Origin: Candidatus Binataceae bacterium
Lineage (GTDB): Bacteria > Desulfobacterota > Binatia > Binatales > Binataceae
Length of the DNA: 64,000 bases
Assembly (NCBI GenBank): GCA_036521875.1
Contig: DATDGX010000147.1
Location: forward strand, 190 to 64,189
Direction of reading: 5' to 3'
In this document: positions 1-64,000 of the stretch, piece after piece
Position numbering within the stretch: position 1 is the stretch's first letter
How the letters are laid out: every line of letters starts with the position of its first letter
Program-made: the position numbers and the translations under genes
The notes under the pieces: generated by a model
The model's database searches: none
Told to the model about the DNA's origin: nothing
What the model saw: only the letters and a program-made list of their open reading frames with translations

Positions 1-669
1 GCGGCGATTCTCCGCGCGTCCTTCCGGAGTCGCGTTGCTCGCGACGAAGTTCGTCTTGCCAAAGCCCTGGGTTATCAACCGGCTCGACGGAATCCCTTGC
101 ATCCCCAGGTAATTGGCGACCGCGCCGGCGCGCCGCTCGGAAAGCCTGAGATTGTAGGCCTCGCTCCCGATCGCATCGCAGTAGCCGTTCACATGCACCG
201 TCACGTCGGGATTCGCCTTCAGAGTCGCGGCGGCTTCATCCAGCACTGCAGCATCGCCCGGCCGGATGTTGTACTTGTTGAAATCGAAATGTACGCCGCG
301 TAGCACCAGCTTCTCCTTGGCAAGAGGCGGCGGAGGCGGAGGTGGCGGAGGAGGAGGCGGCGGTGGCGGCGGGGGAGGAGGAGGCGGCTGAATTATCGGA
401 TCGCAAACATAATGTCCGACCAGCAGACCGACTATCGCGCCGACACCGGCGCCGATCACTGCGCCGGTGACTTTTCGCGAAGACGGCGGGTTGTGCTCAC
501 TGGTGTCCCCGATTGCGTAGCCGGCGCCGGCGCCCGCTGCCGTTCCCAAGAGGGCGCCCACCGCGGCGCATCCGTCCCATCTCCTCGGCTGCTGCAGGTT
601 GGCGCAACCGGCGCATAGCAGGACGAAACTCGACGCGACCGCGGTCAGAAACGAAGCTCGGGTTCTCAT
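1..669 (-). CDS. OmpA-family outer-membrane lipoprotein (partial; C-terminus runs off the window start)
   Basis: Minus-strand ATG at 667-669 preceded by GGAGGAG RBS. N-terminus has signal peptide with lipobox LLCAGC, Gly-zipper GAxGAxG segment and about 22-residue polyproline linker; C-terminal part is an OmpA_C-like peptidoglycan-binding domain (NGYCD..GS..YN..LS..RA..V, NRRVE). Not in ORF track because it is truncated at the window edge. Confidence 0.8.
   Translation of the reverse strand, partial: MRTRASFLTAVASSFVLLCAGCANLQQPRRWDGCAAVGALLGTAAGAGAGYAIGDTSEHNPPSSRKVTGAVIGAGVGAIVGLLVGHYVCDPIIQPPPPPPPPPPPPPPPPPPPPPLAKEKLVLRGVHFDFNKYNIRPGDAAVLDEAAATLKANPDVTVHVNGYCDAIGSEAYNLRLSERRAGAVANYLGMQGIPSSRLITQGFGKTNFVASNATPEGRAENRR
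310..395 (-). repeat. Simple GGN/CCN repeat encoding a polyproline linker inside the OmpA-family gene
   Basis: Plus strand reads (GGC/GGA/GGT)n for about 85 nt; on the minus strand this is CCN x about 22, an uninterrupted Pro run. Confidence 0.9.
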
Positions 670-895
670 CTCTCCTCCCAGAAAGATCGGCGATGTGCCG
701 CGACAACGATTTAGCGCGCGAGAGGATTGATATGGAACGGAGTCACAAGAATTTAACTTCGTTTCGAAATTGTTACGTCCTCGAGTATTCGCGGCGCGTC
801 TGGTGCAGCTTCTAGTGTTTCTGGCAAGCTGATACACCTGCCGTCGGCCCAATAAGGCGGGCCGCTACAATCAGGCCCAGGTAGCCTGACAAACG

Positions 896-1171
896 ATGCC
901 TGACAACAGCTCAGTTAATTTGCGCAGTGGGGAACAACCCTCACTTCCGCGCCGAATCTGGAACGGATGGAAACGCGTCGCGCGCAAGATCGGCGACTTT
1001 CAGGCGCGAGTGATTCTCAGCGTGTTTTACTTCGTGTTGCTTGCGCCGTTCGCCCTCGTCTCCCGCCTGAGCAGCGATTCGGCGGCGGCCCGGCAAGCCG
1101 CGCCTCACGGATGGACTCTCAAATCGGCTCGCACCGGAACTCCGATGGAAGAGGCGAGCAAACAATTCTGA
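896..1171 (+). CDS. SxtJ-like small membrane protein (carbamoyltransferase-associated)
   Basis: 91-aa ORF directly upstream (29 nt) of the carbamoyltransferase. Single hydrophobic helix ILSVFYFVLLAPFALVSRL following a basic W-rich stretch, pattern typical of SxtJ-family proteins that co-occur with NodU/CmcH carbamoyltransferases and DUF5989. Start codon uncertain. Confidence 0.45.
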   Translation: MPDNSSVNLRSGEQPSLPRRIWNGWKRVARKIGDFQARVILSVFYFVLLAPFALVSRLSSDSAAARQAAPHGWTLKSARTGTPMEEASKQF

Positions 1172-1200
1172 CCGCGCCGCGCCATCTCTCGAAATTCTAA

Positions 1201-2985
1201 ATGTTCGTACTCGGCATCTCCTGCTACTTCCACGACGCGGCCGCGGCGCTCTTGAGCGACGGGCAGTTGGTTGCCGCCGCGGAAGAGGAACGGTTCACGC
1301 GGAAGAAGCATGACTATGAATTTCCCGAGCATGCGATCGAGTTTTGCCTGCGCACCGCTAAGATTCGCGCCGAAGACCTCGACTACGTGGTCTTTTTCGA
1401 GAAACCCTTTCTCAAGTTCGAGCGCTTATTCCTGACCAGCCTGCAAACCTTCCCGAAATCGTGGCGGGTGTTTCAGGACGCGATGGTCACCTGGCTCGGC
1501 GACAAACTCTGGATACGGCATCTGATCCAGAAGAAGCTCGGCTTACGCCCCGAGCGGATCCTGTTCAGCGAACATCATCTGTCGCACGCGGCGAGCGCTT
1601 TTTTGTGCTCGCCGTTCGAAGAAGCGGCGCTGCTCACGGTCGACGGCGTCGGCGAATGGACGACCGCGAGCATCGGGCTCGGCAAAGGCAATCAGATCCG
1701 CCTGCTCAAGGAAATTCGCTTTCCGCACTCGATTGGACTGCTCTATAGCGCCTTCACCGCGTTCCTGGGCTTTGAGGTCAACGAGGGCGAGTACAAGGTG
1801 ATGGGAATGGCGCCGTTCGGAGAACCGCGCCACGTCGACAAGGTCCGCAAGCTGATTCATTTGAATGGCGACGGCAGCTTCGAGCTGGATCTCGACTACT
1901 TCAGCTTTCATTACTCGGCGACCCGCACCTTTAATCATAAGTTCGAAACACTATTCGGCGATCCGCGGCGCTCCGACGAGTATTTCTTCACATCCAAGAC
2001 TGACTATCCGTCTTACTATGGAGCAAAGCCCGGTAACTACTCAGAGTTGTGCCGGGCGAATGAGTATTACGCCGATATCGCCGCGAGCATCCAGGTAGTG
2101 GTGGAAGAAGCGGTCCTCGGGATGGCGCGCGAGGCTCATCGCGAGACCGGCCTGACGCGCTTGTGCATGGCCGGCGGGGTCGCTCTGAACAGCGTCGCCA
2201 ACACCAGGATCCTGAAAGAGACGCCCTTCAAGGAGCTGTACGTGCAGCCCGCGGCCGGCGACGGCGGTGGCGCCTTGGGCGCGGCGCTTTACGGATGGCA
2301 CGTCGTGCTCGGCAAGCCGCGCGGCTTCGTGATGGACCACGCCTACTGGGGCGAACAACACGAAATGGCGGAGGTCAAGTCATTCGTGGATGACAACCGC
2401 ATCGCGCACCAGTGCTTCGGCAGCGAAGACGCGCTGATGGACCGCGTGGTGGCGATGCTTGCGGACGGCAAGGTCACCGGCTGGTCGCAGGGGCGCTTCG
2501 AATGGGGCCCGCGGGCGCTCGGAAATCGCAGCATCCTGGCCGATCCGCGCCGCGCCGACATGAAGGACATCGTGAACCTGAAAATAAAATTCCGCGAGCC
2601 GTTTCGCCCGTTCGCACCCTCGGTGATCGCGGAACGCGCGGAGGAATATTTCGACTTGCCCAATCCGATGCGGCAATTTCCCGCACGCTTCATGCTCTAT
2701 GTCACCCCCGTCCGCGACCAGCATCGCCATCAGCTTCCCGCGATCACGCATGTCGATGGCACCGCGCGGCTGCAGACCGTATGGCGCGACTCGAATCCGC
2801 GCTACTATCGCCTGATTGAACAGTTCGGAGCCGCGACCGGAGTGCCGGTTCTGTTGAATACTTCTTTCAACCTGCGCGGCGAGCCGATAGTCAATTCGCC
2901 CACCGAGGCGTATAGCACATTCATGAACAGCGGAATGGACGCGCTGGTAATCGAGAACGTATTAATCGAGAAGTCTAAAAGTTAG
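1201..2985 (+). CDS. Carbamoyltransferase (NodU/CmcH/NovN family, Kae1/HypF-like fold)
   Basis: 594 aa. N-terminus MFVLGISCYFHDAAAAL..HHLSHAASAF and C-terminal carbamoyltransferase domain (ITHVDGTARLQTV, LLNTSFN) are hallmarks of the family. Confidence 0.9.
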   Translation: MFVLGISCYFHDAAAALLSDGQLVAAAEEERFTRKKHDYEFPEHAIEFCLRTAKIRAEDLDYVVFFEKPFLKFERLFLTSLQTFPKSWRVFQDAMVTWLGDKLWIRHLIQKKLGLRPERILFSEHHLSHAASAFLCSPFEEAALLTVDGVGEWTTASIGLGKGNQIRLLKEIRFPHSIGLLYSAFTAFLGFEVNEGEYKVMGMAPFGEPRHVDKVRKLIHLNGDGSFELDLDYFSFHYSATRTFNHKFETLFGDPRRSDEYFFTSKTDYPSYYGAKPGNYSELCRANEYYADIAASIQVVVEEAVLGMAREAHRETGLTRLCMAGGVALNSVANTRILKETPFKELYVQPAAGDGGGALGAALYGWHVVLGKPRGFVMDHAYWGEQHEMAEVKSFVDDNRIAHQCFGSEDALMDRVVAMLADGKVTGWSQGRFEWGPRALGNRSILADPRRADMKDIVNLKIKFREPFRPFAPSVIAERAEEYFDLPNPMRQFPARFMLYVTPVRDQHRHQLPAITHVDGTARLQTVWRDSNPRYYRLIEQFGAATGVPVLLNTSFNLRGEPIVNSPTEAYSTFMNSGMDALVIENVLIEKSKS

Positions 2986-3004
2986 CTGAATATAGAGACT
3001 GACT

Positions 3005-3184
3005 ATGAAGTTCTGGACCGGAATCAAATCGCGGTTCTCGATAATTTCGGAGTTGCTGCAGTTCTTCGCGAACAACAAGGTGTGGTGGCTGACCCCAATC
3101 ATCGCGCTGCTTCTGGTGTTCGGCCTGCTGGTGATTTTCGCGCAGAGTTCGGCTATCGCGCCGTTCATCTACACGCTGTTCTGA
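3005..3184 (+). CDS. DUF5989-like small membrane protein (59 aa, SxtK-like)
   Basis: ATG 3005, stop TGA 3182-3184. Protein MKFWTGIKSRFSIISELLQFFANNKVWWLTPIIALLLVFGLLVIFAQSSAIAPFIYTLF has one TM helix. This small-protein family is characteristically encoded immediately after carbamoyltransferases. Below the 60-aa threshold of the ORF track. Confidence 0.6.
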   Translation: MKFWTGIKSRFSIISELLQFFANNKVWWLTPIIALLLVFGLLVIFAQSSAIAPFIYTLF

Positions 3185-3204
3185 GCGGGGAAAACGCAAC
3201 GACG

Positions 3205-4599
3205 ATGTTGAGTCCCTACATTGAAGCGTGGAACCTGCGCGACCTGGTGATTCGCAAGGAGATCCGTCCGCGCGAAGTCGCCGAGTTTTTTCTCGCCCGA
3301 ATCGAGAAGCTCAACGCAAAGCTCGGCGCATTCATGACCGTCACCCCCGAGCGCGCGAACGAAGACGCGGAGCGCCTCGAGCTGATGACCGCGGAGGAAG
3401 CCGCCGCAATGCCGCTGTTCGGGGTCGCGTACTCGCTCAAGGATCTCACCTGGACCAAAGACATTCGCACCACCTTCGGATCGAAGAACTACGAGAACTG
3501 GTTCGCACCCGCCGATGCCGAGATCGCGGTGCGGCTTCGCAACGCTGGCGGGATCCTGCTCGGCAAAACCACGACTTCGGAATTCGGATGCCGCCCCACG
3601 GTCGAGGGCGGACTATGCCCGCCTGCCATCAATCCGTGGAATGTCGAACACACCGCGGGCGGCTCGAGCGGCGGAGCCGCAGCCGCGGTCGCATCCGGGA
3701 TGCATCCGATCGCGCAGGGCAGCGACGGCGGCGGCTCGGTCCGGATTCCCGCCGCGTGCTGCGGGTTGGTCGGGATCAAACCGTCGCGCGGCCGCATCAC
3801 GTATGCGCCGCAGCAGGCGGAGTCGTGGGGCGGCTTCTCGACCATCGGACCACTCGCGCGCACGGTGCGCGACGCCGCGCTGATGCTCGATACGATGGCG
3901 GGCTCTGTGATCGGCGATCCGTACACGGCGTCGCCGCCCGCCAAGCCGTTCGTGAAAGCGCTCCGCGCGCGGCCAAAGAACTTGCGGCTAGGCGCGATTT
4001 CAGAGTCGTCGCTTGGCAGGTGCGACGCCGAGACGCTGGCCGCATTCGAGTCGGCGTGCGAGATGATGCGCGCGATGGGGCATACGATCGAGCCGCTCAA
4101 GCTCGATCCCGGCGCGCGGCTGATGGAATTCGCGCGGACGATCGTATGCGCCGGCGTAAGCGCCCTGCAGATCGAGAATCCCGCTCTCATGGACGAGGTC
4201 GCGCGCGGAACGTACGAGTATGGCCGCCGGATCAGCGCGGCCGAGTACATCCGCACGGTAACCCAGATGCACAACGCCTCGCGCGAGATCGTGCGCGAGC
4301 TGGCGCCCTACGATGCACTGCTGACGCCGACGCTCACTCGCCCCGCGGTGCGGCTCGGCACGTTGCCGTCGTCGCGTGAGAGCGCAAGCGCCGACATCTA
4401 TGGATGGAACTGTTTCGCATTCCCGTTCAACGTCACCGGCCAGCCCGCGGTAGCACTGCCCAATGGATTCGCCAGCTCAGGACTGCCTTTGAGCGTGCAA
4501 ATTGTCGGCCGGCCGTATGATGAGGCGGGGATAATCGCCCTGGCCGCGCAATTCGAAACCGCGCGTCCGTGGCGCAGCAAGCATCCACGCGTCGATTAG
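3205..4599 (+). CDS. Amidase (amidase-signature family)
   Basis: GGSSGGAAAAVASGM motif plus catalytic Ser-cisSer-Lys context (KDL..K, GGSSGG). Start assigned to ATG 3205 (MLSPYIEAWN...) 20 nt after the DUF5989 ORF; the track ORF 3082.. is an upstream in-frame extension. Confidence 0.85.
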   Translation: MLSPYIEAWNLRDLVIRKEIRPREVAEFFLARIEKLNAKLGAFMTVTPERANEDAERLELMTAEEAAAMPLFGVAYSLKDLTWTKDIRTTFGSKNYENWFAPADAEIAVRLRNAGGILLGKTTTSEFGCRPTVEGGLCPPAINPWNVEHTAGGSSGGAAAAVASGMHPIAQGSDGGGSVRIPAACCGLVGIKPSRGRITYAPQQAESWGGFSTIGPLARTVRDAALMLDTMAGSVIGDPYTASPPAKPFVKALRARPKNLRLGAISESSLGRCDAETLAAFESACEMMRAMGHTIEPLKLDPGARLMEFARTIVCAGVSALQIENPALMDEVARGTYEYGRRISAAEYIRTVTQMHNASREIVRELAPYDALLTPTLTRPAVRLGTLPSSRESASADIYGWNCFAFPFNVTGQPAVALPNGFASSGLPLSVQIVGRPYDEAGIIALAAQFETARPWRSKHPRVD

Positions 4600-4689
4600 T
4601 TTTAGATCAGCGATCTGTTAAGCCGATTTTCCGCTGCTGCTCAGGGCGCGAGCTTGCGGAACCACTGGGAGCGATGCTTTAAGCGAATG

Positions 4690-5562
4690 GAGATGAACAT
4701 CTCACTATTCCGTCATGCGTCGCGCGTTCTGGGGCGCGCCAGCGTTCCGAGTGCGGTATCGGCCTTATGCGCGGCGGGCCTCGTCTTCGTCTACCTGGTA
4801 TCGTTCATGGCCACGCCGGCTCGTTGCGACGATGCGGATATGTGGTGCGGCGCCGCGTGGTCCTGCGAGCAGCCGGTGCCCCCGCAAGCCGCCCAGGCCC
4901 CTTCCGTTCCACAAATATGGACCGCTATAGCGATTTCCAAGTCGACGCTGGGAAACGCCACGTCGTGGCAGGCGTCCTCAGAGTCCACCGCGGAAAGTGT
5001 CGCCCTCGACAGGTGCAACCGGAAACACCACGATTGCAGCATTGCGATATCTCGCCCCAACCTCTGCATCGCGCTCGCGGTCAGCACGAACTGGGCCTGG
5101 GCGGTTGGCCAGGCCGACACCTACATAGGCGCGGACCACGTGGCTTTCGCCAATTGCGTCGCCAACGGCGGAACTAAATGCGTCGTGACCGCCGATCCGT
5201 GTTCGGACGATGGACCGCTCGCGACGGGAAACTCATCCGCGTCCGCACAGACCCTGGGGCAGTCGACGAGTGCGCAAGCGGTCGATCAGCAACTGATCGG
5301 AGTGTGGGAAGTCGCGATACCTTCGCCACAGGGCGAGTTTGACATGCGTTCTCAGATCAACGCGAACGGCACTTTCTCAACGACATTTCCCGGATCGCCA
5401 ACGTCTCCGATTACCGGTTCATTTTCCGCGAGCAACGGAGTCTGGGTGTACACGACCGCGACGGGATCCGACGGCGGTTCCTACACTTTCACTAACCCGA
5501 ATCAGGTCACCATGGCGGGCAGGCTCGGGCCGCCCGCCACCTGGCATCGCGCAAGCAATTGA
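4690..5562 (+). CDS. Secreted protein with duplicated DUF4189-like Cys-containing domains
   Basis: Signal-peptide-like N-terminus (MEMNISLF...ALCAAGLVFVYLVSF). Two repeats of W.AIA.S...G...W...S...AE..AL..C......C pattern characteristic of DUF4189. Start uncertain (4654 or 4690). Confidence 0.5.
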   Translation, partial: EMNISLFRHASRVLGRASVPSAVSALCAAGLVFVYLVSFMATPARCDDADMWCGAAWSCEQPVPPQAAQAPSVPQIWTAIAISKSTLGNATSWQASSESTAESVALDRCNRKHHDCSIAISRPNLCIALAVSTNWAWAVGQADTYIGADHVAFANCVANGGTKCVVTADPCSDDGPLATGNSSASAQTLGQSTSAQAVDQQLIGVWEVAIPSPQGEFDMRSQINANGTFSTTFPGSPTSPITGSFSASNGVWVYTTATGSDGGSYTFTNPNQVTMAGRLGPPATWHRASN

Positions 5563-5614
5563 TCGACTTTCGTCAGCATTAAAGGATTTTCACCTCATCG
5601 CTGACAGCTAGTTC

Positions 5615-6670
5615 TCAGGGCCGCGCTTCCAGCACCAGGTTGAACGGGGTAGCGGTCGCGCGGCGCACGCGCGAGAATCCTCCGCTCAATATCACTTCTC
5701 GTAGTTTGGTTTCACCGGCCTGAGTGCCGAGCGCGAGACCCACTTCCTGCGACAATGATGCGGGCACGCAAATCTGCGTCGATGCCGAATAGAATATGCG
5801 GCCGATCGGATTGAGATTGTCCGCCATTTGATCGCTGGAGAAGGGCTCGACAATCATCCATGTGCCGCCGGGCTTCAAGGTCGACTTGACGTGCGCAGCC
5901 ACGCCGACCGGGTCGCCCATGTCATGCAGGCAGTCAAAGAATGCAACTAAATCGTAGGTGCCGGTAAATTCCTTCGCCGACGCGCGCTGGAAGGTGACCC
6001 GGTCAGTGACGCCGCTCTCACGCGCCACCTCGCGCGCGCGCAGCAGCGATGGTTCGTGATAGTCGAAGCCCGCGAATTGCGATTTTGCAAATGCCTTGGC
6101 CAGCAAAATGGTCGATGCGCCATGGCCGCAGCCGACATCCGCGACCTGCGCGCCGCGTTCGAGCTTTTCCTTGACGCCCTCCAACGCCGGAATCCATTCC
6201 GACACCAGATGCATCGCGTAGCTCGGGCGGAAAAATCTCTCCGTGCCGCTGAACAGGCAGGGATCGTGCTCATGCCACCCGACCCCTCCGCCGGTGCGGA
6301 ACGCCGCCTCGACCTTGGGAAGATCGCGCGCGGCAGCGGCGGCGATTTCGAACATCGCGGGGAAAAATGCGGGTCCGTTTTCGTCGGCGAGGATCAGCGC
6401 CTGCTCGGGTGAAATCGAAAATCGCTCCGTCGCAGGGTCGAAATTGATATAGCCGCCCGCCGCCTGCGCGGCCGCCCACTCGCGCACGTAGCGCACCGCA
6501 GTGCCGGTGCGCGATGCGAGTTCTGCGGAGGTCAATGGTCCCGCGGCTGCCAGCGCCTTGTACAATCCTAACTTGTCGCCCAGGAGGACCAGCCCGATGC
6601 CCAACGCGGCACCCACCTCGCCGAGCATCTTGCCGAGAAGTTGCTGAAGCTTTCCTTCGTCGATTGCCAT
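5615..6670 (-). CDS. Class I SAM-dependent methyltransferase (O-methyltransferase-like, with N-terminal winged-helix dimerisation region)
   Basis: VADVGCGHGASTILLAKAF (motif I GxGxG), acidic FD motif II, DCLHDMGDP motif; 351 aa. Confidence 0.8.
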   Translation of the reverse strand: MAIDEGKLQQLLGKMLGEVGAALGIGLVLLGDKLGLYKALAAAGPLTSAELASRTGTAVRYVREWAAAQAAGGYINFDPATERFSISPEQALILADENGPAFFPAMFEIAAAAARDLPKVEAAFRTGGGVGWHEHDPCLFSGTERFFRPSYAMHLVSEWIPALEGVKEKLERGAQVADVGCGHGASTILLAKAFAKSQFAGFDYHEPSLLRAREVARESGVTDRVTFQRASAKEFTGTYDLVAFFDCLHDMGDPVGVAAHVKSTLKPGGTWMIVEPFSSDQMADNLNPIGRIFYSASTQICVPASLSQEVGLALGTQAGETKLREVILSGGFSRVRRATATPFNLVLEARP

Positions 6671-6690
6671 CGCATGCCTCCTTGATTAAA

Positions 6691-7047
6691 TCAGCGATCC
6701 AGCCATTTGGGATTGTTGATTGCAAGCGCGTCGGCCAGCGACTGGCGGATGTGCGCGCGCAAAGCAGGATCGTCGAGCGCGATAGCGCCGCCGCGGATAC
6801 GCTCCGCGAGCTCCATGCTCAGCTTCTCGACGTCGGCGTCGTGGCCAAGCATGGCGGCGAGCCGCGCGCGTTCCGCGGCCGCCTGCGCGTCGCGAAGCTC
6901 CAGCTCACGGCGGACCGTGTTGAGAACGTTGACCGTGACCCGAGTCTGGAAGCGATGATAGCTCTCTAGCGTCGGCATCAATTCGCCTTCCAGATACTTG
7001 ACCGCGGCCTTCAGAAGAAGGGCGGCATCGGGCATGCTTCGTGGCAT
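6691..7047 (-). CDS. DUF6285-like small protein (companion of phosphotransferase/acyl-CoA dehydrogenase pairs)
   Basis: 118-aa ORF immediately downstream of the phosphotransferase gene; position and size match the family. Confidence 0.55.
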   Translation of the reverse strand: MPRSMPDAALLLKAAVKYLEGELMPTLESYHRFQTRVTVNVLNTVRRELELRDAQAAAERARLAAMLGHDADVEKLSMELAERIRGGAIALDDPALRAHIRQSLADALAINNPKWLDR

Positions 7048-7083
7048 AGTCAGTCCATATTTCCGATCTAGTCAGTTAAATAG

Positions 7084-8115
7084 TCAGTCCCGCCCTTCGA
7101 TTAGGTTCAGGAAGTCCCAAAGAGGCTCCTCGATTCGCCGGCCGATAGCGGATCGTTCGATTCCGACTTCTTCGATTCCGCGAGTACCCAGTTGCAGGCA
7201 TCCGATTGCCCACTTCACGCTGCCGAATGCCTCCCAAAATCGCACGTGCGCGGGATCAACGCGATGACCGCTGGCCTTTTCGTATGCCGCGAACAGATCT
7301 TCACGCGTACCGAAACCGCCAACCGGACGCGGCCCGCCGAAGCGCCAGGTCTTCACGCACAGCCAGCCAAGGTCCTGCATCGGATCGCCGCTCAGCGCAA
7401 TCTCCCAATCTAGCACCAGGCGCACACCCTCCTCGCCGACGATCAGATTGCCGAGACGAAAATCACCATGAAGTACGGTATGGCGCGGGTTAGCCGGCGC
7501 CTGCTCCGCGGCCCAGCGCAAGCCCAGTTCGACCGCCGGAGATCGGAAGCGGTAGTAATCGACAATTCTCTGTTGCGCTGCGACCAGCGCGGCCGCATCC
7601 ATCCGCTTGAGGAACGGCGCCTCGGCGAGATCGATACTATGGATTGCGGCCAGGATGGTGCCGCACTGACGCGCCATTACGGCGCGGGCGTGGGCGAAAC
7701 GCTCCTCGCGCAGAATGCGCGGCGCCACCGTCTCGCCCGCCACGCGCTCGGTCACGTAGCCGGAGCCGAGGCCGTCGGCAGGCTCGAGGACGGCGCGGAT
7801 TCGCGGCGCCGGCACGCCATGTTTCACCGCGGCGATCATCAGGCGCGCGTCTTCCGCCGCCGTCACGCGGATGAAGATGTCGGCGAGCGGATTCGGCGCA
7901 TCGTCGGCGGCGGCGCTGGAGATCTGCAGAATGAATTGCTGGCGCGCGCCCCCGACGTCGGCGTCGAACGACCAGGTGGTGCGGTTGGCGCCGCCGGTCA
8001 GCCGCTGCAGATCGTGCACGGTGCCCGGCGCCCCGATGTGCCGCGCGACCGCAGTCTGCAATTGCGCGGCGATGTCGTCGTTGGCCATTACCCAGTTCGG
8101 CGCTCGGACGCGCAT
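7084..8115 (-). CDS. Phosphotransferase-family protein (APH/choline-kinase-like kinase fold)
   Basis: Brenner motif HGDFRLGNLIV and DWE catalytic motif (LVLDWEIALSGDP). Start assigned to ATG 8113-8115 (MRVRAPNW...), which overlaps the upstream stop as TGATG. Confidence 0.8.
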   Translation of the reverse strand: MRVRAPNWVMANDDIAAQLQTAVARHIGAPGTVHDLQRLTGGANRTTWSFDADVGGARQQFILQISSAAADDAPNPLADIFIRVTAAEDARLMIAAVKHGVPAPRIRAVLEPADGLGSGYVTERVAGETVAPRILREERFAHARAVMARQCGTILAAIHSIDLAEAPFLKRMDAAALVAAQQRIVDYYRFRSPAVELGLRWAAEQAPANPRHTVLHGDFRLGNLIVGEEGVRLVLDWEIALSGDPMQDLGWLCVKTWRFGGPRPVGGFGTREDLFAAYEKASGHRVDPAHVRFWEAFGSVKWAIGCLQLGTRGIEEVGIERSAIGRRIEEPLWDFLNLIEGRD

Positions 8116-9389
8116 CACTCGGCAGCCTGTTTGCGGTCGCGGAAAAACCCGAATAGGTATTGCGCAACTCTGCGCATCTGGATTTCTTCCGAGCCCTCGG
8201 TGATGCGGTAGCGGCGATGATGCCGATAGATGTGCTCGAACGGCTTGTGGCGTGAATAGCCAATCGCGCCGTGCACCTGGATGGCGCGATCGGCCGCGTC
8301 GCAGACCAGCCGATTCGCGCGATAATTGCACATCGCAACCTTGTCCGAGAGTTTCAGCGCGACGTCGGGCTTGGACATCTGATCCATCTCCCACGCGGTC
8401 TTGTGGATCAGCGTCCGCAGCATCGCGGCTTCGGTGTGCAGCTCGACCAGCGGCCATTGAATCGCCTGGTTGGCGGAAAGTGGTTTGCCGAATGGCTTGC
8501 GCTGCTTGGCGTACTTCACGCTCTCGTCGATGCAGTACTGCGCCGCACCGAGCGACGACGCGGCCTGGCGGATGCGATTCTCATGCACGAAATGCTGCGC
8601 CACCGCGAGCCCATTCTCAGGATCGCCGAGGATCGCGTCGGCAGGCACGAACACCTCCGTCAGAGAGATGCGCGGATGGTCGGTCGGCATGTTGAAGGTC
8701 CACAGGTACTCCTCGATCTTGAAGCCGGCGCTGTCGGTCGGGACGATGAAACAGCTGATGCCGGTGGCGCCGCCGTCCCTGCCACTTGAGCGCGCGAAGA
8801 TGAAGTCGTGGGTAGCGACGTTGACGCCGGTGTTCCACATCTTCGCGCCGTTGATGCGCCATCCGTCGCCCTCGCGCACCGCGCGCGTCTCCATCCAGGT
8901 CGCGTCGGAGCCGTGGTTGGGCTCTGTCAAGCCGAACGCGATGCGCATCGAGCCGTCGAGAAGTTTCGGAATGAGTTCTTTCTTCTGTTGCGGCGTGCCG
9001 AAATCGCGGAACATCAGGACGGTCGGAAGGTTGCCCACGATCGAGCTTTCGTTCTGCAGATCGTTATGCAGCCCGAGGCCCTTCGCCGCCAGGTACTCGC
9101 GGATGATCGCCATCGCGAGGTTGGTGCCGTCCTTGCCGCCGTACTCCTTGGGCAGCGCGTAGCGGTAGTGTCCGGCCTTGTCGGCGCGGCGGCGCATTTC
9201 TCGCAACAGTTCCTCCCACTCATGGCGCGGCAGACCGCCGTTCTCGTAATCGGTGCGCGCCCATTCACGTCGATGATCGAAGAAGCGGATGTTGTCGTTC
9301 TCGCGCTCCAGCGGTTTGATTTCTTTTTCGATGAAGGCATCCAACTCGGCGAGATAGGCCTTGATGTCGGCCGGAATGTTGAAGTCCAC
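8115..9389 (-). CDS. Acyl-CoA dehydrogenase family protein
   Basis: 424 aa. ACAD N-terminal, middle (GLTEPNHGSDA) and C-terminal domains recognisable; catalytic region YRITEGSEEIQ. Confidence 0.9.
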   Translation of the reverse strand: MDFNIPADIKAYLAELDAFIEKEIKPLERENDNIRFFDHRREWARTDYENGGLPRHEWEELLREMRRRADKAGHYRYALPKEYGGKDGTNLAMAIIREYLAAKGLGLHNDLQNESSIVGNLPTVLMFRDFGTPQQKKELIPKLLDGSMRIAFGLTEPNHGSDATWMETRAVREGDGWRINGAKMWNTGVNVATHDFIFARSSGRDGGATGISCFIVPTDSAGFKIEEYLWTFNMPTDHPRISLTEVFVPADAILGDPENGLAVAQHFVHENRIRQAASSLGAAQYCIDESVKYAKQRKPFGKPLSANQAIQWPLVELHTEAAMLRTLIHKTAWEMDQMSKPDVALKLSDKVAMCNYRANRLVCDAADRAIQVHGAIGYSRHKPFEHIYRHHRRYRITEGSEEIQMRRVAQYLFGFFRDRKQAAE

Positions 9390-9469
9390 GGCGGTTCTCC
9401 TCTGGCGGTCCTTATCTGCGAGGCGTACCAGAGTGCGAATACGAACGGAAGCAAAAAGAGGCGAGCAAG

Positions 9470-9700
9470 ATGAAGGCGATCCAGTTCGATCGGCTCGGCG
9501 GGCCCGAGGTGATGCAGTTGCGCGAGGTCCCCGCGCCGGAACTCATTCCGGGAACCGTCCTCGTGCGCAATCACGTGATCGCGCTTAACTTCGGCGACAC
9601 GTTTTTCATTCGCGGCCGCTAGCTGGTGAAGCCCATGTTCCCGGACATTCGCGGGATGGAAGCCGCGGGCGCGATCGAGGCGCGGCTGCGGACGGGAAAA
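9470..9700 (+). pseudogene. Truncated quinone oxidoreductase / zinc-binding MDR-family gene remnant with in-frame amber stop
   Basis: MKAIQFDRLGGPEVMQLREVPAPELIPGTVLVRNHVIALNFGDTFFIRGR then TAG (9620-9622) where MDR proteins have a conserved Tyr. Same frame continues LVKPMFPDIRGMEAAGAIEA (the PxxxGxExAG motif) and then loses all similarity. No intact C-terminal Rossmann domain follows. Confidence 0.6.
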
Positions 9701-9832
9701 TCCTGCTGCTACCGAAGAGCGACCAGGTTGACAACGCGATCATATGAGCCCACTGACTATCCGGTCAGCGCACATCGTCGAGAGGCGAAGAATATGCGAA
9801 TAGCAACTTCGCGCGCTTTTATTCGCGCGAAC

Positions 9833-9895
9833 GCCTCGACGCGACTGCTGACCGGGCCTCGACGCGACTACTCAGTAGACCTCGACGAAACCAGG
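9833..9895. repeat. Imperfect tandem repeat (about 23 nt x 2.7) GCCTCGACGCGACTnnTnAnnnG
   Basis: gcctcgacgcgactgctgaccgg / gcctcgacgcgactactcagtag / acctcgacgaaaccagg, read directly. Lies in the degraded region after the qor remnant. Confidence 0.7.
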
Positions 9896-10021
9896 TAAAA
9901 TATTCCTCCCGAAAAACCACTGCTTCGTTAAATTTACCTTCCGAATCCTTTGCCGACGGCCCATGTTTGTTGGTTAATTTCCGGCATGTCCATTGCTCCC
10001 CTTCCCATTGAGGGCCTTATT

Positions 10022-10651
10022 ATGCAGAACGAACACCGGAATTTCAGGGGTCGTTTCCCTTCTCCGAAAGCTCTGATACTGGGCGGCGCGGCAATTCTTC
10101 TCTTGCCTCTCTCGCTCGTCGCGTGCAGTGGGGGGACGATCATGAACCCGCTTTCGTCGGCGCAGCCCGCGAGCCCGGGTCAGGTCGCGAGCGCGACTGT
10201 AGTACCCCAGAACGCGACCGGCGAAAAAATCCTGTTACACGGATTGCAGTTCAATCCGGATGGTTCGGTAATCCGACGCTCTTCCGATCCGATTCTTGAT
10301 TCGGCGGCTGACACCTTGAAGAGGCGGCCTGATACCAAGGTCTATGTCGATTCGTACTGCGATCCGACTGGCGGCAAGAAGGTGAACTCTCGACTATCGG
10401 GAGATCGCGCCATCGCCGTCGCGACTTATCTCCAACATAAAGGAATCGCTTCCGACCGCCTGGTTCCGCGCGGATTCGGCGCCACGGATTTTGTCGCGAG
10501 CAATGCCACCGCCGACGGGCGTGAGCAGAATCGCCGCGTCGAGCTGAAGCTGGTGCCGATCAGCCAACAGGCGAGTGCATCGAGTCCGAACGATTCGCTG
10601 TCGCATCGATTGTACTCACGCCTGTTCGGCAGTTCGTCTCAGGGTTCGTAA
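10022..10651 (+). CDS. OmpA-family lipoprotein
   Basis: Start ATG 10022 (MQNEHRNF...); signal peptide with lipobox LVACSG; C-terminal OmpA_C-like domain (YVDSYCDPTGGKKVNSRLSGDRA..V, NRRVEL). Confidence 0.8.
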   Translation: MQNEHRNFRGRFPSPKALILGGAAILLLPLSLVACSGGTIMNPLSSAQPASPGQVASATVVPQNATGEKILLHGLQFNPDGSVIRRSSDPILDSAADTLKRRPDTKVYVDSYCDPTGGKKVNSRLSGDRAIAVATYLQHKGIASDRLVPRGFGATDFVASNATADGREQNRRVELKLVPISQQASASSPNDSLSHRLYSRLFGSSSQGS

Positions 10652-10853
10652 GGCACGTCGCATCGGTTTATAGTAACCGATTCAAATACTCAGTACTGAA
10701 CACCGGGAGCCGGCACGCCGCCGGCTCCCGGTGCATTTGGATATTGCTATTGGTGCCGGAGCCGCTTCCCTGACGCGTCGTCTTGCCGCAGACTCAACGT
10801 CGGAGTCGCGCAAGTTAGGAGTCGCGACAGTTTGCAGGAAGGCGAAGGCAACT

Positions 10854-11897
10854 TTGAAACTCTCGATAGTCGATCAATCGCCGGTACCGGCCGGGTCCAC
10901 GCCGGCGGATGCGCTGCACAACACGATCGATCTCGCGCGCGTGGCCGAGCGGCTCGGCTACGAGCGCTACTGGATCGCCGAGCATCACTCGACCGCCGCT
11001 TTCGCGAGCCCGGCGCCCGAGATTCTTCTCGCCAGAGTGGGTGCCGAGACTTCGACTATTCGCATCGGCTCGGGCGGCGTGCTGTTGCCGCACTACAGTC
11101 CGATGAAGGTGGCGGAGACATTCCGGATGCTTCACGCGCTGTACCCGGGCCGCATCGACCTCGGCATCGGGCGCGCGCCCGGCGGCACTCCGCTCGACAC
11201 CTATGCCTTGCGGCGCGACCGCGGCGAGGAATCGCCCGCCGACGACTTCCCGAAACAGTTGATGGAGCTGCTCGCATTTCTGCATGGCGGCTTCCGGTCC
11301 GATCACCCGTTCAGCCGGATCGAGCTCTCGCCCGCGATGCCCGGAGCACCGGTAGTGTGGATGCTCGGCTCGAGCATGTGGAGCGCGGCAGCCGCGGCGC
11401 AAGTGGGCCTGCCGTATGCGTTCGCGCACTTCATCGATCCGCAGCCAACCCGCAACGCGATCGAGTATTATCGCTCGCACTTCCTCCGCTCGGACGAGCT
11501 CGCCGAGCCCAACGCGATCGTGTCGGTCGGCGCAATCTGCGCCGATACCGAGGCCGAGGCGCAGCGCCTGTTCGCGAGCGTGCGGCTGTTCGGCCGCCGC
11601 ATCCGGACGGGCAGGGCGCGCGGCCCGATCCCGACGCCGGAAGAAGCGCTCGAGGAACTGGGCTCGGAGACCGGACCGACGCGGCCCGAAACCGGCGAAT
11701 GGCCGCGCATCTTCGTCGGCACTTGCGAGCAGATTCGCGATCAGCTCATCGACATGGCCAGCGTGCTTCACGTCGAAGAGGTGATGGTGGTGACGGTGGT
11801 GCACGACCACCAGGCGCGCATCCGCTCCTACCAGCTACTCGCGGAGGCTTTCGATCTGAAGCCGCGCGCCGAGCCCGCGCCGATCGCGCCGAAATAG
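10854..11897 (+). CDS. LLM-class flavin-dependent oxidoreductase (luciferase-like monooxygenase)
   Basis: LKLSIVDQSP...YERYWIAEHH...IRIGSGGVLLPHYSPMKVAE is the typical N-terminal signature. Start set at TTG 10854 with GAAGG RBS; the track ORF 10731.. is an upstream extension with no ATG near the conserved N-terminus. Confidence 0.75.
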   Translation: MKLSIVDQSPVPAGSTPADALHNTIDLARVAERLGYERYWIAEHHSTAAFASPAPEILLARVGAETSTIRIGSGGVLLPHYSPMKVAETFRMLHALYPGRIDLGIGRAPGGTPLDTYALRRDRGEESPADDFPKQLMELLAFLHGGFRSDHPFSRIELSPAMPGAPVVWMLGSSMWSAAAAAQVGLPYAFAHFIDPQPTRNAIEYYRSHFLRSDELAEPNAIVSVGAICADTEAEAQRLFASVRLFGRRIRTGRARGPIPTPEEALEELGSETGPTRPETGEWPRIFVGTCEQIRDQLIDMASVLHVEEVMVVTVVHDHQARIRSYQLLAEAFDLKPRAEPAPIAPK

Positions 11898-11988
11898 CCG
11901 GCGACCTCGTGGATGCGCGCCTTGTGCGGCCGCGGAAATTCCTCTCGCAGTCCGGACGGCGATCGCGACACCGATCGCGTGCGAAGAC

Positions 11989-12414
11989 TTACAGCAGGCG
12001 AGTATCCTCCGCCGGTTGATCGAACCGATCATGGCGGCCATCGGCATATCTGATCGGTCCCGCCGCGAGCTCGTTGGGATCGGCGTCATCGAGCGACGCA
12101 ACCGAGACGAAGTAAAACCTGCCCCCCATCGATTCGTGCTCCCCCCACCCGAAGGCGCGGACGCCGCACGTTCTGCAGAAGTGGTAGTGCAGGAACGCGC
12201 CGGGCCGGCCCGGAGGCACCCACTGATATTCCGCCTGCGCGTCAGCTCCCGCGAGCAGGCGAAAGCGATCCGCAGGCTTCACGAACACAAACCACGCGCG
12301 CGACTTGGTGCACATCGAGCAGTTGCACTTATTGGTGCCCGCGCTGAGATCGATGTCGGCCTGGAAGCGTACGGCGCCGCAATGACAGCTTCCCGAGTAG
12401 GTTTTCAAAGCCAC
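11989..12414 (-). CDS. GFA-family protein (glutathione-dependent formaldehyde-activating / CENP-V-like Zn-ribbon)
   Basis: YSGSCHCGAVRF...CNCSMC...C.TCG zinc-binding Cys pattern. Proposed start GTG 12412-12414 (MALKTYSGSCHCG) with GGAGGA RBS 6 nt upstream (12421-12426); the ATG at 12427-12429 would place the RBS inside the coding sequence. Confidence 0.75.
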   Translation of the reverse strand: MALKTYSGSCHCGAVRFQADIDLSAGTNKCNCSMCTKSRAWFVFVKPADRFRLLAGADAQAEYQWVPPGRPGAFLHYHFCRTCGVRAFGWGEHESMGGRFYFVSVASLDDADPNELAAGPIRYADGRHDRFDQPAEDTRLL

Positions 12415-12555
12415 GGTTGGTCCTCCCATGCGCACCGCGCGGTCCGAGGTGAGCCAGCGCGGCGCGCCGCTTCTGGTCGAAGAGCAGCACGCGAATTGCC
12501 CTGCACCAGCCATCCATTACCCCGCGGAGCCGACGCGGGCAATCTCGAATGAAGA
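12400..12555 (-). repeat. Copy A of about 150-bp direct repeat (GFA 5' end plus upstream leader)
   Basis: Near-identical to 17327-17500 apart from a 20-nt divergent patch (12452-12471) and a roughly 30-nt indel. Confidence 0.85.
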
Positions 12556-12986
12556 TTCCCGCGACTTCCTTGTAGGAGCTGTGTGTAGATTAGATTCGAT
12601 CCAGCCATCGACAACGGTCTTGCTGGATCAGCTTGGGAGCCAACAACGGAAATCACCGCGAACCAACGGCGATTCTTTTCTCTACGGATCCGACGATCTC
12701 TCGAATGTTGCGCCAGTAACGGGCATCTTCTCGCCAAGGTAATTTCCCGTGACACCGATGTTTCTAATCCCCCTTGCTCCGCCACCGAGTCGCAGCGTTC
12801 TGGCTTCTCTTCGACCGACCCTCCAGAGAGCGCCCTTTTTCGGGCTTGCGTGTGAATTCACGGTTGGCGTGGCACTCGCAGAGAGTAAGATGTTTGCGCT
12901 CTCCGCGAAAATGAGCCACTTTTCTCTTCAGCAACACGGAATCAGAGGCATTACCCGTTGTCGATCTGGGGTTGAGATAGAGGCTC

Positions 12987-13376
12987 ATGATCGTCGAAAA
13001 CGATTTGGCTTCCAGCAGCACACGGATGGTTATTTTTTGGGGACCAGGCGTGCTCGCGCTGGTCTTCGCCGCGCAGCTCGGCTGGTGGGGACACACGATC
13101 GGCTGGACGGCGGGACTGCTCTGGCTTGCGGCTATCTGCCTGTGGAACAGCGCTCGCTGCCGAAGAGTTCACTGCATCTTCACCGGCCCGTTTTTCCTCG
13201 CCATGGCGGTTGTCACTCTGCTCGTGGGCTTCAGGGTTTTCTCGCTGGGAGACAGTGCGTGGAAACTGCTGGGCGATACGATTCTGATTGGCGGTATTGT
13301 TCTCTGCTTCGGTTCGGAACTGATTTGGGGCCGCTACTGGCGGAGCGTGCAAAGGGAGCCCAACGCCAGCACCTAA
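12987..13376 (+). CDS. Hypothetical 4-TM membrane protein
   Basis: 129-aa ORF with four hydrophobic helices and a CRRVHC..TGPFF motif. Sits in a lower-GC patch and is divergently oriented from GFA. No family recognised. Confidence 0.35.
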   Translation: MIVENDLASSSTRMVIFWGPGVLALVFAAQLGWWGHTIGWTAGLLWLAAICLWNSARCRRVHCIFTGPFFLAMAVVTLLVGFRVFSLGDSAWKLLGDTILIGGIVLCFGSELIWGRYWRSVQREPNAST

Positions 13377-13603
13377 TTGCTTGGATCGGTAAACAGCATG
13401 CGCAGCGCGCGGAGTCTCATCGCTCTACTCCGGCGTCCGGCTTTTTCCGTCGCGCTTTTGCATCGGCGCGGTCAGAGAGTCCTTAGAGGGCTCTTTTGGT
13501 TACATGCGACACATGAGCGCGACGTACCGAATGACCAACAGTGAATCGGAGCATTACCCAATCGATGGCGGAAGAGCGCGCAATCAAGTTGAACGTCACT
13601 CGG

Positions 13604-13657
13604 CGGCGGCGAAGTTCGACCTCGAGTTGGTGTTCACGCACCAGGATATGCGGATGA
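13604..13657. repeat. Inverted repeat, left arm (about 54 bp)
   Basis: Its reverse complement matches 15041-15096 at about 49/55 positions (core ATCCGCATnTCCTGnTGCGTGAACACCAACTCGAGGTCGAACT). Confidence 0.85.
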
Positions 13658-13723
13658 CGAAACGGGATAATAGCGCTGCGGTGTCGCGGCGCGCGGCGGA
13701 CCTGACGCTTCAACTCTCGCGGA

Positions 13724-14866
13724 CTAGGCTATTGCGCGGATCGATTCGACCACCGATCGGCGTACGGAACCAATCGCGGGGACCAATCCAGCCACTGCCC
13801 CGATGGCAATCGACATAACAAAGGCCTGCGCAACCACCAATGGCGAAACAATCGCGAGCAGATCTACCGGTCCCAGCGGCAGAAATGCGAACGGCAGAAC
13901 CTTCGCGACAAGAAAAGTTGCCGCGCACCCAAGCGCGCCTCCCACGACGCCCAAGAACGCTGATTCGGCGACCGTCAGGCACAGGACCAGCGCGGGACTG
14001 AAACCGATCGCACGCATGACGGCGATTTCAGTATGCCTCTCGCGCACGGCTATCACCACGGTGTTGAGCGCGACCAATGCGACCGCGGCCACGACGAGGA
14101 TAGCCATCGCTCGGAGCATCGCGAAAAGCGTGTCGAAGTTGACGAAGTTGGCAAACCACGAGGCCTCGGATTGGCTATGAGTCTCCGCCGCCGAGTTTGA
14201 GAATATCTCATCGATCGCAGCGATCGCCGAGGGCACCGAATCGGCGCGATCGAGCATCACGTGATATGCATTCACGGACGGGCGCCCAGCCAGCGACCGT
14301 TCCAGGTAGTCGCGGCGAAAGAGCAAAGCGTCAGGCGGCGCGCTGGCACCCAAGGTGTCGGCGATTCGCAGTGTCACATCCACTGGCACAATGGTGCCCT
14401 TGAGGATGATCTGCTCGCCGACGTGCCAGCCGTACTTTCGCAGCATCGCCGCCGGTACGAGACATGCCATCGTGCTGGCGCGGAACTCGCTCGCCCGCTT
14501 CGGAGTGACGCCCCAATCCGGCCACATCAATTCCGCCTGGTCCGCGTCGACCGCGATTCCGAGTTGGTCACTGGGACTACGGTAGACTCCGCCGAAGTAC
14601 ACTAGTCCCGAAGCTGCAACGACGTGCGGCGCCGCGAGAATTTTTCGCTTGTACGAATCGGGCAGAGGATTGAAAAATCCCGAGGCGCTCATCACCGCGA
14701 TTCGCCGTGCGGAATCGGGCGTGCTCAGCATTCGGCGGGTGACGTTTGGCAGGCTTGACAGCGACGAGTAAGTGAACGCCGCCAAGGCAATCGCCAAGGT
14801 GGTGAGAACCGTCCGTCGCGGACTGCGGCGCAGGTTCCTCCACACCAGCATCGCAAACTTCATCAC
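13724..14866 (-). CDS. ABC transporter permease, FtsX/MacB-like (orphan; no ATPase gene adjacent)
   Basis: 380 aa; N-terminal TM, large periplasmic domain, C-terminal FtsX 3-4 TM bundle (AVMRAIGFSPALV...). Confidence 0.8.
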   Translation of the reverse strand: MMKFAMLVWRNLRRSPRRTVLTTLAIALAAFTYSSLSSLPNVTRRMLSTPDSARRIAVMSASGFFNPLPDSYKRKILAAPHVVAASGLVYFGGVYRSPSDQLGIAVDADQAELMWPDWGVTPKRASEFRASTMACLVPAAMLRKYGWHVGEQIILKGTIVPVDVTLRIADTLGASAPPDALLFRRDYLERSLAGRPSVNAYHVMLDRADSVPSAIAAIDEIFSNSAAETHSQSEASWFANFVNFDTLFAMLRAMAILVVAAVALVALNTVVIAVRERHTEIAVMRAIGFSPALVLCLTVAESAFLGVVGGALGCAATFLVAKVLPFAFLPLGPVDLLAIVSPLVVAQAFVMSIAIGAVAGLVPAIGSVRRSVVESIRAIA

Positions 14867-14869
14867 TGG

Positions 14870-15577
14870 CTAACCAGCCGCGTCACTCGGCGGCAGCGCG
14901 GAGCTTGATCGAATCGAGCCCCGAGCGCGCTTCGTCCATCGCTTGTTGGCGGAGGCCGAAATACAAAGCGATCGCGCGATCCGCCTTGAACAGATGATAG
15001 GACGAGATAACGTCAGGATGGTTGCGCTGCTGGCTCGCGAGCATCCGCATGTCCTGATGCGTGAACACCAACTCGAGGTCGAACTCCGCAGCCAGCCACG
15101 CAACGGTTCCGCCGCCCAGCCATCCCGCAGGAATGAAACGGGATAGTCACGCTGCACGGTGCTGGTTCGCGGGCCTGGATCCGCCGCTTCGGGAAATCTC
15201 GGGATTTCCGTGGCGGAATCACCGTACCAATAACAGACGAGACCGTGCGCCTCGCGGACCTGGCGCGTCGGCAAATCGAAACCGCCCGGCACCGGCTGGC
15301 CATCGCGTTGGCGGGAATCAGCACGCAGCGGCCGGCGGAATCGAAGCGCAGTCCATGAAACGGACATACCTAGGCAGTCGTCGCGGACCCAGCCCAGGCT
15401 TAGTTGCGGCGCGCGATGCGGGCAGCGGTCGGTCATGCACACGGCGGCGCCGCTCCGGTCGCGCCACAACACCAGTCGCTCGCTCAGGCGCGTGATACCG
15501 ACCGGTTTGCGCCGTTTCAATTTCGTGCTGTCGAAGATCGGATACCACTGATTAAGAGTCAAATCGTTGGGAGTCAT
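14870..15577 (-). pseudogene. Rieske [2Fe-2S] non-heme-iron oxygenase alpha-subunit remnant (VanA-like), frameshifted and C-terminally truncated
   Basis: First Rieske box CPHRAPQLSLG is intact. Second box CPFHGLRFDSAGRCV is only readable in the +1 frame (about 15330-15390), and the frame then returns (GQPVPGGFDLPTRQV..GLVCYWYGD). No catalytic domain with the Fe-binding His/Asp motif follows before the FtsX gene. Confidence 0.6.
15041..15096. repeat. Inverted repeat, right arm (about 56 bp)
   Basis: Partner of 13604-13657. Lies inside the 3' part of the Rieske remnant, 175 nt upstream of the FtsX start. Confidence 0.85.
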
Positions 15578-16236
15578 GGGTCCTCCTTTGATAGTGCGCT
15601 GGCGCGAGGAAACAATCCACGCAGGACGATCGTGGTGCCGCGGTAGATTTCGTTGCGCACCATCTCGGCGCTGATCGCGTCGTTCATCAGATAGGCGGTC
15701 AACCAGGTGAAGCAGACGCTGTAGAGGACCGTCGCCACGGGCATCGGTTCTGTGTCAGATGCGAGAACGCCGTTGCTCCGGTATCGCTCGAGCAGCGTTT
15801 CGAGCTGAGAAACCAGGTGCGCGTCAGCTTCGAACAGGCGCTGCCCTACCGTGGATGGCTCCGCGATCGCGGCGCCGAAAAGTTCGCGCCATAGCCGCCG
15901 ATCCTCACGCGTGAAGTCGTCAAGAAAAATTCCGGTCAACGCGGACACCGCCGCGACCGGGTCGCGCGTAGGGTCGTCGAGGATCTTCCGCCCGCGAGCA
16001 AGCACCGATTCGGTTTCACCCCGGATGATCGCGAACAGCAGCGCGGACTTGGAGGGGAAGTAGTTGTAGATGGTGCCGACCGCGAGGCCCGCGCGCTCGG
16101 CGACGTCTTCCATCGCGGTCTCGGCGTAGCTTTTTCTGGCGAACAATTTCCGCGCTGCCGCGACAATACGGCACTCGCGATCCTGCTTCTGGCGGTCGCG
16201 GAATCCAGGTGGCCGCTCAGCTAAAGATGAATCCAT
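15574..16236 (-). CDS. TetR/AcrR-family transcriptional regulator
   Basis: N-terminal HTH (AARKLFARKSYAETAMEDVAERAGLAVGTIYNYFPSKSALL). Stop overlaps the start of the Rieske remnant. Confidence 0.85.
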   Translation of the reverse strand: MDSSLAERPPGFRDRQKQDRECRIVAAARKLFARKSYAETAMEDVAERAGLAVGTIYNYFPSKSALLFAIIRGETESVLARGRKILDDPTRDPVAAVSALTGIFLDDFTREDRRLWRELFGAAIAEPSTVGQRLFEADAHLVSQLETLLERYRSNGVLASDTEPMPVATVLYSVCFTWLTAYLMNDAISAEMVRNEIYRGTTIVLRGLFPRASALSKEDP

Positions 16237-17326
16237 TCATTGTGTTTTTAGCGCCGATCGGCGCCCATGTCAAGAAACCTGAATCGATTCATCTTTGGTC
16301 GTAAGACCACTTCGGGTGGCGCTCACGGTGAGCGAGGTGGGAAGCGCGGCGTCATCTTCGACGAAGAACATGACTGTATCTGATTAAACGGTGTGCGCGC
16401 GATTCGTCCCCATCTTTAGCGCCGGCGCCGTAGCGGTTGTTCATGCAAATCGCGCGACTCCGATCGCCGAATCGCTGGCCAGCTTCTCGACCAGCTCGTC
16501 GCCGCCATGCGCTTCGACTCCGCACCGCACTTGGAGGCGATGGCGCTGCAATTGAGCGCAGTAATGTAACCCGGTGAAGAACCATCACCGCAGAGCTTAG
16601 AGGTTGGTCGGTTGCCACTCAACTCGCTAGAAGAGGTACCGTTCCTGTTTTCGAGGGCTCAGCGGCTCGCACGCTGAATTCCTGGCGGAGGGAGGTGAAT
16701 TCGAACTCGCGGTACCGATTCTGAAACTTCCAGACGACAGCTCTTAGTGATGATTTTCGAAACTGCTCGACGAGCGACCGGGACGCCCTTTCCTCAAGTC
16801 TACCAACAACGGCTCATCAGAATGTCGTCGAACTAAACAACCAGCTGTCTTGGGTTGAGATTGGGCGGGCGGTTGGATTCACGATTTTCTGTGCTCCTCT
16901 TCGGCTTCGCGCGAAATCAGTCTCCACTTTCTCCTACGAGTCGGAACCTGCCTACTGAGCGATAGGAATTGAGCTGAGTCAGTGTCGAATTGTTCGCCCG
17001 ACTCGTCTTCTTGCGCTTCGTCCATGCGTCGCAATCGATCCATCAGTTCAGCTTTTGACTGGGGAGACGGGTCCGGCTCGCGGGTCATTCGCTTTCGCCA
17101 GTCGGGTAGAAAGCGGTCTCATAGCCGCGACGTGAGAAAGTCATCGTCGAGCGGAGGGTGCGGAGCGAAACTATAGATGCCTCTGTCGAGCACCTCCGGC
17201 GGCAGGGCCGAGTAATACTCATTGAGCTTCGCGAGGTCCGCCTTCAACTCGTCACCTGGAATGAACGCCTGTCGGTCGGTCAGGAACAGGGGAACGGTGC
17301 GCATGTGAAGTCCATCGTCGGAGGGA

Positions 17327-17500
17327 GGTTTTCAAAGCCACGGTTGGTCCTCCAATGCGCACCGCGCGGTCCGAGGCGAACCGCCGCCGCGCGCTGCTTC
17401 TGGTCGAAGAGCAGCACGCGAATTGCCCTGCACCAGCCATCCATTACCCCGCGGAGTTGACGCGGGCAATCGCGGACTTCAGTAACTGATTGCGTTGCGC
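17327..17500 (-). repeat. Copy B of about 150-bp direct repeat (truncated duplicate of GFA 5' end)
   Basis: Retains GGAGGA-N6-GTG and the first codons VALKT of GFA, then diverges. Sits in a gene-poor region. Confidence 0.85.
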
Positions 17501-17839
17501 GCTGAATGAAGATCTCGCGCAGGCGGACATTGTCGGCCTTGATGGTGGGCGATCCGCCGCCCCAGTCGTCGCCGGGGGTGGGCTGGCGGTAGCGCTGCTT
17601 GCCCAGTCGCAGCTCCCACAGGTGCTGATTGTGCCTACCCATGGCGGCCTGGACGACGTCATGCACCTGAAGTTGACTTTGAGGGCTGGGCGCAGGAACG
17701 ATGGCTTCAAGGGGCGAAGGGTGCCGGCGGCGGAAGGGGGCGCAGTCTCGCGTCGCTTGTCCGCGTGGAGCGGTCGTGATGGAAGCTCCGCGATGCTAGT
17801 CAGAACCACGGATGGGCGCGCCTGAACTCGCCCCACTGT

Positions 17840-18232
17840 ATGCGAGTGCAAGGAGACGAGATGGACGAGGACCACCAGTCGATCGATGAACAAACGGTGA
17901 GGAAGCTCGATCAGTCATGGAATCAGGTCTACCTACGTAACGATCGCTCCGCGTTTGCCGAAATTCTGGCCGACGACTTCTGTGTGACTCTCGCCGACGG
18001 TCGAACGGGAGGCAAGGTCGATATGATGAAACCTACCCCAGAGGGAGCGAAGGTGAGCTTCAGCGAACCTGGCGTCCAGATTTTCTCTCCTACCGCGGTG
18101 ACCCGAGGGCGGGTTCGAATCGAGCATCCCGACCGGGTGGTGGATCAGCGGTACGTGCGCGTGTACTCGAAGCGGGCCAAAGGTTGGCAGGCAGTGTGCG
18201 TATTCGTCTTCCCGGTCGGTGAGGAAGTGTAG
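17840..18232 (+). CDS. Nuclear transport factor 2 (SnoaL/DUF4440-like) family protein
   Basis: VRKLDQSWNQVYLRNDRSAFAEILADDFCVTLADG is the usual N-terminal signature of DUF4440/SnoaL-like proteins; 130 aa. Confidence 0.6.
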   Translation: MRVQGDEMDEDHQSIDEQTVRKLDQSWNQVYLRNDRSAFAEILADDFCVTLADGRTGGKVDMMKPTPEGAKVSFSEPGVQIFSPTAVTRGRVRIEHPDRVVDQRYVRVYSKRAKGWQAVCVFVFPVGEEV

Positions 18233-18721
18233 CGGCTCTTTGATTTCGTGAGAGCTTCCGATGATGAGAACGTAGCCAGACTCAACCGGCAAGAACGCTA
18301 TCAAGAAGCTGCTGGAGCTGAAGGTATCAGTAAGAGCTGTGGTTCATAAGAAAGAGCCCAGCGTTGGAATGAGTCATCGGGTTCATGGGACCTGGCATCC
18401 CGCTTCCGGTAACGCTCACGGCTCCGTTCAGAGTAGCCTTCGCCGGTAAAGTCTTTTGCCGCGCAACAGGGGCACTCTTGGGGCGGGCTGTTAGAGCGCG
18501 CTCAGCCGCGCCGCTGAGTGCAGCAGTCTGTTCAGATAGAGAACTTTGACGAATCGTTTCCAGGGAGTCGCGGCGCCGGCGACTACGCTTGTCCTGATCG
18601 AACCCAACAGAAATTCGCTGGCGCTCAGCGCGTTGCGATGCTTTGCTAAATCCGGCGTGTGCGGCTAACTAGTTCCGAGAGCTACACCGATCGCGTCGCG
18701 ATCAAATCAGGCGGAGAAATT

Positions 18722-19729
18722 ATGGCAGACATACGTCCGTTGCGATCCGGCTGTCCAATACGATTCGGCATTTTGGGCGCGGCGCTTATCGCGCCCAACG
18801 CTCTGATCAAGCCCGCGCAGGAGGTGGCCGATGCCGAGGTGGTCGCGGTCGCGGCGCGCGATCGGGCGCGCGCGGATGAATTCGCGAAGACCAATGGCAT
18901 CCCGCGCGTGCACGCGACTTATGCCGACCTGCTGAGCGACCCCGAGCTTGACGTGATCTACAATCCGCTCCCCAACTCGCTCCATTGCGAATGGACCATC
19001 CGCGCGTTGCGTGCGGGCAAGCATGTGCTTTGCGAGAAACCGATGGCCTCGAACGCGGCTGAGGCGGAGCGCATGTTTCATGCCGCGCAGGAAACCGGTT
19101 TGTTCCTGGGCGAGGCATTCCACTACCGTTATCATCCTCTGGCAGAACGCGTGCGCTCGCTTATCCGCGATGGGGCGCTCGGCCGTCTTACCCATCTCGA
19201 GGGAAATTTTGCGGTTCCGATTCCGCCGACCAATATCCGCTTCGACTGGAGCCTTGCCGGCGGCGCCACGATGGACCTGGGATGCTATCCACTTCATATG
19301 GTGCACGATTTCTCCGGGATGACGCCGCGAGTGGTGGGTGCCACGGCGAAAACGGGGCCGCCCAACATCGACGTCACGATGGAGGTCGAGCTGGAGCTTC
19401 CGGGCGGCATCCACGCGCGCATGAGCTGCTCGATGGCGGCGGACGCGCGGCTCAACGCCACCTTCACCGCGCGCGGCGATCGCGGCGAGCTCAACGTGAT
19501 TAATCCGGTCGCGCCGCAGATGGGCAATCAGCTCACCGTGAAGACCAGTGCCGGAGAGAAGCAGGAAACGGTTCCCGGCGACGCGAGCTACACCTGTCAG
19601 TTGCGTGCGTTCGTCGCGGCGCTCCGCGGCGAAGGCAAGTTTCCCACCGACGGCGTGGAGGCAATCGTCAACATGCGCATCATCGACGACGTCTATCGCG
19701 CGGCCGGGCTGCCGCCGCGCGGGACCTGA
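18722..19729 (+). CDS. Gfo/Idh/MocA-family NAD(P)-dependent oxidoreductase
   Basis: IRFGILGAALIA Rossmann N-terminus, EKP motif (HVLCEKPMA), C-terminal alpha/beta domain; start ATG 18722 (MADIRPL). Confidence 0.85.
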   Translation: MADIRPLRSGCPIRFGILGAALIAPNALIKPAQEVADAEVVAVAARDRARADEFAKTNGIPRVHATYADLLSDPELDVIYNPLPNSLHCEWTIRALRAGKHVLCEKPMASNAAEAERMFHAAQETGLFLGEAFHYRYHPLAERVRSLIRDGALGRLTHLEGNFAVPIPPTNIRFDWSLAGGATMDLGCYPLHMVHDFSGMTPRVVGATAKTGPPNIDVTMEVELELPGGIHARMSCSMAADARLNATFTARGDRGELNVINPVAPQMGNQLTVKTSAGEKQETVPGDASYTCQLRAFVAALRGEGKFPTDGVEAIVNMRIIDDVYRAAGLPPRGT

Positions 19730-19773
19730 GCTTTCGCGCTCACCGATTCAAGTTCACGCCAAGGAGTAGGCGA

Positions 19774-20658
19774 ATGGCCAGCGAGCAATTCAAGAAGGTA
19801 CTCGAGATTATCAAGTCGCAGCCGGCGAAACCGGATGCCACCGTCGAGCAGCGGCGCGCCGGCATGGAGCGTATCAGCGAGCGTGTCGCCAAAGACGTTG
19901 ACTGTACGCCGGTCGACGCGGGCGGAGTCAGCGCCGAATGGATCGTGCCGCCCGGGGTGATCGGCGATCGCGTCATTTTGTATCTGCACGGGGGCGGCTA
20001 CGTGATGGGCTCGATCAATTCGCATCGCGCAATGATCGCGAGAATCGCGCGCGCCTCGAATGCGCGCGCACTCGCGCTCGACTATCGGCTGGGGCCCGAG
20101 CATCCGTTCCCCGCCGCGGTCGAAGACGTTGTCACTGCGTATCGCTGGCTGCTCGCGCACGCCTACCTACCCGGCAGGATCATTATCGCGGGTGATTCCG
20201 CGGGCGGCGGACTGACGCTCGCAGCGCTGCTGGCGCTTCGCGACATGGGTGAGCGGCTCCCCGCTGCCGCGGTTCCGATTTCACCGTGGACTGACCTGGA
20301 AGGCACGGGAGCGTCGGCGACTACGAAGGCCGCGCGCGATCCGATGGTGCAGATGGAGTCGCTGAACTCGTCGGCGAAAGCGTACCTTGGCGAGCAGGAT
20401 GCGAAAAATCCGCTGGCGTCGCCGCTGCACGGCGATTTCCGCGGACTCCCGCCGATGCTCATCCAGGTTGGCGAGGCCGAGATTCTGCTCGACGACGCGA
20501 CGCGGGTGGCGGAGCGCGCCAAGGCGGCCGGCGTCGAGGTCGAGCTGGAAGTGTGGGACGAGATGGTTCACGTGTGGCACGTATTCGCGAAGCTGCTACC
20601 CGAGGGACAACAGGCGATCGACAAGATCGGAAAATTCGTGATCGCGCACACCTCGTGA
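19774..20658 (+). CDS. Alpha/beta hydrolase, HSL-type esterase/lipase
   Basis: HGGGY oxyanion-hole motif and GDSAGG nucleophile elbow; 294 aa. Confidence 0.85.
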   Translation: MASEQFKKVLEIIKSQPAKPDATVEQRRAGMERISERVAKDVDCTPVDAGGVSAEWIVPPGVIGDRVILYLHGGGYVMGSINSHRAMIARIARASNARALALDYRLGPEHPFPAAVEDVVTAYRWLLAHAYLPGRIIIAGDSAGGGLTLAALLALRDMGERLPAAAVPISPWTDLEGTGASATTKAARDPMVQMESLNSSAKAYLGEQDAKNPLASPLHGDFRGLPPMLIQVGEAEILLDDATRVAERAKAAGVEVELEVWDEMVHVWHVFAKLLPEGQQAIDKIGKFVIAHTS

Positions 20659-20718
20659 AGCGAGGCCGGCGCTGATAGCGCTATCGCGCGAGGCGCCAGG
20701 ATTGAGGCAGGCCAGGGT

Positions 20719-22188
20719 CTACTTGACCTGGGCGTCGAACACGGCGGTGTCGATTTTGCCGGCGCGCTTGAACTGCAGGAAAATCCGGTAGAGTCCCGGC
20801 TGCGGAAAGCCATAGGGCATCGAGATCTCCGGCGACACGCTCGCCGGCGCGCCGGGCGGATTCGTTTCCGACGACATATTCATTTCCGCCATCGGCGCCG
20901 CGGCTGATGCGCTGTTATCGGCGCTCGCCATCATCAGCGCCGCCATCGGCACCGAACCCGACGGATGGATATGCGCGAACACGCTGCGGTCGCTGCGGAT
21001 TATTTCCGCATGCGCCGCCATCCCCATGTACGGCTCGAGATCGGTCGCCGGTCTGCCGTTCTGATCCTGGACCATGAAGCGCAGAATCATCGGCGTATTG
21101 GCTTGAAGCGGCGCCGCATCGCGAGCCCATCGCACGCGAGTCCCGTCCGCCAGCACCTGCGAGGCGCCGGTTGCCTCGCCGACCGGCTTTGCCGATCCTT
21201 CCGAGTCGTCTCCGCTGAGCGGCGCTCCGGAAATTTGCGGCAAGTCGATGCTGCCGACCAGCGTCCACGGAAAGCCCGACTTGTCGACGACATCAGCGAA
21301 GACGTCGTAATGCCCGGGTTCGAGCGACGGCAGATTGGTGGCGAACGCGCCGCCCTTGCCGGTCTCATCCGGATGCAGATGCAATAGGCGGTCGAGTGCG
21401 GGCGTCCGCACCAGGAAGAGATGCATCAGGTGACCGTGATCGGGGACCAGTTGATCCATCACCTTGTACTCGAGCCACGCTTTGTCCGACGGGGAGGGGC
21501 GGAGCGTGAGATGATTTGCGCCCTCAAGTGAGAGGGAGAGCCGGGGCGGTCTGAAGAGCATCGTGGTCGCGAGGTAGTCGCGCGCGTCGGCGTCCCACCA
21601 CGCGAAGCCAAGGTAGAACAGCGCCGCGACCAGCACCGTCATGACCGCCATCGCCCGCCGGCCGCTCCGCCGCGATTGCGGCGTCGCGAGCGCTCCAGGA
21701 GCCAGGCCCGCGTCGCGCGCCGCCGCGCCCACGATCGCGATCGCGCCGAGTCCCAGGCCGATGGCGAGCACCAGCAGGATGGCGCCGAGCCATCGCGGCA
21801 TCGGTAGCATCCGGCGCGCGACGCTCGGCACCGGCACCGACATATCGGCGCTGCCGCGCGTTCCGCGCACCTTGATCAGCACCCGCAGCGAACCATATTC
21901 CATCAGCCACAGCGACGCGGTGAAGAAATTTGGGTCGGTCTTCGAGCGCGTCGCGAGATCGGGAACCGGAGCGTACTTCGATCCGGGACCGGTGAGCCGC
22001 GCGACCGCGGTGCTGATCTCGCGCGCGTCGTCGGAGCTGGCGCGAATCTCGATATCGGCAACGCCCGGAATCACCTGCGGCACTCGCACGGTCACGAACA
22101 GGTGGTACGGACCCGCATCGCCTTCATAGAAAACGTCGGGACTGCCGACGTGCGCAGAGGCGGGGCTCGCGAGAAAGAACCTGACCAT
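20719..22188 (-). CDS. Secreted, membrane-anchored protein with YcnI/DUF1775-like N-terminal domain and C-terminal domain carrying two HxHP motifs (putative copper-binding)
   Basis: Predicted signal cleavage ASA|HV gives a mature N-terminal His (HVGSPDVFYEGDAGPYHLFVTVRVP, compare YcnI HVSVKP...Y..KVP). Two TM helices follow, then a domain with GHLMHLFLV...LHLHP and AHAEII...AHIHPSG. Start uncertain (M at 22188 or an upstream non-ATG codon); the track ORF extends to 22371 and would overlap the upstream gene by 95 nt. Confidence 0.4.
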   Translation of the reverse strand: MVRFFLASPASAHVGSPDVFYEGDAGPYHLFVTVRVPQVIPGVADIEIRASSDDAREISTAVARLTGPGSKYAPVPDLATRSKTDPNFFTASLWLMEYGSLRVLIKVRGTRGSADMSVPVPSVARRMLPMPRWLGAILLVLAIGLGLGAIAIVGAAARDAGLAPGALATPQSRRSGRRAMAVMTVLVAALFYLGFAWWDADARDYLATTMLFRPPRLSLSLEGANHLTLRPSPSDKAWLEYKVMDQLVPDHGHLMHLFLVRTPALDRLLHLHPDETGKGGAFATNLPSLEPGHYDVFADVVDKSGFPWTLVGSIDLPQISGAPLSGDDSEGSAKPVGEATGASQVLADGTRVRWARDAAPLQANTPMILRFMVQDQNGRPATDLEPYMGMAAHAEIIRSDRSVFAHIHPSGSVPMAALMMASADNSASAAAPMAEMNMSSETNPPGAPASVSPEISMPYGFPQPGLYRIFLQFKRAGKIDTAVFDAQVK

Positions 22189-22276
22189 CGCGACCGCGGC
22201 CAGCGTGAGCACAACGGCGGATCGCGCGGAAATGTTTTTCGGAATCGACGGAATAGACGACACGCGAAGCTTTCGT

Positions 22277-23482
22277 CTAGCGCTGAACCTTACGCATCCA
22301 GTGTCCCAGCCCCATTCCGATCGTGCAGAAAATGATCGACGCGAGCACTGCCAGCGCCATCCCCTCGACAAATGCGGCGTGAGTCTTGGCGGGGTCGGCG
22401 AACCGGTAAGGATTGTAGAGCAGGTTCGCCGGGTCGTTGTACGAGAAGTACATCGTTCCGAAAACCCAGTTGCGTGATGCGGGCGAGATCAGAAAATCGG
22501 CGAACGGCCATTGCACCGCGAACAGCGCGGCGACGAAGACGCATCCCGCGAGCAGCGCGGATTTAATGCCGCCCCAGCGCTCGCCCATCTTGACCCTCAG
22601 CAGATCGAGCACGAACGCGGGCACGATTATCAGCACCGGAAACCACAGCGGAACCATGTGCGTGATGTGCTGGTAGACGGGCCCGAGTTTCGGCTGCGCC
22701 GGGAACAACGGGAAGATCCAGAGCGCGGCCAAAAACGCCGCAGTGTAAATTGCCGCCATCGTGGTCGCGGGCCATCGAGAGGTGGAGACGCAGGAGACCG
22801 CGATCAGCACGAGCGGAAAACCCTCCGCGACCGATCGGTAGAACATCGGGTTGTGCATGAATTCCATCGGCGTCGATTCGAGGTTGAACAACGCCGCCTG
22901 CACGATCTCGATCGCGCCGACGTAGAGCAGCATCCGATCGAGTTTCGCGCGGCGCGCTCCGGTGGCGCGATTCACCTGCGCGCAGACCAGCAGCAGCGCG
23001 CCGAGACTGATCATTCCGATCCCTGCCGATAGCATCGAATGCGGCAGGCTCACGATCTTGACATCGAGTCCGTAGGCGCTGTGCCACCAGTTGTCGAAGG
23101 GCGCGGAGGTGAGCATCGCGATTCCGCCCCACGCCGCGAGGAAGCATCCCAGCGGCCCGCGAAATCCCCAAATCGAAACCGAAGTTTCCCTGGACTCAGC
23201 CGAGGAACCAAACGTGCTTGTCAAAATCATGTATCCACTCGCGACTCCGGCGAGCACGCCGCCCAGATAAATCGCCATGTGCGCGGGAGTCCAGAACGAG
23301 TCGCGGCCGATCGAGATGTGCCACGAGATATCCCAGTAGCCGCCGAAGGCGGAAGAGGTCACCGCCGCGGCCAGGCACCATACGTACCATGGGATGGCGG
23401 CAGCGCGGGTGGCCTCGATTGCGCGGCCGGCGACGCGCGGCCGACGCTCGAGCGTGGCAGCCTGCAGGACTGCGTTCCCCAT
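22277..23482 (-). CDS. Polytopic integral membrane protein of unknown function (at least 10 TM; possible CopD/CtaG-like)
   Basis: 401 aa, almost entirely hydrophobic helices, W/H-rich segment GYWDISWHISIGRDSFWTPAHMAIYLGG. Second gene of a three-gene minus-strand operon. Confidence 0.5.
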   Translation of the reverse strand: MGNAVLQAATLERRPRVAGRAIEATRAAAIPWYVWCLAAAVTSSAFGGYWDISWHISIGRDSFWTPAHMAIYLGGVLAGVASGYMILTSTFGSSAESRETSVSIWGFRGPLGCFLAAWGGIAMLTSAPFDNWWHSAYGLDVKIVSLPHSMLSAGIGMISLGALLLVCAQVNRATGARRAKLDRMLLYVGAIEIVQAALFNLESTPMEFMHNPMFYRSVAEGFPLVLIAVSCVSTSRWPATTMAAIYTAAFLAALWIFPLFPAQPKLGPVYQHITHMVPLWFPVLIIVPAFVLDLLRVKMGERWGGIKSALLAGCVFVAALFAVQWPFADFLISPASRNWVFGTMYFSYNDPANLLYNPYRFADPAKTHAAFVEGMALAVLASIIFCTIGMGLGHWMRKVQR

Positions 23483-23586
23483 GGTGAAGACTCCTTCGGC
23501 CTTTGCGACTATCCAGTCGTATAGCCTACTGAATAGCTACTCGCGAGTGTACCTCATTTGAAGTGCGGCGCGTATCGAAAGAGTAC

Positions 23587-24015
23587 CTAACTGAGGCGCT
23601 CGTCATGATAGGCAAGATACAGCGCAGTGCCGACCGATCCGGTGAGAGAAATCGCGAGATAGATCAGGATGAAGTTCACCGGCGGCCGCGGTCCGCCATG
23701 CAGGAACCAGAACAGCACCAGGTTCACCGGGACATAAAACGCGTAGACCATCGCGAGCGGCAGCACCCATCGTCGCATCGTCCACAGTCCGTACGCATAC
23801 GTGGCGAGTATCAGTCCGAACAAGGGGCCCAGAATGGCGTTGGCTCCGACGGTTTGCGTCTGGACTCCGAAAATAACCAACCCCTTGGTCGGGTCATGCA
23901 TGTTCTGGAAAAATTTGGTGAAGTCCGAGAGCGCAAGGATGGCAAGCAGCACCGCCATCACCGAAAGAAAAATTCCGCGGTCCGTCGTGGCGTGGCGGTT
24001 CTCTGACGCGTCCAT
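23587..24015 (-). CDS. Small 4-TM membrane protein of unknown function
   Basis: Start at MDASENRH...; four hydrophobic helices. First gene of the 24.0-20.7 kb operon. Confidence 0.4.
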   Translation of the reverse strand: MDASENRHATTDRGIFLSVMAVLLAILALSDFTKFFQNMHDPTKGLVIFGVQTQTVGANAILGPLFGLILATYAYGLWTMRRWVLPLAMVYAFYVPVNLVLFWFLHGGPRPPVNFILIYLAISLTGSVGTALYLAYHDERLS

Positions 24016-24103
24016 ATGATGCCTCCCGTCGTGTGCTTCGCGTTTCAGCCGGACTGATTCCGCGAGCCGACGATGCACTATACTAGCTAGTCGTACTCGT
24101 GCG

Positions 24104-25315
24104 CTATTTGAAAAGGAGACGGCTGGTGTGGCGGGCGATCATGAGATCCTCGTTGGTGGGAATCACGCGCACGATGCATCGGCTGCCTTGCGAGCTTATC
24201 GTGTCGGCGTGAGCGTCGTTGCGGCGCTGGTCCAGGCGTATCCCCAGATGATCGAGACCGGCTGCGACCGTCCATCGGACCGACGCGGCGCGCTCGCCGA
24301 TTCCACCGGTGAAGACCAGCAGGTCGAGACCGCCGAGTGCCGCGGCGAGTGCGCCGATACTTTTGCGGAGCTGATAACAGAACATCGCGACCGCCTGGCG
24401 CGCGTCGGGATTCGCGTTGCGTAGTTCGAGCAGTTTCTTCATGTCGGAAGTGACGCCGGAAACGCCGAGCAGGCCGGATTCGCGGTTGACGAGCCGATCG
24501 AGGCCCGCCGCGTCGAAACCTCTTTCTTTCATCAGGTACACCGGCACGCCGGGATCGAGGTCGCCGCTCCGGGTGCCCATCATGAAGCCGCCCGCCGGCG
24601 TGAATCCCATCGTGGTGTCGACTGGTCGTCCGTCACGCACCGCGGCCATGCTCGCGCCATTGCCGAGATGCGCGATGATGACGCGCGGCGGTGGGGTCTC
24701 GCGCAGGGCCTGCATGATGTATTCGTAGGAGATTCCATGAAATCCGTAGCGGCGAATGCCGTCATCCCAAAGCGCGCGCGGCAGCGCAAAACGCTGTGCG
24801 AGCTCGGGCATCCTGCGATGGAATGCGGTATCGAAGCACACGGCCTGCGGCAGTCCGGGAAAGTGATCGGACACGTCGTCGATGGCCTGGAGTTCACCGG
24901 GCAGATGCAGCGGTGCAAACGGAATCAACCCGCGGAGCGCGCTCATCAGTTGCGGCGTGACGCGCTCGGGCGCCGCGTGATCGGGTCCGCCGTGGACAAG
25001 CCGATGGCCGGCGGCTCGCGGCGTCGGCAGGTTCAGGCGCGCGGTGGCATCGAGGATCACATGGATCGCGCCGTCCGCCGAAGAAAAGTTGCGGTTTTCC
25101 TCGCAGAGGACGCGCCCGTGCCCATCGCGGATTACGAGGCCGCCGCCATCCATGCCGATGCGATCGGCGGTGCCCGCCGCAATAAGTGTTTCCTTCCCGG
25201 CGCCGATCGAATAGAGCGCGAACTTGCACGAGGAGGAGCCGCTGTTGACGCACAGGATGGCGTTCGAGGTGCGGTTTACTTGCGTGTGACTACCGTCATT
25301 CATGATGAGCGTCAT
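24104..25315 (-). CDS. ackA: Acetate (or propionate) kinase
   Basis: ILCVNSGSSSCKFAL (compare acetate kinase LVLNCGSSSIKY), HLGNGAS, and the C-terminal ATP-binding region. Confidence 0.85.
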   Translation of the reverse strand: MTLIMNDGSHTQVNRTSNAILCVNSGSSSCKFALYSIGAGKETLIAAGTADRIGMDGGGLVIRDGHGRVLCEENRNFSSADGAIHVILDATARLNLPTPRAAGHRLVHGGPDHAAPERVTPQLMSALRGLIPFAPLHLPGELQAIDDVSDHFPGLPQAVCFDTAFHRRMPELAQRFALPRALWDDGIRRYGFHGISYEYIMQALRETPPPRVIIAHLGNGASMAAVRDGRPVDTTMGFTPAGGFMMGTRSGDLDPGVPVYLMKERGFDAAGLDRLVNRESGLLGVSGVTSDMKKLLELRNANPDARQAVAMFCYQLRKSIGALAAALGGLDLLVFTGGIGERAASVRWTVAAGLDHLGIRLDQRRNDAHADTISSQGSRCIVRVIPTNEDLMIARHTSRLLFK

Positions 25316-25459
25316 TCATGATGGGCATTGCGCGAATCGATTCTAGCAGAGCAGATTGAACTAGGTAGACGGATTGGCCTCGCGCGCGCTGTGAGCCATA
25401 GCGACGGCATTTCGATAGACTGATGGAGTTACGATTGGTCCATCAAGGAGCCCAATAAA

Positions 25460-26479
25460 ATGCAAATGGGAATGGTCGGTCTCGGAAGAATGGGCGCGAA
25501 CATGGTGCGGCGTCTGCTGCGCGATGGTCACGAGTGCGTGGTGTTCGACGTCACTCCCGCCGCAGTTGCGGAGCTGGCGAAGGAGAAGGCGGTGGGCGCG
25601 TCGTCGCTCGATGACTTCGCCGCGAAGTTGAAAAAGCCGCGCGTCGCGTGGATGATGGTGCCGGCGGCGGTGGTCGAGCAGACCGTCGCGGACCTGTCGT
25701 CACGATTCGAGCGCGGCGACATCATCGTCGACGGCGGCAACTCGTATTACATCGACGACATCCGCCGAGCCGAGGCGCTCAAGGCCAAGGAGATTCACTA
25801 CGTCGATTCGGGCACCAGCGGGGGAGTGTGGGGACTCGAGCGCGGCTTCTGCCAGATGATCGGCGGCGAGCCGGAAGTAGTGAAGCATCTCGGTCCGATT
25901 TTTGCGACGCTCGCACCGCCGCTTGATTCCGCGCCGCGCACCGCGGGCCGCGAAAAAGTCAAAGGCAGCACCGCGGAGCATGGCTATCTTCATTGCGGCC
26001 CCAACGGCGCCGGCCACTTCGTCAAAATGGTCCACAATGGAATCGAGTACGGGATCATGGCGGCGTACGCGGAAGGGCTGAACATCCTTCGCCACGCCAA
26101 CGTCGGCAAGCAGACCAATGCCGCCGTCGATGCGGAGACTACGCCGCTCAGAAATCCGAAGCTGTACCAGTACGATTTCAACCTGACCGACATCGCCGAG
26201 GTGTGGCGCCGTGGCAGCGTGATCGCGTCGTGGCTGCTCGACCTGACGGCCGACGCGCTGCTCGGCGATCCGGAGCTGAAGAAGTTTGCCGGCCGGGTGT
26301 CGGATTCGGGCGAGGGCCGCTGGACGATCGATGCGGCGATCGACGAGGGTGTGCCAGCGCACGTGCTGACTGCGGCGCTCTACGAGCGGTTCGGATCGCG
26401 CGGCGCCGCCGACTTCGCCGACAAGCTGCTGTCCGCGATGCGCTACGAGTTCGGCGGCCATCTCGAGAAGAAGGCCTGA
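25460..26479 (+). CDS. gnd: 6-phosphogluconate dehydrogenase, decarboxylating (short Gnd-like form)
   Basis: [16 protein letters not shown]ossmann N-terminus; [23 protein letters not shown] 6PGD signature. 339 aa, the short-form length. Confidence 0.85.
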
Positions 26480-26492
26480 GCGGGTTTCGGCG

Positions 26493-28028
26493 ATGTCGAG
26501 TCAAGACACCTTCCAGCCTCCAGCGAACGTGGAGGGAAAGCCTGGCGATCCTTGCGTGTTCGTGGTTTTTGGCGCGACCGGCGACCTGACCAAGCGCCTG
26601 CTGATGCCGTCGCTATACAACCTGCTCGCCGCCAGGCTGATGCCGAAGGAGTTCGCGATCATCGGCGTCAGCAACGCGCAGATGAGCTTCGAGGATTTTC
26701 GCAAACAGCTGGGCAAGGAGATCCAGGAATTCGCAACTACCAAGGTCGACCCCGAGTTGTGGAAGTGGTTCGACCAGCGGATCACTTACATGGAGGGCGA
26801 CTTCAAGGACCCCGCGACCTATCAGAAGCTGAAGACGCAGCTCGCGGCGATCGACAAGCAGCAGGGCACGCCGGGCAACTACCTGTTCTACACCGCGGTG
26901 TCGCCGAGCTTTTTCGGCGAGATCGTAAAGCAGCTAGCCGCCGCCAAGCTCACCGACGAACCTAAAGGCTGCTGGCGGCGCGTGATTATCGAGAAGCCGT
27001 TCGGCCACGATCTCGACTCGGCGCTCGCGCTCAACCGCGAGATCGGCGAGTGCCTGCGCGAGGACCAGACTTTCCGCATCGATCATTACCTGGGCAAGGA
27101 AACCGTTCAGAACATCATGGCGTTCCGTTTCGGCAACGGCATTTTCGAACCGGTATGGGACCGCCGCTATATTAATCACGTTCAGATAACGGTGGCGGAG
27201 ACGGTCGGCGTGGAACATCGCGGCGGCTACTACGAGACTTCGGGTGCGCTCCGCGACATGGTTCCTAATCACATACTGCAGTTGGTGGCACTGACCGCGA
27301 TGGAGCCGCCGATCTCGTTCGACTCCGAGCCGGTGCGCGACGAGAAGACCAAGCTGCTGCGCGCGATTCGTCCGCTCCAACCGGAAGAGGTGCCGTCGTG
27401 GGCGGTGCGCGGACAATACGGGCTGGGCACGATGGGCAAGGAGCAAGTGCCGGGTTACCGGTCCGAGCCGCAGGTCAATCCGCAGTCGCCGGTCGAGACC
27501 TACGTCGCGCTGAAACTTGCGATCGACAACTGGCGATGGGAAGGCGTGCCGTTCTATCTGCGCACCGGGAAGCGGATGGCGAAGCGGGTCACCGAGATCG
27601 CGATCCGGTTCAAGGCGCCGCCATTGCTGCTCTTCCGCCAGACTGCCGTCAAACAAATCGAGCAGAACGAGCTGGTGCTGCATATCCAGCCCGACGAGGG
27701 AATTTCGTTGGGCTTCAGCGCCAAGATACCGGGACCGGTGGTCAAGCTCGAGACTGTCGACATGAATTTCAAGTACGCCGATTATTTCGGCGCCCCACCG
27801 AGCATCGGATACGAGACGCTGCTGCTCGATTGCATGATCGGCGACCCGACGTTGTTCCAGCGCGCGGATACCGTCGACGCGGGATGGCGCGTGGTCGACC
27901 CGATCCTCGATGCGTGGAAGGCTAACCCGCCCAAAGATTTTCCGAACTATCCGGCCGGCTCATGGGGACCGCGCGCCGCCGACGAATTGCTGGAGCGCGA
28001 TCGCCGCAAGTGGCGCGATCTCAGATAA
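26493..28028 (+). CDS. zwf: Glucose-6-phosphate 1-dehydrogenase
   Basis: [21 protein letters not shown] and RIDHYLGKE active-site motif; 511 aa; 14 nt after gnd. Confidence 0.9.
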
Positions 28029-28117
28029 TCAGGTAGGCACGGCATCGAGGCCGAACTGCGCGGTCAGTTTCGCGCGCGCGGTATAGGTACAAAAGCGGTC
28101 GGATATAGTATGAAAGG

Positions 28118-28753
28118 ATGAACTTGCGAATCACCTTTTTGCTCGGAGTGGTTCTGGTCGGAGGCGTATTGATGCGAAGTTCAGTGAGCGCCGCGGAGAA
28201 CGGGTCCGCCAATGGCGCATTGGCGAAAGCGACTTTTGCCGGCGGCTGCTTCTGGTGCATGCAGCCCGCTTTCGACGGAATTCCCGGCGTGGTGTCGACC
28301 CGAGTCGGGTATACCGGCGGACAGAAAGTGAATCCGACTTACGACGAGGTCTGCAGCGGCACTACTGGACATGCCGAGGCACTCGAGCTGACCTACGATC
28401 CGAAAAAGATAAGCTATCGCAAATTGCTCGACATCTTCTGGCACAATATCGATCCGACCGTCCGCGACCAGCAATTTTGCGACGAAGGAACTCAGTATCG
28501 CACCGCGATTTTTTTCCACGACGCGGAGCAACAGCGCGAAGCGCTCGCATCAGAGAAGGAACTGGAGAAGACCAAACCGTTCAAGGATCCGATCGTCACC
28601 GAGATCGTTCCGGCCTCGACCTTCTACACCGCCGAGGACTATCACCAGCAGTATTGCCGCACGCACAAGATCGCCTACGGCATGTATCGATACGGATGCG
28701 GCCGCGATCAGCGGCTGCGCCAACTGTGGGGCGCGTCGGCCGGCACCCACTGA
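28118..28753 (+). CDS. msrA: Peptide-methionine (S)-S-oxide reductase MsrA, with signal peptide
   Basis: GGCFWCMQPAFDGIPGV..GYTGG active-site motif; N-terminal hydrophobic leader suggests a periplasmic or secreted enzyme. Confidence 0.9.
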   Translation: MNLRITFLLGVVLVGGVLMRSSVSAAENGSANGALAKATFAGGCFWCMQPAFDGIPGVVSTRVGYTGGQKVNPTYDEVCSGTTGHAEALELTYDPKKISYRKLLDIFWHNIDPTVRDQQFCDEGTQYRTAIFFHDAEQQREALASEKELEKTKPFKDPIVTEIVPASTFYTAEDYHQQYCRTHKIAYGMYRYGCGRDQRLRQLWGASAGTH

Positions 28754-28770
28754 AGCTGGTTGAGGCAGAA

Positions 28771-30186
28771 TCACTTCGCGGGCGCATTGGTGCCGCGATA
28801 AGCGATGCGCCAGACGGTGCCGTGCGCGTCCTCGGTGACGATCAGAGATCCGTCACGAGCGACTGCCACACCAACCGGCCGCGCCCATACATTTCCGTCG
28901 GGCGTTACGAAACCGGTCATGAAGTCCTCGTACTCGCCGGTAGGTTTGCCGTCGCGAATGATCACGCGAATAATTTTATAGCCAGTGCGTCGCGAGCGGT
29001 TCCACGATCCGTGCTCGGCGGCGAAAGCGTCGCCGCGATACTCCAGTGGAAATTGGCCAGCCTCATAGAAGGTCATCTCGAGCGAGGCGGAGTGCGCCTG
29101 GATGAGTACATCGGGAACGACGACCTTGCTCTTGAGGTCGGGCCGCTCATCGCGATGATGCGGATCCTCGTTGCCGCCGATGTAGTACCAGGGCCATCCG
29201 TAGAAGCCACCTTCCTTGACGCTCGTTAGGTAGTCGGGCGGTAGATTGTCGCCCAGATCGTCGCGCTCGTTGGTCGAACACCAGAGCTCGCCGTTCGCGG
29301 GAGCGATAGTCATCCCGACGCAGTTGCGCAAACCGGTCGCAAAGATGTGAAGACCAGTGCCATCGGCATTGCACTGCAGGACGTTGGCGCGCTTCTCCTC
29401 AGCTCCCCACGCTGCGCCGAAGCCGTGGAGCTGATCATATTGGATCGCATCGGGAAGCTGGCGCCGGGCAAGTCTTTCCGCGTCGTTGGACCCCGAGCCG
29501 ACCGAGACAAACATCTTCGAGCCGTCGCGCGAGAAGATGACGTCGCGAGTCCAATGTCCGCCGCCGCGCAGAAAACCGCCGCCGGGAATGTTGACGACAG
29601 TTTGCGCTGGGCCGCGAGCCCGCAGATCGCCGTTGCGGTACGGAAAACGCACCACCGAGTCGGTGTTCGCCACGTAAATAAATTGAGGATCCGGTCCCGG
29701 CGGCCAGAATGCGATCCCGAACGGCAAATTCAGGCGCGTCGCGAAGACCTCGACTCGCTCGGCCTTCGCCGCGCCGTCTGCCGCACGCAGAACGCGGATC
29801 TGCCCAGCCGTACTCTCGGCGATGAAGAGGTCGCCGTTGGGAGCGGCGCGGACCAGGCGTGGACGGTCGAGGCTGCTCGCGAATTCGTCAACGGCGAAAC
29901 CGGGCGGAACTTTCGGCATCGCGCCGTCGGGACGAGCAACGATTTCCGGAAAGTTAACGGCGGACTCGGTTGCAAACGGCGGCGGGAGGTCGTCGACGGT
30001 TATCTTCCGTCGAACACCGGGTGAATCCGTCTGCCAGTCGCCGAACGCTGCTTCCCCGGTGAGAACCGCGGATTGCTCGGCGGCCGAAGAGCTCGCGAGG
30101 AGCGTAAAAATCGCTATGGCGCCAAGGCCGGCGAGCGCAAGATATGATCGCCAACGACGCCGCGAGCGATCACCTGCCCAGCGCAT
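28771..30186 (-). CDS. PQQ-dependent sugar dehydrogenase (soluble aldose/sorbosone dehydrogenase-like beta-propeller)
   Basis: Signal peptide; repeated propeller blades (NLPFGIAFWP, IYVANTDSVVRF, GGGHWTRDV, NCVGMTIAP...). Start may lie downstream of 30186 because the ORF overlaps the upstream SDR gene by 17 nt. Confidence 0.75.
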   Translation of the reverse strand: MRWAGDRSRRRWRSYLALAGLGAIAIFTLLASSSAAEQSAVLTGEAAFGDWQTDSPGVRRKITVDDLPPPFATESAVNFPEIVARPDGAMPKVPPGFAVDEFASSLDRPRLVRAAPNGDLFIAESTAGQIRVLRAADGAAKAERVEVFATRLNLPFGIAFWPPGPDPQFIYVANTDSVVRFPYRNGDLRARGPAQTVVNIPGGGFLRGGGHWTRDVIFSRDGSKMFVSVGSGSNDAERLARRQLPDAIQYDQLHGFGAAWGAEEKRANVLQCNADGTGLHIFATGLRNCVGMTIAPANGELWCSTNERDDLGDNLPPDYLTSVKEGGFYGWPWYYIGGNEDPHHRDERPDLKSKVVVPDVLIQAHSASLEMTFYEAGQFPLEYRGDAFAAEHGSWNRSRRTGYKIIRVIIRDGKPTGEYEDFMTGFVTPDGNVWARPVGVAVARDGSLIVTEDAHGTVWRIAYRGTNAPAK

Positions 30187-31111
30187 TGTAATGCACGTCA
30201 GTCAGTTGCTCCGAAATCGACCATAGTCGTTTCGCGACTTCCGCATCGCGAGCGCGCGCGCTGCGGTTGACTTTCCTCGGATAGCCCCAGAATTCGCCGA
30301 GACCGTCGGGACCGATGTAGTCTCCTCCGTGCACATCGGCTGCGGCCGCCGCGTAGAGCGTCGGCAGCGCGCCCATCGCTCCGCTTTGCGCCGACAAGCT
30401 ATTCATCATTCCCCAGAACCACTCCATCATCGACGAGCCCTGCATCCGCGCTCCCGCCGCCTGCAGATTCGTCGCCGCGTAGCCCGGATGGCACGCGACC
30501 GCGAGCAGCTTGGCACCCACGGTTTCGATTCGCCGCTGCAATTCGAGCGTGAACAACAGATTCGCCAGCTTGCTCTGCCCGTACGCCATCCACTTTCGGT
30601 AGCCATGCTCCCATTGGAGATCGTCGAAATGTATGGAGCCCGCGCGATGCGCTCCGCTGCTGACCGTGACCACGCGTGCCCCTTCGGCTGCGAGCAGCCG
30701 GTCGAGTAGCAGACCCGTCAATGCGAAATGGCCGAGATGGTTGGTTCCGAACTGCATCTCGAAGCCGTCTTTGGTGCGGCCATACGGCAGCGCCATTACG
30801 CCGGCGTTGTTGCATAGCACGTGGAGTTGGTTGTGCTGGCTGCGAAATCGATCGGCGAACGCGCGCACCGAAGCCAGGCTGGAAAGGTCGAGCTCCATCA
30901 CGTCAACGCTCGCCTTCGGATACACAGACGTGATCTGAGCCGCCGCGCCGCGCGCCTTCTCCATGCTACGGCAGGCGAGCACGGTGTAGGCTCCCTTGCG
31001 CGCGAACTGCAATGCAGCTTCGTAACCGATCCCGCTGTTACCCCCCGTGACGACGATCTTTTTGCTGGAGAGATCCGGCAGATCATCCGCGGTCCATCTG
31101 CTTCCGGGCAT
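30170..31111 (-). CDS. SDR-family oxidoreductase
   Basis: TGGNSGIGYEAA (TGxxxGxG), NNAG, YxxxK context; start ATG at 31109-31111 (MPGSRW) or 31135. Confidence 0.85.
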   Translation of the reverse strand: MPGSRWTADDLPDLSSKKIVVTGGNSGIGYEAALQFARKGAYTVLACRSMEKARGAAAQITSVYPKASVDVMELDLSSLASVRAFADRFRSQHNQLHVLCNNAGVMALPYGRTKDGFEMQFGTNHLGHFALTGLLLDRLLAAEGARVVTVSSGAHRAGSIHFDDLQWEHGYRKWMAYGQSKLANLLFTLELQRRIETVGAKLLAVACHPGYAATNLQAAGARMQGSSMMEWFWGMMNSLSAQSGAMGALPTLYAAAAADVHGGDYIGPDGLGEFWGYPRKVNRSARARDAEVAKRLWSISEQLTDVHYNALGR

Positions 31112-31336
31112 AGGTGTACTCCTCGGCGCAAACATTACAGGATCGTGGTGGCGCGTCCCATCACGACGGAGCCGGTGCGATCGTGGGGAAAATTTGACGT
31201 AAAATTTGACGCTCGATTCCGGAACAATGACGGGGATTCGCAGGTTTACAGATACGGACGTGTAGGCTTACAGATATAGAGAGCGATCGAGGCCGGCGAG
31301 GCTTGCCGACTTGCGTTTTTTGACGGAGGACATGTC

Positions 31337-31810
31337 ATGCGACTCTACCCGCGTTTAGCCGTATCTGCGGCATTCGTAGCGACGTTGGTGATTGCGAGTC
31401 CGAGCCTCGGCGCAGCCGCCGGAATGGGGGGAATGGGCGGGGGGATGGGCGGCACTGGCGGAATGTCCGGTGGCAGTTCGATCTCGGTGTCCGGCACCTC
31501 GGTCATCGTAACCGGATCGATGAGCCGCAACATTGGCACCATGGGTAGCATCGGCTCGTCCGCAGGCTACGGCTCGGGCGGCTGCGGCACTCCGCATGGG
31601 GCAACGTCGGGTCCCGTCGATCCTCGGACCGTCGGAAATCTCTCGCTGACGGGACTCCGCAATTGCGTGACTCTGTCGCCTGCGCGCCAGAGTCTGCCCA
31701 AGGCTGATCCCGACATCGTCGGCGTCTCCGTCCCGATGATGCCGCCGGATGCGACACCCGCCGACGGCGCGACCAGCGCGCAGCGTGGAAGCGCGGCTCC
31801 CAACTACTAA
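31337..31810 (+). CDS. Secreted Gly/Met-rich low-complexity protein
   Basis: Clear signal peptide (MRLYPRLAVSAAFVATLVIASPSLGAAAG) followed by GMGGMGGGMGGTGGMSGG and Ser/Gly/Thr-rich sequence; 157 aa. Confidence 0.5.
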   Translation: MRLYPRLAVSAAFVATLVIASPSLGAAAGMGGMGGGMGGTGGMSGGSSISVSGTSVIVTGSMSRNIGTMGSIGSSAGYGSGGCGTPHGATSGPVDPRTVGNLSLTGLRNCVTLSPARQSLPKADPDIVGVSVPMMPPDATPADGATSAQRGSAAPNY

Positions 31811-31865
31811 AGTCCGTCGCGGCTGCGGCGCGATCGCGCCGCGGCTAGGGGTGCCGCATTCGTTA

Positions 31866-33005
31866 TCAGTAGTGGTTGAGTCGCGCGAGGCGATCGGCGT
31901 GGAAGTTCGCGTCGCCGAACAGTTCCTGTCCGACGCGGACGCGCTTCATGAACAGGCCCACGTCGAATTCGTCGGTCATCCCGATGCCGCCGTGCATTTG
32001 GACCGCCTCCTGCACTGCGAGCGTGGCGCTGCCGCCGGCGCGCGCTTTTGCCAACGAGACGACCGCGCCTGCCGTGTCGAACGACTCGTCGAGAGTCTGC
32101 AGCGCCTTCAACACCGCGGAGCGGGTGACTTCCAGCTCGCAGTAGAGGTGAGCCGCGCGATGCTGTAGTGCCTGGAATTCGCCGATCGCTTTTCCGAATT
32201 GCTTGCGCTCCCGCAGATAGCCCACCGTTCTGCCGAACGCCTCTTCGCTGGCTCCCACCAGCTCCGCCGCGACCGCGGCACGGCCCACGTTCAGCGTGCC
32301 CTCCAGGATGCTCCAGCCCGCGTCGACCTTGCCGAGCACCGCGTCGGCGCCGGCGCTGACATTTTCGAACTTGATGCGCGCCGCGTTGTGAGTATCGACC
32401 ATCGGCGTGCGCTCTGCGCTGATCCCTTTCGTTTTCGAATCTAGAACGAACAGAGTGATGCCTTTGTTGTCGCCGGACGCACCCGCGGTTCGCGCCGCGA
32501 CGATCAGGATATCGGCGACGTGACCGTCGACGACGAAGGTCTTGGCCCCGTTCAGCGTGAATCCGTTTCCGGTGCGGGTCGCGGTCAGCGCGGTTTTTTC
32601 GGGGCGATGCTTCGCGGTTTCGTCGATCGCGAGCGCTGCGATCAGTTCGCCGCTAACGATTCGCGGCAGATACTTTTTCTTTTGCGCGTCGCTGCCGCCG
32701 CGCGAGATCGCACTGGCGGCAAGAAGAGCCGTCGACAGGAACGGCGAGGGCGCAAGCGTGCGCCCGAGCTCTTCCATCACCACGCCGGCTTCGACGTGGC
32801 CGAGTCCGAGTCCGCCGTACTCCTGCGGGACCAAGATGCCCGCCCAGCCCATCTCGACAAAGTCCTTCCACAGTTGGCGCGAGAAGCCATCCGGGTCGCG
32901 AGTGTCGCGGAGCTGGCGCAGGTGCGCGATCGGTGCGTTCTTGCCGAGAAAGCCACGCGCGTTGTCGCGCAGCATCGCTTGTTCGTCGGTGAGGACCAGT
33001 GCCAT
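31866..33005 (-). CDS. Acyl-CoA dehydrogenase family protein
   Basis: 379 aa with ACAD N, middle and C domains (IGMTDEFDVGLFMKR...). Confidence 0.85.
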   Translation of the reverse strand: MALVLTDEQAMLRDNARGFLGKNAPIAHLRQLRDTRDPDGFSRQLWKDFVEMGWAGILVPQEYGGLGLGHVEAGVVMEELGRTLAPSPFLSTALLAASAISRGGSDAQKKKYLPRIVSGELIAALAIDETAKHRPEKTALTATRTGNGFTLNGAKTFVVDGHVADILIVAARTAGASGDNKGITLFVLDSKTKGISAERTPMVDTHNAARIKFENVSAGADAVLGKVDAGWSILEGTLNVGRAAVAAELVGASEEAFGRTVGYLRERKQFGKAIGEFQALQHRAAHLYCELEVTRSAVLKALQTLDESFDTAGAVVSLAKARAGGSATLAVQEAVQMHGGIGMTDEFDVGLFMKRVRVGQELFGDANFHADRLARLNHY

Positions 33006-33075
33006 GTCAGCGATTCCGATTACTCACTTGGTATAGATTTTCTTTGCGAGCGACCCTTTTCCGATGGCGTCCTTC

Positions 33076-34257
33076 TCAGGCGCCCGGCAGATTGAGTATC
33101 CGCTTGGCCACGATGTTGAGCTGGACCTCACTGGTCCCGCCTTCGATCGAATTCGCCTTCGAGCGCAGCCACGCGCGCGCCTGATAGCCATTGCGCGAGC
33201 GTTTGCCTTCCCACTCCAGCGCGTCCGAGCCGCCCGCCGCCATCACCAGCTCGAGCCGCCGCTTGTTGAGCTCGGTGCCGTAGTATTTCAGCAGCGACGA
33301 CACCGCTGGATGCGCCTGCCCAACCTTGGCCATGTCGCCAACGCGCTCCATCGTCAGCCGGAATGCCTGCGCGTCGATCTCCAGTGCCGCAATCTGGCCG
33401 CGCAACACCGTGTCGGCGAGCATCCCATTCTCGGTTCCCATCGTCTCCGCTGCGATCTTTCCGAGCGAGCGATTGTCCGCCGTGCTACCCATGCCGCCGA
33501 TCATGTCGCGCTCATGTGTGAGCAGGTACTTCGCGATTTCCCATCCCTTGTTTAGCGTGCCGATCAGGTTGGCCTTCGGCACCAGCACGTCGTCGAAGAA
33601 GGTCTGGCAGAAAGGCGACGCGCCCGAGATGAGCGTGATCGGCTTGGTCGAGACGCCGGCGCTCTCCATGTCGAAAAGCACGAAGCTGATGCCTTCATGT
33701 TTCGGCGCGTTGGGGTCGGTGCGCACCAGGCAGAAAATCCAGTCCGCCTTGTCCGCGTACGAGGTCCAGATCTTCGATCCGTTGACGAGGAAGTTGTCGC
33801 CCTTGTCTTCCGCGCGCGTTTGCAGCGAGGCGAGGTCGGAGCCCGCACCCGGTTCCGAGTAGCCCTGGCACCAGCGGATTTCGCCGCGCGCGATTTTGGG
33901 CAGATGCTCGCGCTTTTGCGCCTCCGAACCGTACTTGAGCAGCGCAGGCCCCAGCATCCAGATGCCGAAGCTGTCGAGCGGCGAGCGGCAGCCCAGCGCG
34001 CGCATCTCCTGGCGCAGAATTTTCGTTTCGTCACGCGACAGTCCACCGCCACCAAACTCACGCGGCCACTCCGGCACCGTCCATCCCTTCTCCGCCATGC
34101 GCTCGAGCCACAATCGCTGGGCATCGGACTTGAACTTCCAATTGCGTCCGCCCCAGCAGGTGTCGTCCTCGCTCTGCGTGGGCCTGCGCATCTCTGGCGG
34201 GCAATTCGCTTCGAGCCAGGCTCGTGTTTCTTTGCGGAAGGTTTCCAGGTCGCTCAT
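33076..34257 (-). CDS. Acyl-CoA dehydrogenase family protein
   Basis: Start ATG at 34255-34257 (MSDLETFRKETRAWL); CQGYSEPGAGSD motif; pairs with the downstream ACAD. Confidence 0.85.
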   Translation of the reverse strand: MSDLETFRKETRAWLEANCPPEMRRPTQSEDDTCWGGRNWKFKSDAQRLWLERMAEKGWTVPEWPREFGGGGLSRDETKILRQEMRALGCRSPLDSFGIWMLGPALLKYGSEAQKREHLPKIARGEIRWCQGYSEPGAGSDLASLQTRAEDKGDNFLVNGSKIWTSYADKADWIFCLVRTDPNAPKHEGISFVLFDMESAGVSTKPITLISGASPFCQTFFDDVLVPKANLIGTLNKGWEIAKYLLTHERDMIGGMGSTADNRSLGKIAAETMGTENGMLADTVLRGQIAALEIDAQAFRLTMERVGDMAKVGQAHPAVSSLLKYYGTELNKRRLELVMAAGGSDALEWEGKRSRNGYQARAWLRSKANSIEGGTSEVQLNIVAKRILNLPGA

Positions 34258-34325
34258 CGCCTTGTCGCTCCTGATTCTACTGATGGCGTGATTATGGCCG
34301 CGAGCTATCAAAAATGCGAACTTTC

Positions 34326-35021
34326 CTAAACGCCGGCGTACCAGTCGTAACCGAGGTTTTCCCAGTAGCCGCCCGTGCGCTGCGACAGGAAATTTACCTC
34401 GGTGAGGTACTTGACGGTCTTGTATCCGAGTTTGACCGGCGAGTAGAGACGCAGCGGTGCGCCGTGATCCGGGTATAACGCCCGCCCGTTCATGCCGTAC
34501 GCGAGGATAGTCTGCGGATGCATCGCGCTTTCGATGTCCCACGATGAGAAGTAGCCGGCGTCGAACGATCGGAACTCTGCGTAGCGCGCCTGCGCGCTGA
34601 CGCCCGCTATTTTCGCCACTTCGCTCAGCCGCACGCCGTGCCATGCCGCGACCGCCGACCATCCTTCCACGCAGTGATGCCGGATGCGCATATCAGTCCG
34701 CGGCATCCGCTTCAGTTGCTCGAGCGTGAGCGTGGCCGGCCGCGCGACCATGCCGCCAATCTTGAGTTCCCAGTCCGGGGGCGCGAACGGCATCGTATCG
34801 GAAATAAAATAGCTCGGGAAATCACTTTCCGGCGTTAGCTCCGACTTGGGCGGCTCGGGAGCGAGCCGGGTCGGCGAGAACAGAAAGCGGTCGAAGCGCT
34901 CGTTCCAGCGGCTCATCGCGCCAAGAAAAAGTGAAGTTGGATGGTCGCATCCAGCCACCAGCGTGGCCGCCGCGAGTCCCAGCAGAAGCTTCCGCCTGCT
35001 TATAGTTACGAGCTTAGCCAT
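34326..35021 (-). CDS. Molybdopterin-dependent oxidoreductase, sulfite-oxidase family (YedY/MsrP-like catalytic subunit) with Tat-type signal
   Basis: SRRKLLLGLAAATLVAG twin-Arg leader; WELKIGGMVARPATLTLEQL and RIRHHCVEGWSAVAAWHGVRL match the Mo-domain core of YedY-like enzymes. Confidence 0.75.
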   Translation of the reverse strand: MAKLVTISRRKLLLGLAAATLVAGCDHPTSLFLGAMSRWNERFDRFLFSPTRLAPEPPKSELTPESDFPSYFISDTMPFAPPDWELKIGGMVARPATLTLEQLKRMPRTDMRIRHHCVEGWSAVAAWHGVRLSEVAKIAGVSAQARYAEFRSFDAGYFSSWDIESAMHPQTILAYGMNGRALYPDHGAPLRLYSPVKLGYKTVKYLTEVNFLSQRTGGYWENLGYDWYAGV

Positions 35022-35970
35022 ACCGTCCTTTCAAGTCTTTGTGGGCGCCGGGATTCGGCGCGAATAGATCGACGTGCTGCGCGACAAAGTCGCGCACTGT
35101 CATCGCGGGCCCTCCTGTGAGCTCCTCAACATCGTGTGTAATGCGATCGTAGCGGTTGGCGGCGTGGAGGCGCGCCATCGTCAACAGATGCTCGCGGACA
35201 TGCTCCGGCAGCTTGCGCTTGCGAAGCTCCTGGTCACGCCACTGCTCCAACGGCACGTCGACGTAGCTGATGGTTCTGCCGAGTGCGCGTGAATATTCCG
35301 CAGCGACCTCGATCATGTCCTGAGATTTTGGTCCCGTCAGTTCATTGACCTTGCCGATATGAGCGGCCGGGCTGGCCAAAATGACCGCGATCACTTCCGC
35401 CACATCCTGAACGGCAACTGGAGACGTTCGGCCGGCGCCGAATGGCAGCCGGATCGTGGCGTCTCTGGCAATCGATTCGGCAGCCCAAGCCAGAAAAAAA
35501 GGGTTTTCGAGGAACACCGTCGGACGGACATGCACCACCGGGAGTCCTGACCAGTTCAGGATTTGCTCGGCTAGCAGATGCTGCCGCTGCTGCGGAGAGT
35601 CCGTCATCTTGGCCATGGTCATTTGCGACACGGTCATCTGTGAGATGTTGACGAAAACTTCCAAGTCACCGCGCTCACGCGCAACCGCCGCCGCGATGAC
35701 GGTCGCCTCCAAATAGGGCGCCGACACGCTCATGCCGAAATAGATGCGCCGACAGCCGGCCAAAGCACGCGCGACATCCGGAACACGGGTCAGATCGCCG
35801 ACTACAACCTCCGCACCGGTCGCGCGCAGCGCCTCGGCGCGTTCATCTTCGCGAAGGACCAGCGCACGGACGGCGAGACCGCGATGACGAAGCAACTCCA
35901 CGACATTGCGACCTACGCCGCCTACGCGACCGGCGGCACCGGTGACCAGGATAGGGCTCTCAATTGGCAT
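35014..35970 (-). CDS. NmrA-like / NAD(P)H-binding atypical SDR
   Basis: ILVTGAAGRVGG Rossmann motif; 318 aa; overlaps the downstream gene by 8 nt. Confidence 0.75.
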   Translation of the reverse strand: MPIESPILVTGAAGRVGGVGRNVVELLRHRGLAVRALVLREDERAEALRATGAEVVVGDLTRVPDVARALAGCRRIYFGMSVSAPYLEATVIAAAVARERGDLEVFVNISQMTVSQMTMAKMTDSPQQRQHLLAEQILNWSGLPVVHVRPTVFLENPFFLAWAAESIARDATIRLPFGAGRTSPVAVQDVAEVIAVILASPAAHIGKVNELTGPKSQDMIEVAAEYSRALGRTISYVDVPLEQWRDQELRKRKLPEHVREHLLTMARLHAANRYDRITHDVEELTGGPAMTVRDFVAQHVDLFAPNPGAHKDLKGRYG

Positions 35971-35979
35971 GCGATGATC

Positions 35980-36693
35980 TCAGCCGCGTTTTCCGCCGCC
36001 GATCATGTCGAGGATGGTCCGCGGATGAAGCGCGACCAGCACCAGATGGGTCGCAGTGAAGAGTCCGAGCGCTACCAGCGCCGACAGATGCACGACGCGC
36101 GCGAAGTCATAGCCGCCGAGCAGAGCCGTGAGCCAATACAATTGCACTGGCTTGTAAATTGCGAGGCCCGACGCGACCACCACGATTCCGAACACGATCG
36201 CTGAAGTGTAAGCGAGCCGCTGCAGGCCGTTGTAAAAGTCCTCGGGCGGCGGGGTCTTCCGCATCCGCAGATAGTAAGCGAACATCGCGATTGCTCCCGC
36301 AGTGTCGCGGTGCGGAAGGAACGCGCGCCGGTGCCATTGTCCGCTGACAAGCTGGTAAGCGAGATACGCGGCGCCATTGAGGATCAGGAACCACGCGATC
36401 GCAAAATGCCAGTGACGCGCGCCCGCGAGCCATCCGCCGAAGCGCAACGATGTCGGCGGTGGCACTCCTTGAAACGGATACCATTTGTACAATCCGCCGC
36501 GCGGTCCCATCGAGGGATACGCGACCAGGATCTGCAGACCGCTTCCCGCCATGATCAGAAGCAGCGGTATGTTGATCCAATGAGCGAGCCGAATTGGAAG
36601 CGGATGGGTGAGCGGAAACTTGAGCGGACGGGTCAGCACACGGGTCGGCCGTCCCCGCCGCGGAGGCCGTTCAATGCTCGATGCTGATGCCAT
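35980..36693 (-). CDS. Cytochrome b561-type (Ni_hydr_CYTB-like) di-heme membrane protein
   Basis: IRLAHWINIPLLLIM with conserved His, four TM helices, second His region HLSALVALGL..THLVLV; 10 nt upstream of the NmrA-like gene. Confidence 0.65.
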   Translation of the reverse strand: MASASSIERPPRRGRPTRVLTRPLKFPLTHPLPIRLAHWINIPLLLIMAGSGLQILVAYPSMGPRGGLYKWYPFQGVPPPTSLRFGGWLAGARHWHFAIAWFLILNGAAYLAYQLVSGQWHRRAFLPHRDTAGAIAMFAYYLRMRKTPPPEDFYNGLQRLAYTSAIVFGIVVVASGLAIYKPVQLYWLTALLGGYDFARVVHLSALVALGLFTATHLVLVALHPRTILDMIGGGKRG

Positions 36694-36776
36694 CGCTAAT
36701 ACTCTGTTGATTACTCAGTGCGCGCTCGCTGATTTGATGACGTCGATGGACGGACTCACTATTGTCGTGGAACTTA

Positions 36777-37103
36777 CTATTGACTCATGCCCTGAGCTTT
36801 GCCGCCGTTCATGATGTGCCCGTCCATCATGATCATTTGCCCGTCGTGCAGATGCGTATCGGGGCCGTACTTGAATTTGACGGTTCCGTCAAGCAGCACG
36901 CGGGTTCCGTCTGACATGGTCATTTCATGATCCATCGGGCCGGCTGGCTTACCCATTTTCATCATCATCATTTTGCCGCCGCTCATCATTACTCCGTCCA
37001 TGTCCGCGGCTATCGCCACAGATGGCACCGCGATGATCGCGATCGCTATCCCGAGCGAAAGCAGGGCGGCTATCGGGAACGTGGCAAATTCGCGCCCCTT
37101 CAT
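36777..37103 (-). CDS. Secreted Met-rich (and His-containing) small protein
   Basis: Signal peptide MKGREFATFPIAALLSLGIAIAIIAVPSVAIA; mature 75 aa contains 17 Met (MMSGGKMMMMKMGKPAGPMDHEMTM..MIMMDGHIM). Confidence 0.55.
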   Translation of the reverse strand: MKGREFATFPIAALLSLGIAIAIIAVPSVAIAADMDGVMMSGGKMMMMKMGKPAGPMDHEMTMSDGTRVLLDGTVKFKYGPDTHLHDGQMIMMDGHIMNGGKAQGMSQ

Positions 37104-37115
37104 TTGCGCATCCCC

Positions 37116-38723
37116 TTAGCGGCCGCTGGGGACCGGAGATGCGCGGACGGCCCGCTCGAAGGCCCAGCTACGAATGTGATTGATCTGTTCCTTCATGGTG
37201 CGCGCCAGCGGCACAACCTCACCGGCGGCGAGGAAGAGATCCTGTTCGGTCACCTCATGATCCTTCAGCCGCGCCTTGGTCAAAGCCGATACGACAGCCT
37301 GCTCGATCTCGGCGCCGGTCCAGCCGTTGGTGTAAGCCGCCAATCGTTCCAGGTTGAACTTGGCAGCATCCATTCCGCGGCGGCTGAGGTGGATCTTCAG
37401 GATCTCGATCCGCTCAGCAACCAGCGGCAGATCAACGAAAAAGACTTCGTCGAAACGTCCTTTGCGAATCATCTCGGCGGGGAGAAGGTCGATCCGGTTT
37501 GCGGTGGCGGCGACAAAGAGCCCGCGCGCCTTCTCCTGCATCCAGGTCAGAAAGAAGGCAAAGATCCTGCCCTGCTCGCCGCCCGATTCCGCCGACGTAA
37601 CTCCCATCTCAATCTCGTCGAACCAGACCACCGCGGGCGCCATGTCCTCGAGCGTCTTGCACGCCTGGACGAACGCTCCCTCGGGCTGCCCGTGCCTGCC
37701 GGAGAAGACTTCGATCATGTCGATTCGATAGAGAGGAAGCTCGAAGTGCGAGGCGATGGCTTTGACGCAGAGGCTTTTGCCGCAGCCCGGGATGCCCATG
37801 ACGAGGACGCCTTTGGGGACTATGTCGGTGCTCAGGCTCTCGCGGAGCTGAAATAGTTTACGACGCTCCAGCAGCCACTGCTTGAGCCGCTCGAGGCCGC
37901 CGACCTCCCCGATGTTGGTGCTGTCGGCAACGTATTCGATGACGCCGCCGCGGTTGACGAGGAGCCGCTTTTCCTCGAGCAGAAATGGCAGTGACTCGGC
38001 ACTGAGACTCCGACCCGCCGCCAGCGCACGGCGCACCGCGTGGCGCGCCTCCTGGAGTGTGACTCCCTGCAGAGCGCGCGCGAGCTGGTACAGGGTTGCC
38101 TCGCTCACGTCGCTGCGTAAGCCGGGCGTCGCGAGTTGTTGAGCCTCATCGCGCAGGAACTCGAACAACTCGATGAGATCAGGCGGCCGCAGCTCGAGAT
38201 ACAAGACGTCCCGCTCGATCTCCTCAGGAACGAATCGCACCGGAGAACTGATGACCACGAACTTCCGTTGATCGAGACAGGTTTCGTACAGATCTCGAAA
38301 ACGGCGCCTGACTTCCGGAGACTCACGCAGCGGCTCGTGAAAGTCTTTGAGATGGAAGATGGCGGCGTCCTTGTGGTCGGCTATGAAGTCCAAAGCCTCG
38401 CGAGGATCGAGAGTGCCGGTCTCGGCTTCTCCGTCCTCGCGTAGCAATCCCTTCGTGAGGCTCCAGGTCCAAACGGGCACCGGTGCGGACGCGTTCAGCG
38501 CGCGGCCGACCTCGCGCAGTACCCTTCCGATTCGATGCTCTTCCGCGGAGCGTACGTAGGTGAGCGGCCGGCCCGACTGGAAGACCTCGCGCAGCATCTT
38601 TGCCGCGCGGCTCTCAACCGGCTCGGGTTTGGTAGAATCGTCCATAGAAGAATCGCGCGAGCTGTGAGCCTGCGCTCGACTCGCCGGCCTCGGCGTCGGC
38701 ATCGGGCAGACCTCCTTCGGCAA
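37116..38723 (-). CDS. AAA+ ATPase (classic clade) with uncharacterised N-terminal domain of about 280 aa
   Basis: Walker A GIPGCGKS, Walker B VVWFDEIE, sensor-2/Arg finger region IRKGRFDEVFFVDLP. N-terminal half has no recognisable family. Start uncertain (38723 or MDDSTKPE about 38645). Confidence 0.8.
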   Translation of the reverse strand: MPKEVCPMPTPRPASRAQAHSSRDSSMDDSTKPEPVESRAAKMLREVFQSGRPLTYVRSAEEHRIGRVLREVGRALNASAPVPVWTWSLTKGLLREDGEAETGTLDPREALDFIADHKDAAIFHLKDFHEPLRESPEVRRRFRDLYETCLDQRKFVVISSPVRFVPEEIERDVLYLELRPPDLIELFEFLRDEAQQLATPGLRSDVSEATLYQLARALQGVTLQEARHAVRRALAAGRSLSAESLPFLLEEKRLLVNRGGVIEYVADSTNIGEVGGLERLKQWLLERRKLFQLRESLSTDIVPKGVLVMGIPGCGKSLCVKAIASHFELPLYRIDMIEVFSGRHGQPEGAFVQACKTLEDMAPAVVWFDEIEMGVTSAESGGEQGRIFAFFLTWMQEKARGLFVAATANRIDLLPAEMIRKGRFDEVFFVDLPLVAERIEILKIHLSRRGMDAAKFNLERLAAYTNGWTGAEIEQAVVSALTKARLKDHEVTEQDLFLAAGEVVPLARTMKEQINHIRSWAFERAVRASPVPSGR

Positions 38724-38762
38724 ACCTCAGATGTCTCGGTTCAGATGATAGCGGTCGCGAGT

Positions 38763-39443
38763 CTACCGGTCACGCGCCGGGACCGGGAGCCACGCGCCAG
38801 ACTCGTCCGTGCAGCGAATGAATCCAAAGACATTCGGCTCCCGGGCGCGCGTCCAATCGACCTCCTGCATTTGGCCGCGATTGACCAACACGCGCCAGAC
38901 GCTCGCCGGGTCGGCGCTGAAGATAACCTCGGATTTGGCCGGCGCGACGTACCACGAGCCCTCCTGGATCTCGGCCTGGAGCTGATCCGGAGTCCATTGC
39001 GCGCGGCCGAGGATGACGCGCAGGTCTTTGTCGGGCGCGGAATTTTTCAGCAGCTCGCCGATCGAATTGGTGTCGGCGCTGGCGTAAACGTCGTCGAACA
39101 GGTGGGTCGTCTTGTCCGACGATTGCGAGGCGCGGATGAGCAGCGCGGGTTGATCAGGATCCACAGGACCGCCGAGGTACGCCGTGGCAGCCGGGCTTTT
39201 GAATGCGGGCGCATTGGAGAACAACCGCTGCACCGGCACGGCGGTCGGTTTGTTGATGATGACGCCGACGACGATCGGAAGCCGCCCGGCCGGCAGTATC
39301 AGGATAACCGACTGCGCGAAGATGGAGTCGGTCAGGTCGCGCGTCGCGACCAGAAAGTAGGGCTCGGCGCTCGCACTGCGCGCCTCGCGCGGGGTCATCA
39401 GAGTGGCCGCGATCGCAGCGCACGCCACGACGATACACATCAT
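38763..39443 (-). CDS. YqgE/AlgH (DUF179, UPF0301) family protein with an unusual hydrophobic N-terminal leader
   Basis: YFLVATRDLTDSIFAQSVILI...GVIINKP...GGPVDPD core; start placed at MMCIVVACAAIAATLMTP, which looks like a signal peptide. Confidence 0.65.
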   Translation of the reverse strand: MMCIVVACAAIAATLMTPREARSASAEPYFLVATRDLTDSIFAQSVILILPAGRLPIVVGVIINKPTAVPVQRLFSNAPAFKSPAATAYLGGPVDPDQPALLIRASQSSDKTTHLFDDVYASADTNSIGELLKNSAPDKDLRVILGRAQWTPDQLQAEIQEGSWYVAPAKSEVIFSADPASVWRVLVNRGQMQEVDWTRAREPNVFGFIRCTDESGAWLPVPARDR

Positions 39444-39638
39444 CAGGGCGCCGGTGGCGCGCCGGATTCTGCGCGCGCCCGCCGCGCGACCAATTCTGCA
39501 TCTTATACCGAACACATCCACGGCCGCAGCGCTTCTAGAGATCGACGAAGCTTCGTCAAGCCTGCACCCATCCGGCGAGCGTCGCAAGAATCCTGCGATT
39601 GGCGCACCGGGCAATCGCGCGCTGGTGCAATCAGTCAA

Positions 39639-40523
39639 TCAGATGCGGCCATACGCGCGCAGGGAGATCAGTGCTTCCAGCGTTACGATTCCGCGCCACT
39701 CGAATGCCGCTCCCGGGCCCGGCGCCGCCCAGGTGATCGGCCAGCCGCCGTCGCTCTCCTGGCACGCCGCGAGATGGTCGAGATGCGCCTCCAGCAATTC
39801 GTCGGCAAAGGCGGAGCGCGCGATCGAATCGGGACGCGGGCACAACTGAATCGGCGTCACTCCGTAGTTCGAGGAACCGGCGTCCTTTAGATACCATTTC
39901 GCGCGATCGCAGTGGCTTGCGATCCGCATTGCGACTGTATGCGCGCGTGATCGATCGGGCGCGTGCTCGAGAAACCGGAGCGCGGTCGCGATTTCATGCG
40001 CCTCGTCGAGCGGACGCTCGAGCCGCCGCCAACACCAATCCGCGGCGCGCGAAAGCCATGGATGTTCGACGGCCTGATACCAGAGCAGGCCCACCAGCCC
40101 CGCTGTGGGATTGGGCGAGTCACCGCCGAACGACGGGTTTTCCCAATGAGCCGCGCGCGGATAGCCACTAATGTCGCCCGACGCTATTTCCACGCGCCCG
40201 TCGGGCTCCGCAACCGAAGCCAGGAACTCGCACACCCCGGACGCAAGAGTCTTATCGCGGATCCCCGCCTCGTGGAGCGCGCGCAATCCGCTCTCGCAAT
40301 GGAGGGGCAGGCTGATGGGAGCCCGGATATCGGCTTCGAGCGCGTTGCCCAATCCGCCGTCGGAATTTCGATACGCGAGCAGCGCCACAGTCACCGATTC
40401 GGCCGAGCCGCCCAAAAATATGTGGGCGAAGATGGCGCGCTCCAGCAGGCGCGCGTTGCGCCAGATGAAATCGGCGGCGCGTTCCAATGAGAGTGAATTT
40501 GAACGATTTACATTGATGCTCAT
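39639..40523 (-). CDS. Alpha/alpha-toroid (prenyltransferase / squalene-cyclase-repeat-like) protein, hypothetical
   Basis: Repeated DGG(L/W) motifs (NSDGGLGNAL, ESDGGWPITW) spaced as in terpenoid cyclase/prenyltransferase repeats. Start placed at MSINVNRS (40521-40523) to avoid a long overlap with the AraC gene. Confidence 0.4.
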   Translation of the reverse strand: MSINVNRSNSLSLERAADFIWRNARLLERAIFAHIFLGGSAESVTVALLAYRNSDGGLGNALEADIRAPISLPLHCESGLRALHEAGIRDKTLASGVCEFLASVAEPDGRVEIASGDISGYPRAAHWENPSFGGDSPNPTAGLVGLLWYQAVEHPWLSRAADWCWRRLERPLDEAHEIATALRFLEHAPDRSRAHTVAMRIASHCDRAKWYLKDAGSSNYGVTPIQLCPRPDSIARSAFADELLEAHLDHLAACQESDGGWPITWAAPGPGAAFEWRGIVTLEALISLRAYGRI

Positions 40524-41341
40524 GGCGCGATTGTCGCCGTGTGGAAATCGAGCGTCTTGAACAAATCGGACATCGGTTGCAACTCGCGCACTATCTGACC
40601 CGGCGTACGCCCCGCGAACCTCATGCACTCGCGATTCAGATGAGACTGGTCCGCATAACCGGCCGCAGCGGCGATCCTCGCAAGCGAGCGCGCTGATCCA
40701 CCCTCATTCGGCGCCGCATTCGCGAGGCGCAAAAAATGCCGGAAGCGCGCCACGCGCTCGAAAGTCTTAGGACCGTATCCTACCGATGCCCGAAAACGGC
40801 GGCGAAGTTGGCGCTCGCTTATCGCGGGGAACGAGCAGGACTCCGTGCCGATTGCGACGATGCGTGTGATCGCGGCGATCATCACCCTCGCCATCGGGTC
40901 CGGGTCGGGCGCGGCGCAGAGCCGCTCTGCAATCGCGTCTTCCAACGCGCAGACACTTTCCGCGGGGGAGCGCGCCTCATCCAGACATCCCTGCAGCCGA
41001 TTCACGGGATTTCGCGGCCATACGTCGGAGAGCGGAATCTCCAGGTCAGTGAGGCTTGAAATCGGCGCGCCGAGAATGGGCGCCGCGACCCCCGGCATAA
41101 AGCGAACACCGATCAACGTGGTTCCCGCGGGGACCGCAGCGGGCCGCGATGCGGTGTCGGGTCCGGCGACCCGGAGCCCCCGTCCCGGTGACCACACGAT
41201 ATCAATGCATCCATCGGGAAGCACGCCGCGGACGTCGCCGGAAGCTCGCCCGGTCCATACGCATGCGATTCGATCGCGCAGTAGCTCTCGCGGGAGTCGT
41301 TCTGTGTATAGCTCCGGCATCGCGCAACCAGTCCTCGCCAT
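40520..41341 (-). CDS. AraC-family transcriptional regulator
   Basis: C-terminal double HTH (SERQLRRRFRASVGYGPKTF..., YADQSHLNRECMRFAGRTPGQIV). Confidence 0.8.
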   Translation of the reverse strand: MARTGCAMPELYTERLPRELLRDRIACVWTGRASGDVRGVLPDGCIDIVWSPGRGLRVAGPDTASRPAAVPAGTTLIGVRFMPGVAAPILGAPISSLTDLEIPLSDVWPRNPVNRLQGCLDEARSPAESVCALEDAIAERLCAAPDPDPMARVMIAAITRIVAIGTESCSFPAISERQLRRRFRASVGYGPKTFERVARFRHFLRLANAAPNEGGSARSLARIAAAAGYADQSHLNRECMRFAGRTPGQIVRELQPMSDLFKTLDFHTATIAP

Positions 41342-41503
41342 GATCGGCCGGCCAGAAGTGACTATCTATTCTAGCTATTGGAAAATGCTCGTCCCGACTT
41401 CTGAACGGTATAGTACTTTCCCACAATAGTACTTCCGGCAAGTAGCCATAAGCGCAGAAATATACTCGCGCCTTTAGTCAGTTCATGAGCCGCGCTGGCG
41501 ACG

Positions 41504-43045
41504 CTAGACGCTTCCCTCCATCGCCTGGCGTCCGTCGCCGAACGGATCATTTACGACGTGGCACTTGTCCTCGAACATCATGGTCGGCCGTTGGGCGATC
41601 GAGTAGGCGGGCCACTGCGGCAATCCGTTGTGGTTCGGATTCCCGCTGCGCGCGAATGCGATCCACGCGCGGCTCATCTTGTCGCCCAGTAAAAGGCGGC
41701 CTGGGTTGTCGCCGGCCAGTGGCGCGATCGCGAGGTTGTCGAACACGAATGGAATCTCGAGCGCGTGCGGAGACTTCAACTTGCCGCCCAGCACCGGCGT
41801 CTCGTACGTGAACAGATACACGTATGCTGGGGCGGCATGCTGCGCGATTTTGCGATCGGCGGTAGTGAGCGAAGGGCCGCGCATCATGCGGTCCGTGGTT
41901 ATCGCAATGAAGAGATCCTTCGGTGTCATGTTGGGCTGGCCGCGGCGATAGATCTCAATGATGCGATCCGCAGAGTCTCCCATGATCAAGGCCACGCGCT
42001 TGCGCAGATCCGCCTCGTCGAGCTTGTCGAACCACGGGAAGAAGGCGAAGAACAGAGTCGTCTCATGCAGGTTGGTGCCGATCATCAGAGGGACGTCGGC
42101 GGAAATATCCGGCGCGACCGGATCGAATGGATGAGTAGGAAGCGCGATGCCGTCAACCACCGGATTGAAACCGAGACGCCGGCGATTCGCCATCGACATC
42201 ACCCCGATTTGCGCTGAGACCGTCAATTGCGCCTTCAGTAGCCGGTCCGCGGGCAGCGTGCGCAGCTCATCGATTTGATCCGCCTTCAACCCGAGAGCGC
42301 CGAGCAGGGCCCTGGTCGTCTCGGCGCCATCCTCGGGACTCGCCATCCGTGCGCCCGGCCCGCTCTGAACAATCGCCCGATGAAACAAACCGCGCGCGGA
42401 CGGCATCGCCATTAGCACGCTAACCTTTGCGCCGCCTCCGGATTCACCGAAGATCGTGACGTTATTGGGATCGCCGCCGAACGCCGCGATATTGTCGCGC
42501 ACCCAGCGCAGCGCCGCGACCAGGTCGAGCATCCCCGCGTTGCCCGAGGAACGGGAAGCCTCGCCACCCGCTTCTCCCAGATGCAAATAACCGAACGCGC
42601 CCAGGCGATGATTGACCGTCACGATCACGACGTCGCCCTTGCGGCTGAGATTGGTCCCGTCGTACCAGGGCGACGAGCCGGAGCCGGCGAAGAATCCGCC
42701 GCCGTGGCACCAGAACATGACGGGTCGTTTTTTCGCGTCGCCGGTCGCGGGCGTCCACACGTTCAGGAACAGGCAGTTCTCGCTCATCGGCTGCTCTTCG
42801 CGGCCGGAGAAAAGTTTGATCAGCTCGGGCACGCCCGCGAACATTTCATCGGCCTGCATCGCGCGAGCGCCGAAAGCCAGCGCGTCGCGAACTCCCGTCC
42901 AAGGCGCCGGCTTCGTCGGCGGCATAAATCGTCCCGCTCCGTCTGCCGGACCGCCGTAGGGGATGCCCTTGAAGATGCTGATGCCGTTTTCGACGATGCC
43001 GCGCAGCTTGCCGGAATCGGCCTCTACCACAACATGGTCTGCCAT
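41504..43045 (-). CDS. Carboxylesterase/lipase, type B (para-nitrobenzyl-esterase-like)
   Basis: GESGGG nucleophile motif (GESGGGAKVSVLMAM), oxyanion-hole HGGGF, 513 aa. Confidence 0.9.
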   Translation of the reverse strand: MADHVVVEADSGKLRGIVENGISIFKGIPYGGPADGAGRFMPPTKPAPWTGVRDALAFGARAMQADEMFAGVPELIKLFSGREEQPMSENCLFLNVWTPATGDAKKRPVMFWCHGGGFFAGSGSSPWYDGTNLSRKGDVVIVTVNHRLGAFGYLHLGEAGGEASRSSGNAGMLDLVAALRWVRDNIAAFGGDPNNVTIFGESGGGAKVSVLMAMPSARGLFHRAIVQSGPGARMASPEDGAETTRALLGALGLKADQIDELRTLPADRLLKAQLTVSAQIGVMSMANRRRLGFNPVVDGIALPTHPFDPVAPDISADVPLMIGTNLHETTLFFAFFPWFDKLDEADLRKRVALIMGDSADRIIEIYRRGQPNMTPKDLFIAITTDRMMRGPSLTTADRKIAQHAAPAYVYLFTYETPVLGGKLKSPHALEIPFVFDNLAIAPLAGDNPGRLLLGDKMSRAWIAFARSGNPNHNGLPQWPAYSIAQRPTMMFEDKCHVVNDPFGDGRQAMEGSV

Positions 43046-43276
43046 GACGATTCTCCCTTCCAGTCGCCGGGCGCTGGCCTGTGATTTTTCGGCGCTGCTG
43101 AAAACTTACCGCCGATGCGAGCGCGCCGTCCACCCCATCGCGGCTATCGTCCTTCACGCCGATTCAGGAATGCTGCAAAATGTACTCGTAAAGGTGGCTC
43201 GGGGCGACGCATCGCGGCGGAGCGCTCGAGACGTTCGACAGGTTCCACCGCGCGAGCGGCGACTTGGGAGGCACAT

Positions 43277-44170
43277 ATGCCCTACGCACAATCAGCGGGC
43301 GTGAAGCTCTACTTCGAGGATACCGGTACCGGTCATCCGATTATTTTCGTCCACGAGTTCGGCGCGGACTATCGAGCCTGGGAAACTCAGGTCCGCTGGT
43401 TCTCGCGCGAGTATCGATGCATCACGTTCAACGCGCGCGGATATCCGCCCTCCGACGTGCCGGATGACGATGCGGCGTATGGCCAGGATCACGCCGCGGA
43501 TGATATCGCCGCGATCGCGACCCACCTCGAGCTCGCCAGGGCGCACGTCGTGGGTCTCAGCATGGGCGCGTTCGCGGCGTTGCATTTTGGGCTCCGGTAT
43601 CCCGAGATGGCGAGTGCGCTGGTGGTCGCCGGATGCGGCTCGGGCGCGCCCAAGTCCGATCGCGAGATGTTCAAGAAGCAGTGCGACGCGACCGCCGATC
43701 GCTTTCTGCGGGAGGGCGCGGAGATCGTCGCGCGAGCGCTCGGGCTGGGGCCCACGCGCGTGCAGTTGCAGAACAAGGATCCGCGCGGATGGGAGGAATT
43801 CGTGCGGCATCTGGGTGAGCATTCTCCAAAAGGCTCGGCGCTCACGTTGCGCAATTACCAGGGGCTGCGCCCTTCGCTGTACGATCTTCGCGATCAATTG
43901 AAGGGACTTACTATTCCGGTTCTGCTCGCCGTCGGCGACGAGGACGAACCGTGTCTCGACGCCAACATTTTCCTCAAACGTACCATTCCAAGTGCAGCGC
44001 TGTGGATGGTGCCGAGGACCGGGCACGCCATCAATCTTGAGGAGCCCGACGCGTTCAATCGCGTGGTCCAGGAATTTTTCGGTACCGTCGAGCGAGGCCG
44101 CTGGACGCTGCGCGATCCACGCACCACGGCGGGCGGGATGTTGATCGGCGCAGTCATCTCGCGAGATTGA
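43277..44170 (+). CDS. Alpha/beta hydrolase fold protein
   Basis: Start ATG 43277 with GGGAGG RBS; HEFGAD oxyanion region and GLSMGA nucleophile elbow. Confidence 0.8.
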   Translation: MPYAQSAGVKLYFEDTGTGHPIIFVHEFGADYRAWETQVRWFSREYRCITFNARGYPPSDVPDDDAAYGQDHAADDIAAIATHLELARAHVVGLSMGAFAALHFGLRYPEMASALVVAGCGSGAPKSDREMFKKQCDATADRFLREGAEIVARALGLGPTRVQLQNKDPRGWEEFVRHLGEHSPKGSALTLRNYQGLRPSLYDLRDQLKGLTIPVLLAVGDEDEPCLDANIFLKRTIPSAALWMVPRTGHAINLEEPDAFNRVVQEFFGTVERGRWTLRDPRTTAGGMLIGAVISRD

Positions 44171-44207
44171 TCGGCGTCACCATTGCGATTATCCCGATGA
44201 GGACGTT

Positions 44208-44843
44208 TTGATGACTGACTATTCGTTCCTGATCGACGGACCCGCGAAGGCATCGATTACGTTGGTACTAGCGCACAGCGCGGGCGCGCCGATGGACGCG
44301 CCTTTCATGAACACGATCGCGCTGGGAGTTGCGGACGCGGACGTGCGTGTGGTGCGATTCGAATTTCCCTACATGGCGATGGGACGAACCAGTGGCCAGC
44401 GCCGCGCTCCGGATCGCGAACCGGTCCTGCTGCAGTCATGGCGCGAGGTGATTACAAAGCTGGGCCCGGCCGCGGGCCAGGTGATAGGCGGCAAATCGAT
44501 GGGCGGCAGGATAGCCAGCATGGTTGCCGATGAGACCGGAGCGGTCGGCCTGGTGTGTCTCGGCTACCCTTTCCATCCGCCGAGCAATCCCGCGCGCGCG
44601 CGAGTCAAACACCTCGAGAAACTGCGCACGCCCGCGTTGATTCTACAGGGAACGCGAGACTCGTTCGGCCAGCCCGACGAAATCGCGCAGTACAATCTGT
44701 CGCGCAAGATCCGGATCGCGTGGATCGAAGGCGGCGATCACTCGTTTAAGCCGCGAGCGCGCTCCGGCCGCACCGAGGCGCAGAATCTTGCCGACGCCGT
44801 TACTCAGATATGCCGTTTTATCGCGGCGCTGAGGACCGGATAA
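44208..44843 (+). CDS. Alpha/beta-family hydrolase (dienelactone-hydrolase-like, KANL-type)
   Basis: GGKSMGGRIAS nucleophile motif; 211 aa. Confidence 0.7.
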   Translation: MMTDYSFLIDGPAKASITLVLAHSAGAPMDAPFMNTIALGVADADVRVVRFEFPYMAMGRTSGQRRAPDREPVLLQSWREVITKLGPAAGQVIGGKSMGGRIASMVADETGAVGLVCLGYPFHPPSNPARARVKHLEKLRTPALILQGTRDSFGQPDEIAQYNLSRKIRIAWIEGGDHSFKPRARSGRTEAQNLADAVTQICRFIAALRTG

Positions 44844-44906
44844 GTGAACCGCGGTTGCCTCAGTACTTCGCAAGTGGCTATTGCTAAACCGACAAGGAGA
44901 ATCTGA

Positions 44907-45530
44907 ATGATCGATCTATATACCTGGACAACTCCGAATGGCCGCAAGGCTTCCGTGATGCTCGAGGAATGCCGCATCGACTACCATGTGCATCCTGTGA
45001 ATATCGGTAAGGGAGAACAATTCACGCCCGAGTTTGTGAAGATCTGTCCCAACAGCAAGATTCCCGCAATCGTCGATAACGACGACAAGATCTCGATCTT
45101 CGAATCAGGCGCGATTCTGATTCACCTGGCGGAAAAAGCGGGAAAGCTGCTGCCAGCAAAAGGTCCCGGCCGCGCAAAGACGTTCGAGTGGCTAATGTGG
45201 CAGATGGCCAATATCGGACCGATGATCGGGCAGGCCAATCATTTCGCCAATGCCGCGCCGGAGAAGATTCCCTACGCAATCAATCGCTACATCACCGAGT
45301 CCGCACGCTTGATAAAGGTGATGGACGGCCAACTCGCGCGCAGCGAATTTCTAGCCGGTGAGTATTCGATTGCCGACATCGCCACCTATCCGTGGGTCGC
45401 CATAGCGTTCGCGTTCATCAAAGGCGCCAAGCCCGAAGTGGTCGGCGAAGGAGCGAACGTCGAGCGATGGATCAAGGCGATTGGTGAGCGGCCTGCGGTT
45501 CAGGCCGGGATGGCGGTGCCAAAAGTATGA
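44907..45530 (+). CDS. Glutathione S-transferase (Nu-class/YfcG-like)
   Basis: MIDLYTWTTPNGRKASVMLEE N-terminal thioredoxin-like domain, SKIPAIVDND, C-terminal helical domain. Confidence 0.85.
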   Translation: MIDLYTWTTPNGRKASVMLEECRIDYHVHPVNIGKGEQFTPEFVKICPNSKIPAIVDNDDKISIFESGAILIHLAEKAGKLLPAKGPGRAKTFEWLMWQMANIGPMIGQANHFANAAPEKIPYAINRYITESARLIKVMDGQLARSEFLAGEYSIADIATYPWVAIAFAFIKGAKPEVVGEGANVERWIKAIGERPAVQAGMAVPKV

Positions 45531-45584
45531 TCGATAATATGATAAATTCCTGAGGTCGAAGCGGATGCGGGAGGGTGGCGGAGG

Positions 45585-46349
45585 ATGGAACGCTCAGCCA
45601 GGAATTTGCCTGCGAATAGCTCTGGGAATTTTGCCGGCAAAGGGCTCATCGAGAAGTGGCCACGCTCGGAAGTTGAGTTGGGGCGCGTCATCGTCGCGTG
45701 GCTACGCGATCAGAAGTGGGAGGTTTACCAGGAAGTTCAGAACCGGTCGCGAGTCGCAGACATCGTTGCGGTGCGCGATAAAATCGTCTGGGTGGTTGAG
45801 CTCAAGGTCGCGTTGGGGCTCGCGATCATGGAGCAGGCGGAGGGTTGGCTCGGATGCGCGAACTACGTTTCCTGCGCAGTGCCGCGACGCCGCGTCAGCA
45901 GGTTCGTGAAGCGCGCTCTCGAGGCATGCGGAATCGGCCTGCTGGTCGCGCGTCCGTGGGGTCAACGCTACGAAGTGCAAGAGTACCTGCGTCCCTGCCT
46001 GGCACGCCGCTATGAAACTCCGTGGCGGCTCGACGTGCGTCACAAGACATTCGCTGAGGCAGGCAACGCGTTGAGCTTGCGTCTGTCTCCCTTCAAGGTC
46101 ACCTGTGAAAATGTTCTGCGCGCGGCCAAGGGAACTCCCGGCCTGACCATGACCGAGGTCATCAGGAGCATCGAGCATCACTATAGCTCGAGCGCGTCGG
46201 CGCGATGCTCACTACTGAAGTGGATACAAGCCGGAGAAGTGCCGGGCGTCGAAGCGCGGCTTCAAGATGGCCGCTACCGGATTTATGCGAAGGCTCGGAT
46301 AGTCAATTCCAAAGGTCGCTATTGCGGGCGCGCCCTCGCCGCACCCTGA
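45585..46349 (+). CDS. Hypothetical protein with PD-(D/E)xK nuclease-like core (restriction-endonuclease/Hjc-like) and C-terminal extension
   Basis: VADIVAVRDKIVWVVELK supplies D...(E)xK in the spacing of PD-(D/E)xK nucleases, preceded by an acidic helix; composition is lower in GC than its neighbours. Confidence 0.4.
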   Translation: MERSARNLPANSSGNFAGKGLIEKWPRSEVELGRVIVAWLRDQKWEVYQEVQNRSRVADIVAVRDKIVWVVELKVALGLAIMEQAEGWLGCANYVSCAVPRRRVSRFVKRALEACGIGLLVARPWGQRYEVQEYLRPCLARRYETPWRLDVRHKTFAEAGNALSLRLSPFKVTCENVLRAAKGTPGLTMTEVIRSIEHHYSSSASARCSLLKWIQAGEVPGVEARLQDGRYRIYAKARIVNSKGRYCGRALAAP

Positions 46350-46363
46350 ATAGCCAGCACGGT

Positions 46364-46395
46364 CATTAGCCACTTCGCGCATTAGCCACTTTGCG
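46364..46395. repeat. Tandem duplication of a 16-nt unit CATTAGCCACTT(C/T)GCG
   Basis: Two adjacent copies; the second overlaps the stop and last 4 codons of the minus-strand NTF2-like gene. Confidence 0.8.
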
Positions 46396-46852
46396 CGGGA
46401 TCCTTGCTCGCCCAGCCGGTTTCATACGGTGCCGACATCCGCCCAATCGCGCGCAAGTGCTTGAACGTCCATTCTCCGTAGACTTTGACGTAGTCCTCTT
46501 CGTAACGCGCGGCGAGCCACATCGCGCGATTTCCTTTACGAAATGTGAACGGCCCGAGAAAATACCAGGTTCCCTTCGCGCGGTCGCCGTAGACGTCGAT
46601 AATTGGATTCATCACGTTATGCTGCGAGAAACTGATTCTTTGCTGGAACCTTTCGAATAGAGCGCGAATCGCGGCGTGTCCCTGATGCACGCCGATTCCT
46701 TCGCCTTCCCAGATGCCGTCGGCTGCGAACAATTTCGTGATCTCATCGGGATTGTGATTGTCATCGCAGATGAGGCAGTAGCGCGCCTTCAGTTTCTTGA
46801 TCGCCTCGATATCCAGGAGTGTTGTGATGCGCATTTCGAGTTCCGTCGTCAT
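46382..46852 (-). CDS. Nuclear transport factor 2 (SnoaL-like) family protein
   Basis: 156 aa; LDIEAIKKLKARYCLICDDNH...WYFLGPFTF pattern of SnoaL/NTF2-like fold. Confidence 0.7.
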   Translation of the reverse strand: MTTELEMRITTLLDIEAIKKLKARYCLICDDNHNPDEITKLFAADGIWEGEGIGVHQGHAAIRALFERFQQRISFSQHNVMNPIIDVYGDRAKGTWYFLGPFTFRKGNRAMWLAARYEEDYVKVYGEWTFKHLRAIGRMSAPYETGWASKDPAQSG

Positions 46853-46938
46853 CGTCGGTACCTCAAATCCTGAATTCGCAGAAAGCCATCATAGTTGCAA
46901 GACTACAGGCTGGCTTGCCGCGACAGCCGAGCGCTTTT

Positions 46939-47634
46939 TCAGTTAAGCCGGTTGTCGCGGTAATTCAGCGCGGACTCCCCGGGGCGCGCGAGCAGCAGAC
47001 AACAGGCGGTCTCCATGTTTTGGTACAGATCCTGAACCGGTGTTCTGCCGCTTACCCACATGAGCAGATTGGCGTACCAGACCTGGCCGAGTATGTCGCG
47101 TATTCCCGCCCGGTCTCTCGGCTCCAGGATTTGCAACTCTTCGTCGACGACCCGGCCCATCACCGCGCCGACTTTCTTGCGAGGCTCCTCAGCGTTGCGA
47201 TCCGGCGACAGCAGTGACTTGATGAGTGCGCTGGCGAGCTTCGGCTCCCGTTCCAGGGCGCGAGTCGCGCGCCGAACGAAATCCATGATTCGTTCCCCGC
47301 TGCTCGAGCCGCGCAGCGGATGACGGTAGAGATTCGCTTCGAGCTCCTGCGACCAATCGGCCCAGGTAAACGCGAGCAGTTGATCCTTGGACGAGAAGTA
47401 GCGGTACAGCGTCCCCAACGCGACCTTTGCGCGCGCCGCCACCGCGCGCATCTGCACGGCCTCGTATCCGCCGCTGGCGGCGAGATCCAACGCCGCCGCA
47501 ACGATTCGTTTGCGCCGCGCGAACTGCCGCGCGGTCAGCGCATTCTCATCGGGAATTAATGCGGCCGGCTTTTCGCCTGGGAGGCTCTTCAGCGCTTCAG
47601 CAGTTCTCTTCATTTTGTCGAGACTCGGATGCAT
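46939..47634 (-). CDS. TetR/AcrR-family transcriptional regulator
   Basis: HTH RKRIVAAALDLAASGGYEAVQMRAVAARAKVALGTLYRYFSSKDQLL. Confidence 0.85.
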   Translation of the reverse strand: MHPSLDKMKRTAEALKSLPGEKPAALIPDENALTARQFARRKRIVAAALDLAASGGYEAVQMRAVAARAKVALGTLYRYFSSKDQLLAFTWADWSQELEANLYRHPLRGSSSGERIMDFVRRATRALEREPKLASALIKSLLSPDRNAEEPRKKVGAVMGRVVDEELQILEPRDRAGIRDILGQVWYANLLMWVSGRTPVQDLYQNMETACCLLLARPGESALNYRDNRLN

Positions 47635-47659
47635 ATTCGAGTGCCTATATAGATGATAC

Positions 47660-50047
47660 TCACTTGGGCTCCTCGAGAACGCCGTCGGCCATCAGTTTCG
47701 ACACCTCGTCATTACTCATTCCGAGCAGGGTCCGGCAGATCTCCCGGGTATGCTCGCCCAGCTTCGGCGCCGGGCGAACGATCGGATCGCCCATCGATGC
47801 CGCGTGAAACGCCGGACCCTCGAACGTCATCGCGCCGACTCCGGACTGATTCACCGGCTGCAAATAGCCGCGCGCAACCAGGTGCGGGTCGCCGGGCATA
47901 TCGCTCGCGTACATCATGAAGCCCGCGGGGACCGCTGACCGCTGCAGTATCTCGGTGACCTCGCGATCGGTGCGCGTCGCCGTCCACTCACTGGTGCGGC
48001 GGTCGAGCTCGTCGCGCGCGGCAATCCGGCCCTTGGCCGTTTGGTATTCGGGTTTGCGCGCCCACTCCGGATTACCCAGAGCCGCGCGCATGCGCCGCCA
48101 GTCATCATCGTCGCGAATAGTAATTACGCACCAACGTTCCTTGCCGGCGCACGGATACACGCCCCAAGGCGCGCCGCGATCGTTTCGATTGCCTTGCGGC
48201 GAGACTGAGCCGGGCTCGAGAGCCGACTTGAGTAGTAAGTCGGCGAGCAGGCCGATTACTACTTCGACCTGCGCCACTTCGAGATGTCCGCCAGTGCCGC
48301 GACGCTCGCGTGCGAAGACGGTCGCGAGCGCGCCGACGGCGAGCATCCGACCTGCCAGATGATCGGGATGGATGGCGCCCGAGCCGGGCGGCATCCCGCC
48401 CTCGGGAAAATTCCACAGGTAGGTCATCCCGCCGGCGGGGCGGGTGTTCGGTCCGAAACCAATCCAATCCTTCCATGGCCCGGTCGAGCCCATGAGCTGA
48501 CTCGAGGCGAGCACGATTCGCGGGTTCAACCGGCGCATCACCTCGAAACCGAGGCCTATTCGATCCATCGTCCCGGTCGAGCTGTTCTCGATCACGACGT
48601 CGGAGGCCGCAATCAGCCTCTTCAATATGTCGAGTCCCTGCGCGGTTCGCGCGTTCACTCCGAAGCTCCGCTTGCATCGGCTCGACGACGCGAACGAGGG
48701 GCTCATCTCGGAACCGAACACCACGCGGATGAAGTCGGGATAAGTTCGCGTCTCGATCTTAATGACGTCGCCGCCGTACTCGGCGAACAGCCGTGCCGCT
48801 TCGACGCCGACGCCGCCGATACCGAAGTCGAGGACGCGCAGCCCACTGAACGGAAGCCGCGGCTCGGCAAGACTCGGCGCGCGGCCGGGCGCGATGCGCG
48901 GCTCCTGACGCGCAATTTCAGCGCTATGCTCGCCGGCCTCGGGCGCGGGCCCGGTGAATCCGAGCCGATGGCCATCGAGCTCGAAGAATCCGTCGGCGAC
49001 CGGTGCGGTGACGCCGCGCATCACCTCGACCGCGCGAAAAGTTTTGCGTTCGAGCAAATGGTCGGCGCCGAGAACTTCTTCGGGGCTCAGCACCGGCGTC
49101 ATCGCAAGGCCACGACGCTGCGCTTCGCAAGCCAACTCGATCTTGGTCTCGTCTTTGAACAGCGCCGCGAACATCGGATCCAGGATGTCATGCTGAATCG
49201 ACATGCGGCCGAGTAGATGGTCGAAGTGGGCGTCCTGTACCACTTCAGGCTCGCCCAGCCACGCACGCATCGCATGCCACTGCCGCGGGCTCAAAATGAT
49301 CAATCGCACATAGCCATCAGCGCATGGATAAAGTGGATAGACGGGAGCGGAGCCGGAGCGCATCTCGCCATAGTTGCCGCCGAGGGCTTTGATCGCGCTG
49401 TAGCTCGGCAGCGCCCAGTCGGAGGTTTGCGCCGCCGCCTCCAGCACGGACACGTCGAGGTGCTGCCCGCGCCCGGTCGCGAGCCGTTGCCACAGCGCGG
49501 CGATGGTTGCGAACGCGGCGGCGGTCCCCGCGATGTCGTGAGCCATTGATCCCGGCGGCAGCAGCGGCGGCTTGTCCGGTACGCCGGAGCGGAACAGCAT
49601 CCCCGACATCGCGACGGCTACCGCGTCGGTCGCCACGTAATCGCGATAAGGGCCAGTCTGCCCGAAATCGGTGATCGAGGTGACGACCAGCCGCGGATGC
49701 CGCTCGAGCACTCCGCGATGATCGAGACCGCGCGCCGCGAGGAGGCCCGGCGGATACGACTCGACCCACACGTCGGCATCATCAAGCAGGCGCTCGAGCC
49801 GCTCGCGATCTTCCGCGCGTTCGAGATCGATCGTCGCGCTTTTCTTGCCGAGGTTGCGGACCGCGAAATGGAGACTCGTGTCTCCGTGAAATGGGGGGAG
49901 GCGCCGCGACGCCGCTCCGCCCGGCGGCTCGACGCGAATCACTTCAGCGCCAAGGTCGGCGAGCAGGCGCCCGCAGAGCTCGCCCTTCTCGACGGCTAGA
50001 TCGATGACGTGGACGCCCGCGAGCGGCCGCTCGGCATTCGCTGTCAT
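47660..50047 (-). CDS. Tandem-fused family III CoA-transferase (two CaiB/BaiF domains in one polypeptide)
   Basis: Two full domains: LAGVHVIDLAVEKGELCGRLLADLGAEVIRVEPPGG and LSGLRVLDFGIGGVGVEAARLFAEYGGDVIKIETR. About 795 aa from ATG 50045-50047. Confidence 0.85.
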   Translation of the reverse strand: MTANAERPLAGVHVIDLAVEKGELCGRLLADLGAEVIRVEPPGGAASRRLPPFHGDTSLHFAVRNLGKKSATIDLERAEDRERLERLLDDADVWVESYPPGLLAARGLDHRGVLERHPRLVVTSITDFGQTGPYRDYVATDAVAVAMSGMLFRSGVPDKPPLLPPGSMAHDIAGTAAAFATIAALWQRLATGRGQHLDVSVLEAAAQTSDWALPSYSAIKALGGNYGEMRSGSAPVYPLYPCADGYVRLIILSPRQWHAMRAWLGEPEVVQDAHFDHLLGRMSIQHDILDPMFAALFKDETKIELACEAQRRGLAMTPVLSPEEVLGADHLLERKTFRAVEVMRGVTAPVADGFFELDGHRLGFTGPAPEAGEHSAEIARQEPRIAPGRAPSLAEPRLPFSGLRVLDFGIGGVGVEAARLFAEYGGDVIKIETRTYPDFIRVVFGSEMSPSFASSSRCKRSFGVNARTAQGLDILKRLIAASDVVIENSSTGTMDRIGLGFEVMRRLNPRIVLASSQLMGSTGPWKDWIGFGPNTRPAGGMTYLWNFPEGGMPPGSGAIHPDHLAGRMLAVGALATVFARERRGTGGHLEVAQVEVVIGLLADLLLKSALEPGSVSPQGNRNDRGAPWGVYPCAGKERWCVITIRDDDDWRRMRAALGNPEWARKPEYQTAKGRIAARDELDRRTSEWTATRTDREVTEILQRSAVPAGFMMYASDMPGDPHLVARGYLQPVNQSGVGAMTFEGPAFHAASMGDPIVRPAPKLGEHTREICRTLLGMSNDEVSKLMADGVLEEPK

Positions 50048-50084
50048 GTCAGGTCCCGCGATGGGCTCACTGCTCTGCGCGTCG

Positions 50085-51314
50085 TTACTCCGCGCTGGCG
50101 GGCGCGAGATGGACCGGCAGATGTTTGATCCCATTGATGAAGTTCGAACGCAGCCGCTTAACTTCGCCGGCCATCTTGGGTGCCGGCGCCCGCTTCACCA
50201 GTTCCTCGAGCAGAATGTTGATCTCCATCCGCGCGAGACTTGCACCCAAACAGAAATGTGCGCCGCCGCCGCCGAAAGCGATGTGCTCGTTAGGGGAGCG
50301 CGTGATGTCGAAGCGGAACGGGTCGTCGAAAATTTCCTCGTCGCGATTGGCAGAGATGTACCAGATGCTCAGCTTGTCGCCCGCCTTCAGTAGATGCCCG
50401 CGCACCTCGGCGTCGCGAGTCACGTTGCGGCGAAAATACATGACCGGCGAAGCCCAGCGCAGGATCTCCTCGGTCGCCGAGGGCACCAGCGACGGGTCAT
50501 CGACCAGCATTCGATACTGCTCGGGATGCTGGATGAGCGTGTGCACGCCGTGGGAGAGCGCGTTGCGCGTAGTTTCGTTGCCCGCCACTGCGAGCAGCAG
50601 GAAGAACAGGTTGAAGTCCATCTCGGAGAGGCGGTCGCCATTGATCTCGGCGTTGAACAGGGTAGTGACGAGATCGTCGCGCGGCTCCTCGCGACGCTTG
50701 GCCGCGAGCGAATTCGCATACATGAACATCTCGATCTGTGCCTGGCGGACCAGGTCGTCGCTGATTGCGTATTCCGGATCCTCGCTGCCGATCATTCGGT
50801 TGCTCCACTGGAATACCTTGTGACGATCCTCCAGCGGCACGCCCAGCAGCTCGGCTATTACCTGCAGCGTCAGCTCCGCCGCCACATCGACGACGAAGTC
50901 GCACTGGTCGCCTTTGGTGATGGCGCGCTCGACAATCCCGCCGGTGATCTCGCGGATGTGCGCCGAGAGCGCGTTGATCATGCGCGGCGTGAATCCCTTG
51001 TTGACCAGCGAGCGGTAGCGGGTGTGGTCGGGCGGGTCCATGGTCAGCATCATGCGGCCGCCGCGGTTGAAGTCGTCCATCTCCATGTCGCGGAGCTGTA
51101 CTACGCCGCCGCGCTCCTGCTCGGAGGAGAAAGACTGCGAATCGCGACCCACCTGGACGACGTCGTCGTAGCGGGTGATTACCCAGAAACCCGGGCCGTT
51201 CGGCTCCGGATGCTTGTAGACGGGGGCGTTGCGCCGCAGGTAGGTGAACCATTCGTGGGGCACGCCCTGCACGAAGCTGTCGGGACTCAGCAGATCGATC
51301 TGATTAGGGTCCAT
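50085..51314 (-). CDS. Cytochrome P450
   Basis: Heme-binding loop FGGGAHFCLGASLAR, ExxR (ETLRW region), I-helix AGNETT. Confidence 0.9.
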   Translation of the reverse strand: MDPNQIDLLSPDSFVQGVPHEWFTYLRRNAPVYKHPEPNGPGFWVITRYDDVVQVGRDSQSFSSEQERGGVVQLRDMEMDDFNRGGRMMLTMDPPDHTRYRSLVNKGFTPRMINALSAHIREITGGIVERAITKGDQCDFVVDVAAELTLQVIAELLGVPLEDRHKVFQWSNRMIGSEDPEYAISDDLVRQAQIEMFMYANSLAAKRREEPRDDLVTTLFNAEINGDRLSEMDFNLFFLLLAVAGNETTRNALSHGVHTLIQHPEQYRMLVDDPSLVPSATEEILRWASPVMYFRRNVTRDAEVRGHLLKAGDKLSIWYISANRDEEIFDDPFRFDITRSPNEHIAFGGGGAHFCLGASLARMEINILLEELVKRAPAPKMAGEVKRLRSNFINGIKHLPVHLAPASAE

Positions 51315-51544
51315 GGTGGTCTCTCATCTCATTTAGATCGAAAATTAGAATGCGTTCTACTCTATAAGAGTAAGCGGGCGCGCGGGTCAATCGCGCCGAT
51401 GCCGCCACGCGCCTGATTGCTCCGCTGCCGTGCCGTCCTCGCTGGACAAACCAGATGACTCGACTTTAGAGTTCGCACCTGGAACGCGTTCTTGCGCGTG
51501 ACAATCTAATCCGTCCGCATCTCAGCTCCAGTTCAGGAGAACCG

Positions 51545-52348
51545 ATGAACGATCTGCCGCATGCGATAGTCGAGCGCCACGGCCATATCATGACAGTGAC
51601 GATGAACCGGCCCGAGGCGCGCAACGCCTTGTCCCGCGAGATGATGGACCTCATGTCGAAGGCGTGGGACGAGGTGAATTCGAATCCGGAAATCCGAGTG
51701 TGCATCCTGACCGGCGCCGGCGGCGCCTTCTCCTCGGGCGCGGACTTGAAGGCGATGACGCGCCAGCATCCCGGCGACTCATTCCGCGAGAGCGAGCGGA
51801 GCGGCGGGGCGAACCTGGCCGTGATCAAGCCGCTGCTTAAGGGCTTCCGGCTGACCAAGCCGCTGATCGCCGCAGTCGAGGGCGCGGCGATCGCGGGAGG
51901 CACCGAAATTCTGCAAGGCACCGACATCCGCGTCGCCGGCGAGAGCGCGAAGTTCGGCGTGTCAGAGGTGCGATGGAGCCTGTTTCCGCTCGGCGGTTCG
52001 ACGGTGCGCCTGCGCCGGCAGATTCCCTACACGGTCGCGGCGGACATCCTCCTGACTGGCCGGCATCTGACGGCTGCGGAGGCCAAAGCGGTCGGCCTCA
52101 TCGGCCACATCGTGCCGGACGGACAGGCGCTGGCGAAGGCGCACGAGATCGCCGAGATGATCGCGAGCAACGGGCCGATCGCGGTCCAGGCCATCCTGCG
52201 CTCACTGCGCGAGACCGAGTGTCTGCCGGAGGACGAAGCGATGAGCGTCGAGGCCAAAATCGGGATGCAGGTTTTTTTGAGCGAGGACGCAAAAGAGGGA
52301 CCGCGCGCGTTCATGGAAAAACGCAAACCCCAATTCAAAGGACGCTGA
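51545..52348 (+). CDS. Enoyl-CoA hydratase/isomerase (crotonase) family
   Basis: [31 protein letters not shown] oxyanion motifs, 267 aa. Confidence 0.9.
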
Positions 52349-52381
52349 GTCCACCGCGTCCCCCAGCTCGCGACTCGAGTC

Positions 52382-53266
52382 TCAAAGCTTCGCTGCTGGC
52401 TCCAGCCAGGTGCGCGCCACTTCGCCGAGCCGCTTGCCGATGTCTTCGACGGTTCCCGGAAAGCCGGTGTTAACGATCACGATCTCGTCCACGCCCGCAT
52501 CGCGATAGCGGCTGAGGTCGCCGGGCGTCACCGGTTTGAAGCTCGGCGAAATTACTATTTCGATGTCCGAGCGCTTGCGGCCGTTGGCCCGCAGCAACTC
52601 CTCGAGCTTGCGAATTTTGGCCGCTGCTTCGTCAGGCGTGAGATTGAATCCGAACCATCCGTTGCCGTAAGCGGCCACGCGGCGCAGCGCGGGCCCGCTC
52701 TCGCCGCCGAAAAATACCGGCAGGTCCGCGCCGCGCAGCGGCTTGGGATAGCAGCGAACACCGTCGAACTTCACGAACTCGCCTTGATACGAGCTGACCG
52801 GATCGCCCCACAGGCGCCGCATCGCCTCGATACATTCGCGCGTGCGCTCCCCGCGCCGTTCCCACGGAATGCCGAGCGCCGTGAATTCCTCTTCCAGCCA
52901 TCCGATCCCGACGCCCAGGGTGAAGCGGCCGTTGCTGAGGAAGTCCAGCGTCGCTACGACCTTCGCCAGCACAACAGGGTGATGCTCCGGCACCAGGCAG
53001 ATTCCGGTCGCGAGGCGAATCTTCTCGGTCGCCGACGCCATCGTGCACAAGCTGAGGAACGGATCGGGAATCGGAGCGTCGGCGGGCGCCGGCAGCACGC
53101 CGTCTTCGGTGTAGGGATACCGCGACGCGTATTTGTCGACCAGCACGACGTGTTCTGGCACCCACAGAGTCGAGAACCCGAGCCGCTCGGCGATGGCCGC
53201 GAACGACTTCATCAGCGTCATGACATTCTCTCGTCCCGAGACCATCGCGAAAAGTCCAATTTTCAC
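52382..53266 (-). CDS. LLM-class (luciferase-like) oxidoreductase, probably F420- or FMN-dependent
   Basis: MKIGLFAM..LGFSTLWVPEH..RFTLGVGIGW signature, 294 aa. Confidence 0.8.
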   Translation of the reverse strand: MKIGLFAMVSGRENVMTLMKSFAAIAERLGFSTLWVPEHVVLVDKYASRYPYTEDGVLPAPADAPIPDPFLSLCTMASATEKIRLATGICLVPEHHPVVLAKVVATLDFLSNGRFTLGVGIGWLEEEFTALGIPWERRGERTRECIEAMRRLWGDPVSSYQGEFVKFDGVRCYPKPLRGADLPVFFGGESGPALRRVAAYGNGWFGFNLTPDEAAAKIRKLEELLRANGRKRSDIEIVISPSFKPVTPGDLSRYRDAGVDEIVIVNTGFPGTVEDIGKRLGEVARTWLEPAAKL

Positions 53267-53404
53267 GTTTCGACGCTCCTTGTGCGGGCTGGCAAGTTCC
53301 GGGTTTGGTGCGGTCGACGATTACTACGTTCGCGCGCCGCGCACCAACCGCTCGATTCGCGCGCGAGGAGCAAAGCCGCGCCGGCGCTCGCGCTCGCGTC
53401 GCGC

Positions 53405-53746
53405 TTACGGTCGCGAGTTCCCCAATCCGAGCGCCGCGCGCAGCTTCGGCTTGAGCAGATGCACCAGCTTCGCCTCCCAGCAGACGTAGTTGTCCGGGAT
53501 GTCGAGGACCAGCACTTTCTCGGCGTGCGACGCGCCGAAGCTATCGCGAATGAAGCGCCGATGCGCCTCTTCCATGACGCAAATCACGTCAGCCTCTTCG
53601 ACCAGCTCCAGACTGACGCGGTTCTTCGCCCACGGCTCCGTGCCCGCCGAGGTGACCCACCAGGGCGCGCACATTTCCGCGAGCACCATCGCGGCGGTCG
53701 GGCTGCGATCGAGGTTTCCGGTGCAGACCATCAGTACCTTCTTCAT
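53405..53746 (-). CDS. Low-molecular-weight phosphatase-family protein (LMW-PTP / ArsC-like)
   Basis: MKKVLMVCTGNLDRSP contains the CX5R(S) P-loop; 113 aa (short). Confidence 0.65.
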   Translation of the reverse strand: MKKVLMVCTGNLDRSPTAAMVLAEMCAPWWVTSAGTEPWAKNRVSLELVEEADVICVMEEAHRRFIRDSFGASHAEKVLVLDIPDNYVCWEAKLVHLLKPKLRAALGLGNSRP

Positions 53747-53869
53747 GGCGATTGGAATCCTAGCAGATGAAACGCCGGTTGACGCCGACGCCCGGGGCCG
53801 CTACGAAGACCGCATCGATCCGCTGCCCTGTGCTCTCTCCGCGAGCACCACCCTGGAGGCGCGCCGCTT

Positions 53870-54301
53870 ATGGCAACCGACGACGACTTTGTGATCATCA
53901 GTCCCGCTATCGGCATCACCGCCCGCATTCTATTCACGCTGATTTTTTTTCTCTCCGGAGTCGGCCACTTTGCCCAGATGCAGAACTTCATCGACCTGAT
54001 GCCGGCCGCGATTCCGTTCCGCGCCTTCTGGGTGATCAGCTCCGGCCTCGTCGAGCTGGCCGGCGCGGTGATGATCCTCTTCAACTATCGCCCGCGCCTC
54101 GGCGGATGGCTGATCGTGCTATTCCTGGTGCCGGTCACGATCGTCGTTCATGGCACCGGGATGTTCGCCCTCAGCCCGCTGATGCGCGCGGTCAATACCT
54201 CGATGTTTTTGAAAGGGCTCGCGATGATCGCGTGCGCGCTCTTCATCACCCAATTCGGCGTTTCGGTGCCGCGCCTGAAAGTCAGCGCCGCCGCGCGGTA
54301 A
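53870..54301 (+). CDS. DoxX-family membrane protein
   Basis: Four TM helices with LFTLIFFLSGVGHF and GLVELAGAVMILF typical of DoxX. Confidence 0.75.
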   Translation: MATDDDFVIISPAIGITARILFTLIFFLSGVGHFAQMQNFIDLMPAAIPFRAFWVISSGLVELAGAVMILFNYRPRLGGWLIVLFLVPVTIVVHGTGMFALSPLMRAVNTSMFLKGLAMIACALFITQFGVSVPRLKVSAAAR

Positions 54302-54365
54302 CGATGTGGCAGGCCTCGACGCTCCAGATCGAGCGCGGTGAAGTAGTGGCGTTCGCGGCGGCGAG

Positions 54366-55001
54366 CTAGGCAGTGGGGAAACACGGCAGCGCGTGTGTCA
54401 CGGCGTAATTGTACTGTCGCCCGGCCCAGTTGAAGGTTCCGACCGTTTTGCCGAAATTGAGGTCCATAGAAGTGTTGCGATCTTTCTCGGCCTCGGATTC
54501 GGACTGCGCGGGCGCGTACGCGATGTAGTTGAAGTATTCGTCGGAGAGCGCGCTGCTCAGCGGAGGCGTGAAATTCATCTGCAGGAAATTAACCGCTGGA
54601 CGCCAGCCGCCGGCAGCGGTTTCCGTGTCGGTGAACGCGATCCATTGCGCTTCATCGGTGGTCCCGCCCAGGCGCATCTCGCGATACTCGAAGGAGCCGG
54701 CGTTGCTCATGCGCACTTCGATCACGCCGGGAACTTCCTGCTGAAGCTGGTCGCAGACGCCCTGTTCACCTACGTCCATGCTTTGCTGATCGTCGGGCGC
54801 ATGCTTCCCTTTCATCATCCCGGTCACGCCCGACGCCGCGTACACCGCGCCGGAGCCGACATCCTCCGCGGCCCCAAGTGCGATCGGCGCGAGTTGCGCC
54901 GCCATCATCCAGCATCCGCACGTGCCGGCGGCGATCACCGCGATCAGCACGATGCACATGCGGGAAATATTTCGCGTCAGGCGACTGATACGAATCCCCA
55001 T
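54366..55001 (-). CDS. Hypothetical secreted protein or lipoprotein
   Basis: Hydrophobic leader MCIVLIAVIAAGTCGC with candidate lipobox, then a soluble domain with no recognised family. Start uncertain (55001 or about 54959). Confidence 0.4.
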   Translation of the reverse strand: MGIRISRLTRNISRMCIVLIAVIAAGTCGCWMMAAQLAPIALGAAEDVGSGAVYAASGVTGMMKGKHAPDDQQSMDVGEQGVCDQLQQEVPGVIEVRMSNAGSFEYREMRLGGTTDEAQWIAFTDTETAAGGWRPAVNFLQMNFTPPLSSALSDEYFNYIAYAPAQSESEAEKDRNTSMDLNFGKTVGTFNWAGRQYNYAVTHALPCFPTA

Positions 55002-55261
55002 TTCGGGCGCATTTAGTATGCTCCGCGGCGGAACACCGTGCCAGCGGCGCTTGCGAGCCGTCCGGGTCCTGAAAAAGGAAGCGGACCGATGACTCAGCGC
55101 GCGACGACGAGCCTGCTGCGAAACACGTAACCGCGCCGAAACAATTCGCCTTAGCCCCCTCTCGTGCTAGAGCCACTCAAGTTTGCTATTGCTGATGGAC
55201 CCTACTGTCGCGCGCGATGAAGTCGCTGCGCGCAGGAATCGAGTCGAGGACAAGGACATAG

Positions 55262-55825
55262 ATGGGCCCGATCGGAAAAGGCATTTTTCTAACCAAGGGT
55301 GTCGGCAGGCATCGCGAGAAGCTCACCTCCTTCGAGCTCGCGCTCCGCGACGCGCGGATCGCCGAGTTCAACCTGGTGCGAGTCAGCTCGATATTTCCCC
55401 CGGGCTGCAAAGTCGTTTCCATTCAGGACGGCCTCAAGACTCTGAGTCCCGGCCAGATCGTTTACGCCGTGATGTACGACAACTCTACCAATGAACCGCA
55501 TCGGCTGGTGGCCGCCTCAGTTGGCCTCGCGATTCCGGCTGAGAAAGATCAGTACGGCTATCTCTCGGAGCACAAGAGCTTCGGGCAGACCGACGAGCGC
55601 GCCGGCGACTATGCCGAGGATCTCGCCGCAACCATGCTCGCCACCTCGCTGGGCGTCGACTTCGATCCCAACACCAGTTACGACGAACGCAAGGACATCT
55701 GGAAGCTGTCCGACAAGATCGTGCAGACCCGCAACATTACGCAGTCGGCAATCGGCGATCGCGACGGCCTGTGGACTACGGTGGTGACCGCGGCGGTATT
55801 TGTGGATCTGTCCGGTGAAAAGTGA
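55262..55825 (+). CDS. pdaD: Pyruvoyl-dependent arginine decarboxylase
   Basis: [34 protein letters not shown] includes the Ser-Ser self-cleavage site (VSS|I) that generates the pyruvoyl group; 187 aa. Confidence 0.8.
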
Positions 55826-56014
55826 AAAATGACAAGTAGCTATAGCTCTCGACCATCATGAGCGGCGCTCGATAAGTTCTTCCCCAGCCCATAGTCGATA
55901 CGCCACGCCCGCGGGCATCGCTGGCACACCACGCAAATTGAATCCCCCGCATGCTCCTACCGCGAGTATGGAGTTTTGCTGCGCAACGAGTATGTTCTGA
56001 GCGGGAGGGAAAAC

Positions 56015-56392
56015 ATGAAGGTTGCAACAACTATCGTTCGCCTGCTGCTCGGCTTGGTCTTCCTGGTCATGGGACTGAACGGCTTCCTCCACTTCATTCC
56101 GAATATGGCGATGCCGGCGCCGGCAGTCTCGTTCTTCGGCGGGCTCGCCGCCACTGGCTACATGATTCCGTTGATCTTCGCCACCCAGACCATCGGCGCC
56201 GTACTTCTGCTGCTCGGCGTTTTCGTGCCGCTGGCGCTGGCGTTACTGGCGCCCGTGATCGTGAACATTTTCGTCTTCCACCTGTACCTTGCGCCCGGCG
56301 GACTCCCGATCGCGAGTGTCGTGGCGCTCTTTGAGCTTTTTCTCGTATGGGCGCATCGCGCCGCATTCGCCCCGATGCTGCGTGCGAGATAG
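56015..56392 (+). CDS. DoxX-like membrane protein
   Basis: Start MKVATTIVRLLLGLVFLVMGLNGF; four TM helices; 125 aa. Confidence 0.6.
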   Translation: MKVATTIVRLLLGLVFLVMGLNGFLHFIPNMAMPAPAVSFFGGLAATGYMIPLIFATQTIGAVLLLLGVFVPLALALLAPVIVNIFVFHLYLAPGGLPIASVVALFELFLVWAHRAAFAPMLRAR

Positions 56393-56404
56393 TCATCGCG
56401 TTCC

Positions 56405-57280
56405 GTGAGTGACTTGATCGCAGCACGTCGGCGTTACGCAGACTTAGTCGGCAAGAGAGCCGCGTTGCGCTCCACGCGATTGATTCAGGCCCTCGCCGAA
56501 GTTCCGCGCGAAAACTATCTCGGTCCCGGGCCTTGGAAAATTCATCGGCCTCCGAACATCTGGGAGTACGAGGCTACGCCCGACGACGACCCTGCCCATA
56601 TATGTGACGACGTGTTGGTGGCGTTGGACGCGACTCAGCACATCAACAACGGCATGCCGAGCGGTCTCGCCGGCTGGATAGATGCGCTCGATTTGCAAGA
56701 GGGCGAACATGTCGCGCACGCGGGCTGTGGAACTGGCTATTACACGGCCATCATGGCGTACCTCGTCGGCGCGAGCGGCCGCGTCATCGCCATCGAGCTC
56801 GACCGGGAGTTGGCGGCGCGTGCGCGCGCCAACTTGCGGCATCTTCCGTATGTGGAAGTGGTAGCCGGTGATGCCAGTATCTACGACGCCGGCAAGGCCG
56901 ATTGCATTCTGATCAACGCCGGCGCGACGCACCCATTGCCGTTATGGCTCGATAGTCTCGAGCCGCAGGGCAGGCTCGTGTTTCCTCTGATTCGTTGGCC
57001 GGAGGGAAGCAAGTTCGGCTCGGGAGTTGCCGGGATGGGAGTGATGATGCGCGTTCAACGACTGGACGCGGGCTACCGGGCTGGATTGGTGTCGCCGGTC
57101 GGCATTTTTCCCTGCACGGGCGCACTTGATACCGAAGCCGATCGACTGCTCGCTGACACTTTCGCGCGCGGCGGACTGGCAGACGTGCGTTCGCTTCGCC
57201 GCGACGCTCACGATGCCGACCCGTTGTGCCTGCTACATGGTCGCGGCTACTGCTTCTCGAAACGCTCGCCGCGCGCCTAG
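56405..57280 (+). CDS. Protein-L-isoaspartate O-methyltransferase-like (PCMT-fold) SAM-dependent methyltransferase
   Basis: VAHAGCGTGYYTAIMAYLVGASGRVIAIELD motif I and post-I; PCMT-like N-terminal region (ALAEVPRENYLGPG). Confidence 0.7.
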   Translation: MSDLIAARRRYADLVGKRAALRSTRLIQALAEVPRENYLGPGPWKIHRPPNIWEYEATPDDDPAHICDDVLVALDATQHINNGMPSGLAGWIDALDLQEGEHVAHAGCGTGYYTAIMAYLVGASGRVIAIELDRELAARARANLRHLPYVEVVAGDASIYDAGKADCILINAGATHPLPLWLDSLEPQGRLVFPLIRWPEGSKFGSGVAGMGVMMRVQRLDAGYRAGLVSPVGIFPCTGALDTEADRLLADTFARGGLADVRSLRRDAHDADPLCLLHGRGYCFSKRSPRA

Positions 57281-58164
57281 CGATGCGAGGGTTTTAGCGG
57301 CTTGCTCAGAGTTTCGTAGATTTTATCTTCAAAGTAATTGCGGCCCTCAGCCGGCGTCGGATGATGGCGCTTCACCGCATCGGCAATCGCCGGCTCGACG
57401 GCCGCCGCGTCCACGACGACCACATCAGATTGCCTGGCGAGGAACGGCGAGCCGAGGTTCGCATCGAAGCGGATCGCGTATCTGCGCGCGCCCTCGCTTC
57501 CCGGCTCGACGTCAAAATTTTCGTTGTCGTCGGCCAGCCCGTTGAACCACGCGAGAAACGTGTTGTCCTCGAGGCCATACAGGCAATTGTACGCGAGCCC
57601 GATGAACTGCACCTTAAGTTGGTAGCGACTGCCGCCATCACTGCAGTTCTGGTCGGCCCTCGCCGCCACCGGTTGGCTGAGCAGCCGGACGATCACCTTG
57701 CGCCAAATCACTTTCCCCGTCGCGTCGCGCTTGACGATCATCGGGGCGGCTATCCGGCAAGTCCACTGGTTGTCCTCGTGATGGAACAACTCTTCGACGC
57801 TGATTACCGAACCATCGGAGAAGCCGATACGCCCCTTGCCCGCGAACGTCCCAAGGTTGCGCGAGGAGCTTGCGTCCGCGTTGTAAATCGACTGGAACTC
57901 GCTATGAGTGGACTGGCGGCGCGTGCCGCTGAAAAATCCTTCCAGCCAGAACTCCTCGCCCTCGCTCCTCTGGGTGGGCTGCAGAACGGAATACACGATC
58001 ATAACGTCGTCCGCGGGGGCCGCGAAGAACCGGACGATTCCCGGCACTTCCCGCCCCCACACGTCGGGATACGGCGGATGGAGTCCCTCCGCGGCCAGCG
58101 CCGGAATCGCCGCGAGCGCGAGCACGAGCACCATCGCAACGATAATTCGAGATTTTCGCCGCAT
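57277..58164 (-). CDS. Hypothetical secreted protein
   Basis: Start MRRKSRIIVAMVLVLALAAIPALAAEG (signal peptide); 295 aa, no recognisable family. Confidence 0.45.
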   Translation of the reverse strand: MRRKSRIIVAMVLVLALAAIPALAAEGLHPPYPDVWGREVPGIVRFFAAPADDVMIVYSVLQPTQRSEGEEFWLEGFFSGTRRQSTHSEFQSIYNADASSSRNLGTFAGKGRIGFSDGSVISVEELFHHEDNQWTCRIAAPMIVKRDATGKVIWRKVIVRLLSQPVAARADQNCSDGGSRYQLKVQFIGLAYNCLYGLEDNTFLAWFNGLADDNENFDVEPGSEGARRYAIRFDANLGSPFLARQSDVVVVDAAAVEPAIADAVKRHHPTPAEGRNYFEDKIYETLSKPLKPSHR

Positions 58165-58222
58165 GCCGTGAAAGCTCCCTTTCACTGACTATTCCGTCGC
58201 GACAAACATTTCTGTTTTCTAA

Positions 58223-59224
58223 GTGAATTACCAATTTGATAAAGTGCGGGAAAAGCTGATCGATGCGGGTTTGGATGGGAGTGCGATAGTGCGGAGCGGA
58301 GCGCGGCGACCAATAGACCTAATGGAGAACCAGACCATGGAAACTCCCCAGGAATACTACCAAGGCCACGGGCTGATGTCCGCGACGGGCGCGAACGCGG
58401 CGGAGTTGCAGGCGCTGCCTGATGATATCGCGAAGCTCTGCGAGATCGTGCAGGGTCTGATTATTCATCGCGACATCGCGCCATTCGCGTATGGCGTTAC
58501 TCTTTCCGAGGAGCGCCGCGACGACGCGCACCTCCGTCCGATGGCGGAAATGCTGGCGCGAATTTACTTGCACGATCCGCGGCCTCTGACCGCCGACCGC
58601 GCGCCGGAAAAGAAATTTGCCGGCGTATGCCGTCACTTCTCGCTGATGCTCGCCTCGATCCTGCGCCAACACGGCGTTCCGGCGCGCGCGCGATGCGGCT
58701 TCGGTGCCTACTTCACTCCCGGCAAGTTCGAAGACCATTGGGTGTGCGAGTATTGGAACGCCGAACGGTCACGATGGATGATGGTCGACGCGCAACTCGA
58801 CGCCACGCAGCGGAGACTTTTCAAACCCGACTTCGATTCCCTGGATGTACCTCGCAACCGGTTCATCATCGCCGGCGATGCGTGGCAGATGTGCCGCTCC
58901 GGCCGCGCCGACCCCGGCAAGTTTGGGCTCACGCACGTCGGGTTTAGCGGATTGTGGTTCATCGCTGGCAACGTGCTGCGCGATCTGGCCGCGCTCAATC
59001 GAGCGGAGATGCTGCCGTGGGACGTGTGGGGATTGATGGCAGGCAGCGACGCCGAGTTGAAGGACGACGTAAAGGCCATACTCGACAAGGTCGCGGCGCT
59101 GACGCTCGAAGACGACGCCGCGTTCCCGAAAGTCCGAACCACCTACCAGAACGACGATCGCCTTCGCGTCCCAGCCTTGGTTTTCAACGCACTCCGCAAC
59201 GCGCCAGAGAAGGTCTCGGCATGA
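58223..59224 (+). CDS. Transglutaminase-like (Cys-His-Asp) superfamily protein
   Basis: Core triad context GVCRHFSLMLASIL (Cys), HWVCEYW (His), RWMMVDAQ (Asp). Start uncertain. Confidence 0.65.
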   Translation: MNYQFDKVREKLIDAGLDGSAIVRSGARRPIDLMENQTMETPQEYYQGHGLMSATGANAAELQALPDDIAKLCEIVQGLIIHRDIAPFAYGVTLSEERRDDAHLRPMAEMLARIYLHDPRPLTADRAPEKKFAGVCRHFSLMLASILRQHGVPARARCGFGAYFTPGKFEDHWVCEYWNAERSRWMMVDAQLDATQRRLFKPDFDSLDVPRNRFIIAGDAWQMCRSGRADPGKFGLTHVGFSGLWFIAGNVLRDLAALNRAEMLPWDVWGLMAGSDAELKDDVKAILDKVAALTLEDDAAFPKVRTTYQNDDRLRVPALVFNALRNAPEKVSA

Positions 59225-59353
59225 ACGAATGAAATCAAATCTCGGCGGGCAATGCGGCTCGGCAACCAACAGCGCGAGGCGCGCGTCTTAGCCAACAGGA
59301 AGCGGACGAAAAAAACCAGTGTGGGTTTCGCCTCTGGATCTTCTCTTCTCAGG

Positions 59354-59920
59354 ATGATGTTACTATCGCGATGGTCAGCGGTTCGGCACGTATCGTCTTT
59401 GCGATCGTCGATACCAACATCAACTGACTATTCGAGTACTCGGGAGACCGCCACGTTCATTCTCATTCGTGCGATCACCTACGCCACCCTCTTTGTCGGC
59501 TTCCTGCTGGTGTTCTTGCCGGCCCGCGTTCTCTCGTGGTACGGGATCGTTCGGCCCGGCAGCATCGGCGCCGCGCAAGTCGCCGGCGTGGTGGTTGGCG
59601 CGAGCGGGGCCGTTCTGGCGCTGTGGTGCATCGGCACCCTCATTGTGATCGGCCGCGGAACGCCGGCGCCCTTCGACCCGCCGCGGCGCCTGGTCGAGGT
59701 CGGCCCGTATCGGATGGTCCGCAACCCGATGTACCTCGGTGCGGGCCTCGCCTTGGCCGGGGCGGCCCTGTTCTACGAGTCCTGGGGACTCCTTGGATAC
59801 TGCGCCGCCTTCGTGCTCGTTACCCACCTGTTCGTGGTGATGTACGAGGAACCTACCCTGCGCGCGACCTTTGGCGCCCCCTACGAGCGTTATTGCGAGC
59901 GCGTCCGGCGCTGGCGGTAA
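59354..59920 (+). CDS. Isoprenylcysteine carboxyl methyltransferase (ICMT/PEMT) family membrane protein
   Basis: C-terminal LVEVGPYRMVRNPMYLGAGLAL...EEPTLRATFGAPYERYCERVRRW signature; N-terminal TM helices. Start chosen at MML; the track ORF begins at 59252. Confidence 0.7.
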   Translation: MMLLSRWSAVRHVSSLRSSIPTSTDYSSTRETATFILIRAITYATLFVGFLLVFLPARVLSWYGIVRPGSIGAAQVAGVVVGASGAVLALWCIGTLIVIGRGTPAPFDPPRRLVEVGPYRMVRNPMYLGAGLALAGAALFYESWGLLGYCAAFVLVTHLFVVMYEEPTLRATFGAPYERYCERVRRWR

Positions 59921-60031
59921 AGTTCTGCAAGTGGATTCGCTCGCCGCGCGCGGCTATAACGCCTCTTGGCAGCGTCACTCGTCACGGCGAACGCCAGCTC
60001 GCAACGCCTAATCGGCTTCATCGAGGACAGC

Positions 60032-61204
60032 ATGAGTGAATCCGTCAATCGCTTCGCAGAGTGTATCGAGCGCGCGCGCAAGCTTGGCCCACTAATCGCC
60101 GAACACGCGGCGGAGTCGGAACGCCTTAGCCAACTTTCGACCAAGGTGGTCGACGCGTTTCACGAGGCCGGCCTGTTCCGCGCGCTGTTGCCGGTTCCGA
60201 TGGCCGGCTTCAATCTGACCATCGCGCAGCAATGCGAGGTCGCCGAGCAGATCGCGCGCTTCGACGGCGCGACCGGATGGAACTTCGCGATCGGTTCGGG
60301 CGGTCCGGTGATCGCAAACTTTGTCGCGCGCGAGGCGTTCGAAAATATCTTTGCCGATCCGCGCGCGCTCGTCGCCGGTTCATTCAGTCCGATGGGAAAC
60401 AGCGCCGTCGCCTGCGATGGCGGTTTCCGCTTCACGGGCAAAGCGACTTACGCCAGTGGCTCCGCGCAAGCCACCTGGCTGACGGCCAGCGGAGTCGAGA
60501 TGCACAATGGCGTGCCCCAGATCGTCGATGGCATTCCAAAGTTCAGGGCAGGAATGTTTCCGATCAGATCCGCAAAGGTTCTGAACACCTGGTCGGTGTC
60601 GGGATTGCGCGGCACCGGCAGCAACGATGTCATGTTTGAAAACGTGTTCGTCCCCGAGAGTTACACGTTCGAATTTCCCAATCCCAGGAGCGCCTGGCAG
60701 ATCGGGCCGGGGGCGCGGATTCCGCTGATGGTCCAGCTTGGCGGTACTCTTGCCGCCGTCGCACTCGGCATCGCGCGTCACGCGATCGACGCGCTCAAAG
60801 AGCTCGCGGTGAGCAAGATTCCGCTTGGCACGATGGCGTCGCTGCGCGAACGCCCCGTCGCGCAACTCCAACTGGGCGAGGCGGAAGGAACGCTGCGTGC
60901 GGGCCGCTCCTACCTGTACGGAAGCATCGCCGAAATCTGGCAAAGAAGCGAAGCGCACGAACCCTTCGATCTCGAAGCGCTAGCCTCGGCGCGGCTGGCG
61001 TCGGTGACCACCGGCAAGCTGGCGGCGCGCACCGTTGACCTCGTTTACGACGCGGCGGGAATCAGCGCGATGCACACCGCGCTGCCGATCGAGCGATGCT
61101 GGCGCGATGTGCACGCCGTCACGCAGCACGTCACGATGAACACCGCGCGCTACGAAGTGGCGGGCCGTATCCTGTTCGGCCTGCCTCCCGGCCTGTTTGT
61201 CTGA
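60032..61204 (+). CDS. Acyl-CoA-dehydrogenase-fold protein (ACAD type 2 / flavin-dependent oxygenase-like)
   Basis: Start ATG 60032 (MSESVNRF); ACAD N/middle/C domains but with a divergent catalytic region; 390 aa. Confidence 0.75.
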   Translation: MSESVNRFAECIERARKLGPLIAEHAAESERLSQLSTKVVDAFHEAGLFRALLPVPMAGFNLTIAQQCEVAEQIARFDGATGWNFAIGSGGPVIANFVAREAFENIFADPRALVAGSFSPMGNSAVACDGGFRFTGKATYASGSAQATWLTASGVEMHNGVPQIVDGIPKFRAGMFPIRSAKVLNTWSVSGLRGTGSNDVMFENVFVPESYTFEFPNPRSAWQIGPGARIPLMVQLGGTLAAVALGIARHAIDALKELAVSKIPLGTMASLRERPVAQLQLGEAEGTLRAGRSYLYGSIAEIWQRSEAHEPFDLEALASARLASVTTGKLAARTVDLVYDAAGISAMHTALPIERCWRDVHAVTQHVTMNTARYEVAGRILFGLPPGLFV

Positions 61205-61265
61205 GCCAGGCGCGAGCACCGGACCGGCACACTTGCCGTGCGCAATCGTGCGGATTGCGCGGCCC

Positions 61266-61949
61266 TCAGACCGCTTCGCTAAGTTGCTGCTCGCGTAGCC
61301 GTCGTTCCCGGAGCGCGAGCATATATCGCCGCGTCCATGCGATGAGCACGATCATCACGCCGAATGCCATCACCGGTGAGATCGCCACCACCTGCGCCGG
61401 CGACAGGACCAGCGCAAAGCCAACCCTGACCAGCGCTTCGACCAGGTAGGCGATTCCCCACACCGTGGTCACCAGGCGTTGCGCGGCGCGAAAGGCGGGA
61501 ACCTCCCAAAGCCCGTTCCACCATGCGAGCCGCACTGGATCCTCGCCGGCGACGAACTGCCGGTTGATGTAAAACATCAGCGGGCGCTCGGCGAACAGCG
61601 ACCCGAGGCAGATCAGGCCGAAGGTCGCGGTCAGAAACGATTCCTTGATCAGCGCGAAGAACACGCTGCCCGAGATCAGCGAGGCCGCCGTTCCAACCGC
61701 CAGAAAGGTCATCACGATGATTCCCAGCGGCTCGAGCCTACGCGACTTGGCCCACACGCGGAGATTGTTGAGCGCCGGAAAGAGCCCGCCCGCGACCAGC
61801 GCCCACAGCGTCGACACGCCCTCCCTGGTCAGCACGTTGAACGCGACGATTGGCATCGCCACGTCGCAGACGAGGGTGGGAATCATCTGCGTGAAGCTGA
61901 AGCCTCCGGCAGGCTCCGGCCCGGGACTAATTGTCGGCCCATCGGCCAT
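61266..61949 (-). CDS. Hypothetical 6-TM membrane protein
   Basis: Start MADGPTISPGPE; hydrophobic helices throughout; no family recognised. Confidence 0.45.
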   Translation of the reverse strand: MADGPTISPGPEPAGGFSFTQMIPTLVCDVAMPIVAFNVLTREGVSTLWALVAGGLFPALNNLRVWAKSRRLEPLGIIVMTFLAVGTAASLISGSVFFALIKESFLTATFGLICLGSLFAERPLMFYINRQFVAGEDPVRLAWWNGLWEVPAFRAAQRLVTTVWGIAYLVEALVRVGFALVLSPAQVVAISPVMAFGVMIVLIAWTRRYMLALRERRLREQQLSEAV

Positions 61950-62226
61950 TCGTGACTCCTCGCCCACCGGACTCGAGAGTTCGTCTCGCTCTTGTTTGCT
62001 GGCTGCGCTTCCAACGTAGCGGCGGTATGCAGTGAACAAATCCTCGCACACGCCGCGCGTTTGTGAAACCGGCGTCTGTGCACACCTCCAGTGCAAACTC
62101 TCACCGAGAGCGTTCCCCTCGCAAATTTAACGACGGCTAATTCTCCCGGTTACATCGAAGCCCCGCTACCTTGCTATGATGGAAATGCCACTTGCGGCGT
62201 CCGCCGCGCTCAGGAGGAACAATTTA

Positions 62227-63312
62227 ATGAAAGCGACTCAACTGCTGCATGATGCCGGGCAGAGCATCTGGCTGGACAACATAACGCGCGCGCTCCTGAC
62301 CGGCGGCGGCCTCAAACGCTACATCGACGAACTCTCCGTCACCGGCCTGACCTCCAATCCGACCATCTTCGACCACGCGATCAAGAACAGCACCGACTAC
62401 GACGCCGGCATTCGGGAAAAGACCGCCGCCGGAAAACAGGGCGAGCCGCTGTTCTTCGATCTCGCGATCGAGGACCTGACCCGCGCCGCCGATCTGTTCC
62501 GCCCGATCCATGAGCGCACCAACGGCGTCGACGGATGGGTCTCGCTCGAGGTTTCGCCCAAGCTCGCGTATGACACCGCGAGCACCGTCAAAGCGGCGAA
62601 AGAATTGTCCGCGCGCGCGGCGCGTCCCAACCTGTTCATAAAGATTCCCGGCACCCGGGAGGGCATTCCCGCTATCGAAGAGGCGATCTTCGCCGGCGTA
62701 CCAATCAACGTGACGCTGCTGTTTTCTCGCGAGCAATATATTGCAGCGGCCGAGGCCTACCTCCGCGGCATCGAACGCCGCGTAAAGGCGGGCCTCAATC
62801 CCAAAGTCGGCTCGGTGGCGTCGTTGTTCATCAGCCGCTGGGACGTGGCGGTCGCGGGCAAGGTGCCGCCCGCGTTGGTAAACCGGCTCGGTATTGCGAT
62901 CGCGCGCCGCGCCTACAAGGCCTATCGCGAACTGCTGGCCACCGACCGCTTTCTGCGTCTCCTGAACTTCGGCGCGCGATCGCAGCGGATGCTCTGGGCC
63001 AGCACCGGGACCAAAGATCCCAAGGCCCCGGACGTCCTCTACGTGAAGTCGTTGGCGGCGCCGCATACGGTTAACACGATGCCGGAAAACACCTTGAAGG
63101 GGCTGGCCGATCATGGCGAGCTTGGCGCGATGCTGCCGCACGACGGCGGCGACGCGGAGCAGGTGCTCGGCGAGTTCAACAAAGCCGGAGTCGATATCGA
63201 CGCGCTGGCCGAACAGCTCCAGCGCGAGGGCGCGGACGCATTCGTCAAGTCGTGGGACGACCTTCTGGCCCAAATCGTCGATAAGAGCGCCGCGCTCAAG
63301 AAAGCGAGCTGA
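62227..63312 (+). CDS. tal: Transaldolase (long form)
   Basis: AGGAGG RBS then ATG 62227; LLHDAGQSIWLDNI, TSNPTIF, FIKIPGT (Schiff-base Lys) motifs. Confidence 0.9.
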   Translation: MKATQLLHDAGQSIWLDNITRALLTGGGLKRYIDELSVTGLTSNPTIFDHAIKNSTDYDAGIREKTAAGKQGEPLFFDLAIEDLTRAADLFRPIHERTNGVDGWVSLEVSPKLAYDTASTVKAAKELSARAARPNLFIKIPGTREGIPAIEEAIFAGVPINVTLLFSREQYIAAAEAYLRGIERRVKAGLNPKVGSVASLFISRWDVAVAGKVPPALVNRLGIAIARRAYKAYRELLATDRFLRLLNFGARSQRMLWASTGTKDPKAPDVLYVKSLAAPHTVNTMPENTLKGLADHGELGAMLPHDGGDAEQVLGEFNKAGVDIDALAEQLQREGADAFVKSWDDLLAQIVDKSAALKKAS

Positions 63313-63337
63313 ACGGCGAGCACCCGAACCGCAGCCG

Positions 63338-64000
63338 ATGAAAACCCTGCGAGAAGTTTTGCAGGATGCCGAACTGCGCAAGGTCGCGGTTGGGCATTTC
63401 AACTTTTCCGATCTCGTCGCCTTCAACGCGATCGTCGCGGCGGCGCGCGAACTGACTCTGCCCGTGATGGTTGGCGTCTCGGAAGGTGAGCGCGAGTTTG
63501 TCGGCGTCAGGCAGGCGGCTGCGTTGGTCAAGGCCGTTCGCGAAGAGTACGGCCATCCGATCTTCCTCAACGCCGACCACACCCACTCGCTGACCAAGGC
63601 GGAGCAGGCCGCCAGAGCCGGCTTCGACGAAATCATTTTCGACGGCTCCGGGCTGAAATTCGAAGACAACATCGCGCAAACCAGGAAGGCCGTCGAGGCG
63701 ATAAAATCGATTGACCCGGCGATCATGGTCGAAGGCGAGATCGGATGGATCGGCGCGTCGTCGGAGATCCTCGACAAGACCCCGGAGGGCGTCGGCGTCC
63801 TCAGCACGCCGGAGGAGGCGAAACAATTCGTCGACGCCACCAGGGTCGACGTGCTGGCGCCTGCGGTCGGCAACATGCATGGGATGCTGCAGAGCATGGT
63901 GCATGGCGACGCGCAGAAGCGCCTCAATATCGAGCGCATCGCGGAGATCAAAACGGCGGTCGGCATCCCGATGACGCTGCATGGCGGCTCGGGCACCAAC
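63338..64000 (+). CDS. fba: Class II fructose-bisphosphate aldolase family (partial; continues beyond window)
   Basis: VAVGHFNFSDL, LNADHTHS, and HGGSGT metal-binding motifs. Confidence 0.85.
   Translation, partial: MKTLREVLQDAELRKVAVGHFNFSDLVAFNAIVAAARELTLPVMVGVSEGEREFVGVRQAAALVKAVREEYGHPIFLNADHTHSLTKAEQAARAGFDEIIFDGSGLKFEDNIAQTRKAVEAIKSIDPAIMVEGEIGWIGASSEILDKTPEGVGVLSTPEEAKQFVDATRVDVLAPAVGNMHGMLQSMVHGDAQKRLNIERIAEIKTAVGIPMTLHGGSGTN

Follow-up and report, generated by a model that had tools for sequence, protein, structure and literature searches.

A widespread carbamoyltransferase cassette with two predicted single-pass membrane proteins and an amidase that is probably an accidental neighbor

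The first genes of the 64-kb window (the whole stretch of 64,000 nucleotides that was analyzed) raise the question of which members of a tightly packed gene group belong to a common carbamoylation module and what kind of acceptor such a module could serve. The first-pass annotation had combined an SxtJ-like protein, a carbamoyltransferase (CT), a DUF5989 micro-protein, and an amidase into a single unit. A check of the open reading frames (ORFs) in the sequence found all four of them intact on the plus strand and separated by gaps of 29, 19, and 20 nt. The proposed identities proved correct, including that of the SxtJ-like protein, which scores below the Pfam cutoff yet holds at the family level, and Pfam also bore out the assignments of the two neighbors, an OmpA-family lipoprotein and a DUF4189 protein. 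The features are as follows:

1..669, minus strand: OmpA-family lipoprotein, partial, running off the window start (Pfam OmpA, 88.7 bits; Gly-zipper_YMGG, 33.8 bits)
670..895, no strand: divergent intergenic region between the OmpA and SxtJ-like genes, 226 nt, read from the sequence
896..1171, plus strand: SxtJ-like protein, 91 aa (PF19588, 19.7 bits)
1201..2985, plus strand: CT of the NodU/CmcH/TobZ type, 594 aa (Pfam, 278 + 240 bits)
3005..3184, plus strand: DUF5989 micro-protein, 59 aa (PF19451, 73.6 bits)
3205..4599, plus strand: amidase-signature hydrolase, 464 aa (PF01425, 333.6 bits)
4654..5562: DUF4189 protein, confirmed

A poly-proline linker and a glycine-zipper segment are features of the OmpA-family lipoprotein, whose gene is oriented divergently from the triad of SxtJ-like, CT, and DUF5989 genes; other neighbors in the window are a methyltransferase gene and a set of DUF6285, APH, and acyl-CoA dehydrogenase genes. 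The tight packing of the four genes, with no terminator-like sites within any of their junctions, makes the previously suggested cotranscription likely. Since neither a sigma-70 consensus nor an Rfam family was matched in 670..895, this region is only presumed to hold the promoter of the triad and, via read-through, of the amidase. In GC3, the genes of the cassette do not stand out, and their composition gives no sign of recent horizontal transfer.

The CT combines a Kae1-like N-terminal domain with a YrdC-like C-terminal domain and matches the complete Carbam_trans_N (PF02543; 278 bits, positions 2 to 346 of 346) and Carbam_trans_C (PF16861; 239.9 bits, positions 2 to 170 of 170) models, both above the gathering scores. 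Its relatives in the PDB are GdmN, NovN, and TobZ (E = 1e-86 to 5e-93), and homologs with 72 to 75% identity occur in many phyla. The motifs FHD, HHLSH, VDGVGE, AGDGG, and GPRALGNRS are all retained, and the last four of these (residues 125 to 129, D148, D354, and residues 436 to 444, respectively) align with GdmN and are invariant in 18 CT homologs. The conserved active-site motifs of the family are HxxxH plus Asp, for the metal, in the Kae1-like domain and GPRALGxRS, FRPFAP, and THVDGT in the YrdC-like domain; we take the motifs seen here, from the TobZ structure, to be the metal- and nucleotide-binding sites. A simple hydropathy scan predicted no membrane segments in this protein. By analogy, it is most likely a TobZ/GdmN-type, ATP- and carbamoyl-phosphate-dependent O-carbamoyltransferase that the two small proteins would anchor at the membrane.

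Both small proteins had been described as membrane proteins, in agreement with about one helix predicted in each by the same kind of simple scan (at about residues 35 to 51 in the SxtJ-like protein). The assignment of the SxtJ-like protein, encoded 29 nt upstream of the CT, could be upheld only in part: its own score against Pfam SxtJ (PF19588) of 19.7 bits (E = 0.0014) is below the gathering cutoff of 24.4, and the match covers only positions 49 to 94 of the 99-position model. At the family level the call stands, as 20 of its 48 aligned relatives match PF19588 at E ≤ 0.01 (the best at 1.7e-5). A search of 1.84 billion representative proteins gave 712 SxtJ-like relatives at E ≤ 0.001. The conserved core reads W..WK..A..IGNFQARVLLT.FY.V..LPFGL. 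Judging from its sequence, the window protein is best described as related to the C-terminal half of Pfam SxtJ, but short and divergent. The DUF5989 call needs no such qualification (73.6 bits against PF19451, with a gathering cutoff of 27, over positions 2 to 49 of 49). Members of this family have a fixed length of 59 aa and a near-invariant C terminus, where the P, F, I, Y, and final F of the APFIYTLF motif are invariant in the family alignment; the window protein is 100% identical to its counterpart in the related locus L001, at a DNA identity of only 86%. SxtK, with its 54 aa, is encoded next to sxtI/sxtJ (PMC2679770; supplement of PMC10157211), and on the basis of size and position the DUF5989 protein is probably its equivalent. 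In three papers, proteins of the SxtJ and SxtK types are either listed as of unknown function or hypothesized to work with SxtI (PMC2679770, PMC2885083, bioRxiv 10.64898/2026.06.11.731795).

The gene neighborhoods of CT homologs were surveyed at 80 loci, one per genome; the genomes represent different species and at least 11 phylum-level groups. An SxtJ-like or DUF5989 gene was retained near the CT in 79 of the 80 loci, and both were present in 57. SxtJ-like relatives were found in 70 loci (within 200 nt in 58) and DUF5989 relatives in 66, in two cassette gene orders, J-CT-K and K-J-CT. This linkage of the small genes to the CT is far beyond chance. Together with the saxitoxin literature (PMC2679770, PMC2885083), it upholds the earlier claim of a recurring SxtJ/CT/DUF5989 neighborhood with no known substrate, of which the window holds one more copy: the neighborhood is known, widespread, and uncharacterized. 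The CTs of these cassettes are 63 to 75% identical across the at least 11 phylum-level groups, and their carriers are mostly uncultured soil and sediment bacteria. Outside the cassette, the flanking genes are heterogeneous between genomes, as would be expected of a self-contained unit.

The usual fourth gene is not an amidase. In 53 of the 80 loci, it encodes a membrane-anchored SGNH/GDSL hydrolase of the SxtL type (E ≤ 1e-5), which in several loci is located after DUF5989; in the other 27 loci, no such gene lies within 6 kb. These partners carry an N-terminal membrane anchor followed by the SGNH domain and are probably outward-facing, and 14 of 42 also match Pfam ALGX. A profile built from the 42 partners detected no homolog in the 64-kb window or in L001 (E ≤ 0.01). 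The SGNH/GDSL partner had been overlooked in the first-pass annotation.

The amidase itself scores above the PF01425 cutoff and contains the Lys, cis-Ser, and Ser motifs. Its closest solved structure is NylA (219 bits), with which the LKDL, GGSSGG, and GGSVRIPA motifs align, and no NCBIfam subfamily cutoff was reached (at best, 321 bits against 506). Neither a signal peptide nor a membrane segment was predicted. Translation is taken to start at ATG 3205 (MLSPYIEAW), which is aligned with the start of the orthologs; the mechanical ORF start, GTG 3082, was rejected, as it overlaps the DUF5989 gene and the orthologs support 3205.

The earlier inclusion of the amidase in the module does not hold up against its distribution. 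Its adjacency to the triad is limited to the window and the loci L001 and L086, whose CTs are 93% identical to that of the window; L001 and positions 1 to 4600 of the window share 86% nucleotide identity. Among the 80 surveyed loci, L001 is the only one with this amidase near the CT; the other 79 lack it within 6 kb. In five relatives, the amidase ortholog is encoded without any cassette, after DUF444, PrkA, metallo-beta-lactamase, and hypothetical genes and an intergenic gap of 177 to 538 nt, with an Rv2258c-like methyltransferase gene further on (identities: PrkA, 80 to 96%; metallo-beta-lactamase, 73 to 76%; amidase, 70 to 73%). This backbone recurs in L001 and L086, there interrupted by the OmpA gene plus J-CT-K, whereas the OmpA gene is absent from the same position in L081 to L085 and is thus confined to the lineage with the triad at this site. 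Because the same gene order exists without the triad in the five relatives, the amidase appears to be a resident gene older than the juxtaposition, and the block of OmpA and SxtJ-like/CT/DUF5989 genes would have been inserted directly upstream of it, within a divergent intergenic region. Parsimony is the basis for reading the event as an insertion here and not as a loss in the five relatives. Upstream of the amidase ATG, the window has a sequence entirely unlike the GGAGGTGAACGTG-ATG that is conserved in the relatives, so the gene seems to have had its own upstream region and ribosome-binding site replaced and now probably depends on read-through from the cassette for its expression. Cotranscription of the triad and the amidase is therefore probably an accident of position, although a gene in the same strand after a gap of 20 nt is likely to be coexpressed and may later be recruited into the pathway.

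In the reading that we favor and regard as fairly probable, positions 896 to 3184 constitute an intact, self-contained cassette of a soluble CT and two single-pass proteins that tether it to the membrane, and the amidase lies outside it. As in TobZ, GdmN, and NovN, the YrdC-like C-terminal domain would convert carbamoyl phosphate and ATP to carbamoyl-adenylate, and the metal-containing Kae1-like N-terminal domain would transfer the carbamoyl group to an acceptor hydroxyl. Since each small protein has one predicted helix and the CT has none, the most likely role of the SxtJ-like and DUF5989 proteins is to keep the enzyme on the cytoplasmic side of the inner membrane, where it would act on a membrane-bound or membrane-proximal acceptor. 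Our best guess for the latter is a lipid-linked or envelope glycan or a lipid. It is based on the envelope-related neighbors seen elsewhere (GT2, GT1/GT4, WecG, epimerase, PMT_2, MBOAT, and SLT lytic transglycosylase genes) and is weak, because the neighbors as a whole vary greatly and only a minority are of this kind; among the annotated neighbors of the window cassette, genes for glycan or lipid biosynthesis were not found.

An alternative role for the amidase would be that of a working fourth component, either a cytoplasmic carbamate hydrolase (urethanase/decarbamoylase) or a product-processing amidase, replacing the SGNH/GDSL hydrolase. The amidase-signature family does include enzymes that cleave carbamate and ureido bonds, such as urethanases, allophanate hydrolase, and AtzE. 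The gene is encoded on the same strand with no intervening terminator, in the post-DUF5989 position and in a window that lacks an SGNH homolog, and its catalytic motifs are intact. However, the adjacency is restricted to one shallow lineage, the orthologs of the five relatives share the backbone but not the triad, and one relative carries three or four tandem amidase paralogs, which suggests a general catabolic family; NCBIfam models of the urethanase, allophanate hydrolase, and AtzE types gave weak scores, far below the cutoff. Having neither a signal nor an anchor, the amidase is no topological equivalent of the SGNH partners, and since 27 of the 80 loci manage without an SGNH gene nearby, replacement by an amidase is not required. 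We consider such a role quite unlikely. A broader proposal, by analogy with multicomponent O-acetylation systems, unites the cassette and the AlgJ/AlgX-like SGNH protein into a self-contained envelope O-carbamoylation system across phyla. The cytoplasmic enzyme would activate the carbamoyl group, the micro-proteins would couple it to the membrane, and the outward SGNH protein would transfer or trim the group on a common cell surface glycan or lipid; in the window lineage, where SGNH is absent near the cassette, the resident cytoplasmic amidase would have been captured into the transcript, possibly as a co-opted carbamate hydrolase. This combination we deem unlikely.

The triad could also serve to tailor a secondary metabolite, as it does in saxitoxin or suomilide biosynthesis, with the remaining cluster elsewhere or unrecognized. 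Indeed, the gene set has been studied solely in cyanobacterial toxin and peptide clusters (PMC2679770, PMC10157211), and the solved homologs TobZ, GdmN, and NovN stem from antibiotic pathways. Against this, no NRPS, PKS, or other biosynthetic genes were found among the long ORFs at window positions 1 to 25,315 (several of them without a Pfam match), and the cross-phylum identity of the CT amid very mixed neighbors points to an acceptor that is common and conserved, not to a metabolite of one lineage; we give this possibility a slim chance. It is still harder to regard the small ORFs as incidental, i.e., as spurious or functionally unrelated membrane proteins beside a CT that acts alone on a soluble substrate. 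Although the characterized O-carbamoyltransferases of known structure go by the names of stand-alone enzymes and the SxtJ-like score is below the cutoff, both small genes are kept beside the CT across phyla in two gene orders, which, along with the conservation of DUF5989, indicates strong purifying selection and conserved linkage. The same observations contradict the view that these ORFs are spurious, and this reading appears very improbable.

The cassette, whose micro-proteins first received their names in the saxitoxin pathway, has a very wide distribution and is strongly conserved. The window copy offers no direct handle on the substrate, and neighbor genes are too variable for naming the acceptor. 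The amidase should be neither annotated nor studied as a part of the module, whose usual fourth partner is the membrane-anchored SGNH hydrolase. A cultured member of the Acidobacteriota carrying K-J-CT-SGNH would be a better experimental entry than the window locus.

Several known systems bear comparison with this locus. NylA, the 6-aminohexanoate cyclic-dimer hydrolase, and the window amidase belong to the same fold family and share the Ser-cisSer-Lys motifs. NodU/NolO have the same Pfam families as the window CT, and the NCBIfam NodU equivalog model (NF041651) aligns over residues 290 to 562, but a score of 152 bits against a cutoff of 1000 means that this CT is no NodU equivalent; no nod genes were seen among the annotated window genes. 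TobZ, GdmN, and NovN share its Kae1-like plus YrdC-like two-domain architecture, TobZ aligning in one piece (residues 8 to 591) and GdmN and NovN in two stretches, with the His/His/Asp/Asp-type and carbamoyl-phosphate/ATP-site motifs conserved. They are distant from it (about 292 to 316 bits over the full length), in contrast to the identity among cassette CTs, and their acceptors are known antibiotics; we know of no SxtJ-like or DUF5989 partners for these enzymes. AlgJ/AlgX-type periplasmic O-acetyltransferases resemble the SGNH partners found elsewhere, although not in the window, in having an N-terminal anchor and an SGNH domain; it is purely speculative to assign such a partner to carbamoyl instead of acetyl chemistry.

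The saxitoxin genes sxtI, sxtJ, and sxtK are 1839, 405, and 165 bp long (PMC2679770), and the suomilide cluster of Nostoc likewise contains the SxtI-SxtJ-SxtK(-SxtL) set (PMC10157211). The window differs in its gene order (J-CT-K versus I-J-K-L), in the length of SxtJ (91 versus 134 aa, corresponding to the C-terminal half of the Pfam model at a score below the cutoff), in having neither an SGNH gene nor toxin or peptide biosynthesis genes detected nearby, and in its host, an uncultured soil-type bacterium, probably of the Binatia, rather than a cyanobacterium. Nevertheless, sxtL of the saxitoxin clusters has a counterpart in the SGNH/GDSL hydrolase genes that accompany relatives of the cassette in other genomes, and both the saxitoxin set and the window place an O-carbamoyltransferase with the putative catalytic motif GPRALGxRS beside two very small ORFs.

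The carbamoyltransferase gene of the window belongs, as the first-pass annotation had described, to a run of four closely packed genes; all are on one strand, separated by 29, 19, and 20 nt.

896-1171, plus strand: SxtJ-like ORF, 91 aa (ORF table and sequence)
1201-2985, plus strand: O-carbamoyltransferase (CT), 594 aa (ORF table and sequence)
3005-3184, plus strand: DUF5989 ORF, 59 aa (ORF table and sequence)
3205-4599, plus strand: amidase (ATG start at 3205 from orthologue alignment, end from ORF table)

The mechanically called amidase ORF begins at a GTG at position 3082, overlapping the DUF5989 gene; the ATG at 3205 is taken as the true start because the peptide MLSPYIEAW aligns with the first residues of the orthologues. 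The neighbors named in that annotation were both found: upstream of the SxtJ-like gene, the minus strand encodes part of an OmpA-family lipoprotein that has a glycine zipper, and downstream of the amidase lies a gene for a DUF4189 protein. An Rv2258c-like methyltransferase (Pfam) is also encoded downstream. Scans for promoters, terminators, and Rfam families returned nothing above chance in this region. In the OmpA gene (1-669, minus strand), a poly-proline linker of ∼20 residues, visible on the plus strand as a run of GGN triplets at 325-390, joins the glycine-zipper segment to the OmpA domain. Farther away, at 6691-9389 on the minus strand, genes for a DUF6285 protein, an APH-type phosphotransferase, and an acyl-CoA dehydrogenase stand in a row; as listed, the APH ORF (7084-8457) and the dehydrogenase ORF (8115-9389) share ∼340 nt, so the APH gene probably begins further downstream than listed.

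Pfam domains were recognized at full length in CT (Carbam_trans_N, 278 bits; Carbam_trans_C, 240 bits) and as Amidase (333.6 bits) in the amidase, which fell under the cut-off of every NCBIfam subfamily. For each small protein, a simple hydropathy scan predicted about one membrane helix, and for CT and the amidase none. The family assignments of the small proteins fared differently: the DUF5989 ORF matched its Pfam model with 73.6 bits, whereas the SxtJ-like ORF scored 19.7 bits against SxtJ, below the 24.4 cut-off and over model positions 49-94 of 99 only. NCBIfam has no model for either protein.

An alignment of 48 homologues of the SxtJ-like protein from CT loci revealed a conserved core of ∼75 residues (W..WK..A..IGNFQARVLLT.FY.V..LPFGL..R.FSDPL.IK..P..W). 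PF19588 was matched by 20 of these homologues at E ≤ 0.01 (best, 1.7e-5), and a scan across the full set of 1.84 billion representative proteins retrieved 712 relatives at E ≤ 0.001, most of them 73-175 aa long, with the homologous part at the C terminus. Judging from this core, the PF19588 matches, and the number of relatives, the ORF belongs to a real and abundant branch of short proteins akin to the C-terminal half of SxtJ, without being a clean member of the Pfam family. A search for natural fusions of the SxtJ-like protein with CT among over-long CT homologues, undertaken with model docking of the two proteins in mind, yielded candidates that were rejected, P0003 as an assembly duplication and P0072 for its over-extended N terminus. 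The DUF5989 family has a fixed length of 59 aa, with invariant E16, L17, F20, W28, and P31 in the family alignment and a largely conserved C-terminal motif, ...AQSSAIAPFIYTLF, in which P, F, I, Y, and the final F are invariant. The DUF5989 proteins of the window and of L001, its closest relative among the surveyed loci, are 100% identical, although the DNA is only 86% identical. No mention of DUF5989 was found in the literature searched.

CT homologues with 72-75% identity are encoded in MAGs labelled Zixibacteria, Eremiobacteraceae, Binatia, Deltaproteobacteria, and Alphaproteobacteria. Scanning one genome per species yielded 80 CT loci, which their record titles assign to Binatia, Acidobacteriota (many), Methylomirabilota/Rokubacteria, Dadabacteria, Thermodesulfobacteriales, Planctomycetia, Latescibacterota, Baltobacteraceae, Chloroflexota, Elusimicrobia, Myxococcales, and unclassified proteobacteria. 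Every ORF of 30 aa or more in the 80 loci was searched with phmmer and then with profiles made from the matches. An SxtJ-like gene was detected near CT in 70 of the 80 loci and a DUF5989 gene in 66; both are present in 57 loci and at least one in 79, which bears out the initial claim that the SxtJ/CT/DUF5989 triad is recurrent. Several loci without one of the small genes end right beside CT, and relaxed profile searches of the loci without an SxtJ-like or DUF5989 gene gave no further copies. The dominant gene orders are SxtJ-like-CT-DUF5989, as in the window, and DUF5989-SxtJ-like-CT.

The amidase, which had been proposed as a fourth member of the module that might process its product, fails the same test of conservation. 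Among the surveyed loci, it accompanies the triad only in the window and L001; it also does so in a second close relative, L086. L001 is 86.5% identical to window positions 1-4600 at the nucleotide level, and the similarity ends at the amidase stop codon. Orthologues of the amidase are many (65-73% identical), the few taxon-named ones being from Candidatus Binatus, Binataceae, or Candidatus Acidoferrales. Five loci carrying them (L081 to L085) share a conserved backbone: minus-strand genes for DUF444, PrkA, metallo-beta-lactamase, and a small hypothetical protein, then an intergenic region of 177-538 nt, then the amidase. Further downstream, three of these loci have a LysR regulator, and four have an Rv2258c-like methyltransferase that is intact, split, or a remnant; none of the five has a CT, SxtJ-like, or DUF5989 gene. 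L001 and L086, with CTs 93% identical to that of the window, have the same PrkA, metallo-beta-lactamase, hypothetical, and amidase genes, with the OmpA gene and the triad in between, and the methyltransferase kept downstream in the window is 78% identical to the L082 copy. The sequence that the relatives have in common just upstream of the amidase ATG, GGAGGTGAACGTG, is replaced by unrelated sequence in the window and L001 right up to the ATG, which places the junction at the start codon and leaves the amidase without its original upstream region.

The simplest reading of these comparisons is that the divergent promoter region of a resident amidase gene received the OmpA gene together with the triad cassette and that the amidase-cassette adjacency is a positional accident rather than a conserved functional link. 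The amidase is now probably transcribed together with the cassette, given the 20-nt gap and the lack of a terminator-like site. Parsimony favors an insertion in the window lineage, since the block is missing from five relatives and present in a single shallow lineage; composition is silent on this point, as the lower overall GC content of the cassette (0.53-0.60 versus 0.66 for the amidase) is accompanied by ordinary GC3 values (0.67-0.83 versus 0.72-0.82 for the neighbors) that carry no usable signal of recent foreign origin. The original observation stands; its interpretation is supported for the recurring triad and not for the amidase.

The amidase itself has an intact Ser-cisSer-Lys signature, with NylA as the closest solved structure. 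In L082 (3121-7392), the conserved position is occupied by three or four tandem amidase paralogues, two of them apparently split, which suggests an expanding catabolic amidase family in the lineage. In L001, the 3′-terminal 72 bp of the amidase gene (window 4527-4598) are present twice, at 9322-9393 and 12652-12723, ∼3.3 kb apart, bracketing genes for an Imm5-like protein and an acyl-CoA dehydrogenase; the arrangement resembles an insertion with a direct repeat of the amidase end on either side. At that position, the window has the DUF4189 gene instead.

Clustering of flanking ORFs and annotation of representatives identified a GDSL/SGNH hydrolase of ∼390 aa as the commonest additional gene near CT. 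The SGNH profile matched 53 of the 80 loci at E ≤ 1e-5, in 45 of them on the CT strand, and gave no match in L001 or anywhere in the 64-kb window, which has no compensating copy. Lipase_GDSL_2 is matched by 36 of 42 partners and ALGX, the alginate O-acetyltransferase-like SGNH domain, by 14. The GDS, G, ND, and DxxH blocks are conserved, with G, S, and H invariant and the rest present in the consensus. Nearly all partners have a single N-terminal hydrophobic anchor (e.g., L075:10589-11758 and L039:7789-9000), which, with the ALGX matches, is a hint of a step outside the cytoplasm that transfers or trims a group.

The 110 nearest same-strand neighbors of the cassette are very mixed (top Pfam families: radical SAM, 6; GT2 and beta-helix, 5 each; WecG, epimerase, and NHL, 4 each; GT1, MBOAT, sulfatase, and ABC transporter families, 2 each), so the cassette looks self-contained; its contexts lean at most weakly to cell-envelope glycans. 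In the two closest loci of the window gene order after L001, a lytic transglycosylase with an SLT domain is encoded directly upstream on the same strand (L003:4619-5332 and L006:4660-5490), a possible, very weak pointer to peptidoglycan. In a Binatia MAG (L002:9562-12084), the cassette is followed by two pyrimidine genes, encoding phosphoribosyltransferase and aspartate/ornithine carbamoyltransferase domains; the latter family, like CT, uses carbamoyl phosphate, which in this single locus may be coincidence.

CT aligns with the solved O-carbamoyltransferases GdmN, NovN, a third carbamoyltransferase (7xb6), and TobZ at E = 5e-93 to 8e-86 and retains the motifs FHDAAA, HHLSHA, VDGVGE, AGDGG, GPRALGNRS, FRPFAP, THVDGT, and NTSFN, nearly every residue of which is invariant among 18 homologues. 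In the published TobZ structure, the YrdC-like domain reportedly makes carbamoyl-adenylate from carbamoyl phosphate and ATP, and the Kae1-like domain, with its metal site, is said to move the carbamoyl group onto a hydroxyl. CT would likewise form carbamoyl-adenylate in its YrdC-like domain and then pass the carbamoyl to a hydroxyl through the Kae1-like domain. Both micro-proteins could tether or orient CT at the membrane, as we infer from their single helices, the positive charge of their N-terminal segments, and their strict linkage to an enzyme that is soluble. The high conservation of CT across phyla in variable neighborhoods argues against a lineage-specific metabolite as the acceptor and for a common membrane-associated molecule; the best guess, at low confidence, is an envelope glycan or lipid.

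A saxitoxin-type role in tailoring secondary metabolites is unlikely, as no biosynthetic genes are among those annotated in the window (1-25 kb). SxtJ and SxtK are presumed to work with SxtI, and the suomilide cluster likewise carries sxtJ, sxtK, and sxtL as a group (PMC2679770, PMC2885083, PMC10157211, PMC12300590). The window cassette differs from the saxitoxin set in its gene order, its short SxtJ-like protein, the absence of an SGNH partner nearby, and the absence of a biosynthetic cluster among the annotated genes (1-25 kb). A literature search on heterologous SxtI expression returned nothing beyond Alexandrium genetics. Nor is CT an equivalent of NodU, as its NCBIfam score of 152 bits falls far short of the cut-off of 1000. 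The question raised is which molecule the widespread cassette carbamoylates, and for this the window locus is no more testable than many others. The cassette belongs to the known SxtI/J/K-type neighborhood, itself uncharacterized; SxtL, which follows sxtK in the saxitoxin and suomilide clusters (PMC2679770, PMC10157211), is the same kind of enzyme as the SGNH partners of the cassette elsewhere.

What the first reader, a model, noticed from the sequence alone, without database searches (positions are those of the whole stretch)
12400..17500. 150-bp direct repeats 4.9 kb apart, identical except for a 20-nt hypervariable patch, bracketing the most decayed part of the window
Copies at 12400-12555 and 17327-17500 match base for base across about 130 nt, but differ at 12 of 20 positions in one central patch (12452-12471 versus 17373-17392), plus a roughly 30-nt indel near one end. 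Both copies carry the GFA ribosome-binding site, GTG start and first five codons, but only copy A continues into a GFA gene. The interval between them holds a low-GC orphan membrane-protein gene, the inverted-repeat-flanked FtsX permease, a frameshifted Rieske gene, a TetR gene and 1.6 kb without credible genes. The localised hypervariability inside otherwise identical repeats is unusual. Three explanations fit: a gene-conversion tract, a structured RNA leader (the conserved flank folds as a 9-bp stem gcugcucuuc/gaagcggc) with a variable loop, or recombination-prone repeats delimiting an islet.
Basis: seen in the sequence. Interest (0 to 1): 0.55.

Follow-up and report, generated by a model that had tools for sequence, protein, structure and literature searches.

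The report
Duplicated gene-leader fragment in patchwork islet
The two near-identical 150-base repeats are real, but the second is most likely a leftover partial copy of the region in front of one gene, stitched among other gene fragments in a strain-specific 6.7-kb insertion; there is no sign of a regulatory RNA or a mobile-element boundary.

Summary
The repeat is real. Window 12399-12547 matches 17326-17474 at 139 of 149 bases. Past a 30-nt indel it extends to 12556 and 17513. Independent assemblies confirm both copies. The "12 of 20" patch is a register error. In register there are 6 differences in 19 nt, and the clustering is still non-random (p about 0.01).

All relevant genes are on the minus strand. 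The repeated unit U holds about 140 nt of orphan non-coding DNA, the GFA ribosome-binding site, the GTG start and the first 16 nt of the GFA coding sequence. Copy B is wedged between a 159-nt internal fragment of a PRiA4_ORF3 gene and a 20-nt inverted copy of part of U.

A syntenic relative (L014) has LLM and Gfo/Idh/MocA genes 32 nt apart where the window carries 6.74 kb (11894-18634). Both copies lie inside this islet and do not delimit it.

Nothing supports a structured RNA. Rfam gives no hit, folding z-scores are about 0, and 0 of 50 predicted pairs covary. GFA orthologues lack U. The substitutions are not adenine-specific, so it is not a DGR pair. No further copies were found in the collections that could be searched.

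Best reading: a rearrangement relic, and a substrate for a 4.9-kb deletion. Interest is low.

The parts
11894..18634 (.). Strain-specific islet of 6.74 kb. The syntenic relative L014 has only 32 nt here, between the LLM and Gfo/Idh/MocA genes.
   Evidence: blastn: L014 9121-11040 matches window 9924-11893, and L014 11073-21044 matches window 18635-28597. G+C is 0.54-0.64 inside the islet and 0.64-0.70 outside.
11989..12414 (-). GFA-family gene with a GTG start at 12414.
   Evidence: Pfam PF04828, E 9.6e-14. The exact protein is HEY6419840.1 of a Candidatus Binataceae MAG. Orthologues are homologous only from the start codon onward.
12399..12556 (-). Repeat copy A (U_A, 158 nt): orphan non-coding DNA, then GGAGGA, GTG and 13 further coding nt of GFA.
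   Evidence: L013 confirms the linkage of the A-type patch to GFA.
12450..12468 (-). Patch in copy A: 6 of 19 positions differ from copy B, 5 of them within 12450-12461. It contains the perfect 12-nt palindrome GCGGCGCGCCGC.
   Evidence: Difference list, clustering test. The palindrome was read directly from the sequence.
12557..17325 (.). Interval Z between the copies. It holds low-GC non-coding DNA, an orphan membrane ORF (12987-13376, +), an FtsX/MacB-type permease (13724-14866, -), a broken Rieske/VanA-type oxygenase gene (14870-15577, -), TetR (15574-16236, -), and 69-aa and 61-aa ORFs (16879-17088 and 17119-17304, -).
   Evidence: Pfam results. L012 is 99.5% identical over 12920-16597, and L001 covers 16575-17841. 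No recombinase, transposase or reverse-transcriptase domain was found in any ORF tested.
17295..17314 (.). 20-nt inverted copy of the Shine-Dalgarno region of U (partner arm 17345-17364). The pair is centred on the U_B/Z junction, and this arm supplies the ATGCGCACC start of the 61-aa ORF.
   Evidence: Pair I13. Only 6 such inverted-repeat loci occur in 64 kb, and one is centred at 17329.
17326..17513 (-). Repeat copy B (U_B, 188 nt): the same unit plus 30 extra nt (about 17475-17504). It ends after GTGGCTTTGAAAACCT and does not continue into a GFA gene.
17377..17395 (-). Patch in copy B (GCGCGCGGCGGCGGTTCGCC type). A related strain (L001) carries the same version.
17507..17665 (-). Internal 159-nt fragment of a PRiA4_ORF3 (PF07929) gene, about codons 40-91 of 206. 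It abuts the 5' end of U_B.
   Evidence: Pfam, homologues P0002-P0015. DNA homology to L010 and L008 (82-84%) is limited to 17665-17507.
17840..18232 (+). DUF4440 gene, the last gene of the islet.
   Evidence: Pfam PF14534, E 5e-11. It is absent from this position in L014.
18617..18722 (+). Orthologue of the LLM to Gfo/Idh/MocA spacer of L014, marking the right edge of the islet. The left-edge stretch 11898-11988 resembles the same spacer only weakly.
   Evidence: Local alignment score 146 for the right edge. The left edge scores 41 against 21.6 +/- 4.1 for shuffles (1 of 1000 shuffles reach it; 9 of 2842 genomic controls).

Best explanation
What the unit is. All of this is read on the minus strand. 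The repeated unit U is the 5' region of the GFA gene. It consists of about 140 nt of orphan non-coding DNA, followed by the ribosome-binding site GGAGGA, the GTG start and the first 16 nt of coding sequence.

Copy A is the working copy. It supplies GFA's translation start. That it also holds the promoter is inferred, not shown.

Copy B is a secondary, partial copy made by a duplicative rearrangement inside a 6.74-kb strain-specific islet. That islet is a patchwork of whole genes and short gene fragments:
- a 159-nt internal PRiA4_ORF3 fragment;
- the 188-nt U_B;
- a 20-nt inverted copy of U centred on the junction;
- a 52-nt inverted copy of an oxygenase gene fragment.

Most likely mechanism (inferred). 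Illegitimate or template-switch repair copied short stretches of nearby DNA into a junction. Under this reading copy B has no function of its own. Its RBS and GTG now open a 29-codon junk frame and can pair with the adjacent inverted copy.

The patch. The 5-6 clustered substitutions most likely stem from one complex event. That could be error-prone synthesis during the copying, or a short conversion tract from an unsampled copy.

Consequence. The two copies are a substrate for RecA-dependent loop-out of 4.93 kb.
For: - The repeat is real, occurs only twice in the window, and is confirmed by independent assemblies.
- The 16 coding nt in both copies are ancestral GFA sequence. Orthologues read ATGGCTTTGAAAACCTAC, and their upstream regions are unrelated. 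The GFA-linked copy is therefore the source, and U is not a conserved GFA leader.
- The 5' end of copy B abuts a gene fragment truncated on both sides. PRiA4_ORF3 homology covers only 17665-17507.
- The repeat boundaries are sharp. The flanks beyond them are no more similar than shuffled sequence.
- An inverted 20-nt copy of U is centred on the 3' junction of copy B. Only 6 such loci exist in 64 kb. A 52-nt inverted gene-fragment copy lies in the same islet.
- The whole 11894-18634 region is absent from the syntenic relative L014.
- No recombinase, transposase or RT domain was found in any islet ORF tested.
- There is no RNA signal. No frame of U is coding.
- The patch clustering is significant.
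- In the related strain L001, copy B equals copy A everywhere except the 5-nt patch core, one boundary base and one private change. The copies are therefore young, and the patch is a discrete event.
Against: - The direction and mechanism of the duplication are inferred from junction anatomy only. No relative showing an intermediate state was found.
- The alternative order of events is not excluded. An ancestral PRiA4'-U-GFA arrangement could have been split by insertion of Z with duplication of U. This is hinted at by ATCTTCA being shared between the end of the PRiA4 homology and copy A.
- The rest of the MAG could not be searched, so further copies may exist.
- Public collections could be scanned only with exact 20-22-mers, which misses diverged copies.
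- No transcript data are available.
Confidence: 0.68

Rival explanations
1. Z (12557-17325) is an inserted segment, and the two U copies are the duplicated target. The ancestral arrangement would be PRiA4'-U-GFA. Z would have entered either by single-crossover (Campbell-type) recombination of a circular molecule carrying a diverged U, or by a repair event that duplicated about 160-190 nt of target.
For: - Each copy keeps only one 'native' flank: PRiA4' lies 5' of copy B, and GFA lies 3' of copy A.
- Copy A shares ATCTTCATTC with copy B, and its first 7 nt coincide with the end of the PRiA4 homology.
- The islet as a whole may also be flanked by a weak duplicate of its target spacer.
- A diverged donor U would explain the differences between the copies.
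Against: - The model requires the duplication boundary to fall within about 7 nt of the PRiA4'/R junction by chance.
- A single crossover gives differences on one side of the exchange point, not an internal 12-nt patch.
- Z carries no integrase, and no inverted repeats mark its ends.
- No genome or contig with the contiguous PRiA4'-U-GFA arrangement was found.
Confidence: 0.2
2. U is a cis-regulatory RNA leader or small RNA, made of a conserved scaffold with a variable loop (the patch).
For: - A local hairpin (GCGUGCUGCUCU...AGAAGCGGCGCGC) is predicted in both copies.
- One difference changes a G-U pair to an A-U pair.
- U lies directly 5' of a start codon.
Against: - Rfam gives nothing, even at E<=1.
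- Folding z-scores are -0.05 and -0.16.
- 0 of 50 pairs show a compensatory change, 6 pairs are broken in one sequence, and the covariation term is positive.
- L001's private G>A breaks the hairpin.
- GFA orthologues lack U.
- Only two copies exist, and one of them leads into no gene.
Confidence: 0.05
3. The pair is an artefact of metagenome assembly: strain variants of one locus wrongly laid out as two copies.
For: - The source is a MAG.
- The A-side upstream join (12557-12920) is seen only in the MAG contig.
Against: - Three independent contigs from three datasets reproduce the B junctions on both sides (L001), the A patch linked to GFA (L013), and the B patch linked to the 61-aa ORF (L018).
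- Both Logan contigs stop at the shared k-mer boundary, which shows that both variants co-occur in each run.
- Copy A has its own unique 5' junction, lacking the 30 nt.
Confidence: 0.04
4. The pair is a template repeat and variable repeat of a diversity-generating retroelement, or another targeted hypermutation system.
For: Two repeats of about 150 nt are near-identical apart from a localised variable stretch.
Against: - The differences (minus strand, A/B) are A/C, G/A, G/A, G/A, C/G, C/G, T/C, C/T, A/G and G/T. They are not confined to adenines of either copy on either strand.
- No reverse transcriptase was found among the islet ORFs tested.
- Neither copy lies at the 3' end of a target gene.
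- The flanking DNA is syntenic housekeeping sequence.
Confidence: 0.01

Closest known systems
Dispersed segmental duplication or 'filler' DNA at illegitimate-recombination and template-switch junctions (own knowledge of such repair products; not a curated family)
   Same: - A short copy (188 nt) of nearby DNA is stitched between other short gene fragments, with sharp boundaries.
- The possible microhomology at the join is ATC.TCA.
- Short inverted copies lie at or near the junctions (20 nt and 52 nt).
- Clustered substitutions occur in one copy.
   Different: - The mechanism was not observed, and no intermediate genomes are available.
- The rearrangement could equally be read as an insertion with a long target duplication.
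attL/attR or Campbell-type direct repeats flanking integrated elements
   Same: - Direct repeats bracket a block of accessory, partly decayed genes with lower G+C.
- The repeats could mediate excision or deletion by homologous recombination.
   Different: - There is no integrase or other recombinase, and no tRNA or tmRNA.
- The repeats lie inside the 6.74-kb islet defined by comparison with L014, not at its edges.
- The repeated unit spans a gene start and a pseudogene junction.
Riboswitches and 5' leader RNAs (Rfam families)
   Same: The position is immediately 5' of a start codon, and the length is about 140 nt.
   Different: - There is no Rfam match.
- Stability does not exceed that of shuffled sequence, and there is no covariation.
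- The sequence is not conserved upstream of orthologous GFA genes.
DGR template/variable repeat pairs
   Same: A pair of repeats of about 150 nt differs in a localised stretch.
   Different: - The substitutions are not adenine-specific.
- There is no reverse transcriptase.
- There is no target-gene C-terminus.
REP, MITE or other interspersed repeat families
   Same: A short non-coding repeat occurs more than once.
   Different: - There are two copies in 64 kb, and none in GTDB species representatives, JGI metagenome contigs or IMG/VR by exact 20-22-mer.
- There are no terminal inverted repeats.
- The unit includes 16 nt of a coding sequence.

Membership tests
Structured cis-regulatory RNA (riboswitch or leader) | Match to a curated covariance model | tested here: not met
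   Rfam 15 gave 0 hits at gathering score on the whole window and 0 hits at E<=1 on 11800-18700.
Structured cis-regulatory RNA (riboswitch or leader) | Thermodynamic stability beyond that expected from composition | tested here: not met
   z is -0.05 for copy A (88 of 200 shuffles fold as well) and -0.16 for copy B (81 of 200).
Structured cis-regulatory RNA (riboswitch or leader) | Base pairs kept through compensatory changes | tested here: inconclusive
   Only three sequences were available. 0 of 50 pairs have a two-sided change, 3 have a one-sided change, 6 are broken in one sequence, and the covariation term is +1.34.
Structured cis-regulatory RNA (riboswitch or leader) | Conserved upstream of orthologous genes | tested here: not met
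   GFA orthologues L005, L006 and L007 (86-88% DNA identity) align only from the start codon onward.
Integrative element with attL/attR | Repeats sit at the boundaries of the inserted DNA | tested here: not met
   The empty site in L014 puts the boundaries at 11894 and 18634. The repeats are at 12399-12556 and 17326-17513.
Integrative element with attL/attR | Integrase or recombinase gene inside the element | tested here: not met
   Pfam scans of the islet ORFs tested found GFA, FtsX, MacB_PCD, Rieske, VanA_C (weak), TetR, PRiA4_ORF3 and DUF4440, and no recombinase.
Diversity-generating retroelement (TR/VR) | Differences confined to adenines of the template repeat | tested here: not met
   The ten differences involve all four bases in both copies.
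Diversity-generating retroelement (TR/VR) | Reverse transcriptase gene nearby | tested here: not met
   No RVT domain was found among the islet ORFs tested. The flanks are syntenic with L014.
Interspersed repeat family (REP/MITE) | Many copies per genome and copies in related genomes | tested here: inconclusive
   The window holds two copies. Exact 20-22-mers gave only chance hits in genome contigs and metagenome contigs and none in viral contigs. The rest of this MAG could not be searched.
Transposon target-site duplication | Short duplication (2-15 bp) flanking an element with terminal inverted repeats and a transposase | tested here: not met
   The duplicate is 158 or 188 nt. No inverted repeats lie at 12557 and 17325, and no transposase was found.

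The most novel reading that the evidence does not exclude
U is a portable non-coding module: a conserved scaffold of about 130 nt around a 12-19-nt specificity patch. It would be transcribed as a regulatory or guide-like RNA whose patch differs between copies, and it would be copied together with a ribosome-binding site to new genes. The evidence does not strictly exclude this. Only three sequences exist, and the rest of the genome and any transcripts could not be examined.
Probability: 0.03. Interest if true: 0.55.

Novelty: new member of a known kind. Interest (0 to 1): 0.15.

Why it matters
It matters little beyond this genome. The region is a clean, independently confirmed example of how a small accessory islet in an uncultured Binataceae lineage is assembled from whole genes and 20-190-nt gene fragments. 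The pair of direct repeats predicts a 4.9-kb deletion polymorphism.

For annotation it has two practical consequences. The 61-aa ORF (HEY6419845.1) starts in an inverted scrap of the GFA leader. The PRiA4_ORF3-like ORF is a pseudogene fragment fused to non-coding DNA.

If the template-switch reading is right, the clustered substitutions would be a footprint of error-prone repair synthesis. Taken alone this is a minor point.

Tried and rejected
1. Coding origin of U, rejected.
- All six reading frames give no Pfam hit at E<=1.
- The minus-strand frame fused to PRiA4' finds only the same locus in a related strain (P0001). All true PRiA4_ORF3 homologues stop aligning at 'VRLREI'.
- The DGW in U is not the DFGDGW motif of the family. 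DNA alignment to L008 and L010 ends at 17507.
- An exhaustive HMMER search of the + strand ORF 12428-12739 against 1.84 billion proteins gave one weak hit to a repeat protein, and that hit lies outside U.

2. Further copies of U, none found.
- The genome contigs 20-mer gave 3 stretches. The one inspected (L002) lies in an unrelated repeat-protein gene, and none of the three aligns to the window beyond that short seed.
- Two metagenome-contig scans gave 0 hits and 1 chance hit.
- Viral contigs gave 0 hits. Sensitive blastn found no match in the plasmid or phage collections.

3. A donor for either patch version in the window: none within 3 mismatches.

4. DGR reading: rejected on the substitution spectrum.

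5. Promoter and terminator scans around both copies found no sigma-70-like site and no terminator in U.

6. Similarity beyond the repeat boundaries: none.

7. An outgroup for the empty site: the next LLM relative (L015) is not syntenic. Whether the islet is an insertion here or a deletion in L014 therefore rests on L014 alone plus the islet's composition and decay.

8. Whether JGI sample 3300031708 is a metatranscriptome: a literature search found nothing.

Full report
**Observation**

The repeat exists. The repeat finder reports 12399-12547 and 17326-17474 as 149 nt, gapless and 93% identical, with spacing 4927. It is the only long direct repeat in the 64-kb window. A 53-nt core occurs exactly twice, against 0 expected by chance.

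Alignment shows that copy B has 30 extra nt at the minus-strand 5' end of the unit. Identity then resumes for ATCTTCATTC. The units are therefore 12399-12556 (158 nt) and 17326-17513 (188 nt).

In register there are 10 differences in the 149 nt. Six lie in 12450-12468, and five of those in 12450-12461. The clustering is nevertheless non-random, with p about 0.01 for window A versus B. For copy A versus the B copy of a related strain p is about 0.001.

**Source and independent confirmation**

Exact-sequence look-up identifies the window as a 66.2-kb contig of a 'Candidatus Binataceae bacterium' MAG, covering proteins HEY6419840 to HEY6419845. Four independent contigs bear on the region.

- L001 (JGI 3300031708, 1264 nt) is 98.5% identical to 16575-17841. 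It carries copy B with both of its junctions.
- L012 (same sample) is 99.5% identical to 12920-16597.
- L013 (Logan ERR4661004) carries OmpA-LLM-GFA plus 84 nt of copy A, with the A-type patch.
- L018 (Logan ERR4661006) carries the 61-aa ORF plus copy B, with the B-type patch.

Both Logan contigs begin at the same base, 30 nt before the first A/B difference. That is what a de Bruijn graph branch produces when both variants are present in a run. The pair is therefore not an assembly artefact. Only the join 12557-12920 rests on the MAG contig alone.

**Anatomy**

All relevant genes are on the minus strand, and the order below follows that strand.

- Copy A runs straight into a GFA-family gene: GGAGGA, 6 nt, then GTG at 12414 (Pfam GFA).
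- Copy B ends after GTGGCTTTGAAAACCT and is followed by unrelated sequence.
- The closest GFA orthologues (L005, L006, L007; 86-88% DNA identity) align to the window only from the start codon onward. They begin ATGGCTTTGAAAACCTAC, and their upstream regions are unrelated to U.

Two conclusions follow. The 16 coding nt in both copies are genuine GFA sequence, so copy B derives from a GFA-linked copy. And U is not a conserved GFA leader.

Directly 5' of copy B lies a PRiA4_ORF3 (PF07929) remnant. Full-length homologues are 206 aa. DNA homology to two of them covers only 17665-17507, roughly codons 40-91. It ends at ...GAGATCTTCA, where U begins. The DGW encoded in U is not the family's DFGDGW motif, because both spacing and DNA similarity fail.

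No reading frame of U looks like protein. Pfam gives nothing at E<=1 for all six frames. An exhaustive HMMER search of the + strand ORF gave one weak, repeat-driven hit that lies outside U. Beyond the boundaries of U, the flanks of the two copies are no more alike than shuffled sequence.

**The islet**

The closest syntenic relative found is L014, an 881-kb ENA contig whose LLM protein is 91% identical. Its gene order is OmpA, LLM, Gfo/Idh/MocA, abhydrolase and onward.

- blastn aligns L014 9121-11040 to window 9924-11893.
- It aligns L014 11073-21044 to window 18635-28597.

So 32 nt in L014 correspond to 6,741 nt in the window (11894-18634). This islet has lower G+C. It contains GFA, U_A, an orphan membrane ORF, an FtsX permease, a broken Rieske/VanA-type oxygenase gene, TetR, two small ORFs, U_B, the PRiA4 fragment and DUF4440. 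No recombinase, transposase or reverse-transcriptase domain was found, and the window has no tRNA.

Both repeat copies are internal to the islet. Copy A lies 0.5 kb from its left edge, and copy B lies 1.1 kb from its right edge. The right edge (18617-18722) is the orthologue of the L014 spacer. The 91 nt at the left edge resemble the same spacer only weakly (1 of 1000 shuffles, 9 of 2842 genomic controls).

A second, non-syntenic relative (L015) gave no outgroup. Insertion here versus deletion in L014 is therefore inferred from composition and decay.

**Junction signatures**

A 20-nt inverted copy of the Shine-Dalgarno region of U lies at 17295-17314, with its partner at 17345-17364. The match is 16 of 20 in the window. 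It is 17 of 20 against the copy-A version of the arm (pair I9), a version the related strain L001 shares at the one base that differs. The pair is centred at 17329, essentially on the U_B/Z junction at 17325/17326.

Only 6 inverted repeats of that quality occur in 64 kb. A chance landing within 10 nt of the junction is therefore about 0.002. This inverted scrap provides the ATGCGCACC start of the annotated 61-aa ORF.

The same islet holds a 52-nt inverted duplicate of an internal oxygenase-gene fragment, encoding AAEFDLELVFTHQDMRM with a weak VanA_C match. The two arms lie on either side of the FtsX gene.

The islet thus contains several short copied fragments, both direct and inverted, stitched together at sharp junctions.

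**Tests of the RNA idea**

- Rfam gives nothing at gathering thresholds on the window and nothing at E<=1 on 11800-18700.
- Minimum free energies equal those of dinucleotide shuffles: z -0.05 for copy A and -0.16 for copy B.
- On copy A, copy B and L001's copy B, RNAalifold predicts 50 pairs. None has a compensatory change, six are broken in one sequence, and the covariation term is +1.34.
One difference turns a G-U pair into A-U, but L001's private G>A breaks a pair.
- No sigma-70-like promoter or intrinsic terminator was found in or next to U.

**Other readings**

The substitution spectrum excludes a DGR template/variable repeat pair, because all four bases change in both directions.

No donor for either patch version exists in the window.

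Exact 20-22-mers of U found only chance matches in GTDB species representatives and JGI metagenome contigs and none in IMG/VR. Sensitive blastn found nothing in plasmids or phages. These searches miss diverged copies, and the rest of the MAG was not available.

**Interpretation**

U_A is the 5' region of GFA and supplies its translation start. This is shown by position and by the RBS. That the promoter lies in it is inferred.

U_B is a secondary partial copy in a patchwork of fragments. I favour copying of U from the GFA locus into a junction during illegitimate or template-switch repair, for three reasons.

- U_B is bounded 5' by a doubly truncated gene fragment, with a possible ATC.TCA microhomology.
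- It is bounded 3' by an inverted scrap of U itself.
- The islet shows another inverted fragment copy.

The alternative is that an ancestral PRiA4'-U-GFA was split by insertion of Z with duplication of U, of Campbell type. It is kept at about 0.2. It explains why each copy has one native flank. However, it needs the duplication boundary to coincide with the PRiA4'/U junction, and a single crossover does not produce an internal patch.

In L001, copy B equals copy A except for the 5-nt patch core, one boundary base and one private change. The window's copy B has four more changes, including a GG>AA tandem. The copies are therefore young, and the patch is best read as one complex event. That event could be error-prone synthesis during copying or a short conversion tract from an unsampled copy. 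Which of the two applies is unresolved.

Functionally, the main consequence is that the direct repeats can recombine to delete 4.93 kb.

**Verdict**

This is a real but ordinary feature. It is a duplicated junction fragment inside a small, decayed, strain-specific islet. It is not a structured RNA, not a mobile-element boundary and not a hypermutation cassette. Interest is 0.15.

Noticed in passing
window 11894-18634 versus L014 11041-11072: The whole GFA to DUF4440 block is a 6.74-kb islet absent from a syntenic relative (LLM protein 91% identical), where the LLM and Gfo/Idh/MocA genes are 32 nt apart. The left-edge stretch 11898-11988 weakly resembles the target spacer found at the right edge (18617-18722).
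   Followed up: yes
window 13605-13656 and 15042-15093: A 52-nt inverted duplicate (92%) of an internal fragment of the Rieske/VanA-type oxygenase gene (AAEFDLELVFTHQDMRM) lies on both sides of the FtsX permease gene. The oxygenase gene itself is broken after its Rieske domain. This suggests an inversion or a template-switch event.
   Followed up: partly
window 17295-17314 / 17345-17364: A quasi-palindrome is centred on the U_B/Z junction. Its Z-side arm is an inverted copy of U's RBS region and provides the start codon of the annotated 61-aa ORF (HEY6419845.1), so that ORF is probably not a real gene. In an RNA the arms would pair across the RBS.
   Followed up: partly
window 16224-16292 (minus strand): The inverted repeat GATGAATC...GATTCATC brackets TTGACA-17 nt-TAAAAA immediately upstream of the TetR ATG at 16236. 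This is a candidate autoregulated promoter and operator with an almost leaderless transcript.
   Followed up: no
window 12542-12721 (+ strand ORF 12428-12739): The only hit among 1.84 billion representative proteins is a 2468-aa repeat protein (P0268, E 5.7e-7, six weak stretches of about 30% identity). It is probably spurious. Otherwise it is a scrap of a repeat-protein gene in the low-GC spacer upstream of copy A.
   Followed up: partly
window 17457-17458, 17395, 17354: Relative to both copy A and the B copy of strain L001, the window's copy B carries four extra substitutions on the minus strand in 149 nt: a GG>AA tandem, a G>A and a G>T. The rest of the L001 alignment differs by about 1%. 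The excess is suggestive but not significant.
   Followed up: partly
L010 4001-6620, L008 265-1688: Intact PRiA4_ORF3 homologues sit next to toxin-antitoxin genes (HigB/HTH_3, TumE/HVO_A0114) and, in L010, next to an IS110-family transposase. This fits an accessory or mobile-DNA origin for the fragment in the window.
   Followed up: no
window 16458/16459 versus L012 3540-3547: An 8-nt indel lies in non-coding DNA between two strains that are 99.5% identical.
   Followed up: no

What the first reader, a model, noticed from the sequence alone, without database searches (positions are those of the whole stretch)
13604..15096. Orphan FtsX permease gene bracketed by about 55-bp inverted repeats derived from a duplicated, inverted gene fragment
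The sequence at 13604-13657 is the reverse complement of 15041-15096 at about 49 of 55 positions. Both arms encode the same peptide (AA-E/K-FDLELVFTHQDMRM) on opposite strands, so a coding fragment was duplicated and inverted. The 1.4-kb interior holds only an FtsX/MacB-type permease with no partner ABC ATPase or periplasmic adaptor anywhere nearby. I see three candidate explanations: a non-autonomous element with terminal inverted repeats carrying a passenger gene; an invertible segment; or a scar of an inversion-duplication that destroyed a Rieske oxygenase and split an ABC operon.
Basis: seen in the sequence. Interest (0 to 1): 0.6.

Follow-up and report, generated by a model that had tools for sequence, protein, structure and literature searches.

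The report
Inverted gene-fragment scar beside FtsX permease
The inverted repeat is real, but it is an ordinary mutational scar: a short stray copy of the neighbouring, already dead Rieske oxygenase gene, pasted backwards just past the permease gene in one lineage of uncultured Binatia soil bacteria.

Summary
The repeat exists: 13605-13656 pairs with 15042-15093 at 48 of 52 positions, far beyond chance. The two arms are not equivalent ends of an element.

- **Right arm:** native, in-frame coding sequence of a Rieske/VanA_C oxygenase gene, collinear with orthologues on both sides.
- **Left arm:** an extra 61-nt inverted copy about 40 nt past the FtsX stop codon. A 21-nt piece of the same gene in the opposite relative orientation follows 2 nt away, so this is a two-piece patch.
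- **Source segments:** they flank a 307-nt deletion in the resident Rieske gene, which also carries two frameshifts. It is a pseudogene.
- **Relatives:** 23 orthologous Binatia loci each hold one copy of the arm sequence, inside an intact Rieske gene where the contig allows. None has the patch or the deletion.
- **Orientation:** two other assemblies of this lineage (99.5% and 100% identical) show the same structure in the same orientation.
- **Mobility:** no recombinase, transposase or target duplication, and no plasmid or phage match.
- **Orphan FtsX:** this is ancestral. The clade sits directly after an oxygenase gene (Rieske, P450, 2OG-Fe(II), FMO) with no ATPase, and the gene is still under purifying selection.

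Best reading: a neutral scar of template switching. Interest is low.

The parts
13596..13656 (+). Left arm (b'): an extra, inverted copy of Rieske gene nt ~788-849 (codons ~263-283). It lies in non-coding spacer downstream of FtsX, and its sense strand is the + strand.
   Evidence: It matches the orthologous Rieske segment in all 23 related loci at 84-96% over 48-67 nt, always on the opposite strand to the rest of the cassette. tblastn shows 17 of 17 residues identical to L001 Rieske residues 267-283. It keeps the ancestral AAG (Lys) where the resident copy has GAG (Glu), and has two changes of its own, CAC and GAT (alignment).
13659..13679 (-). Second patch piece (c'): a 21-nt copy of Rieske gene nt 429-449, in the same orientation as the resident gene and therefore opposite to b'. 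It lies 2 nt from the arm.
   Evidence: Its best local alignment falls at the same gene position in 7 of 8 Rieske genes. In 4 orthologues the score exceeds all 200 shuffles. By my reading of the alignment, about 20 of 21 positions match L012. The resident source is 15135-15155 (family D1).
13686..13723 (-). Native 3' flank of the FtsX gene, conserved with relatives. The patch begins just beyond it.
   Evidence: TCCGCGAGAGTTGAAGCGTCAGGTCCGCCGCG aligns with the sequence after the FtsX stop codon in L001, L012 and L005.
13393..13595 (.). About 200 nt of spacer of unknown origin between the patch and the conserved neighbour gene. In relative L006 the two genes are only about 43 nt apart by the called gene coordinates.
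   Evidence: It has no match to any fetched locus or elsewhere in the window. L006 homology resumes at 13392.
13724..14866 (-). Intact FtsX/MacB_PCD-type permease gene. The product is 379 aa from the ATG at 14863 and is identical to P0001, which NCBI names as a Candidatus Binataceae ABC transporter permease.
   Evidence: Pfam FtsX 7.9e-13 and MacB_PCD 7.2e-07. It is 100% identical to P0001. dN/dS against orthologues is 0.11-0.14, compared with 0.04-0.11 (mostly ~0.10) among orthologue pairs.
14883..15577 (-). Rieske/VanA_C oxygenase pseudogene. It has an extra A at 15371 (+1) and a 1-nt loss between 15307 and 15306 (-1); together these put the CPFHG half of the 2Fe-2S motif out of frame. It also has a 6-nt deletion, a 3-nt deletion near the 3' end, and a 307-nt deletion at 15126|15127 that removes the DMHHVPFVH iron site.
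   Evidence: Three-frame translation, DNA alignment with five intact orthologues, and Pfam Rieske on the N-terminal part only. It retains 230 of 339 orthologue codons.
15042..15093 (-). Right arm (b): the native, in-frame segment of the resident Rieske gene. It is not a repeat terminus.
   Evidence: Window 15127-13707 aligns without interruption to L001 9734-11158. In the alignment, the arm occupies the same position in every orthologue.
15135..15155 (-). Resident source segment c. It ends about 9 nt 5' of the 307-nt deletion junction.
15574..16236 (-). TetR-family regulator, the first gene of the cassette. It is joined directly to the Rieske gene with no STAS gene between, as in L007, L016, L026 and L028.
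   Evidence: Pfam TetR_N 5e-17. The window aligns contiguously to L007, L016, L026 and L028 across the TetR-Rieske junction.
12987..13376 (+). Conserved 129-aa neighbour gene (apparently a membrane protein), convergent with FtsX.
   Evidence: It is 82% nt-identical to the 134-aa gene that directly follows FtsX in L006. It has no Pfam or NCBIfam family.

Best explanation
The inverted repeat is a neutral, lineage-specific scar with no function of its own. The organism is an uncultured member of the Binataceae.

The ancestral cassette is TetR-(STAS)-Rieske oxygenase-FtsX permease, transcribed on the - strand. In this lineage a short patch was written into the spacer about 40 nt downstream of the FtsX stop codon. 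It was templated from two nearby stretches of the Rieske gene:
- 21 nt (gene nt 429-449) in the same orientation as the gene;
- 2 nt further on, about 61 nt (gene nt ~788-849) copied from the opposite strand.

The second piece, paired with its untouched original inside the Rieske gene, is what appears as a 52-bp inverted repeat bracketing FtsX.

The most likely mechanism is replicative or repair-associated template switching, of the fold-back or microhomology-mediated kind. The nascent strand would jump back about 1.5 kb, copy a few tens of bases, switch strand, copy again, and return. This mechanism is inferred, not shown.

The Rieske gene is independently dead (frameshifts plus a 307-nt deletion), and the deletion's edges lie 9 and 24 nt from the two source segments. 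The same fragile spot, or the same event, may therefore have produced both. The FtsX gene is intact, still under purifying selection, and natively lacks an ATPase partner.
For: **Shown**
- The right arm is in place in the gene, collinear with orthologues on both sides.
- The left arm is an extra inverted copy. All of L001-L004, 10 loci from genome contigs and 7 from metagenome contigs carry exactly one copy, inside a Rieske gene that is full-length wherever the contig allows. None has the patch or the ~306-nt gap.
- The adjacent 21-nt c' fragment maps to gene nt 429-449 in the opposite relative orientation. No shuffle out of 200 reached its score in 4 orthologues.
- The Rieske gene is a pseudogene. 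Its dN/dS is only slightly raised, at 0.19-0.22 against 0.13-0.18 for orthologue pairs, so the decay is recent.
- Each arm has about 2 derived changes relative to the orthologue consensus. That is about 8% divergence between the copies, against dS of about 0.5 to the nearest relatives. The copy is therefore young on this branch, yet older than the split of the two sampled strains.
- Structure and orientation are identical in L017 (JGI 3300031708, 99.5%) and L018 (Logan ERR4661004, 100%). This rules out an assembly artefact.
- There is no recombinase or transposase among the ORFs >=200 aa scanned between 1.2 and 23.5 kb or the ORFs scanned in the 12-18 kb cassette region, no tRNA or Rfam hit, and no plasmid or phage match.
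- The patch has no local structure beyond chance (z = 0.24).
- Orphan FtsX is the ancestral state of the clade.

**Established knowledge**
Short templated and inverted insertions arising by fold-back or template switching are a documented class of mutation (abstracts of PMC11724301 and PMC7954356, listed).
Against: - The mechanism is inferred from the end product only. The junctions are about 8% diverged from their sources and show only imperfect microhomology (CATCCGC against CATACCTGC at the c'/b' junction), so they do not prove template switching.
- About 200 nt of the enlarged spacer (13393-13595) have no identified source. The insertion is therefore not fully accounted for.
- No closer relative (between 89% and 99.5% FtsX identity) was found. 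The order of patch formation, the 307-nt deletion and the frameshifts is unknown.
- Only three assemblies of the lineage were seen, and no raw reads were examined. A rare minority orientation cannot be excluded.
- Only 64 kb of the source genome were available. The template could have been a second Rieske cassette elsewhere; one Binatia MAG has two (L011 and L015).
Confidence: 0.8

Rival explanations
1. Decayed larger duplication. A second, partial or whole, copy of the Rieske gene or of the Rieske-FtsX unit once lay downstream of FtsX. It arose by tandem or inverted segmental duplication, or belonged to a paralogous cassette. Later deletions and a small inversion whittled it down to the 61-nt and 21-nt remnants.
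For: Cassette content is fluid among relatives. STAS may be present or absent, FtsX is truncated to 51 codons in L010 and L029, and FtsX is absent after the Rieske gene in L008, L013, L016 and L026-L028. One MAG carries two cassettes. About 200 nt of unexplained spacer sit next to the patch. A second partial duplication, the 149-nt direct repeat at 12399/17326 of similar divergence, lies 1-4 kb away.
Against: The two remnants are in opposite orientations and only 2 nt apart, while their sources are about 340 nt apart in the gene. At least three further events would therefore be needed. No other trace of Rieske or FtsX sequence was found in the flanking 200 nt by DNA or protein search.
Confidence: 0.13
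2. RecA-dependent or recombinase-dependent invertible segment. The arms recombine to flip the FtsX gene relative to the TetR/Rieske promoter, giving ON/OFF phase variation of the permease.
For: The arms share a 28-nt perfectly identical core. From general knowledge, that is roughly the minimum length for homologous recombination. FtsX starts 15-20 nt after the Rieske stop and so probably depends on upstream transcription.
Against: All three assemblies, including a distinct strain, show one orientation. No invertase or integrase was found among the ORFs scanned. The left arm is absent from all 23 orthologous loci, so there is no conservation. The arms have diverged by 8% rather than being homogenised.
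Confidence: 0.03
3. Non-autonomous transposable element with about 55-bp terminal inverted repeats carrying FtsX as a passenger gene.
For: Only the geometry supports this: two inverted arms about 1.4 kb apart enclosing one intact gene.
Against: The right arm is in-frame native coding sequence, and the locus is collinear with orthologues straight through it. Rieske followed by FtsX is the ancestral order without a left arm. There is no target-site duplication and no other copy in the window. The scans of 185,579 species genomes and of JGI metagenomes found the sequence only as the orthologous gene. There is no plasmid or phage match.
Confidence: 0.01
4. Newly evolved RNA-level control. On a read-through pseudo-Rieske-FtsX transcript the two arms pair into a ~52-bp duplex that loops out the FtsX ORF and alters its stability or translation, for example through RNase III.
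For: If co-transcribed, the arms would form a duplex of -108 kcal/mol, against at best -51 kcal/mol for shuffles. No terminator-like site lies between the FtsX stop and the patch.
Against: There is no conservation outside one lineage and no covariation to test. The duplex energy is a trivial consequence of the duplication. The adjoining c' piece has no role in this model.
Confidence: 0.03

Closest known systems
Short templated or inverted insertions from template switching (fold-back priming, microhomology-mediated break-induced replication, quasipalindrome-type strand switching)
   Same: Tens of bases are copied from a template 1-2 kb away. One piece comes from the opposite strand, two pieces are joined almost directly, there is a nearby deletion, and no mobile-element machinery is involved. 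Abstracts of PMC11724301 and PMC7954356 (listed) describe this class.
   Different: Those papers concern yeast and great apes. The bacterial precedents I have in mind (quasipalindrome template-switch mutations in E. coli) come from my own knowledge and were not checked here. This is an old, fixed event seen only as an end product, so polymerase, break and microhomology use cannot be verified.
Gene-fragment relics beside decaying genes in bacterial genomes
   Same: There is a dead Rieske gene with frameshifts and an internal deletion, an orphan coding fragment in an intergenic spacer, slightly raised dN/dS, and locally lower G+C.
   Different: The fragment is a duplicate of a segment that is still present in the resident gene, rather than the last remnant of a lost gene.
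Invertible DNA switches (fim, hin/gin, Bacteroides invertons)
   Same: Inverted repeats bracket a segment that affects expression of a surface or membrane protein gene.
   Different: There is no site-specific recombinase, the arms are coding-derived and diverged, only one orientation is seen, and the feature is not conserved.
MacB/LolCE/FtsX type VII ABC permeases
   Same: The interior gene has the MacB_PCD periplasmic domain and the FtsX C-terminal transmembrane domain. Its best solved relatives are YtrF, LolF, MacB and LolE.
   Different: Its clade has no adjacent ATPase or adaptor and instead directly follows an oxygenase gene. A 42%-identical paralogue sits in a canonical ATPase-FtsX-FtsX-adaptor operon.

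Membership tests
Transposable element with terminal inverted repeats (MITE-like or passenger-carrying) | Both repeat arms are the ends of an inserted segment that is absent from empty orthologous sites | tested here: not met
   The right arm is native coding sequence, and the window is collinear with orthologues through it. Rieske-FtsX adjacency is ancestral.
Transposable element with terminal inverted repeats (MITE-like or passenger-carrying) | Target-site duplication directly outside the arms | tested here: not met
   The outer flanks ...GAACGTCACTC| and |AGCCACGCAAC... share no direct repeat (sequence).
Transposable element with terminal inverted repeats (MITE-like or passenger-carrying) | Multiple copies in the genome or in related genomes | tested here: not met
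   There is one match per arm in the window. The 17 hits in the genome and metagenome collections are all the orthologous gene segment, one per locus. The rest of the source genome was not available.
Invertible DNA switch | Both orientations present in the population | tested here: inconclusive
   Three assemblies, including a 99.5% strain, share one orientation.
Invertible DNA switch | A cognate serine or tyrosine recombinase nearby | tested here: not met
   Pfam scans found none among the ORFs >=200 aa between 1.2 and 23.5 kb or the ORFs scanned in the 12-18 kb cassette region. Smaller ORFs elsewhere were not all scanned.
Templated insertion / template-switch scar | The inserted sequence is a copy of nearby sequence that is still present at its source | tested here: met
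   b' matches 15042-15093 and c' matches 15135-15155. Both sources are retained in the resident gene 1.4-1.5 kb away.
Templated insertion / template-switch scar | Several pieces in different orientations joined directly, with microhomology at the junctions | tested here: inconclusive
   Two pieces in opposite orientation are joined with a 2-nt gap. Only imperfect microhomology is recognisable after about 8% divergence.
Templated insertion / template-switch scar | Absent from the orthologous site in relatives (derived state) | tested here: met
   The FtsX 3' flanks of L001, L005, L006 and L012 lack it. L006 has about 43 nt between the two genes by called coordinates, where the window has about 350.
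MacB/FtsX type VII ABC transporter permease | MacB_PCD periplasmic domain plus C-terminal FtsX transmembrane domain | tested here: met
   PF12704 scores 30.1 bits (cut-off 27) and PF02687 scores 49 bits (cut-off 25.5). PDB relatives are YtrF, LolF and MacB.
MacB/FtsX type VII ABC transporter permease | A partner nucleotide-binding subunit, fused or encoded alongside | tested here: not met
   None is present in the 64 kb or within 5-10 kb of orthologues. A partner encoded elsewhere in the genome cannot be excluded.
Rieske non-haem iron oxygenase (Rieske + VanA_C) | Intact CxH...CxxH 2Fe-2S motif and catalytic iron-site histidines in one reading frame | tested here: not met
   The second half of the motif is out of frame, and the DMHHVPFVH region is deleted in the window copy. 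Both are intact in orthologues.

The most novel reading that the evidence does not exclude
The stray inverted copy has been co-opted. On the read-through pseudo-Rieske-FtsX transcript, the 52-bp arm-to-arm duplex could clamp the FtsX coding region and tune its stability or translation. Alternatively, rare RecA-mediated inversion across the 28-nt identical core could switch FtsX expression off. In either case a random template-switch scar would have become a young regulatory device for an ATPase-less, oxygenase-linked FtsX permease.
Probability: 0.04. Interest if true: 0.45.

Novelty: already known. Interest (0 to 1): 0.15.

Why it matters
On its own this matters little. It is a clean worked example that an inverted repeat bracketing a gene can be a by-product of local template switching in a decaying operon, rather than a mobile or invertible element. 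Collinearity with orthologues distinguishes the two quickly. It also illustrates ongoing gene decay in uncultured Binatia: the oxygenase is dead while its permease partner is still maintained.

The more useful by-product is the context. The 'orphan' permease belongs to a clade of FtsX/MacB-type membrane proteins that are consistently ATPase-less. They are consistently placed directly after an oxygenase gene of one of four unrelated families. That association is untested and may deserve study in its own right.

Tried and rejected
- **Third Rieske-derived piece** (13594-13611 resembling 14881-14898, 17 of 18): not significant once the arm overlap is removed, so dropped.
- **Extension of the 21-nt c' fragment to about 65 nt** (13659-13723): rejected. 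13686-13723 is the native FtsX 3' flank, conserved in L001 and L005, and the longer alignment is not above shuffles.
- **Source of the remaining ~200-nt spacer** (13393-13595): sought in the window, in all fetched loci and by six-frame translation. Nothing was found.
- **Loss of the STAS gene as a window-specific deletion**: rejected. L007, L016, L026 and L028 have the same direct TetR-Rieske junction.
- **A second FtsX gene at 31866-33005** (379 aa): it is an acyl-CoA dehydrogenase.
- **Exact left-arm 27-mer in metagenome contigs**: 0 hits. Even L017's sample was not reached, so that collection does not cover this lineage.
- **Other screens**: Rfam, tRNA, promoter and terminator scans of the region gave nothing above background. 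A local fold of the patch gave z = 0.24. Plasmid and phage searches gave no match.
- **13-nt imperfect inverted repeat bracketing the patch** (about 13585-13597 and 13703-13715): seen in the fold. It is only marginally unlikely by chance and was not pursued.
Full report
**Observation**

The repeat is real. The repeat finder reports arms 13605-13656 and 15042-15093: 52 nt, 92% complementary, 1385 nt apart. With one gap it extends to about 51 of 56 positions. It is the only inverted repeat of this quality in the 64-kb window. It is one of only two significant local duplicates between 9 and 21 kb. No shuffle gave a match to the arm. Both arms encode the stated peptide on opposite strands: AAAKFDLELVFTHQDMRM on the + strand at the left and AAEFDLELVFTHQDMRM on the - strand at the right.

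**Gene content**

All four genes below are on the - strand.

| Coordinates | Gene | State |
|---|---|---|
| 16236-15574 | TetR regulator | intact |
| 15577-14883 | Rieske-domain gene | broken |
| 14866-13724 | FtsX/MacB_PCD permease | intact |

The permease is 100% identical to a protein that NCBI names as from a Candidatus Binataceae MAG (P0001).

The Rieske gene is a true pseudogene. Aligned with five intact orthologues, it shows:
- an extra A at 15371 and a 1-nt loss at 15307/15306, which together put the CPFHG half of the 2Fe-2S motif out of frame;
- a 6-nt deletion and a 3-nt deletion;
- a 307-nt deletion at 15126|15127, which removes the DMHHVPFVH iron-site region.

It retains 230 of 339 orthologue codons.

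**What relatives look like**

Contigs encoding 87-89% identical permeases carry TetR - SpoIIAA-like/STAS - Rieske/VanA_C (336-344 aa) - FtsX (L001-L004), or TetR - P450 - STAS - FtsX (L005, L006). No ABC ATPase lies within 10 kb.

I scanned for DNA encoding FDLELVFTHQDMRM with any codon choice. The scan found 10 loci among 185,579 species genomes and 7 in JGI metagenomes. Every locus has a single match, and every match lies inside a Rieske gene of such a cassette (full-length where the contig allows). None has a second, inverted copy, and none has the ~306-nt gap.

Some relatives (L007, L016, L026, L028) join TetR directly to the Rieske gene, as the window does. The missing STAS gene is therefore not a window-specific loss.

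**The two arms are not equivalent**

Window 15127-13707 aligns without interruption to L001 9734-11158. The right arm is therefore simply the native coding sequence, in frame and in its orthologous position, with no breakpoint beside it.

The left arm is the novelty. Positions 13596-13656 match the same Rieske segment of every relative at 84-96%, but on the opposite strand.

In L006 the FtsX gene and the next gene (the homologue of window 12987-13376) are about 43 nt apart by the called gene coordinates. In the window they are about 350 nt apart. The first 38 nt after the FtsX stop (13723-13686) are the native flank, conserved in L001, L005 and L012.

**A second piece**

Two nucleotides beyond the arm, 13659-13679 is a copy of Rieske gene nt 429-449. 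It has the same orientation as the resident gene and is therefore opposite to the arm copy. The best local alignment falls at this same gene position in 7 of 8 Rieske genes. It exceeds all 200 shuffles in four orthologues.

The left locus is thus a two-piece patch. Its sources (resident 15135-15155 and 15042-15093) lie 9 nt before and 24 nt after the 307-nt deletion. I also suspected a third piece and a longer extension of the 21-nt piece. Neither held up. About 200 nt of the spacer (13393-13595) remain unexplained.

**Age and stability**

Against the orthologue consensus:
- the left arm keeps the ancestral GGCGGCGAAG and has two changes of its own (CAC, GAT);
- the resident arm has two others, including a Lys-to-Glu change.

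That amounts to about 8% divergence between the copies, whereas dS to the nearest relatives is about 0.5. The copy is therefore young on this branch.

It is nonetheless fixed. A JGI contig from another sample (L017) differs by 11 SNPs and one 8-nt indel over 3.7 kb. It has the same arms, the same pseudogene lesions and the same orientation. An independent Logan assembly (L018) is identical to the window. An assembly artefact is thereby excluded.

**Selection**

- FtsX: dN/dS of 0.11-0.14 against orthologues, compared with 0.04-0.11 (mostly ~0.10) among orthologue pairs. The gene is still maintained.
- Rieske remnant: dN/dS of 0.19-0.22, compared with 0.13-0.18. This fits recent death.

- *Element with terminal inverted repeats.* There is no empty-site/filled-site relation at the right arm and no target duplication. 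There is no transposase, no further copy and no plasmid or phage match. This model is rejected.
- *Invertible segment.* One orientation is seen in three assemblies. There is no recombinase and no conservation. This model is not supported, although raw reads were not examined.
- *Split ABC operon.* This model is rejected. The window has no ATPase or adaptor, but neither do the orthologous cassettes.

More distant members of the permease clade are also ATPase-less:
- the 56% member follows a 2OG-Fe(II) oxygenase gene;
- the 51% member follows an FMO-like monooxygenase gene;
- the 68% member sits next to a TetR gene.

Only the 42% paralogue lies in a canonical ATPase-FtsX-FtsX-adaptor operon.

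**Mechanism (inferred)**

Three features characterise the left locus:
- two short copies of nearby sequence, one from each strand, joined almost directly;
- insertion 1.4-1.5 kb from their sources;
- sources that sit at the edges of a deletion.

This is the pattern left by template switching during replication or break repair. Short templated and inverted insertions of this kind are documented (abstracts of PMC11724301 and PMC7954356). The c'/b' junction shows only imperfect microhomology (CATCCGC against CATACCTGC).

A decayed larger duplication is the main rival. It needs more steps. A functional role is possible only in principle. If co-transcribed, the arms could form a duplex of -108 kcal/mol. 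The patch has no local structure beyond chance, and no Rfam, tRNA, promoter or terminator signal stands out.

**Verdict**

The context finding is the more interesting lead: a clade of ATPase-less FtsX permeases linked to oxygenases in Binatia.

Noticed in passing
window 13724-14866; loci L001-L006, L009, L012, L019-L020, L024, L030, L031: The permease belongs to a Binatia clade (51-89% identity) of single FtsX/MacB_PCD genes with no ABC ATPase or adaptor within 5-10 kb. Members lie directly 3' of an oxygenase from one of four unrelated families: Rieske/VanA_C, P450 (plus STAS), 2OG-Fe(II), or FMO-like. A TetR gene is often present. The 42% paralogue is in a canonical ATPase-FtsX-FtsX-adaptor operon.
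   Followed up: partly
window 12399-12547 and 17326-17474: A 146-149-nt direct repeat (93-94% identical, sharp boundaries) lies 4.9 kb apart and flanks the whole cassette region. Copy 1 is the upstream region plus the first ~11 codons of a GFA-family gene. Copy 2 is an isolated fragment in non-coding DNA. Its divergence is similar to that of the inverted arms, so it may date from the same period or the same event.
   Followed up: partly
window 12400-17400: This stretch has lower G+C (0.54-0.62, against 0.64-0.70 on either side). Outside the four cassette genes it has little recognisable coding sequence. Region 16300-17840 has no homologue in any fetched locus.
   Followed up: no
L010 764-916 and L029 785-936: In two other Binatia lineages the FtsX gene after the Rieske gene is cut down to its first ~51 codons. 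In several others (L008, L013, L016, L026-L028) no FtsX follows at all. The cassette is therefore repeatedly remodelled.
   Followed up: no
L011 and L015 (MAG MFD01138.bin.1.15): One genome carries two TetR-STAS-Rieske cassettes on different contigs. Paralogous copies that could serve as recombination or template partners therefore exist in this group.
   Followed up: no
window about 13585-13597 and 13703-13715: A 13-nt imperfect inverted repeat (AGTTGAACGTCA / TGACGCTTCAACT) brackets the two-piece patch. One half lies in the conserved FtsX 3' flank. It might be a former hairpin into whose loop the patch was written, but it is only marginally unlikely by chance.
   Followed up: partly
L001 and L003 (ENA ERZ250395xx assemblies): Several genes in these otherwise near-identical contigs are split or frame-shifted relative to L002, L004 and L012. 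In L001 the Rieske C-terminus reads in a different frame. This looks like long-read indel error, not biology.
   Followed up: no
L004 2645-3655 (intact orthologue of the window's Rieske gene): Its best NCBIfam match is the bacterial 4beta-methylsterol monooxygenase SdmA model, at 77 bits against a cut-off of 600. It is therefore not a member, only a distant relative among Rieske/VanA_C oxygenases.
   Followed up: no
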